Below, piece by piece: positions 1 to 22,760 of a stretch of 22,760 nt of DNA; the first letter of the stretch is position 1; every line of letters begins with the position of its first letter. The notes under the pieces are model-generated. The model made no database searches and had not been told where the DNA came from. It worked only from the letters and a program-made list of their open reading frames with translations. The translations under genes were made by a program, and so were the position numbers. The stretch is taken from positions 1 through 22,760 of the forward strand of contig JAWAQK010000041.1 of assembly GCA_038893995.1 (NCBI GenBank), given 5' to 3'. The DNA comes from Candidatus Thorarchaeota archaeon (GTDB lineage Archaea > Asgardarchaeota > Thorarchaeia > Thorarchaeales > Thorarchaeaceae).

Positions 1-517
1 AGAGCGTGTCAGGCCTGAGCCTGAAGGCCAGCTCAAACTCACGTACTGATTCTGTGTAGTCCCCCAGCCTCTGCAGAATGAGCGCTTTCAGCCTGTGCAA
101 CATTGGATCCTTGGGGAAGCGCCTGATACTGTCATCAAGTGTACTCAGCGCAAGGTCGCACCGACCCATCAGATAATGTATCTCCGAGATATCGCTCCAC
201 GCCTCTGGCAACTGTGGGTCTAACATCAGTACATCGGACAGATGCTCCATTGCAAGATCGTACTTCCCGGTGGCCTTGTAGGCGCGACCCAGAAACAGTT
301 TCACTACGCTCTGGTCCCTGGTGCGGTCGAGGACTTGAGTCAAGACATCAATAGCCATCTCAGGCTGTTCAGACTGCACGTAGGCAATTCCCAGGCAGAC
401 CATAACCTCAGTGTCGATATTGCCAGACGCGAGTTCCTGTTCAAGGAGAGACACTGCCTCGGCGGCATTGCCCTTGGCAATTAGCTCGACCGCTTTCTTG
501 AGGCTATTCTTGGTCAA
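1..517 (-). CDS. Tetratricopeptide repeat (TPR) protein, 3' end runs off the window
   Basis: Not in the ORF track because it is open at the edge. Manual translation from TTG at 517: MTKNSLKKAVELIAKGNAAEAVSLLEQEL...VMVCLGIAYVQSEQPEMAIDVL...LFLGRAYKATGKYDLAMEHLSDVLMLDPQLPEAWSDISEIHYLMGRCDLA...; ~34-aa TPR-like units, no stop to position 2. Confidence 0.85.
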   Translation of the reverse strand, partial: MTKNSLKKAVELIAKGNAAEAVSLLEQELASGNIDTEVMVCLGIAYVQSEQPEMAIDVLTQVLDRTRDQSVVKLFLGRAYKATGKYDLAMEHLSDVLMLDPQLPEAWSDISEIHYLMGRCDLALSTLDDSIRRFPKDPMLHRLKALILQRLGDYTESVREFELAFRLRPDTL

Positions 518-580
518 TCGTTGAAGCTCCCGAATCTGGAGGCGTCAGTCGCCGCTGATACATGTCCCCAGAGAGTTTCA

Positions 581-588
581 TTATAAGT
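581..588. promoter_or_regulatory. Putative TATA box (TTATAAGT) between divergent genes
   Basis: Palindromic TTATAA at 581-586, ~24 nt upstream of in-frame GTG 610 (leaderless spacing); could also serve the divergent TPR gene. Confidence 0.5.
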
Positions 589-609
589 ACGTCTCCATGT
601 GTACAGACT

Positions 610-1458
610 GTGATTTCCAACCGATACGCGACACCGTTTCCAATGCTTCATGCAGTGAGTCTCCTCAGTCATAGGTCTAGGATCACCAAGTTCAGGCGAG
701 CGATGGAGGAAGTCGTGACTGAAAGGTCACTCGTCGTGGACCTCGGCACTGGTTCAGGAGTTCTCGCAATGATGGCAGCAAGAATGGGAGCAAGGAGAGT
801 GATCGCGGTCGATGTTGAGGCTGAGTCAATCAGATATGCGCAGTTGGCCGCTCGTCGGAATGGCTTGGAGAGCAGGATAGAGTTCGTCGTGTGCCACTTC
901 GAGGACTTTGTACCTGACGAGCCTGCTGACATCGTGGTCTGCGAGATGCTCGATTCTGCCCTGCTGGTGGAGCAGCAGGTACCTGCGGTCCGTCACTCCC
1001 TGAGACGTGTACTACGACGCGGGGGTGTGATGCTACCTCGATGGGCCAGTGTCTACATGGTCCCAGTCAGCTGCGCTCAGCTCTGGGAGAGATTTCATGT
1101 TGATGGACTAGAGTTCCCTCCTGTCCCTCAGACCATCGACAGAGGGATTTCAGTGGACCTTGCTGACCTGCAACAGGTACTCACGATTGATTTCAATAGC
1201 AGTGAGATCCCGACAGTAGTCGATGCTGTGCTTGATTTCAGGATCGTCCAGGAGGGGCTGTGCCACGGGCTGCTGGCCCTCCTTGAGGCCGGCCTGAGCC
1301 ACGACATACGGCTGCAGATGGAGGACGGGTGGCGCGAGCTTCTTCTACCGTTCAGTAGACCATGTCATCTGTACCCGGGCCAGCATCTGAAGGTCTACAT
1401 CCGCTATGTCCCTGGAGATGTCAGTTCCCTGAACCTCGACTACGAGTTGGCTGACTGA
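610..1458 (+). CDS. Class I SAM-dependent methyltransferase, protein arginine methyltransferase (PRMT)-like
   Basis: Motif I VVDLGTGSG, post-I VIAVD, double-E loop-like CEMLDSALLVEQ, LRRGGVMLP, and a C-terminal beta-rich region. Start moved from 562 to GTG 610 on TATA spacing (ATG 643 also possible). Confidence 0.8.
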   Translation: MISNRYATPFPMLHAVSLLSHRSRITKFRRAMEEVVTERSLVVDLGTGSGVLAMMAARMGARRVIAVDVEAESIRYAQLAARRNGLESRIEFVVCHFEDFVPDEPADIVVCEMLDSALLVEQQVPAVRHSLRRVLRRGGVMLPRWASVYMVPVSCAQLWERFHVDGLEFPPVPQTIDRGISVDLADLQQVLTIDFNSSEIPTVVDAVLDFRIVQEGLCHGLLALLEAGLSHDIRLQMEDGWRELLLPFSRPCHLYPGQHLKVYIRYVPGDVSSLNLDYELAD

Positions 1459-1523
1459 ACCAAGGCCGGATCGATTTCAGCAAAGCTTTTTACTTGACCA
1501 ATGACCCCCTCCTCGCCCGGTGG

Positions 1524-2195
1524 ATGAGAATGGACCTGAAAGGCCCCCTCTGCTATATTCTAGACTTTGATGACATCTACAACTATGCCTATCAGACATC
1601 CCTGAAGATAAAGCAGTCAGGATGGCATCCTGATGCAATAGTTGGTGTTGCCCGAGGAGGTTGGGTCCACGCCAGGATTCAGTGTGATCTCCTTGGTGTG
1701 AAGGAGTTGTACAGCGTGAAGGTCGACCACTGGGGTGTCACCGCAACAAGGGATGGAAAGGCCAAGTTGACATGTCCCCTCGGGGGAGATGTGCGTGGCA
1801 AGAGGGTCCTTGTCGTCGATGACATTACTGACACTGGGGAGAGTCTCACAATGGCGGTCAACCATGTCAAGGAACATGGGCCCTCAGAGGTCAGGTCGGC
1901 CACACTGATGCATATTGCCGGCTCAAAGTTCGTACCTGACTACTTTGGTGTAGAAGTGACATGGGCGTGGGAGATATGGCCGTGGAACTTCTACGAGGAC
2001 ATCTCCTCGTTGATAATGAAGATCTTCGAGGGCGAGAAGGTGACAGAGCTCACCACAGCCGAGCTGAAGAGGCACCTCAGGGAATACAACAACATCGTCC
2101 TGTCCGACGAGCAACTCTCGAAGGTCAAGGCACACATGGGCTACCTGGGAAAGATAGTCTACCCGCTTGACAAGGTCTGGAAACTCAAGGAGTGA
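1524..2195 (+). CDS. Type I phosphoribosyltransferase (archaeal purine PRT, HGXPRT-like)
   Basis: PDAIVGVARGG and PRPP-binding motif VLVVDDITDTGESL, W..WPW motif. Start ATG 1524 or 1530, after TATA-like TTTTTAC at ~1487-1493. Confidence 0.9.
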   Translation: MRMDLKGPLCYILDFDDIYNYAYQTSLKIKQSGWHPDAIVGVARGGWVHARIQCDLLGVKELYSVKVDHWGVTATRDGKAKLTCPLGGDVRGKRVLVVDDITDTGESLTMAVNHVKEHGPSEVRSATLMHIAGSKFVPDYFGVEVTWAWEIWPWNFYEDISSLIMKIFEGEKVTELTTAELKRHLREYNNIVLSDEQLSKVKAHMGYLGKIVYPLDKVWKLKE

Positions 2196-2265
2196 TGGGT
2201 GACAACCACTCATCATCTATAAATGCGTGAATGGGGCCAGGCTCTATCTCAAGGAGAGATGCTCA

Positions 2266-3126
2266 ATGGCATTTGAGGCCAGGCTGAACTATGCGCTAAT
2301 AGACAGGGGACAGAAGGAGACATTTGAGAGTCTCCTACCGATAGAGATTGGAATGTTTGGCGGCAGTGGTAACTACGACCCGACCATCATAAAGGACCCT
2401 GTTGAGGTCAAGGTCTTTACACCCTATGGACCTGCGTCAGACAACTTCATTGTCGGCCGTGTCAAGGACAGGACCTTTGCGTTTCTTCCCAGACACGGCA
2501 GGGGCCACAGAATACCTCCTCATGCAATCAACTACCGGGCCAACATATGGGGAATGAAGGCCCTCGGTGTGACCCGTCTCATCAGCCCAGCCGCCTGTGG
2601 GAGCCTGCAGCCTGCTAGGATAAAGCTGGGCGAGTTCGTCATTGCGGACCAGATCTTCGACAGGACATTTGGTCGAAGGCCAGACACATTCTTTGAGGGA
2701 GGCCCGGTGGCTCACGTGCCATTCGGAGAGCCATTCTGCCCCGAGCTCAGGAAGGTTGCTGCAGACACCGCCAGGAGGCTCGGGTTCAAGTTCCACGACA
2801 GGGGCACCTATGTCTGCATCAACGGACCACGATTCTCGACGACTGCAGAGTCCATGTTCTACCACAACATGGGCTGGGATGTGATTGGTATGACGGCCTA
2901 TCCGGAGGCACCACTCGCTCGGGAGGCCGGAATCTGCTTCGTCAACATATCGATGCCCACTGACTACGACGTGCACGGCGAAGAACATGTGACGCACGAG
3001 ATGGTCCTCAAGACGATGGCAGACAATATTGACAGGGTACGCAAGCTGACCTTCGAGATGATGAGCGATATTCCAAAGAAGCCCAGCTGTGACTGCCAGA
3101 CTGCAATGAGACACGGACTGTTCTAG
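2266..3126 (+). CDS. mtnP: S-methyl-5'-thioadenosine phosphorylase (MTAP/PNP family 2)
   Basis: GGSG, TPYG, FLPRHGRGHRIPPHAINYRANIW, ACGSL, GPRFST.AES, IGMT..PE..LAREAG, TDYD motifs; AAGGAG SD before ATG 2266. Confidence 0.93.
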   Translation: MAFEARLNYALIDRGQKETFESLLPIEIGMFGGSGNYDPTIIKDPVEVKVFTPYGPASDNFIVGRVKDRTFAFLPRHGRGHRIPPHAINYRANIWGMKALGVTRLISPAACGSLQPARIKLGEFVIADQIFDRTFGRRPDTFFEGGPVAHVPFGEPFCPELRKVAADTARRLGFKFHDRGTYVCINGPRFSTTAESMFYHNMGWDVIGMTAYPEAPLAREAGICFVNISMPTDYDVHGEEHVTHEMVLKTMADNIDRVRKLTFEMMSDIPKKPSCDCQTAMRHGLF

Positions 3127-3138
3127 AGAGAAAGACAG

Positions 3139-3163
3139 GTGAGCCCAACACACGTGGGCTCAC
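3139..3163. terminator. Perfect 9-bp stem hairpin between convergent genes
   Basis: GTGAGCCCA-acacacg-TGGGCTCAC, 12 nt after the mtnP stop; terminator role is inferred from position. Confidence 0.5.
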
Positions 3164-3203
3164 TATGAGCGCACTGAGGGACGGGAAGATTCTCTAGAGG
3201 GGA

Positions 3204-3311
3204 TCACCAGTCCTCATCTTCGTCAAACTCGTCCTCTTCTTCCCAGTCGTCATCCCAGTCTTCATCTTCGTCGTCCCAATCATCATCCCAGTCTTCGTCG
3301 TCGAAGAACAA
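3204..3311 (-). CDS. Small hyper-acidic Asp/Glu/Trp-rich peptide (~35 aa)
   Basis: GAGGTG SD 5 nt before TTG 3311; MFFDDEDWDDDWDDEDEDWDDDWEEEDEFDEDEDW; mixed synonymous codons (GAC/GAT, GAA/GAG) argue for coding selection. Confidence 0.65.
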   Translation of the reverse strand: MFFDDEDWDDDWDDEDEDWDDDWEEEDEFDEDEDW

Positions 3312-3603
3312 GGACACACCTCGGACAATCCTAGGGCATATCTGAAGAAAAGGATGCCTGGACATCATACATGTCATCATAATCATCGTAATGCCAATTG
3401 CAATCCTTCGAGCACTGCTGCTGGTTCAGATGACGTTAACACAACCTCCAACACGACCAGTGGAGCAATGATGCACAAAAAGGTAATATTGTGTTCCAAT
3501 ACTCCACCGACCGTACGTCACGACCAGAGTACAGTGTGGCAGACCAATACTCATGGCCTGACAGGGGACCGATCTCTTGAGCGACAACGACGGCAGCGGG
3601 GAA

Positions 3604-4422
3604 ATGACTCCATCACCTGAGGTGAGACCAACTCTCGTCCTTGTCCTGTGTGGTAGACAGGCCGAGATCAGTAGGACCATTCAGTCTGTCGAGGGCATCG
3701 AGAGGTTGGCACCGGGAATATACAGGACGAGGACTGTCAGAGGCCAGCCAATGAGTGAGATCGCTGAACATAGGTGCATGATATTCAGGCGTGTCAGGCG
3801 TGTGCCGAAACTGAATGAACGCGATGCGGAGGCCATTGATCGAAGAACCTGCACGCTCGTCGCGTACCGACTGACAGATACCAGCTCAAGACAGAAGAAG
3901 AAGATGATGCGTCTGATTGCCAGGACCCCCTCGGTCAGAGTAAGACCGGGAGTTCTGATCTACCCTTACCTCAGAAAGAAGGACCTGGAGAGACTCTCGC
4001 TGACAGGAAATGACCCCCAGCTATATAGCTCTGTCCAGTTGGCGAAACATCTGAGGGAGCTTGGAGCGGATGTGATGATGATCTCCAGACTCAGGACTGT
4101 CGACGAAAGCAGTCTCAGCCTCCTTGACGAGACCATAGACACGATGATCGAACGAGAGCTCACATCTGTAGACAATCGGGCAAGACAGATGCTGGATGCC
4201 CTTCAGTGTGGCTCCCAGGATCCCCGAGTCATGAGGAGGAAGTACGCAGACCTACGACACAGGTTTGCACAACTCAGGAGGGGATACGAGTTGATCGGGG
4301 AGGTGTGGCACCATGACGCAGGAAGACGCATCAAGAGGAGCTACAACCTCATTCTGAGAGTCAGAAGGCTGATCGATGAGAGAACGACAACTCACTTCAC
4401 AGCAGGCCTCGTCCGTGTCTGA
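3604..4422 (+). CDS. Hypothetical protein with ChrB-N/PaaX-central (Cas2-like fold) domain and helical C-terminus
   Basis: TLVAYRLTDTSSRQKKKMMRLIARTPSVRVRPGVLIYP...LAKHLRELGADVMMI followed by long amphipathic helices, resembling ChrB_N architecture. Start ATG 3604 or TTG 3577. Confidence 0.55.
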   Translation: MTPSPEVRPTLVLVLCGRQAEISRTIQSVEGIERLAPGIYRTRTVRGQPMSEIAEHRCMIFRRVRRVPKLNERDAEAIDRRTCTLVAYRLTDTSSRQKKKMMRLIARTPSVRVRPGVLIYPYLRKKDLERLSLTGNDPQLYSSVQLAKHLRELGADVMMISRLRTVDESSLSLLDETIDTMIERELTSVDNRARQMLDALQCGSQDPRVMRRKYADLRHRFAQLRRGYELIGEVWHHDAGRRIKRSYNLILRVRRLIDERTTTHFTAGLVRV

Positions 4423-4716
4423 CCTGAACTGGCCAGACGATGGAGATGTGTCAGTCTCAGCATCCAGTGACGACGAAAGTCACGGTGGACGCAGCCCTGT
4501 TGTGCAGGGCCGCAGGACATGGTCCGTGGTCGTCAGACTACAGTGATCAGTCCAGACGACGGAGTAGTTCCATGTGGTGGATATCAGTGGGCCTCTGCAC
4601 CAATCAAGCAGGGTTATTAGACAGCCCCCAATTGGAGCACCAAGATGTATGAGAGCAGCTCGTCGAGTATACGAGCTTCACGATACCAGAATAGTCAAGG
4701 AGTGTGAACTGCCTGG

Positions 4717-6810
4717 ATGACCAGCACGGGATCAGACAAGACGAGATCAGAACCTGAGATGCTGGTGGGCAGGCCTCGGTCTACTCTCAATCGGCACATG
4801 CAGGGAATGACAATGTGTGTGGTTGCTGCGGCCTGCACTTCAGCCATGCTACTGGTCGTCTTCGTAGACAGCTTGACGTCCTTCATCGTGTTTGTCAGTG
4901 TGCAGACATTCCTCATTGCACTACTGATTCGAGAGAGAAACATATCGAATGGCATGTTCTGGTTTGTCCTGTTGATAGGAACGGTCACGAGAATTGGCCT
5001 AGTGATGAGAGGTCCCCTAATGTCATTCGACGTGTACTACTACAGTGTCTTCGCCTCGAAGGTACTGTCTGGGCAGGTCCCGTTCCGTGACTTCTACTTC
5101 CCATACCCTCTGCCAACGATTGGCGTCTTTGTCCTTGCACAGCTCATTCATCCGTCGGTGACCTCGTTCAAGTTCCTGTTTGCGCTGGTCGATGTCCTGA
5201 ATGCTCTCATGATCCGCAGTATCGGAGATATCGACGAGAATTTCGCCCGAGGAAATGTCCTCTCAGCGGCCTACCTTCTCTGTCCGGCGACAATGATTGA
5301 GTCCGCACTGAACGGTCACTTCGAGGCACTGACGATGCTCTTCGCCCTTCTTGGGACTCTGTATCTCGTGAAGTCCAGACCACGGACTGCAGCAGCCATG
5401 TCACTGATAGGTGCAATGATAAAGTACGTCCCCCTCGCCCTACAGGCCGACGTGCTACAGACGATCTCCCGTCTTCGCAATCGCCTGCTCTTTGTCGTTC
5501 TTGTGAGTGTGATCACAGCTGGGTCATTCTTGTTGCCTGTAATCGTTGGCGGACATGCGTCAATACTGTTCAGGTCGGCTGTGGGTGTGTCAGGTCAGTT
5601 CTACGACTACTCATTTCCGTATTTCGTGTCAGCATTGTCCGGTCTGGCACCCTCGATCGGCCAGATGTTGCTCTTGGGTGCTGGCGGGGTATACATGATG
5701 TACGTACTGAGGAGGGGAGATGCCGCCCAGCGACTCGGAAAGACTCTCAGCTGGATGGTCGTGACTCTCACACTCTTTGTGATCGGAGTGGGTATTCTAC
5801 TATACCCCTTCTCGAGTACCTACTCGGCCTACTATTGGAGGAGACTTCCGGAGGTATGCATCTCACAGGGTATTGCGCTCATCATCCTCGGGCTGGTGTC
5901 TGCCGGCAGCAGGAGGGATTGGAGCACACGAGGCATGCTGAGTGGAACGCTCTTCATACTCTTTCTGATGATGCTATATCAGCCTGTGTTCTATGTGTGG
6001 TACGTCATCTTCGTCCTCCCTGTGGCACTACTTAAGTCGGGAAGAGAGGGGAAGATAATACTCCTGCTCTCGCTGATACTCTACCCCTCCGTCAGCGCGG
6101 GCGAGTTCACACCGACACCAGAGGAGAACCGATGGCCCTTCGGACAAGATATCGATGAAGCAATGCTCGAGGCTGCTACCGTCTGGTTCAGTACCGAAAC
6201 GGGCCATGACAGCAGGTTCTCTGTAGATGATGGGACCCTCCTGTTCACGACGGAGTCGTATGTGAATGACTCGTTCGTATGTCAGATAGGGTGGAACAAC
6301 AGTCACGTGAGGCTTTACAAGAGTTCTGTGGTCGTCATTCGAATGATGTGCTCAACTGAACCCACCTACCAGCGACCATTCCAGCTGAATGTCGTCGCTG
6401 GCAACTCGACTCCCGGAGGCAGCGGACTGAACGAAACTGTCCTAACCCCGGACATTGACTACATACCCAGCCATGGCCTGTTGACGTACATCTACAGAGC
6501 ACTGATCGAGGGCCCAGCCAGCTTTGAATACTTTGCAATACGGATAATCAAGAGGGAGAACATAACGGGTACTCATTGGCTGAGACTCGACCTCTTGAGA
6601 TTCTGTACTGACCTAAATGTTCCCACTACGTCGTGGCTGTTTCACATCCCCGTGATGACCATGCTGCTCGTGGGCTCGATTGGAGTGGTCGTGGGAATTC
6701 CGCGTCATGCGTCGTGGAGCGTGAGGTCATTGGGCTCACTGCGCTGGTACTTACATCATCATCTCGAGGAATATTGGGAACACAGGCGACAACGGAGACG
6801 AGGGTCTTGA
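4717..6810 (+). CDS. GT-C fold multi-pass membrane glycosyltransferase (GT87/DUF2029-like) with extra extracytoplasmic domain
   Basis: Many TM segments; SFDVYYY, PFRDFYFPYP, NGHFEAL, KYVP motifs; ~175-aa hydrophilic beta-rich segment before a final TM helix. Start uncertain. Confidence 0.7.
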   Translation: MTSTGSDKTRSEPEMLVGRPRSTLNRHMQGMTMCVVAAACTSAMLLVVFVDSLTSFIVFVSVQTFLIALLIRERNISNGMFWFVLLIGTVTRIGLVMRGPLMSFDVYYYSVFASKVLSGQVPFRDFYFPYPLPTIGVFVLAQLIHPSVTSFKFLFALVDVLNALMIRSIGDIDENFARGNVLSAAYLLCPATMIESALNGHFEALTMLFALLGTLYLVKSRPRTAAAMSLIGAMIKYVPLALQADVLQTISRLRNRLLFVVLVSVITAGSFLLPVIVGGHASILFRSAVGVSGQFYDYSFPYFVSALSGLAPSIGQMLLLGAGGVYMMYVLRRGDAAQRLGKTLSWMVVTLTLFVIGVGILLYPFSSTYSAYYWRRLPEVCISQGIALIILGLVSAGSRRDWSTRGMLSGTLFILFLMMLYQPVFYVWYVIFVLPVALLKSGREGKIILLLSLILYPSVSAGEFTPTPEENRWPFGQDIDEAMLEAATVWFSTETGHDSRFSVDDGTLLFTTESYVNDSFVCQIGWNNSHVRLYKSSVVVIRMMCSTEPTYQRPFQLNVVAGNSTPGGSGLNETVLTPDIDYIPSHGLLTYIYRALIEGPASFEYFAIRIIKRENITGTHWLRLDLLRFCTDLNVPTTSWLFHIPVMTMLLVGSIGVVVGIPRHASWSVRSLGSLRWYLHHHLEEYWEHRRQRRRGS

Positions 6811-6876
6811 GATGACGGGCCCAGACACACTCTCTACGTCACCGGAGCGTCATCAGATAACGGACGGTTGCTGAGC

Positions 6877-8151
6877 ATGCGCTACCTGACCGATTCCATC
6901 ATCGTGTCCATCGGCACATTCATGTCTACTGCTCTCCTGCTACTGGTTCAGTATCTCGTCGGACGTGTCCTCGGCCCAAACGACTTTGCTGTGCTATCGC
7001 TGGCAATCTCCATCGCATACATCCTCTCGGACGTGTCGGACTTTGGACTGAAGTCTACCCTAGTACGCTATATGTCAGAAACAAGCAGACGCTACCCAGC
7101 CAGGTCCGATGACTGCCTCCGTACATTCATGGTCCTGAAATTCCGACTGACTGTGATCTCGTCGGTGATAGCAGCCCTCCTCGTACCCGTGATTGCAGTA
7201 CTGGTCTTTGCTCAGTCTCCAGTTGAGCTCGCCCTGCTGTTCTCTGCGGTCGGTATCACGGCCGGGATAAGCATGAGCGTGGCTTGGTTTATCAGGTCTG
7301 TGTTTCAGGCCCAGAAGCAGTTCAGAGCCTACGCGCTGTACTCGGTCGTTGGCAACCTAGCCTTTCTCTGCCTGTCAGTGGTCGTCCTATCTCTATTCAT
7401 CAGTTCAGTGCTGATGATGCTGTCCCTTGCGTTCTCGTACCTCGCATGGATGGGTCTGGGGCTTGCACGTGTCGCAGGGCGGAATCGAGGGTCCTACGAC
7501 GTCGCCTACCAGAGACAGATATTCGACTTCACGAAATGGATAGCCGCCAGCTCCGTGACCGTGACCCTAGTGAATCGAGCAGACATGCTGATAGTGGCAT
7601 TCCTGTTGTCATATGTAGATGTAGCCAACTACAGTTCGGCCATTCTTGTCGCGCAGGTCGTCCCATTGCTGACAACTTCATTCTCCACCGTTCTCTTTCC
7701 CTCTGCCTCCGAGATCTCTGACCTCGGTGAGCTGGGCAGATTTGTCAGGGGATCGACCAGAATGACAACGGGCATATCCGTGCTCATGCTCGTACCACTG
7801 TTCCTGATCAGCCGACCGGTGTCACTCCTCTTTGGTTCCGAGTATGCTGCTGCAGACGTAATATTTCCCATAATCTTCGTGGGCTATCTATTGGGTCTGG
7901 CATCAAGTCCACTGTCTCTCGCTCCACTTGCAGTTGATAGACCCGACATGCTTACTCATCTGAATCTGATTCAGCTCATCATCACCATTGTGGCCCTGCC
8001 GTACCTGATAATGACGTGGGGACTTGTCGGGGCTTCGCTCAACATCCTGCTCATCAGACTTGTCACGCCCGCCTATCTCGCAGTCGTCACAGCAAAGGTC
8101 CTGAATGGATCCATAGCAAAGAGACAGAGCAACAGTTTCAGAGAACAATGA
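6877..8151 (+). CDS. Oligosaccharide/polysaccharide flippase (Wzx/MOP family)
   Basis: ~12 TM helices; GRVLGPNDF, SDFGL...LVRY, NRADML, Y..A, VLFP, LLFGSEY, WGLVGAS motifs. Start ATG 6877 or TTG 6868. Confidence 0.88.
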   Translation: MRYLTDSIIVSIGTFMSTALLLLVQYLVGRVLGPNDFAVLSLAISIAYILSDVSDFGLKSTLVRYMSETSRRYPARSDDCLRTFMVLKFRLTVISSVIAALLVPVIAVLVFAQSPVELALLFSAVGITAGISMSVAWFIRSVFQAQKQFRAYALYSVVGNLAFLCLSVVVLSLFISSVLMMLSLAFSYLAWMGLGLARVAGRNRGSYDVAYQRQIFDFTKWIAASSVTVTLVNRADMLIVAFLLSYVDVANYSSAILVAQVVPLLTTSFSTVLFPSASEISDLGELGRFVRGSTRMTTGISVLMLVPLFLISRPVSLLFGSEYAAADVIFPIIFVGYLLGLASSPLSLAPLAVDRPDMLTHLNLIQLIITIVALPYLIMTWGLVGASLNILLIRLVTPAYLAVVTAKVLNGSIAKRQSNSFREQ

Positions 8152-8153
8152 GC

Positions 8154-9323
8154 CTAGGTGACTCTACCGTCGACCAGACCTTTGATGAGATCCACGTATC
8201 TTCGGGCCTCGTGTCTCATCGTCAACGCTCCACGCCGGACTGAGTCAAGTACCTCATTTCGATGCTCTACGAGCATCTGAAATCTTTCCGAGTATTCACA
8301 ACAGCTGGGGAGATTGTTGACCCACTGAGAACCATCCCCGACGTGGACCAAGTAGTCTTGAAGACCTAGCCGGCCCGCCAGATCACGAGACTTGTGATGA
8401 TAGACTATGGGCTGTACTAACTTGCCCAGCATGGATGCTATCACGAGTGAATGGAACCGGGTACCAATCACCACGTCTGCTGCTGAGAACGCCCTGACTG
8501 TCTGAATTGGAGACATCAGAGGTAACTCGGTGATCCTCGCACTGTCTGCAAGTTCCGCGACCCTGTGCTGAAACAGAGCATCACTTCGATGTAAAGGCAG
8601 CAACCATACACGCGTGGATGCAGACAGCCACCGGGCAAACTTCGCCAGCTCCTCAACATACACATCGTAGAGTTCCGTCCCCTGGAAAAATGGCACCATG
8701 TTCATGACCACCATGTTCCTGGCGCCGACGGCCCACGAGCTCAGTTCCTGCAGATAGTACACGAGATCGGGAAGAATGTGTATCTTGCCTGTCACTCCGA
8801 CCGTTTCCAACAGGTATCTCGAAGAGGTCAAGTCCCTGACTACAATGAGGTCAATGTAGTTGTTGAGGATCTCTCTTATGGTGCGGACAATCTTCCCATC
8901 GAAGAAGGGGCCCGCACCGATACCCAGTAGCACCGTTGTCTTCCCAAGCCGCCTGGCAGCCCTCATCACACGAAGCCATCTGTCAACCCTGCTGCCCTCC
9001 CAGTCGGAGAGGATACCCCCTCCCCCCATCACTATCAGGTCCGAGTCGAGCAGTCGTCTGGCCGTCCTGAGCAGCCCAGGATGGACCACGTTCTGCACAG
9101 AGACCGAACCGGGCCACCTCGTGAATCTGACATGCGACGCGGCAGGCATGTCCTGGAACACACTCCGAGTGACAGGGGATGACACAGTCGCAACAACTAC
9201 TTGGGAGTGTAGAGCATCATACATGATCTGGGCGGCAGCACGCGACAGAAGTTCATCACCGACGTTACCGTGGCCATAGAAGCCCAGGACGAACGATCTC
9301 AACCCATGTTCGCTCCACGACAT
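8154..9323 (-). CDS. Polysaccharide pyruvyl transferase family protein (CsaB/WcaK-like)
   Basis: GFYGHGNVGDE, MGGGGILSD, GIGAGP, VRD..S, PDL, GTRFHS, Y..K motifs. Confidence 0.9.
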   Translation of the reverse strand: MSWSEHGLRSFVLGFYGHGNVGDELLSRAAAQIMYDALHSQVVVATVSSPVTRSVFQDMPAASHVRFTRWPGSVSVQNVVHPGLLRTARRLLDSDLIVMGGGGILSDWEGSRVDRWLRVMRAARRLGKTTVLLGIGAGPFFDGKIVRTIREILNNYIDLIVVRDLTSSRYLLETVGVTGKIHILPDLVYYLQELSSWAVGARNMVVMNMVPFFQGTELYDVYVEELAKFARWLSASTRVWLLPLHRSDALFQHRVAELADSARITELPLMSPIQTVRAFSAADVVIGTRFHSLVIASMLGKLVQPIVYHHKSRDLAGRLGLQDYLVHVGDGSQWVNNLPSCCEYSERFQMLVEHRNEVLDSVRRGALTMRHEARRYVDLIKGLVDGRVT

Positions 9324-9429
9324 TCTACTGACTTTCTATTACTCAGTGTTGGGCGTGCTCACGGACGAGACCTGTTTCGGCGGTATGGAAACTGAATTCC
9401 AACGAGGGAAACGACACCTTGGTGCAACG

Positions 9430-9473
9430 CCTGTCGATTTACTTAAAGACTTTCTCTTTAAGTAGTCAACAGG
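9430..9473. repeat. 44-bp imperfect inverted repeat containing TTTAAGTA on both strands
   Basis: CCTGTCGATT-TACTTAAAGA-ctttc-TCTTTAAGTA-GTCAACAGG; perfect 10-bp inner arms. Confidence 0.7.
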
Positions 9474-9742
9474 AGACGCTCGTCTTGTGCCAAGACAACG
9501 AGACCTCCTCTACGCGTATCCAGGTGTCAGCGACGATCACTGAGAGGATCTCCCAACGATTTGAGCCGGTACACCAGTATCTCATGGGGGTCCTGAGTCA
9601 CAAGATCGTCAGATTCGTCGTGGTCGTCCAGATTTCCTCAAGCCCTTCATGAGGTGGCAGCACAGCCGGCGGTTCTATGAGAGTCGACAAGAAATGGGCG
9701 ACCATGAGCCCTGTCTTGTCGAGAATCACCGTGAACTTAGCG

Positions 9743-9774
9743 GTTTGAATCAGACTAGAAGTAGGGGTGGGTAC
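9743..9774 (+). repeat. Solitary degenerate CRISPR-repeat-like sequence
   Basis: GTTTGAATCAGACTAGAAGTAGGGGTGGGTAC resembles recalled 30-nt euryarchaeal repeats (GTTGAAATCAGAC...GGGATTGAAAG class). Single copy; the cognate array is not in the window. Confidence 0.3.
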
Positions 9775-9793
9775 AGATGTAGTCTTGATGCAG

Positions 9794-11419
9794 CTACCTG
9801 ATACAGTCCAACCACAGTCCTATCTGTTCGTCGGGACAGTTCCACTCATGTCTGTCTTCGTCCCAGAGTTCAAAGGGAATTATCCAACGGTCTTGCATCA
9901 CATCTCCGATGAGTCCTCCGGATACACCTGGATGGAGGCCCTCGATGGTCCTCATCAGTCCGTAACCTCCGCCGCATGGAAGGCCACACATCATGATCAT
10001 TGAGTCATCAATGTCGAACGCAACGATGGACCTCGGCAGTCTGATCGCCCACGCCGCAAGAGACTCGCCGGCGGACGGTTCATGGGAGAGGACGAATGCA
10101 TTTTCCACCAGTCCGACGTTATGCAGTTCCACTATTGTGCCTAACACTCCAAGTTTCCTCAGTCGCTTCAGTTTCGAGGCCACCTTCTCCTGACCGACTC
10201 TGAGTTCAGACCTGATGGTGCTGACCGACTGTCTACCGCTATGGACCATCCTGGCGATGACCATGTCGAGACCGTCGAGATCACGGACAAGCTCCTCCTT
10301 CTGGACATAGAACTTGGGCATGGCAGATGCAAGGCCGTCCCTGTGTATCCTCTCAAGTTCGGTCTTGACAATGCTCCAGGGAATGTTCCAGACCCCACGA
10401 TCAGGATCGTAATACTCGAGGCTGAAGTTGGCTCCGGAAGACATGACCTCCGAGTGTTCAACTGAGATTCCCCTCTTTCTTATCTCTCTCTCGAAGGTGT
10501 TGAGTGCACGTATGCTATCGTGATTGTCAGGTATGGACAGTGTGACGAGCAGTCTCCATCGTCCAGTGATGATGTTCCTCATGGAGTAGACGAAGGGACA
10601 GTGGTCGAACAGGCGAGTGAGGTTCTCGTTGGGATCCTCGCTGTCCATCAGTAGATTGAACATCCTTATTCCGATCTTGCTGAAGCGGACCGTCGTCCAC
10701 TGTCGGAGTACGTTTTTCTTCCTCAGATAGGAGATCCTCTCTGACACCCACTGGTATGTGAAGCCTGTACGCCTCGCGAGTTGTTTCTTTGGTATCATTG
10801 GTTCGTTCAGCAGGACCCTCAGCATCCTCACATCCGCAGCCGTGAGCGTGGTCACAAAGAGACGATACCTTCTCTCACAGTATCGTACATAGTCCTCAAA
10901 GTCGAGTGATAGTCCATGTCGCGACATGTGTTCGATCTCGTTCACGATCTCCCACAGACCTCTTCCATCTGTCAGGTCGTGGAGCGTGGTGAAGAAGCGC
11001 GCCGGACTGTAGCGGGTCACACGGTCAACGTACTTGTCCCTGACACACTCCCGCCAGAATGCAGCAATCCGTTCCTGGTCCTTCGTATCAAGTAAGGAAT
11101 ATGCCAGCGCCATGCCCAGGTCATCCACAGCCTCGCGGCAGACCTTGTCGGACATGACAGACCCGACGCACTCTCTACATACCACTGTGAAGATCCGACA
11201 TGGGTTTCCAACGATGTCTGCATCAAGAATGAGTGTGGAGCCGTCCAATCTTCCTCCAAGACCGAGGTCATTGCCACCCTCCACAAGCTTGACCTGAACG
11301 GGAGACGACGCGGGAGCCCGTCGGCTATTTTCCCTTAGCACGGCAGATACGGCCGCCCAGTACTCACGTACCAGAACAGTGACGTCAGTGTTCGTGTCAG
11401 CGTCAGTCACTTGGACCAT
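9794..11419 (-). CDS. 541-aa protein: uncharacterised N-terminal domain plus two Lrp/AsnC-like (wHTH + RAM-like) units
   Basis: HTH1 LTAADVRMLRVL...KKQLARRTGFTYQWVSERISYLRKKNVL...FSKIGI; HTH2 LDGLDMVIARMV...VSTIRSELRVGQEKVASKLKRLRKLGVL...NVGL. Start set at ATG 11419 after GAGGAGG, overlapping the csa3 stop. Confidence 0.8.
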   Translation of the reverse strand: MVQVTDADTNTDVTVLVREYWAAVSAVLRENSRRAPASSPVQVKLVEGGNDLGLGGRLDGSTLILDADIVGNPCRIFTVVCRECVGSVMSDKVCREAVDDLGMALAYSLLDTKDQERIAAFWRECVRDKYVDRVTRYSPARFFTTLHDLTDGRGLWEIVNEIEHMSRHGLSLDFEDYVRYCERRYRLFVTTLTAADVRMLRVLLNEPMIPKKQLARRTGFTYQWVSERISYLRKKNVLRQWTTVRFSKIGIRMFNLLMDSEDPNENLTRLFDHCPFVYSMRNIITGRWRLLVTLSIPDNHDSIRALNTFEREIRKRGISVEHSEVMSSGANFSLEYYDPDRGVWNIPWSIVKTELERIHRDGLASAMPKFYVQKEELVRDLDGLDMVIARMVHSGRQSVSTIRSELRVGQEKVASKLKRLRKLGVLGTIVELHNVGLVENAFVLSHEPSAGESLAAWAIRLPRSIVAFDIDDSMIMMCGLPCGGGYGLMRTIEGLHPGVSGGLIGDVMQDRWIIPFELWDEDRHEWNCPDEQIGLWLDCIR

Positions 11420-12066
11420 GCTCTCATCCTCCTCGCCTTCTTCAGCTGCAACACGGTCTCTCCCAGCTGGGTGATCTCTATGGAGTGTCTTCCCCTCTCC
11501 CGGCTGACCCTGACATAGCCCTCCCTCTCCAGTTGCTTGATGTGTTTGGATATAGAGGATGTACCCAGATCTACCAGCCTGCACAGGTCCCTCTGCTTCT
11601 TCACACTGCCCCCCGATCTAGTCAGCGTCTCCAGGATCTTGGCCTTGACAGGGGTCAGAGTGCGAGGAGAGAGAGGCTTCACCTCTACCAGATTCTTCAC
11701 GATCTGCCCCTCCTCCTCCGTGATGAAACAGACAGGTGCACCGATCAGGATTGAGGCCATGTGACAGGCGGCTCTCATGGCCGTCGTGCCACATGATATG
11801 TTAAATATGACATCGTATCCCGGGTGGTCGATCACGACCTTCAGCACGCTGCTGAGTATGGCCTCGTAGTCCCAGGGTTCGACAAGGATCTGTTCAATTG
11901 GGAACCCCAGTCTGGAGTGACGTCCAGATATCTCAGCTACATCTTCCAGGTTGTTCTGGGTACAGACCAGGACGAGCTTGTTTGCGCCCTTCTCCACAAG
12001 CACACGATCTACTCTCTGGTTCGCATGAAGTCCCAGTGTGGCGATCTGCAGTACCTTGTTTGGCAT
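11407..12066 (-). CDS. csa3: CARF + winged-HTH transcriptional regulator (Csa3/DUF6293-like)
   Basis: N-terminal Rossmann-like QIATLG..., VIFNISCGTTAM (CARF-type N-x-S-G-G-like motif); C-terminal wHTH LTPVKAKIL...QRDLCRLVDLGTSSISKHIKQLEREGYV...ITQLG; adjacent to the cas operon. Start ATG 12066. Confidence 0.75.
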   Translation of the reverse strand: MPNKVLQIATLGLHANQRVDRVLVEKGANKLVLVCTQNNLEDVAEISGRHSRLGFPIEQILVEPWDYEAILSSVLKVVIDHPGYDVIFNISCGTTAMRAACHMASILIGAPVCFITEEEGQIVKNLVEVKPLSPRTLTPVKAKILETLTRSGGSVKKQRDLCRLVDLGTSSISKHIKQLEREGYVRVSRERGRHSIEITQLGETVLQLKKARRMRAWSK

Positions 12067-12104
12067 CTGAACGCGTCCAGGGTTGTAACATCCCTCTTTC
12101 AAAT

Positions 12105-12124
12105 GTTTCCATCCTGATTTCAAC
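12105..12124 (-). repeat. Internally deleted CRISPR-repeat-like 20-mer
   Basis: GTTGAAATCAGGATGGAAAC: repeat-like 5' end (GTTGAAATCAG) joined directly to a canonical 3' handle (ATGGAAAC). Confidence 0.4.
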
Positions 12125-12189
12125 TAGTCATCAAGAGTCCAACACGACTCCTGGATGACAAGTTGGGGGGTTCTGTGTTACACGTGTTC

Positions 12190-12213
12190 GCGTCACCGTA
12201 GTCCCGGTGACGC
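12190..12213 (-). terminator. Perfect 9-bp GC-rich hairpin at the end of the cas effector operon
   Basis: GCGTCACCG-tagtcc-CGGTGACGC (+ strand), 8 nt beyond the stop at 12222; role inferred from position. Confidence 0.55.
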
Positions 12214-12221
12214 ACTGATGG

Positions 12222-12521
12222 TCACACTCCATCCTCCTGAAGACCCAGAATGGCCATGGTAGTCTTGGCCCAATTCTGGAACTGGCCTCTAAGGTCGTCT
12301 AGTTCAGTCATGAGGGAGCGCATCTCCTCCGGTGTTGGGCCCCCACCCCTGCGTCGGAGCAAGAGATGCACTCCCCGTCTTTTTTTCACTATTTCTGTAG
12401 TCTGGCAGTCCAGATCAAGTATTGCTGCGAGTCGCGAGGCTGCCGTTCCTGATTCAGATGCCGACAACAGGTCGATACATTTTCGATCGGTCACTTCAAC
12501 AACCCCTCCTGTCAGTGACAT
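12222..12521 (-). CDS. Hypothetical ~99-aa protein, last gene of the cas operon
   Basis: Start overlaps the csa1 stop; same strand; amphipathic C-terminal helix; followed by a hairpin. No family recognised. Confidence 0.55.
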   Translation of the reverse strand: MSLTGGVVEVTDRKCIDLLSASESGTAASRLAAILDLDCQTTEIVKKRRGVHLLLRRRGGGPTPEEMRSLMTELDDLRGQFQNWAKTTMAILGLQEDGV

Positions 12522-13462
12522 TCGCTCCAGTATGGACAGTCCTCGTAGCAGACTCGCGGCAGGCCTGGATCCCTCTGGTCGTAGATCAGCTTCATGGCCT
12601 GGTCTCTGAGCTCCAAGAACTCCTGTCGAAGTGTTTCATCTATCTGATGTACATCATACTCGATCTGAGGAGGAATCGGTTTCTTGAACCAGCAGTAGAC
12701 TACGCATCCCACGTCGACAGGGTACTCATGTATGCTCTCGATCACCATAGCATAGCCCGTCGTCGACAGCCTGTGAAAGTATCTCTTTTCCCCTGTCTTG
12801 ATATCTAGTACGACACCCTCGATACCGTACGCATCAGCGCTGAGGTGGCCGCTCAGGCCCAGGTTTCTCCCATCCAGTCTCTGCTCTACCACTATTGGTA
12901 GGACCGTGTTCACTAGTGCGTCAAGCCCAATATGGGGCTGCATCGTGAGTACCTGGTCTGTCTTTGCTACTAGCAAGTTGACCTCGTAGTCCCAGAGCCA
13001 TGACATGTTGGTCCTCACTTTTGCAGGGTCCCACACACCTCCTCTGTCGGTGACCTCTGGAGGCCTGACGGTCGATAGCAGGTCGTCGATGATCTCGTCT
13101 CTAATCTCAGCCATCCTTGTGCCGAGTTCCTGGGCCGAGACCCGTCCCATGCCATACAGCTCCCTCTTTCCATGGTAGACCACAGACGCGACTGTGGCGT
13201 GATAGAGTCCTCCCTCGATCATCTTCGCATTGGTCGGCCTTCTCTTCCCCTCGACGTACCTGAGGTACAGGTCTCTCATCGATTCACAGTATCGACTGAC
13301 AAGTTCGCTGAGGGAGAGCTGGTAATCGTAGGGCGGGTCTATCGGCGGAACCTCCCATGACCAGCCCCTGAACCTCTCGTCGACGACTATCTCTCGAGAA
13401 CGACGACGATGTCTCCTCAACAGGCGACGCTTTATCTCATCCGGTAGGATGTACAGTTTCAC
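12512..13462 (-). CDS. csa1: CRISPR-associated Cas4-family nuclease Csa1 (Cas4a, type I-A-like)
   Basis: FRGWSWEVPPIDPP, LSLSELVSRYC...RDLYLRYV, EQRLDGRNLGLS..LSADA, DIKTG, HRL..TGYA...ES....PVDVG, C-terminal C-x3-C-x5-C. Start GTG 13462 after a G-rich SD. Confidence 0.9.
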   Translation of the reverse strand: MKLYILPDEIKRRLLRRHRRRSREIVVDERFRGWSWEVPPIDPPYDYQLSLSELVSRYCESMRDLYLRYVEGKRRPTNAKMIEGGLYHATVASVVYHGKRELYGMGRVSAQELGTRMAEIRDEIIDDLLSTVRPPEVTDRGGVWDPAKVRTNMSWLWDYEVNLLVAKTDQVLTMQPHIGLDALVNTVLPIVVEQRLDGRNLGLSGHLSADAYGIEGVVLDIKTGEKRYFHRLSTTGYAMVIESIHEYPVDVGCVVYCWFKKPIPPQIEYDVHQIDETLRQEFLELRDQAMKLIYDQRDPGLPRVCYEDCPYWSECH

Positions 13463-14285
13463 GCTCCCCCCTTGTGAAACCCGTTTCAAGTCTGACCTCG
13501 ACCTGACCAAATCCTGCAGTCCTGTTCTTGCCCACATTGCTCAGCTCTGCGAACTTGGCGAGCCCTGCGGTCATCATGCCAAGAGGAGACGTTGCATTTC
13601 TGAGCGTATACACAACCCGACCCAAGAATCCGACAATGCTTCTCTCACGACCCAGATCCACCTCTGCCGTCCGGAGGTTGTAGGCCGATACATGGACATT
13701 CTTTTCGACCCAGTCCCTGTAGTCCGACACATGTTCGATGGCAGTCTTCCCCTCAATCTGGTTCCAGACTCTCAGCAACGATGTGAACACGCGCTCGGGT
13801 GACGGGAGAAGACAGGCATAGTCCGAGCCATAGGCCGACAGCTGAGTCGGGGTGATAAACGACATCACTATCCTGACAGTGTCGTCAAAGGTGTTCCTGA
13901 ACTCCTCTATCCATGAGTCCATCATCATTGCAGTCTCATAGGAACTGAAGTCGATTCTCCTGAGATGAAACACTTCATGGTGGACTCTGAGTGACCTGCC
14001 CGCCCTGAGCGCAAACTGCCGTATCGCATCACGATAGCGGTCCGAGTCCAACAGATTCACCCTGAAATAGTAGATCTGCCCCTGGAGAAAGGTCGTTGTG
14101 AAGTCCCTGCCGCAGGGGAAAGGCTGTAGGGCATACGTACGTATCCCTCTCTCGTCGTGGACGCGACCGCTGAGTTGTTCGTCACACTCCCTGAGCAGAC
14201 TCAGGAACGCAGCCCTGAGAGGTGGTCCGGTGAACCCAAACTGGCCCGTGAATGAGCTCTCCACCTCGAACCGCAACTCAATCAT
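13437..14285 (-). CDS. cas6: CRISPR precrRNA endoribonuclease Cas6
   Basis: FITPT, LPSPE.VF.SL...W, GF.G, C-terminal Gly-loop NVGKNRTAGFG; ATG 14285 overlaps the cas3 stop, with a GGAGG SD. Confidence 0.93.
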   Translation of the reverse strand: MIELRFEVESSFTGQFGFTGPPLRAAFLSLLRECDEQLSGRVHDERGIRTYALQPFPCGRDFTTTFLQGQIYYFRVNLLDSDRYRDAIRQFALRAGRSLRVHHEVFHLRRIDFSSYETAMMMDSWIEEFRNTFDDTVRIVMSFITPTQLSAYGSDYACLLPSPERVFTSLLRVWNQIEGKTAIEHVSDYRDWVEKNVHVSAYNLRTAEVDLGRERSIVGFLGRVVYTLRNATSPLGMMTAGLAKFAELSNVGKNRTAGFGQVEVRLETGFTRGERETVHPTG

Positions 14286-16365
14286 GTCTAGTGTCCTCCA
14301 TACGCTGTTTCTCGCAGAGATAGTGGGCAACAATTGCCCAATCACCAATTACGAGTGCTCCACCCCCGTCCTCACAGTAGAGCCTTGGAATTCGAAAGTC
14401 TGTTCCTCTCCGCAACGAGTTCCACAGGAAGACCAGGTTTCTGCCCTCTAGGAGATCGTTGATGACATCTGTCATCAGCCGATCGTGGCACTTGATTGTC
14501 GTTTCACTCCTGTTGAACAGACTGACGTTATGCCGTGCCCGGGCGTCAGCAGCAGCGCTAACCCTGGGCAATGGTGACCTCCGGAAGTCGCGGACCACGA
14601 AGACCGGATCGTCTACAGAATACTTCATCTGGAGTTGCCTCGGGATGGTCTGCCAGTGCCTCTCAGCCCGTTCTAGCTTGCCCTCCATCTTGAATACGTC
14701 AAAGATATCTGCCTCAGCTACAACTTCCCCCTGAGGTGCACCGACCAACCATCCGGGATACATGACTAGGACGTTGTTTATAGATCCTCGGAGAAGACCG
14801 TTCGTGGCCAGTGCACTGACGGTCCTCTTGTTGAGTTCGCTCCTGACCAGCACGTCATCAAGTCCGCCTATCACGTCGATGAGTTGCTTCTGCCCCATGC
14901 TGATCTTTCCGTTTGCCTTGACTAGCCTCTTGAAGTACTCACATGCCTCAGCCACGTTGTATTCTGTCCGCTTATGGTAGATGTCGTGTTCCCTTGACGC
15001 GGCAAGCGCCATTGCCAAGAGTATAGTCCTGACGTGGCGGCTGCAGACAAAGTCTGCGTATGATGGCATGTCTCGAAATGCCTCCTTTGCCTGGTCAATG
15101 AAGTCCGGATACGACCACTCTTCCGACCTCCCTAGTCGCAGCGTCATGGTGTCGGGGACGTAGAGCACACAATCACACGGCCCATGCCGGCCACCCCTTC
15201 CGAAACGCTGGAGGAATGATGCCAGATCATGGGCCTCCATCACGAGCCGTGGTACGTCAAAGTCCACGCCGACCTCTATTGACGAGGTCCCAATCAGGAT
15301 AGCGTTAGAGAGCCTCTCGATGCTTGGCCTGGCCGATCTGGGAATCAGACCATGATTCTGCACGACGATACTATCTGCATCCAGCCCCCTATCACTCAGG
15401 ATATCCTTGACTCTCCGAGCGACCGAGATTGCAAACATGACCGAGGAGAATATCGCCAGTACCTTTACGTGATAGTCTTTCCCTGGTGGTCCTGGAGTCT
15501 CATACAGGCGAAGGATATCGCCGGCAACCTCATCCAGTCGATCGTCCTCGACCAGTACGGTCGACTGCGTCCTCAGTTCCACTCTGCATTCATGTCGTAT
15601 CTGCCTCAGACTAGGTCCGTCCTCTGGCAGCGGAGTGGCCCTGATGATGTCCGCCTCAGGGTAAGTGTTCTTGAGCAGGTCAATCACATCACCGTGCGTT
15701 GCACTCAGGAACACAAGGTCCACCTGTGGCGAGGGCGAGCTGTAGAAATCGTTGAGCATGAACATGAGTCTGGCCAGGGTAGGACCGGCGTAGAGATGAA
15801 ACTCATCCACGACGATCGTCTGGAACTTGAAGAGCTGATCGCTTATCAGGCCAGACCTGGCATACATTCCGGCATTCACCATATACAGGGTGTCCGGATT
15901 GGTGAGCAGGATCCTCAGTCTGCCCCTCTTGTCCGTTGCAGTGAGGATCCTCTCCAATGCCGTCCCCTTGGCGTGGTCACCGGCAATTCTCTCCAGGCTG
16001 TCTCCGGTCGCAAGTATCAGATCGACTGCCCTGTCGTCAGAGCGTATCACGCTCCCAGGATCCCAGGACTCGCTGATACAGTTGGGCGCATACCCTATCA
16101 TTTCAAGGAGTCTGGCTATGCTGTTGAACTGATCCTCCACGAGCGCATTGGTCGGGTAGATGAATACGGCAGGCCTCTGATGCTCGACGACGCGAGCAAG
16201 AGCGGCAAGCGTCTTGCCTGAGCCTGTCGGTGCGTCAAGCACCACCACTCTGCTCTTAGACTCGATCGTCTTCAGCTGATGCTCGCTCAGTTCTACTTCT
16301 CCTCTCTTGACCCCGGTCTGTGGTATGTATGCGCCTCCAACTCTCACCGGCCTGCCCTCTGCCAA
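14278..16365 (-). CDS. cas3: Type I-D Cas3' helicase (no HD domain)
   Basis: APTGSGKT, YPTNALVEDQ, TNPD, DEFH, SAT, GTSSIEVGVDF, QRFGRGGR SF2 motifs; the HD nuclease is on Cas10d. Confidence 0.95.
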   Translation of the reverse strand: MAEGRPVRVGGAYIPQTGVKRGEVELSEHQLKTIESKSRVVVLDAPTGSGKTLAALARVVEHQRPAVFIYPTNALVEDQFNSIARLLEMIGYAPNCISESWDPGSVIRSDDRAVDLILATGDSLERIAGDHAKGTALERILTATDKRGRLRILLTNPDTLYMVNAGMYARSGLISDQLFKFQTIVVDEFHLYAGPTLARLMFMLNDFYSSPSPQVDLVFLSATHGDVIDLLKNTYPEADIIRATPLPEDGPSLRQIRHECRVELRTQSTVLVEDDRLDEVAGDILRLYETPGPPGKDYHVKVLAIFSSVMFAISVARRVKDILSDRGLDADSIVVQNHGLIPRSARPSIERLSNAILIGTSSIEVGVDFDVPRLVMEAHDLASFLQRFGRGGRHGPCDCVLYVPDTMTLRLGRSEEWSYPDFIDQAKEAFRDMPSYADFVCSRHVRTILLAMALAASREHDIYHKRTEYNVAEACEYFKRLVKANGKISMGQKQLIDVIGGLDDVLVRSELNKRTVSALATNGLLRGSINNVLVMYPGWLVGAPQGEVVAEADIFDVFKMEGKLERAERHWQTIPRQLQMKYSVDDPVFVVRDFRRSPLPRVSAAADARARHNVSLFNRSETTIKCHDRLMTDVINDLLEGRNLVFLWNSLRRGTDFRIPRLYCEDGGGALVIGDWAIVAHYLCEKQRMEDTRHD

Positions 16366-17145
16366 TCACCCCGCCTCCGTATCCCACACGGCACGATACA
16401 CGTCTGCCTTAGGCAAGGGGATCTTGTGCGCGAGGCCCTGTGTGTCCCTGCACTCCAGATACGGCCCATCGAGCTCTGCAGCAACGAGCACGGGCGCAGG
16501 AGGTATTGTGAGGAGACTGCCAGACCGAATGGAGGTATTCTCAGGAAGGTCCACCACATTCACAGGGCAGGTCGGATGAAAGACGCCCTCTCTCCTTGTG
16601 GCCTCCAGAGGATATGCACTCAGCCGGGCAGGGATAAACTTCTTCCCCACCCGAATGATGCTTGGTATGGGACCCCCAATTGCATAGAAGTAGAGCATTG
16701 TCAGTGGTGGATATCGATAGTATGCCCCCAGTTTTGGCAGATTGATGTTGTCCTGCGTCATCTTGTCGAGCAGAGTCTCACCGATGCTGTTCCAGGTGAT
16801 ACGCAGGGGCAGACCCCCACTCCAGGGAACAGCCACCGTACCACAGAGCGGTGCCTGCCTGTTGACCCAGCTCTTTCCCCCTCCTACTAGGTAGTCTGGA
16901 AAGTCGTTGATCATTGCCGCGGGAGTGGCGTAGACCGACATTCTGCCCAGGTCATCACAGTAGTGTGGCTTGACTTCTGATACGATCCTTCGCACCTCAG
17001 GAACATGTCGGTTCAGTGCATACATGAGGGCGTAGTTGCCGACTATCTCGGATGGACGCGCAACAGCGCCGTAGTCCTGGCTGGCGTAGTATAGGTAGTC
17101 GTGGCAAGTCATCAGGACGAGGTTGACGACCGGGTCCTTTGACAT
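16366..17145 (-). CDS. cas5: Type I-D Cas5 (Csc1)
   Basis: HDYLYYAS, VGNYALMYAL, VYATPA, PSIIRVGKK, PVNVVDLP motifs. Start 17145 after GAGGTGA (17154/17157 possible). Confidence 0.9.
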   Translation of the reverse strand: MSKDPVVNLVLMTCHDYLYYASQDYGAVARPSEIVGNYALMYALNRHVPEVRRIVSEVKPHYCDDLGRMSVYATPAAMINDFPDYLVGGGKSWVNRQAPLCGTVAVPWSGGLPLRITWNSIGETLLDKMTQDNINLPKLGAYYRYPPLTMLYFYAIGGPIPSIIRVGKKFIPARLSAYPLEATRREGVFHPTCPVNVVDLPENTSIRSGSLLTIPPAPVLVAAELDGPYLECRDTQGLAHKIPLPKADVYRAVWDTEAG

Positions 17146-17153
17146 CGGTGTCA

Positions 17154-18107
17154 TCACCTCTGTTTCTTCTTGGCCCCGGACTTCTCTGAAGTGGCTATGG
17201 CTACGAACTCATCAACCTGCTTCTGCATCGCCTCGACAAAGCCCTTGTCAAGATTCAGATCCTGCACATCTGCCAATAGTTTCTTGCTCTCCTCAGCAGA
17301 CAGGACTACTAGGTTGTTTCTTGAGGCACTCAGCTTCGAGTAACGTTTCAGTATCTCCTCCGTAGCAGCCTCTAGGTCCAGCTTCTCGTCCCACAATGCC
17401 GCCATCTCGAGACTGTATTCGAGCGAGGTGATGATCTCCTCATAACCTGCTGCGATGCCCAGGACCAGGTTACGCACGTCTCCCTTGGTACGGGTCTCAG
17501 CGCCGTATGACTTGCATGCAAGGAGGGTCTTCAGGTAGAGGGCCAGTTCTTGCCAGGTGACCGAGGTCAGAGTGACTACAGATGGGAAGTTTGCAAGGGG
17601 CCTGACATTGTGTGTCAGGTTCAATGCCTGACCCGTCATCTGTGTGTTCTCCTCCACCGCGTTGAATGTTATGGACTCAAGAAGGTCTTCGTAGGGCTCT
17701 ATTGAGAACGCCGTGGAGTACTCTATTCTGTGCTTGATGTTGTAGTCTGTTCCTTTTACGGACACGCTACCGAAGAGCGCACAGCGGGGACATTTCATGC
17801 AGAGTCTGTCCTTTAGACTGCAGTCGTACTCATGGACCGTTCTCAGAAGTCGCGAAAACATCCTTGACTCCGGAGCCTTCTGCTTCGATGCAAGAAACGC
17901 CACTTTCACGGTCGGCTTCGTTGACCTGATGCTCTCAGGCACCACAACAGTGTTCAGTTCGCGGCTCTCTTCTGTCCGAAGTATCGTGTAGTCGTGCGTC
18001 TGTCTGAGCAAGAGTACCTGGACTACACGTGCGTCAAGCAATGGTGAGATCTTGTCGACTAGGTACGGTTCCAGTTTCTTGAAGCTGATTGGGATCTTTG
18101 CTGACAT
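17154..18107 (-). CDS. cas7: Type I-D Cas7 (Csc2)
   Basis: LRQTHDY...RTE, SKQKAPE.R, Zn-finger C...C.KCPRCALFG, RIEYSTAFS, TFNA, F.SVVTL, YGAETR..G motifs. Confidence 0.95.
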   Translation of the reverse strand: MSAKIPISFKKLEPYLVDKISPLLDARVVQVLLLRQTHDYTILRTEESRELNTVVVPESIRSTKPTVKVAFLASKQKAPESRMFSRLLRTVHEYDCSLKDRLCMKCPRCALFGSVSVKGTDYNIKHRIEYSTAFSIEPYEDLLESITFNAVEENTQMTGQALNLTHNVRPLANFPSVVTLTSVTWQELALYLKTLLACKSYGAETRTKGDVRNLVLGIAAGYEEIITSLEYSLEMAALWDEKLDLEAATEEILKRYSKLSASRNNLVVLSAEESKKLLADVQDLNLDKGFVEAMQKQVDEFVAIATSEKSGAKKKQR

Positions 18108-18716
18108 CTACTCTTTCGCCTCCTTCTTCTTCTTTCTCTGTTCCCAGAACTCCTTGACCAATTCCTGAAGGCCCGAGGGCACGGACCAGGGATCAGGAAC
18201 CTCCTCGAACGAGCCGTACTGCTCTACCTCCGCAAGTTCGTTGACTCTCTCGATTGTACCAAACTTACCCTTTAGCCACTCTTGGAACTCTCTCTGCACG
18301 AAGGCTCTCTGGCCGACTACCTTGTCTCGATATGCTCTGAAGAACACCTCGTCATCGAGGTCCTCTACTGTTCTGAGCCATTTCGTTGGTGGGAGTAGAC
18401 TCCTCAAGTGCTGGAGGTGCCTCACCGCCTCGTCAAGTGCCTCCGCGGCGGTCGCAGGTACAGCTCCGGCCTGCTGGTTCTTCTGGACATTCAGGACGTA
18501 TCCCTTCACGGCCTCCCAGTTGATGTCACCTGTTGTAGTGAGCCGTGTGAGCAACTTGCCCACAGGACCCATGAGTGAATGCTTTGAGTCACTCTGAGGT
18601 CCCTCTGGCCTGAATGTCTTGAGATACTTGACCAGTGCCTCTGCGGCCTCAGATCTGGTCTTTACTACTTCCTTGATGTCGAACTTCTCTTCTTCTCTAC
18701 TCATTCGGATTGCCAT
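18108..18716 (-). CDS. cas11: Stand-alone Cas11 (small subunit) with C-terminal extension
   Basis: Lies between cas10d and cas7; helical; SKHSLMGPV resembles the Cas10d C-terminal/Cas11d region; own SD GAGGTGATC before ATG 18716 (202 aa). Confidence 0.7.
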   Translation of the reverse strand: MAIRMSREEEKFDIKEVVKTRSEAAEALVKYLKTFRPEGPQSDSKHSLMGPVGKLLTRLTTTGDINWEAVKGYVLNVQKNQQAGAVPATAAEALDEAVRHLQHLRSLLPPTKWLRTVEDLDDEVFFRAYRDKVVGQRAFVQREFQEWLKGKFGTIERVNELAEVEQYGSFEEVPDPWSVPSGLQELVKEFWEQRKKKKEAKE

Positions 18717-18732
18717 CTGATCACCTCTATCT

Positions 18733-21420
18733 TCATGTTGTATGATCTTCACGTATGCTTGGTAGCACCTCGAGGAGGGCTACCAGGCGCGACTTCTCAG
18801 CATGGCTGAGTCTTGACCAATCCTCATGTTCAGAACGTCTGAGGACTGCGCCCCTGCTCATGCTGGCGAGTCGGAGCATGCTGTCCTTTCCGAGTCCCTT
18901 TACGTAACTCATCGAGATCAGCTGTAGTGCTGCCAGGTTGCGGAGGGCGGTCCTGAGCTCATGCAGTTGTGGTTCTGTTGAGACGTCAAGTTGCGCGAGT
19001 GCTCTCTCTGCAGGGGGAGGTATCTGCACTCGGACTATGCCCTCCATCGAGAGGTCTGTGATGGGTTCGAAACCCTCCGTCACAATCACTCTTGCGTAGA
19101 ACACCTTCGCGATGATGAGGGCGAGAAGATACATGCGAAGAGTGCTCGTGCTGTGTGACTCCTCGTCATCCAGACGGGGTAGCTCTCTGAAGAAGACAAA
19201 CATGTGGCTAGGGGTCAAACATGCAGTGCCCTGGGTCCTTGTGGGACCCTTGTAGTCAGCCAGAATCCCCTCCTTGATCATCACGAGCCCCCTGATGTGT
19301 GCCCTGGCAAGGTCTTCCATGTTCCTTATCTGCGGGGACGGCGTGACAAGCACATCATAAGGGACCCTACTGAAGTCCCCCCAGTCCTCAAGGAACTTTA
19401 CGAGTCTACTGACATTATCATTAGATGGCCTCAGGGCCCTTGCTAGCTCAATGGCATTGTCGAGCGGTCTGTCATGAGCCAACCGATTGTAGACCTCCGA
19501 CATGTTCCACATGGACGCCATTGAGTTGCCCAGCCGTTCGGTGCGCACCAGTGCCTCCACACCAGCTGCCCATTGCCTTGCCAGGTCGGGACTCAGGTAG
19601 ATGTCTGGAATGACTATGAATGTTGCAGCAGGAGCGGAGGGGAAGTAGAATGCACGGAATGTGGACTCCAGTCTGCAGAGGGGACATACTTGAGCCTTGT
19701 ATCCCTTTCCTATCCTTGCCCCGGCCTTGAGCAGGTTTGAGAACCGCTGTGATCCATCACCAAAGAGGGTGGCCGGCGCATCATCTTCTGCGATTGCTCC
19801 ACAGAAGCTACAGACTCTCTGAGTCTGGTCCTTCCCCTTCAGATACCTCTGAAATGTGTCATTGGCGACCCTCTTCAGACTTTCGGACGTAGACATACGG
19901 ACTGGGAGGTGCTCGATGTCCGCGAGCAGAAGTACTACTGTCTCATGGGTGAAGATGTCTGGCATAGAGCCCGAGAACGCTAGCAGGATTTCCCTCAGTA
20001 CTTGGATGAACCTCTGTTCGAGCACACCCCTTCTGTCGCTCTTGAGATGCAGATTGTTACGACCCACGTCCCAGAGCCTTGCTACAGTATCGACCTGATC
20101 GATCTTAGTTTCTGACGCCTTCCTAGCTATCGGAGTCGTATGCGAGATTCCGCTCAGCTCATCGAGTGTGAAGGAGAGCCCATTCTTGCTCAGAATGTCA
20201 TTCATCCTCTGTACAGGATTCTGTCCTTGGCTCCCGTTCCTGGCGTATTCACCGTACGTCTTGATCAGGTCCGCAACGTACACGAAGAGATAGAAGTCTC
20301 CGACCATCTTCGCCAGAATGCTCGCATCCGTATCAGGACTACCACCTGAGCCGCAGCTCCTCAGGAAGTCCCGTATGCGCTGTATCTGGTCTGGGTCTAG
20401 CTTCCCGTCTTTCGCGTCCAGAATCTCCCCGACGTCCTTTGCCTCCTTATTCATGGCCGGCATCGAAGAGAGATGCCGTACTATTTGCGGGATGTCATCA
20501 GCACGGATCAGCTGGGGACAGGGCCACTTGGTCTGTGTGAACGGTCCTATGACTGCGTTTAGCAGCCCGAGTCTATACTCCTCTGACGACTGGAAAAGCG
20601 CTATCTGCCTCCTGATGGCGGCTTCAAGCAATGTCTGCGCATCGTCAATCTGTTTCGGCTCCCCGACACACACGTAGGCGACTCCCCTCGGGAAATAGGC
20701 TATAGGGATGTAGCCTGCACTCCTCATGACATCAATTATTGCCTCATTCAGGAAGCTTGTGATCAGCCCTCGTATCGTCGTGATCTCGTGGTACTCGAAT
20801 GAGACATTGGTTCCCTGTGGAAGTGCGAGATCATGCTTCTTTCCAACGATGTCCTTTGGTTCCTTCATGCTCGCAATGCTGTCAGCCATTCTCACCAGTG
20901 GGACTAGTTCATCAGCAGCTCCGACCTGATTTCGTCGTTTCGAGGACACAGCAGGACTCTCAGTGTCGTGTGTGTATACGACCATGTTCAGTAGCCTTGG
21001 AAGGTGTGGGACAATCCTCTCACTGGCACCCTGTGCATTGATCTTCGCCTCAATCTCCCTCAGGAGTTCTTCGAGTTTCTGCCCCTGTTCTTCAGAGCCA
21101 TCATCGTGGTCGAATGTGCCGTCGGGCGGTCTTTCGCCACGCAGGAACGAAATGGCTGCGTCTTGCCATCTCCTCTCGGCCTTCTGGTAGTCGTGCAGAA
21201 ACGCGCCAAGACATCCGAGTACTAGATCGTCGCCAGACAGGCCATAGATACTTGCACCCAACTCTTTTGCGATAGAGAATGCATTCACGGAGTGGACCAG
21301 TAGAGACTGTTTGTTCTTGGAGGAGAACTTTGCGTAGCAGTATCCCCAGCCTCGCTCTATCGAGACCGAGAGCAGGGCCTGCAGCAGTTGATTCAGTCTC
21401 TGATCTAGATCCTCGCTCAT
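18733..21420 (-). CDS. cas10d: Type I-D large subunit Cas10d (Csc3) with N-terminal HD nuclease
   Basis: QSLLVHSVN...FLHDYQK HD domain, ADSIAS, YHE....RG..T..LN, Zn finger CSFCG...CPLC..E; no GGDD; 895 aa. Confidence 0.92.
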   Translation of the reverse strand: MSEDLDQRLNQLLQALLSVSIERGWGYCYAKFSSKNKQSLLVHSVNAFSIAKELGASIYGLSGDDLVLGCLGAFLHDYQKAERRWQDAAISFLRGERPPDGTFDHDDGSEEQGQKLEELLREIEAKINAQGASERIVPHLPRLLNMVVYTHDTESPAVSSKRRNQVGAADELVPLVRMADSIASMKEPKDIVGKKHDLALPQGTNVSFEYHEITTIRGLITSFLNEAIIDVMRSAGYIPIAYFPRGVAYVCVGEPKQIDDAQTLLEAAIRRQIALFQSSEEYRLGLLNAVIGPFTQTKWPCPQLIRADDIPQIVRHLSSMPAMNKEAKDVGEILDAKDGKLDPDQIQRIRDFLRSCGSGGSPDTDASILAKMVGDFYLFVYVADLIKTYGEYARNGSQGQNPVQRMNDILSKNGLSFTLDELSGISHTTPIARKASETKIDQVDTVARLWDVGRNNLHLKSDRRGVLEQRFIQVLREILLAFSGSMPDIFTHETVVLLLADIEHLPVRMSTSESLKRVANDTFQRYLKGKDQTQRVCSFCGAIAEDDAPATLFGDGSQRFSNLLKAGARIGKGYKAQVCPLCRLESTFRAFYFPSAPAATFIVIPDIYLSPDLARQWAAGVEALVRTERLGNSMASMWNMSEVYNRLAHDRPLDNAIELARALRPSNDNVSRLVKFLEDWGDFSRVPYDVLVTPSPQIRNMEDLARAHIRGLVMIKEGILADYKGPTRTQGTACLTPSHMFVFFRELPRLDDEESHSTSTLRMYLLALIIAKVFYARVIVTEGFEPITDLSMEGIVRVQIPPPAERALAQLDVSTEPQLHELRTALRNLAALQLISMSYVKGLGKDSMLRLASMSRGAVLRRSEHEDWSRLSHAEKSRLVALLEVLPSIREDHTT

Positions 21421-21474
21421 TGCCAGAATTCTTCCTTGAGTATGATTTCTGGTTCAATCAGTCCCGTGTGATAG

Positions 21475-21482
21475 ATATAAAA
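21475..21482 (-). promoter_or_regulatory. Putative TATA box of the cas10d operon
   Basis: TTTTATAT on the minus strand, ~55 nt upstream of the cas10d ATG; AAGGAAG SD-like site before the start. Confidence 0.6.
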
Positions 21483-21495
21483 CATCGGCAAGCAA

Positions 21496-21533
21496 GTTTC
21501 AGCCAGGAATGCCACTTTCTGGCTGTTTCGAAC
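21496..21533 (-). repeat. 38-nt palindromic element upstream of the cas10d promoter (operator or solitary CRISPR repeat)
   Basis: GTTCGAAACAGCCAGAAAGTGGCATTCCTGGCTGAAAC, with CAGCCAG/CTGGCTG arms. Confidence 0.5.
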
Positions 21534-21607
21534 AGAGTGTGGCCGACTCCATGTTGTCCCCAGTATGAGGATTAAACTCAGAATGGGCGCTCGATTGACT
21601 CGGCATA

Positions 21608-22246
21608 CTATGAGGTCTGACACTGATCTGCAAATCCACAACCTGCCTTACCCCGAGAACACTGTCTTCTGTGAGGGGGAACTGTTCCTGACTCCACCAT
21701 TCGCCAGATCGAACTGATCATTTTCTCCGTCCTCTTCTTGAGACTATGTGAGATGTTGACGATCACCGAGGTTTCGTCGTCGAGGTAGTGAACGATCCCT
21801 CTGCGTACGATTGTGTTGTCTACCTCTTCAACGAGTATTGCCAGTACGGCAATCTGGTACTTGTGATCCAGATGCACCTGTCCCCGGTTGCTCCGCATTG
21901 CCTTGAATTCTACAGGGATGCGTTCCCCGCTCGTCGTGATTACGAGCATGTCGACCCTGCCCAGTGTTCCTAGCCGATCCGAGATCAGTAGCCGGTCGAA
22001 TTGTTTTGCAGAGATGTCGAAAGGGAACCTAGACTTCAATAGTGACTGTCGTCTGCCCTCTAGGTCTGCAATCTTCTCATGGACCTTTCTGGCCTCCTCC
22101 TGCTGGGAACCCACTATGGGTCTCAGTCGCATCACCCTAGTGAAGTAGGTGACCATCGGACAGAACATGTACTGCTTCACGTCTGTCACACTCAGGTATT
22201 CATCCTCGATGTCTGTGGTCCTAGAATACTCTGACTCTCTCGCCAA
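21608..22246 (-). CDS. cas4: CRISPR-associated exonuclease Cas4
   Basis: LSVTDVKQYMFCP...YF, GRVDML...PVEFK, three C-terminal Cys; TTG 22246 after GGAGGG, overlapping the end of cas2. Confidence 0.92.
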   Translation of the reverse strand: MARESEYSRTTDIEDEYLSVTDVKQYMFCPMVTYFTRVMRLRPIVGSQQEEARKVHEKIADLEGRRQSLLKSRFPFDISAKQFDRLLISDRLGTLGRVDMLVITTSGERIPVEFKAMRSNRGQVHLDHKYQIAVLAILVEEVDNTIVRRGIVHYLDDETSVIVNISHSLKKRTEKMISSIWRMVESGTVPPHRRQCSRGKAGCGFADQCQTS

Positions 22247-22511
22247 TGCCCTCCATCTCCTTCTCGGCCCCAATGACGATCCTGCCTCTGAAGCAGGGGT
22301 CACATAGTGGGAAGATTATGACCGAGTCTGTCTCATCCCCCTCATTGACCAGTTTCTGCAGGTCGGTCCTGAGCGAACTCAGCACGTGACGCAGTAGTTC
22401 TCCCTGAAACGTGCTGTACTGTATTCTCTCCAGACCGTAGTCCTTGAGACGCTCACTGACTCTCTCCCTGAGTGAGTCATCCGTGATGTCATATACGACT
22501 ATCCAGCGCAC
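22221..22511 (-). CDS. cas2: CRISPR-associated Cas2
   Basis: IVVYDITDD..R.RV...LKDYGLERIQYSTF.GEL, PLC..C; GTG 22511 after GGTGAGG. Confidence 0.95.
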   Translation of the reverse strand: MRWIVVYDITDDSLRERVSERLKDYGLERIQYSTFQGELLRHVLSSLRTDLQKLVNEGDETDSVIIFPLCDPCFRGRIVIGAEKEMEGIGERVRVF

Positions 22512-22516
22512 TGTCC

Positions 22517-22760
22517 TCACCACCGAAGATAGAACGGTTCGTAACGGGCTGATTCTCCACACAGGAACCTCGCGATAGACCAGGCCTGTCTGACGATGAC
22601 GTTTCTCAGCTCGACTTTGGACTCTCGAACCTGGACCCGCTCAGAGAGTCTGTTCACAACTCTGGATGCCACAGCCTCACGTGTAGATTTCGAGAGCATG
22701 TCTGGTTGAACATCGGTCTCGATCTTCAGTTCCTTACCAGTCAGGGAGTGTACCAGCACC
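22517..22760 (-). CDS. cas1: CRISPR-associated Cas1, C-terminal fragment (5' part outside the window)
   Basis: C-terminal I..QA..IARFL.G....Y.PF..RW motif directly upstream of cas2. Confidence 0.88.
   Translation of the reverse strand, partial: VLVHSLTGKELKIETDVQPDMLSKSTREAVASRVVNRLSERVQVRESKVELRNVIVRQAWSIARFLCGESARYEPFYLRW

Follow-up and report, generated by a model that had tools for sequence, protein, structure and literature searches.

A probable standard type I-D CRISPR-Cas cassette of a group of Asgard archaea, with a candidate regulatory tail

Introduction

A contig of a Candidatus Thorarchaeota archaeon, 22,760 nucleotides long and analysed here in full (the window), carries a type I-D CRISPR-Cas effector set together with csa1 and a gene for a CARF-domain protein. 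The original prediction took this arrangement for a recombinant I-D/I-A module with its own regulatory extension. The locus raises the question of whether it is a hybrid or a form of the type I-D cassette that is fixed in its lineage, and of what the genes at its end might do.

Results

Gene content and order

The genes are arranged on the minus strand in the order cas1 (cut)-cas2-cas4-cas10d-cas11d-csc2-csc1-cas3'-cas6-csa1, followed after a gap by a CARF-wHTH gene and a gene for a 541-amino acid protein. As predicted, they abut or overlap, with two exceptions: a 187-nt gap in front of cas10d and one of 445 nt that separates csa1 from the CARF-wHTH gene (290–450 nt over the loci compared).

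22517..22759, minus strand: cas1, last 80 codons, gene cut by the contig end (weak C-terminal TIGR00287 match)
22221..22520, minus strand: cas2 (TIGR01573, 58.6 bits; PF09827, E 2e-17)
21608..22189, minus strand: cas4, start placed within 22189-22303 (TIGR00372, 79 bits; cut-off 65)
21421..21607, minus strand: gap of 187 nt with TATA-like TTTTATATC (read from the sequence)
18733..21420, minus strand: cas10d, large subunit with N-terminal HD domain, 895 amino acids (PADLOC Cas10d, E 1e-17)
18108..18716, minus strand: stand-alone cas11d, small subunit, ~200 amino acids (PADLOC PDLC01194 Cas11d, E 5e-21)
17154..18107, minus strand: csc2 (cas7d) (PF18320, E 2e-43; TIGR03157, 123.5 bits)
16366..17145, minus strand: csc1 (cas5d) (TIGR03159, 68.4 bits; cut-off 41.4)
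14278..16365, minus strand: cas3' helicase, I-D type (TIGR03158, 146.6 bits; cut-off 69.1)
13437..14285, minus strand: cas6 (PF10040, E 5e-18; PADLOC Cas6 and Cas6d matches)
12512..13462, minus strand: csa1, Cas4-family nuclease (PF06023, E 7e-74; TIGR01896, 212.5 bits)
12218..12262, plus strand: conserved 14-codon micro-ORF (MVTLHPPEDPEWPW-stop), divergent from the CARF-wHTH gene (motif in 15 loci)
12067..12217, no strand assigned: putative divergent control region, from the micro-ORF to the CARF-wHTH gene (alignment of 9 loci)
11407..12066, minus strand: CARF-wHTH regulator, Csa3-like, CARF3 clade, 219 amino acids (PADLOC PDLC01870 CARF3, E 3e-33)
9794..11419, minus strand: 541-amino acid protein, zincin fold and tandem Lrp/AsnC wHTH-RAM (AF2 model, pLDDT 94.9, pTM 0.90)
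9623..9769, plus strand: dead CRISPR leader with 27 of the 31 nt of one repeat, without an array after it

HMM typing of the Cas proteins supported subtype I-D and the complete effector set that had been predicted (HD-Cas10d, Csc2, Csc1, Cas3' and Cas6), with csa1 after cas6, which it overlaps by 26 nt. The cas1 fragment is 100% identical to residues 261–340 of the full 340-amino acid Cas1 of a 99.7%-identical sister assembly, cas2 begins with a GTG, read from the sequence, that overlaps the cas1 stop, and Cas4 also matches the PADLOC Cas4 profile (E 2e-22). Cas10d scored 48.6 bits (E 3e-13) against TIGR03174, under its cut-off of 60; its translation shows the HD motif LHDYQK and CxxC...CxxC, and a profile of 10 orthologues matched the Cas10d chain 7sba_I (E 5e-9). 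A gap of similar length precedes cas10d in all syntenic loci, and the 187-nt gap here is a probable promoter of the effector operon.

The separate cas11 gene of the prediction was likewise recovered. Its product aligns with PDLC01194 over profile positions 7–196 of 202, and its AF2 model (pLDDT 90) is structurally closest to the C-terminal domains of Cas10d (6yes_B, Z 9.1; 7sba_I, Z 8.4). Homologues fall into 55 clusters at 52–68% identity; a profile for stand-alone Cas11d is already known and exists in PADLOC. Given that Cas10d is equally long with and without a separate cas11d (883–895 amino acids in this architecture, 886–892 in a variant without the gene), cas11d is, by length alone, probably an addition to the Cas10d C-terminal region rather than a split of cas10d.

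Recurrence in Asgard archaea

The 12-gene order is repeated in at least eight other species-level Asgard genomes (loci L008/L009, L010, L011, L012, L013, L016, L051 and L080), with protein identities of 30–77%. The relatives are Promethearchaeota and the homologues are named Thor- or Lokiarchaeota, in agreement with the predicted Asgard host. Among 86 genomes from the taxonomic family, 15 have Csc2, 10 in this architecture and 5 in a second one. The recurring order therefore marks a lineage-typical variant of type I-D, not a local I-A/I-D recombinant; contrary to the prediction, the gene-neighbourhood survey revealed an arrangement that many Asgard archaea share rather than a one-off hybrid. 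We consider it probable that the locus is the standard form of the type I-D cassette in one Asgard (Thorarchaeota-type) group, with a regulatory tail.

The interval between csa1 and the CARF-wHTH gene

A 99-amino acid ORF (12222..12521, minus strand) had been proposed as a gene and was rejected: it matched no family in Pfam, NCBIfam or PADLOC profiles, gave no tblastn match in any of the eight syntenic loci and loses its frame in the sister assembly through an inserted A at 12379. Of the two uncharacterised linked genes that had been claimed, the 541-amino acid gene is real and this ORF is spurious. To judge from sequence conservation, the conserved coding element of the interval is the 14-codon plus-strand ORF. 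Its motif, PP[DE][DE]P[DE]WPW-stop, was found in 15 loci, each with an ATG 11–15 codons upstream, and a six-frame translation of 932 kb contains it nowhere else. Synonymous sites vary across the 15 loci: of nine codons, 7 vary at the third position, 4 at the first and 4 at the second. The adjoining putative control region contains a TATA-like box ~35 nt before the ATG of the CARF-wHTH gene, as well as repeated GGAAAC and AGTTG motifs.

The CARF-wHTH and 541-amino acid proteins

The best profile match of the CARF-wHTH protein is CARF3. The PADLOC CasR and Csa3 profiles also matched (E 1e-14 to 1e-15), as did HTH_27 (E 1e-7); the Csa3 model TIGR01884 gave 45.9 bits, under its cut-off of 60.2. 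The Cas10 palm2 domain was not found in this 91%-complete genome, which leaves the CARF domain with no evident source of cyclic oligoadenylate.

The second gene was listed as a 596-amino acid ORF with a start that is too early; the likely ATG at 11419 yields 541 amino acids. It overlaps the CARF-wHTH gene by 13 nt and encodes two wHTH units, as expected for the coupled CARF-wHTH/tandem-Lrp pair that had been predicted. In the AF2 model, residues 1–189 adopt a zincin fold without HExxH and residues 194–541 form tandem Lrp/AsnC modules. The latter matched NirDL (Z 16.3, 282 residues aligned) and residues 5–189 matched thermolysin and M1 catalytic domains (Z ~9), while Foldseek returned Lrp matches with a probability of 1.0. 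Pfam gave no AsnC-family match, with weak matches to MarR_2 and LysM. The family comprises 127 representatives, and HExxH is absent in all 56 members examined. A CARF-wHTH gene adjoins 36 of 59 sampled members, and seven neighbours of members match PADLOC CARF3 (best E 3e-110).

Members were found with I-D loci of three architectures and with one III-B operon. Besides the present cassette, I-D variant 2 has two tandem copies before cas10d, I-D variant 3 (L115) has a copy divergent from cas6-cas10d (A2 profile, E 8e-45), and at L065 a pair is divergent from a Cmr operon (III-B). Most sampled copies sit among unrelated genes, away from cas genes, and the module is therefore not CRISPR-specific.

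Arrays

No array adjoins the cassette on either side. The array expected beyond cas1 was not found; the sister assembly has a peptidase S8 gene there. In relatives, 37-nt repeats lie directly beside the cassette and are identical at 33 of 37 positions to the B repeat of this genome, a 37-nt type present on five contig ends with differing spacers. The dead leader matches an array with 31-nt repeats on contig C72 across that array's leader and first repeat (83% identity, 123/149, E 5e-37), with the TATA element TTTATAA changed to TTCATGA. It belongs to another repeat family, which adjoins a different cas1 on that contig.

Discussion

Two of the alternatives to a standard cassette concern its origin and its fate. 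A recent graft of I-A ancillary genes (csa1 and csa3) onto an I-D effector, here or in close kin, would accord with the NCBIfam name of the Csa1 model, 'type I-A', with public records that label Csa1 orthologues likewise, and with the documented exchange of modules among archaeal CRISPR-Cas systems (PMC4390879). We regard it as very improbable, in view of an order that stays constant across loci whose Cas proteins have diverged so far. The csa1 gene is present as predicted but its I-A specificity did not hold: orthologues in the same position share 61–78% identity, relatives at ~43% identity occur in another I-D architecture, a III-B-linked adaptation module and another type I adaptation module, and the Csa1 profile also matches in S. 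acidocaldarius, listed as I-D plus III-D (PMC7694759). Csa1 moreover occurs once in the genome, and the CARF gene falls under the Csa3 cut-offs. An ancient I-A/I-D exchange may have taken place. That the cassette is an orphan heading to decay, its array lost and immunity no longer given in this population, is unlikely. Such a fate is suggested by the missing flanking array, by the leader with its mutated TATA and truncated repeat, and by a 16-nt frameshifting deletion that splits cas10d in the sister assembly, from which it follows that the cassette may be dispensable. However, none of the twelve genes is disrupted in the window, the five contig ends carry arrays of the cassette-flanking repeat type, the dead leader derives from the other repeat family, and the deletion may reflect misassembly or variation between strains.

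A further alternative accepts the standard cassette and treats the CARF-wHTH gene, the 541-amino acid gene and the micro-ORF as an independent housekeeping or mobile regulatory unit, a mere neighbour that does not regulate CRISPR-Cas. We find this conceivable, though on the doubtful side. Family members are multi-copy (2–4 per genome), the family tree mixes I-D-linked with unlinked copies instead of placing the former in one clade (4 state changes, at least 2 forced), and the unit has its own promoter region at a distance from csa1. At 14 family loci, with 139 neighbours, no cas effector families are among the 25 commonest Pfam or PADLOC families listed, which include Ras-like GTPases, ABC transporters and radical SAM enzymes. 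Against this, each complete cassette of this type has the unit at the same end, members stand at two further I-D architectures and a III-B operon, and the partner belongs to the CARF-domain proteins, a class tied to CRISPR signalling (PMC8699464). This recurrence of the tail with cas genes favors the regulatory extension of the original prediction.

The standard cassette resembles the I-D systems of Synechocystis PCC 6803 and Sulfolobus islandicus LAL14/1 (7SBA, 6YES) in HD-Cas10d, Csc2, Csc1, Cas3' and Cas6, in a cas1-cas2-cas4 adaptation set, and in the linkage to a transcription regulator, which is Csa3 in S. islandicus. Their Cas11d arises by translation within cas10d (PMC9123187, PMC7544194, PMC10212523), whereas here it has its own gene directly after cas10d; csa1 follows cas6, the array is not adjacent, and a CARF3-type regulator is coupled to the 541-amino acid partner and the micro-ORF. 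Csa3a and Csa3b of Sulfolobales (PMC8699464, PMC7515695, PMC4390879) share with the CARF-wHTH protein an N-terminal CARF Rossmann fold, a C-terminal winged helix and a gene in a cas cassette. The present protein differs in scoring under the curated Csa3 thresholds, in having many paralogues outside CRISPR loci, in its usual coupling to a dead-zincin/double-Lrp protein and in a genome where no Cas10 cyclase was detected.

As in Lrp/AsnC (FFRP) regulators and in NirDL/AhbAB, where the tandem is fused (4CZC, 2DBB, 2CG4), residues 194–541 comprise two wHTH-RAM units in one chain, with the 189-residue zincin-fold domain as an extra. Given that NirDL acts as an enzyme rather than a regulator, the wHTH-RAM fold alone is no proof of DNA binding by the 541-amino acid protein. 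Peptide-receptor cassettes of the RRNPP/arbitrium type, such as Rgg/SHP, PlcR/PapR and AimR/AimP, have receptors with a TPR domain. The present locus is similar in its tiny conserved peptide gene, which adjoins and diverges from the gene of a large HTH regulator whose domains include a candidate for peptide binding, and differs in that the receptor candidate has no TPR domain, the peptide is 14 residues long without a signal or export sequence, and the host is archaeal.

By homology, pre-crRNA would be cut by Cas6, and a Cascade of Cas10d, stand-alone Cas11d, Cas7d (Csc2) and Cas5d (Csc1) would assemble on the crRNA and recruit the Cas3' helicase, with target DNA cut by the Cas10d HD domain. 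Cas11d would come from its own gene, not solely from internal translation of cas10d, and crRNAs in this strain would have to be supplied by arrays of the 37-nt repeat at other sites in the genome. Adaptation would involve Cas1, Cas2 and two Cas4-family nucleases, Cas4 itself and Csa1. The cassette appears to end in a three-part unit, a putatively mobile, multi-copy feature of these genomes, in which the gene for the predicted 14-codon peptide is divergent from an operon for the CARF-wHTH and dead-zincin/double-Lrp proteins. These two proteins would most likely be transcription factors acting on the shared divergent region and on cas/CRISPR promoters, and their signal inputs would be the CARF domain and the dead-peptidase or RAM domains. 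The interesting part of the locus is this tail of three little-known genes, which may control the cassette.

Organization and subtype of the cassette

The window corresponds to one entire contig of a metagenome-assembled genome of 2.33 Mb (82 contigs, 91% complete). A contig of 33,970 bp in the near-identical second public assembly GCA_038825165.1, referred to here as the sister assembly, matches the whole window with 99.74% identity and reaches beyond both of its ends. The cassette is composed as follows.

Features of the cassette
22517–22759, minus strand: cas1, final 80 codons; the gene is cut by the contig end
22221–22520, minus strand: cas2
21608–22189, minus strand: cas4
21421–21607: gap of 187 nt between cas4 and cas10d, with a TATA-like box
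18733–21420, minus strand: cas10d, 895 aa, with HD motif
18108–18716, minus strand: cas11d, the gene for a protein of ~200 aa
17154–18107, minus strand: csc2
16366–17145, minus strand: csc1
14278–16365, minus strand: cas3', I-D-type
13437–14285, minus strand: cas6
12512–13462, minus strand: csa1
12067–12511: gap of 445 nt between csa1 and the CARF-wHTH gene
11407–12066, minus strand: CARF-wHTH gene
9794–11419, minus strand: gene for a protein of 541 aa, overlapping the CARF-wHTH gene by 13 nt

Cas10d with an N-terminal HD (Cas3'') domain was recognized by PADLOC (E = 1e-17), and the HD motif was read in the translation. Its score with TIGR03174 (48.6 bits) was under the cut-off of 60, and a profile built from 10 orthologues matched the solved Synechocystis Cas10d (7sba), HD region included. 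Curated cut-offs were exceeded by Csc2 (Cas7d; TIGR03157, 123.5), Csc1 (Cas5d; TIGR03159, 68.4) and Cas3' (TIGR03158, 146.6), as well as by Cas2 and Cas4. Csa1, a Cas4-family nuclease, scored 249 bits with PF06023 (cut-off, 27) and 212.5 bits with TIGR01896 (cut-off, 103). Given that these six proteins all score above their cut-offs and that Cas10d is matched by both PADLOC and the 7sba profile search, the profile evidence argues firmly for subtype I-D, and Cas HMM typing thus bears out the effector set of Cas10d (HD), Csc2, Csc1 and Cas3' in the original prediction. A motif search for promoters in the gap between cas4 and cas10d yielded nothing exceeding shuffled controls.

In the sister assembly, 16 nt are missing within cas10d (window positions 20376–20391), with the resulting frameshift splitting the gene into portions of 347 and 524 aa. 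This deletion, together with an extra A at window position 12379, could represent either strain variation or an assembly error; given the cas10d deletion, the cassette may be dispensable. The remainder of the window contains polysaccharide or S-layer glycan genes (562–9323; GT87-like glycosyltransferase, MOP-type flippase, pyruvyl transferase) that bear no relation to the cassette, as well as a short acidic tandem repeat at 3207–3303.

Conservation of gene order

Related loci were gathered with the Cas11d alignment as query. The 12-gene order cas1-cas2-cas4-cas10d-cas11d-csc2-csc1-cas3'-cas6-csa1-CARF-541aa is complete in the loci L008/L009, L010, L011, L012, L013, L016, L051 and L080 and was also seen on the partial contigs L056 and L067, with a further copy, in L007, being truncated after cas3'. 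Identity to the window proteins across the syntenic loci ranges from ~30% for the 541-aa protein up to 77% for Csc2. The records of homologues and syntenic loci are labeled Thorarchaeota, Lokiarchaeota or Promethearchaeota, all of which are Asgard archaea. Csc2 is carried by 15 of the 86 genomes of the host's taxonomic family, 10 with this architecture and five with a second one. The latter (L108, L109, L111) consists of an array, two tandem relatives of the 541-aa protein (470–506 aa) and cas10d-csc2-csc1-cas3'-cas6, with cas1-cas2-cas4 convergent and without csa1, the CARF gene or a separate cas11d. A third architecture was found in L115, from an unrelated metagenome (JGI 3300005099): cas6, cas10d (834 aa), a stand-alone Cas11d homologue (145 aa; E = 1e-22 with the Cas11d profile A1), csc2-csc1-cas3'-csa1-cas1-cas2-cas4, preceded by a divergent gene for a 516-aa member of the 541-aa family that adjoins a glycine-rich ORF of 66 aa.

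Similarly distant relatives of Csa1 include one in a III-B-linked cas2-cas4-csa1 set and one in another type I locus. This recurrence across I-D, III-B-linked and other type I loci indicates that Csa1 and CARF-wHTH regulators are general parts of archaeal adaptation and regulation modules, as also described in the literature on Sulfolobales (PMC4390879), and the "I-A" label of Csa1 is a naming habit. The locus had been taken for a recombinant I-D/I-A module, an interpretation that is not sustained by the neighborhood survey, which shows the 12-gene order to be shared by many Asgard loci. An ancient exchange of modules between CRISPR-Cas systems may have taken place. The cassette is a genuine type I-D system in a lineage-typical Asgard form, its distinguishing parts being a stand-alone Cas11d, csa1 and an attached three-part regulatory module.

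Stand-alone Cas11d

The ~200-aa protein matched no family in Pfam or NCBIfam, and was recognized by the PADLOC profile PDLC01194 ("CAS-I-D effector_SS"; E = 5e-21, profile positions 7–196 of 202). Its homologues form 55 clusters at 52–68% identity, with every source being Asgard-labeled or unlabeled metagenomic. The top three structural matches of the predicted model (pLDDT 90) are the Cas11-like C-terminal domains of Cas10d: residues 675–844 of S. islandicus 6yes_B (Z = 9.1, rmsd 3.1, 117 aligned), residues 826–974 of Synechocystis 7sba_I (Z = 8.4), and 6THH (Z = 8.3). The next matches, at Z = 5.7, are the Cas11 domain of Cas7-11 and the SsoCsm small subunit. These Z values are modest in that Z < 13 is weak for helical bundles; given that profile, fold and gene position agree, the identification of the protein as a predicted Cas11d small subunit is nevertheless sound, and the separate cas11 gene recognized in the original prediction is upheld by both the PADLOC profile and the Cas11-type fold. 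Comparison of the family with the Cas10d of this locus by hhalign revealed no similarity, and PDB sequence searches with Cas11d returned chance matches only. The Cas10d profile aligned to 7sba over its N-terminal third only. In public records, some Cas11d orthologues (P0017 and relatives) are called "beta-galactosidase," an annotation error that stems from a weak PF02449 match to the C-terminal helix.

The small subunit of studied I-D systems is translated from within cas10d, an arrangement described in reviews as widely conserved (PMC10212523, PMC7544194, bioRxiv 10.1101/2020.04.18.045682). The existence of a dedicated Cas11d profile in PADLOC-DB means that the stand-alone form is already known to cataloguers. 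Given that Cas10d is equally long with a separate cas11d (883–895 aa in this architecture) or without one (886–892 aa in the second Asgard architecture), the stand-alone gene seems to have been added to a full-length Cas10d, as opposed to having been split off from it.

The CARF-wHTH and 541-aa proteins

The CARF-wHTH protein scored under the Csa3 cut-offs (TIGR01884, 45.9 bits against 60.2; Csa3_N, 17.8 bits against 27), and its top profile was CARF3 PDLC01870 (E = 3e-33). Given that it shares the architecture of Csa3 and falls short of the curated thresholds, we refer to it as Csa3-like. No Cas10 palm2 domain was detected in the 91%-complete genome.

The 541-aa protein scored above cut-off with no Pfam or NCBIfam family, and its predicted model (pLDDT 94.9, pTM 0.90) comprises two parts. 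Residues 194–541 form two wHTH-RAM (ferredoxin-like) units in a single chain, with the fused tandem Lrp-like NirDL as the best match (Z = 16.3, 282 aligned) and ordinary Lrp/AsnC regulators matching with a Foldseek probability of 1.0. The reading of this gene as a tandem Lrp protein was therefore right with regard to fold; wHTH and RAM are shared with Lrp/AsnC regulators at that level, but are doubled in its chain. Residues 5–189 adopt the catalytic fold of thermolysin and M1 aminopeptidases, with many concordant matches over the entire domain at Z = 8.5–9.2 (thermolysin, Z = 9.0, 171 aligned; LTA4 hydrolase, Z = 9.2). Whereas this fold is common to the zincin (gluzincin) metallopeptidases, their zinc-binding motif HExxH is present in none of 56 family members, in which the active-site helix reads A-R-E-[CA]-[LF]. 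A zincin fold without HExxH at the equivalent helix identifies the domain as a predicted pseudo-peptidase. A complex prediction for the CARF-wHTH and 541-aa proteins, both supplied as alignments, gave a score of 0.00, which counts neither for nor against binding.

Full HMMER searches yielded 127 representatives of the 541-aa family, mostly of 520–560 aa, compared with nearly none by a word-index search. Most of the genomes in the host's family contain strong full-length matches, frequently two to four apiece. In a neighborhood sample of 60 loci, biased to the best-scoring matches, a CARF-wHTH gene lies directly upstream or downstream of 36 of 59 sampled members. A quick maximum-likelihood tree placed every I-D-linked pair inside one subclade of 26 members, which also holds unlinked copies. 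At L065:2974-17831, a CARF-wHTH/541-aa-family pair and a complete type III-B operon (Cmr1-6) are divergently oriented; beyond this Cmr operon lie genes for an SF1 helicase of 977 aa, a wHTH protein and a nuclease of the PLD family. The CARF-wHTH/541-aa unit is thus a regulatory module that is mobile and present in multiple copies; one of its lineages became fixed at the terminus of this cassette, with other members of the family having joined other cas operons.

A conserved micro-ORF upstream of the regulatory pair

The original prediction placed a linked gene of unknown function, an ORF of ~99 aa, between csa1 and the CARF-wHTH gene. This ORF belongs to no family and has no tblastn match in any syntenic locus, and the extra A in the sister assembly, within a run of seven A residues, disrupts its frame. 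Together, these observations rule it out as a gene, and it should stay out of the annotation.

Alignment of the intergenic region between csa1 and the CARF gene from nine loci revealed a block with 16 invariant positions in which every third base is variable. Coding on the operon strand (...YHGHSGSSGG...) was rejected given that several loci lack a start codon and have a stop immediately upstream, with no consistent open frame, and that the opposite strand accounts for all variable positions. The opposite-strand reading is a micro-ORF (12218–12262, plus strand, in the window; MVTLHPPEDPEWPW) with an ATG 11–15 codons before its end and the core CCn CCn GAn GAn CCn GAn TGG CCn TGG, or PP[DE][DE]P[DE]WPW, which is followed by a stop codon in 11 of the 15 loci. 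Seven of the nine third codon positions in the core are variable, both invariant ones belonging to the Trp codons, and four first and four second positions also vary. The copy in the sister assembly is intact. At the DNA level, this site is the single occurrence of the motif in the genome, and a six-frame translation of 932 kb contained the peptide motif nowhere else. The micro-ORF is limited to the 26-member subclade that holds the I-D-linked pairs. In all cases it faces away from the CARF-541aa operon or, where the 541-aa gene stands alone, from that gene, at a distance of ~130–250 nt. Since it runs into convergent genes, it is not the leader of a downstream gene. No Rfam family matched within 9300–12700 at E up to 1, and RNAalifold gave no consensus structure for the conserved intergenic block, one row of the alignment being mis-registered.

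The region 12067–12217 and the same gap in eight other loci contain, ahead of a TATA-like box, palindromes of the GGAAAC/GTTTCC kind and repeats similar to AAGTTGCA. These repeated motifs between the micro-ORF and the CARF gene are candidate operator sites. A AGTTGAAATCAGGATGGAAAC stretch in the same gap of the window looks like a CRISPR repeat.

CRISPR arrays and a leader remnant

No CRISPR array was found in the window or beside cas1 in the sister assembly. The original prediction proposed looking for the array beyond cas1; what the sister assembly has there, 300 nt upstream, is a peptidase S8 gene. Downstream of the 541-aa gene, positions 9623–9769 (plus strand) share 83% identity with the leader and first repeat of a 31-nt-repeat array on another contig of the genome (C72; the leader is also present on C38). 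With a mutated TATA box and just one repeat, of which 27 of 31 nt are left, this segment is a dead leader. Its repeat family differs from the repeats that flank the cassette in relatives (L058, L080), which are of 37 nt and identical at 33 of 37 positions to the GTTGCAGAAG...ATTGAAAG repeat found at five contig ends in the source genome. Given these cognate 37-nt-type arrays on other contigs, repeat comparison suggests that the cassette most likely uses such arrays in trans. Altogether, three repeat families (31, 37 and 30 nt) occupy ten contig ends (C19, C31, C38, C43, C48, C61, C69, C70, C71 and C72), and two more full-length cas1 genes are present in the genome, on C72 and C48.

Discussion

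What is more unusual about the cassette is its regulatory tail. A speculative, and in our estimation quite unlikely, reading is that the 14-residue Pro/Asp/Glu/Trp peptide serves as a ligand of the dead zincin and that the 541-aa protein, together with the CARF-wHTH protein, would form a transcription switch setting the expression of Asgard CRISPR-Cas. Such a switch would differ from RRNPP signaling, in which an exported, processed peptide acts on a TPR receptor, whereas here the peptide has no signal sequence and the candidate receptor, the 541-aa protein, has no TPR. Alternatively, given that PP[DE] and WPW-stop are poor for peptide-bond formation, the micro-ORF could be a ribosome-stalling sensor.

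It is also conceivable, although somewhat unlikely, that the regulatory unit plays no role at all in CRISPR regulation. The commonest families among 139 neighbors at 14 loci without I-D genes are ordinary, the defense-related matches among the 25 commonest families being CARF partners, two Csx1/Csm6-like proteins, a few methyltransferases and some further PADLOC families (mad, AriA, PDC). On the other side stands the neighborhood survey, in which the linkage of these extra genes to cas genes, as originally proposed, holds as recurrent but not as exclusive. We found no paper in the literature on the dead-peptidase/double-Lrp family or its micro-peptide partner, which rank among the most frequent paired regulators of these genomes.

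The widespread I-D lineage, in which a full-length Cas10d coexists with a Cas11d encoded by its own gene, lends itself naturally to testing the internal-translation model of the small subunit, and offers a simpler gene set for heterologous reconstitution. If the peptide switch is real, archaea would have an equivalent of the peptide-receptor cassettes of bacteria, and if the 541-aa family and the micro-peptide control CRISPR-Cas, they would constitute a new input to immunity in the prokaryotes most closely related to eukaryotes.

Follow-up and report, generated by a model that had tools for sequence, protein, structure and literature searches.

In canonical CRISPR-Cas systems of type I-D, the small subunit Cas11d corresponds to the last ~146 residues of Cas10d, a segment that is also made separately by internal translation. 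I-D operons have been described as lacking a separate cas11 gene, with the 3' end of cas10d encoding Cas11d (PMC10212523, PMC3150331, McBride preprint), and internal translation of Cas11d has been stated to be conserved across I-D. The window analyzed here, a stretch of 22,760 nucleotides from a contig of Candidatus Thorarchaeota, contains a I-D locus in which a gene for a 202-aa protein stands between cas10d and csc2. A preliminary description, made from the letters of this DNA, had taken the protein for a stand-alone Cas11 with an extra, non-catalytic helical module related to GH42 beta-galactosidases. The locus therefore raises the question of whether this protein is the small subunit of a I-D effector, what has become of the Cas11 domain of the neighboring Cas10d, and what the additional C-terminal segment is.

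A separate gene between cas10d and csc2

All genes of the locus lie on the minus strand, and the effector set is that of type I-D, comprising an HD-bearing Cas10d, Csc2 (Cas7d), Csc1 (Cas5d), and a separate Cas3' helicase (Table 1). One orthologue of the cas10d product carries the name Cas10d/Csc3 at NCBI. The arrangement of the small subunit departs from that of canonical I-D loci in that the window has a separate gene in place of a Cas11d encoded within the 3' end of cas10d.

Table 1. Features of the type I-D locus and of the 202-aa protein, with positions in the window
Feature	Position	Strand	Details and basis
cas4	21608-22303	minus	TIGR00372
cas10d	18733-21420	minus	895 aa, HD motif visible; TIGR03174 on N-terminal part, below cut-off
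Shine-Dalgarno GAGGTGA of cas11d-like gene	18721-18727	minus	4 nt before ATG; read from sequence
Stand-alone cas11d-like gene	18108-18716	minus	202 aa plus TAG stop; ORF and translation
Predicted Cas11d-like helical-bundle core, residues 15-140	18297-18674	minus	structural match to I-D Cas11 structures
C-terminal tail, residues 141-202	18111-18296	minus	model secondary structure; superposes on GH42 structures
Core GH42-type motif F..WL...[FY]G.I..[VL]N ... Y.SF..V.DP, residues 143-179	18180-18290	minus	hhalign; sub-threshold PF02449
csc2/cas7d	17154-18107	minus	PF18320, E 2e-43; TIGR03157
csc1/cas5d	16366-17157	minus	TIGR03159, E 5.5e-19
cas3' helicase	14278-16365	minus	downstream of effector genes; TIGR03158, E 1e-42
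cas6	13437-14348	minus	PF10040
csa1	12512-13537	minus	PF06023
Csa3-like CARF-wHTH	11407-12123	minus	PF13463 and other wHTH families; weak Csa3_N (PF22662) and CARF matches

The cas11d-like gene opens with an ATG at 18716 and closes with a TAG at 18110-18108. A GTG at 18752 was considered as an alternative start and was ruled out, since the orthologues open at the same M.IRM..EE residues as the reading frame that begins at the ATG. The TGA of cas10d occupies positions 18735-18733, which leaves a 16-nt spacer to the ATG with the Shine-Dalgarno sequence inside it, and the reading frames of the two genes differ. On the other side, the ATG of csc2 follows the TAG immediately, with no gap. The GH42-type stretch that was quoted in the preliminary description, FQEWLKGKFG...EEVPDP, was placed correctly, as residues 144-176 correspond exactly to 18189-18287.

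No CRISPR array was detected within the 22,760-nt window by Tandem Repeats Finder, and neither cas1 nor cas2 was identified within it; cas4 is the last cas gene before the end of the window and is accompanied by a 113-aa ORF at 22221-22562. In the region from 9794 to 13537, csa1 lies within the effector operon and is followed by the Csa3-like CARF-wHTH gene and by a gene for a 596-aa protein with weak HTH matches; with these, the I-D locus carries accessory genes in I-A style.

The N-terminal part is predicted to fold like Cas11d

An AlphaFold2 model of the 202-aa protein, built on 34 orthologues (mean pLDDT 88, pTM 0.76), is all-helical and contains no strands, with helices at residues 14-32, 45-62, 67-81, 88-107, 110-152, 155-162, and 181-201. 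When this model was aligned with VIA-align against 48,161 PDB representative chains, type I-D Cas11 structures took all of the first three places, in agreement with the earlier proposal that the N-terminal half is Cas11-like. The best match was Synechocystis Cas11d (7sba_J; Z 8.3, 121 aa, rmsd 3.6 Å, model residues 15-140 against chain residues 1-146), followed by Cas10d of S. islandicus (6thh_C; Z 8.0, model 18-134 against chain 722-844) and Cas10d of Synechocystis (7sbb_I; Z 7.7, model 13-140 against chain 826-975). The matched ranges in the two Cas10d chains are the Cas11 domains of these proteins (PMC7689449, PMC9123187). A Z score of ~8 is only middling for a helical bundle, and the assignment hence leans on the ranking, the gene position, and the complementary truncation of Cas10d together. 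That three I-D Cas11 structures should occupy the top three places for a gene in this position is unlikely to be due to chance. The model thus points to a Cas11d-like helical bundle in residues 15-140, within which an SKHxLMGPxGKLL loop is conserved in the orthologue alignment. As is characteristic of a Cas11, the gene stands in the effector operon beside that of the large subunit; in the window, as in ~45 related loci, it is flanked by cas10d and csc2.

Other searches did not recover this relationship. With Foldseek, there was no match in the PDB at E <= 0.001, and the best of the weak rows was Cas10d 6thh_C. Pfam and NCBIfam scans of the 202-aa protein gave no match to the Cas11, Csm2, Cmr5, or Cse2 families or to a curated Cas11d model, and a PDB sequence search with the protein returned no Cas11 chains. 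Cas11 families are notoriously divergent. A PDB profile match to a cytochrome c555 trimer (E 6e-5) arose from three sub-threshold repeats and was taken as spurious. Prediction of a two-copy complex of the 202-aa protein scored 0.00 against a mark of 0.42, which speaks neither for nor against self-association.

Compared with Synechocystis Cas11d (7SBA chain J), the window protein has the same predicted bundle fold over the 121 aligned residues, belongs to a system of the same composition (HD-Cas10d, Csc2, Csc1, and Cas3'), and presumably occupies the same place in the minor filament. In contrast to the Synechocystis protein, it has its own gene and ribosome-binding site, the two share only ~12% identity, and its 62-residue tail is missing from the 146-aa Synechocystis Cas11d, while the window Cas10d in turn lacks the Cas11 domain. 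Likewise, the fold resembles that of the C-terminal Cas11 domain of Saccharolobus islandicus Cas10d (6THH, residues 720-847), but this domain is fused there, whereas the window has a free protein with a tail.

Cas10d ends where Cas11d would begin

A model of residues 560-895 of the window Cas10d (17 orthologues, pLDDT 85) matched 7sbb_I with a Z score of 11.8, the next match having a Z score of 5.6, and residues 19-333 of the modeled fragment cover residues 570-829 of the Synechocystis protein. In Synechocystis, Cas11d begins at M830 of Cas10d, from internal translation. The match ending at 829 and Synechocystis Cas11d starting at M830, the two window genes appear to be equivalent to one canonical cas10d cut at the domain border. 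No similarity to a hidden Cas11 domain was seen by hhalign when the last 250 residues of the window Cas10d were compared with the family profile. A search for longer, fused relatives of 355-2000 aa gave none at E <= 0.01, which is weak evidence. The description of the protein as a stand-alone Cas11 is therefore borne out by its own gene with a Shine-Dalgarno sequence and by a Cas10d that stops at the Cas11 boundary. With Cas10d ending at the equivalent of residue 829 and a separate gene after it, the locus is best filed as a variant of I-D.

It is of note that the I-D large subunit is split in another way on the Clostridium botulinum plasmid NZ_CP063961.1 (locus L099:2069-4977), where a short cas10d (765 aa) has a gene for a 188-aa "HD domain-containing protein" immediately upstream and cas7d immediately downstream.

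The C-terminal tail resembles a segment of TIM-barrel glycosidases

The tail consists of the end of the long helix (110-152), the short helix (155-162), a loop, and the terminal helix (181-201). In a Pfam scan, residues 140-180 of the 202-aa protein aligned to positions 150-194 of the 376-position GH42 profile PF02449 (E 0.013), with a score of 15.3 bits that is below the gathering cut-off of 21; the best E value for this profile among 18 relatives was 1.3e-4. GH42 crystal-structure sequences aligned at the tail motif with E values of 0.04-0.7 in PDB sequence and profile searches. When the tails of 40 family members were compared with an alignment of 19 Asgard GH42 enzymes in a profile-profile alignment (hhalign), the match reached a probability of 95.9% and an E value of 6.1e-9 with 42% consensus identity, over only 36 columns; the reversed tail and the N-domain, used as controls, gave probabilities of 0.05% and 0.3%. 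The whole-family profile also retrieved GH42 genes in two Asgard genomes at the corresponding place.

The predicted structure agrees with the profile match. Model residues 136-202 superposed on the GH42 structures 1kwk, 6ptm, 3tts, 5xb7, and 4ucf with rmsd values of 1.7-2.2 Å over 57-67 residues (19-33% identity), for example on residues 151-225 of 1kwk_A (Z 6.4, rmsd 1.9 Å, 67 aa, 25% identity), and ESM Atlas models likewise matched GH42 over residues 135-202. These superpositions start from predicted models and are not fully independent of the sequence match, as AlphaFold2 could have picked up the GH42-like conformation of this stretch through the motif itself. Profile and structure both point to the stretch after strand 4 of the GH42 domain, which upholds the proposed likeness; it was less aptly called a helical subdomain, since in GH42 enzymes this segment is built into the TIM barrel. 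In addition, the motif turned out not to be specific to GH42 and is also seen in structures of GH14 and other TIM-barrel glycosidases. The tail also superposes on GH14 beta-amylases (1b90) and on another glycoside hydrolase structure (5gsm), and a phmmer search over 1.84 billion proteins led to a sugar ABC permease of 658 aa (BPD_transp_1; L004:6001-7977, P0092; E 3.4e-7). The N-terminal half of this permease contains the motif about four times in tandem, as F..WL..KYG.[IV]..LN.A.G, and its gene belongs to a sulfatase/glycosidase locus. The tandem copies suggest that the motif may be a self-contained, repeatable module. Taken together, these matches make it probable that the tail is homologous both to the permease repeats and to the stretch that follows strand 4 in GH42-type TIM-barrel glycosidases.

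The window protein and Thermus A4 GH42 (1KWK 151-225) have the motif F..WL...YG.[IL]..LN...(W)G...Y..F.E[IV]..P in common. In contrast to the GH42 catalytic domain, the tail spans only ~65 residues and has no TIM barrel and no catalytic glutamates. The all-helical model holds no (beta/alpha)8 barrel, and neither the catalytic acid/base nor the nucleophile glutamate is present, so that the protein is not a glycosidase and the module is indeed non-catalytic, as had been supposed. NCBI nevertheless calls one Thorarchaeota orthologue (P0011, 65% identity) "beta-galactosidase," a mis-annotation that stems from the weak PF02449 match in the tail. The lysine-rich end that was noted before is present in the window protein as QRKKKKEAKE; it is not a conserved property of the family, as bacterial members finish in acidic residues.

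Distribution and evolution of the split loci

Close orthologues (52-68% identity, ~200 aa) were found in Thorarchaeota/Promethearchaeota genomes assembled from metagenomes, and 54 orthologues of ~200 aa were retrieved. An exhaustive search gave 69 representatives down to ~25% identity, which fall into two length classes. The long forms (~200-230 aa) occur in Asgard archaea and in many bacteria, including Tumebacillus avium, Phosphitispora, Pelotomaculum propionicicum, Fuchsiella, and Thermincola, among others, as well as members of the Chloroflexota, Desulfobacteraceae, Acidobacteriota, and Nitrospira. The short forms (142-154 aa) have no tail and come from Thermofilaceae, Thermoprotei, and Geoglobus. 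Each of 10 bacterial relatives is annotated as "hypothetical protein" or carries no name. Nearly all of the 37 named genome loci have the order cas10d (827-915 aa), cas11d-like gene, csc2, csc1, and cas3', a few of the contigs being too short for the whole operon, and several metagenome contigs show the same gene order. In Asgard archaea and many bacteria, the cas10d of this arrangement measures 865-915 aa. By comparison, cas7d directly follows a cas10d of 975 aa on Synechocystis pSYSA and of 1070 aa in Chlorohelix. The position of the helicase gene cas3' differs as well: every split locus has it downstream of csc1, whereas in both Synechocystis and Chlorohelix it is upstream of cas10d.

The split loci also form a group by their Csc2 proteins. 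In a Csc2 tree, one branch with an SH-aLRT value of 100 separates split from fused loci. Csc2 proteins of the split clade share 39-77% identity with that of the window, and those of fused loci share 25-27%.

The tail motif is kept down to 21-27% overall identity, and in distant long forms it is even more GH42-like (KYG..E.L..AWG); F190 in the last helix is nearly invariant. The preliminary description spoke of a module gained by the subunit; the tail is conserved across a large split I-D clade of bacteria and Asgard archaea and is neither peculiar to the window protein nor a recent addition to it. As proposed, it is not part of ordinary Cas11d proteins and is missing from the 146-aa chain 7sba_J as well as from the 142-154-aa short relatives. 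In a tree of the core alone, for which the root is not fixed, long forms flank the short clade on both sides, and the simplest reading of this topology is a single loss of the tail. Most likely, the ancestor of the split I-D clade thus already had the tail, and the short forms lost it. Since the short-form loci manage without it, the tail is not required for the split.

Discussion

We favor the explanation that the window encodes a split-gene type I-D Cas11d with a GH42-related, non-catalytic tail that may serve as a contact arm of the minor filament, and we regard this as likely. In this reading, Cas11d has a translationally coupled gene of its own, placed between cas10d and cas7d, and Cas10d stops exactly at the Cas11 domain boundary. 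The Synechocystis complex contains one Cas10d, seven Cas7d, one Cas5d, and two Cas11d subunits, and the C-terminus of Cas10d forms the first unit of the minor filament. By analogy, about three copies of the 202-aa protein may form the minor filament, or belly, of Cascade and stabilize the R-loop, with one copy probably filling the place of the missing Cas10d C-terminal domain. In the model, the last core helix (110-152) runs on into the tail, which is predicted to fold into a small hairpin; the tail could act as a rigid arm that offers extra protein-contact surface toward neighboring Cas11 copies, Cas7d, or the truncated Cas10d. A general role of the tail tip in DNA binding is unlikely, as the basic end is not conserved and bacterial members are acidic.

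Three other readings were weighed against this. The assignment as Cas11d could be right and the GH42 likeness convergent; the tail would then show a widespread amphipathic helix-turn-helix pattern, unrelated by descent to GH42 and irrelevant to function. Such convergence would fit with a significant alignment of only 36 columns, with Pfam and PDB sequence matches below threshold, and with the fact that the GH42 segment belongs to a barrel and is not a mobile domain. However, the reversed-tail and N-domain controls score at chance level, and the link to the repeated permease modules among 1.84 billion proteins has an E value of 3.4e-7; furthermore, the more distant family members look more GH42-like (KYG..E.L..AWG), and the superposition reaches past the motif, to 67 residues at an rmsd of 1.9 Å. 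We consider convergence unlikely for these reasons, and less likely still is that the tail was gained recently in the Asgard lineage from a resident GH42 gene. GH42 genes were found in 37 of the 151 Asgard genomes searched, with a motif variant close to the tail; there was no GH42 gene in the 26 genomes of the window's own family. A recent gain is already contradicted by the distribution of the tail, which is found in bacterial members as distant as 21-27% identity and flanks the short clade on either side in the tree, so that we give it hardly any weight.

The protein might also not be a Cascade subunit at all but an accessory or regulatory helical protein that happens to be encoded in the operon; the small-subunit role would then be absent or fall to something else. 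The lack of a Cas11 sequence-family match, the modest Z scores, and the existence of a paralogue in a housekeeping neighborhood (see below) could be read in this way. This is improbable in light of the fixed position between cas10d and csc2 with translational coupling in every locus examined, the truncation of Cas10d exactly at the Cas11 boundary, and the best three structural matches, all of which are type I-D Cas11.

The preferred explanation, a split-gene Cas11d with a possible contact arm, has precedents in other subtypes. In I-E3, Cas11 is fused to a PD-(D/E)xK nuclease, and in III-H, a diverged Cas11 stands in place of the Cas10 C-terminal domain (PMC12669027). The former shows that a small subunit can gain an extra module, although the subtype and the module are different and there is no GH-like tail; the latter shows that a large subunit can lose its C-terminal helical domain to a separate Cas11, again in another subtype. 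The 2025 classification contains no case of a type I-D Cas11 fusion or replacement (PMC12669027). The preliminary description did not know of the fusion as described, and in searches of openly accessible papers neither a stand-alone cas11d nor a GH42-like tail was described. What the window contains is a conserved and apparently undescribed type I-D variant and not a one-off fusion.

Such a clade, present in Asgard archaea, Thermoproteota, and many bacterial phyla, contradicts the generalization, made in reviews and primary papers, that I-D operons have no cas11 gene and that Cas11d arises by internal translation throughout I-D. It provides a natural experiment on why small subunits fuse to or split from large subunits and on the direction of change between type III and type I. 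As Cas11d must be supplied separately in eukaryotic hosts, a naturally split I-D system would also be convenient for engineering. The tail is a rare case of a fragment of a TIM-barrel enzyme occurring as a free-standing module in an unrelated protein, and it causes mis-annotation, at least one orthologue being named "beta-galactosidase" at NCBI. More tentatively, and as a possibility that we would not yet call probable, the split loci may represent a distinct, widely transferred I-D sub-variant that has kept or regained a type III-like separate small-subunit gene. Its Cas11d would carry a portable helical module for interactions, of a kind that TIM-barrel glycosidases and sugar ABC permeases also have, and the minor filament would thereby gain a contact absent from canonical Cascades; in Thorarchaeia, the gene would have been further exapted into a housekeeping paralogue. 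If this were true, the separate small-subunit state of split I-D would be of direct relevance to how type I is proposed to have arisen from type III.

The paralogue of the Cas11d core is a protein of 138-141 aa encoded by 33 Thorarchaeial genomes, most of which belong to two genera (g8 and g12). In all six of the loci examined (L020:1471-1890 on the minus strand, L033:1483-1896 on the plus strand, L019, L023, L029, and L036), its gene has an M50/PDZ site-2 protease gene on one side and ncsA/ttuA (tRNA 2-thiolation) on the other and is not part of a CRISPR locus. The protein has neither the SKHxLMGP loop nor the tail. Its long branch falls inside the clade of Asgard Cas11d proteins, which makes an exapted Cas11 a possible origin, and its existence suggests that a Cas11d-like fold can serve outside Cascade.
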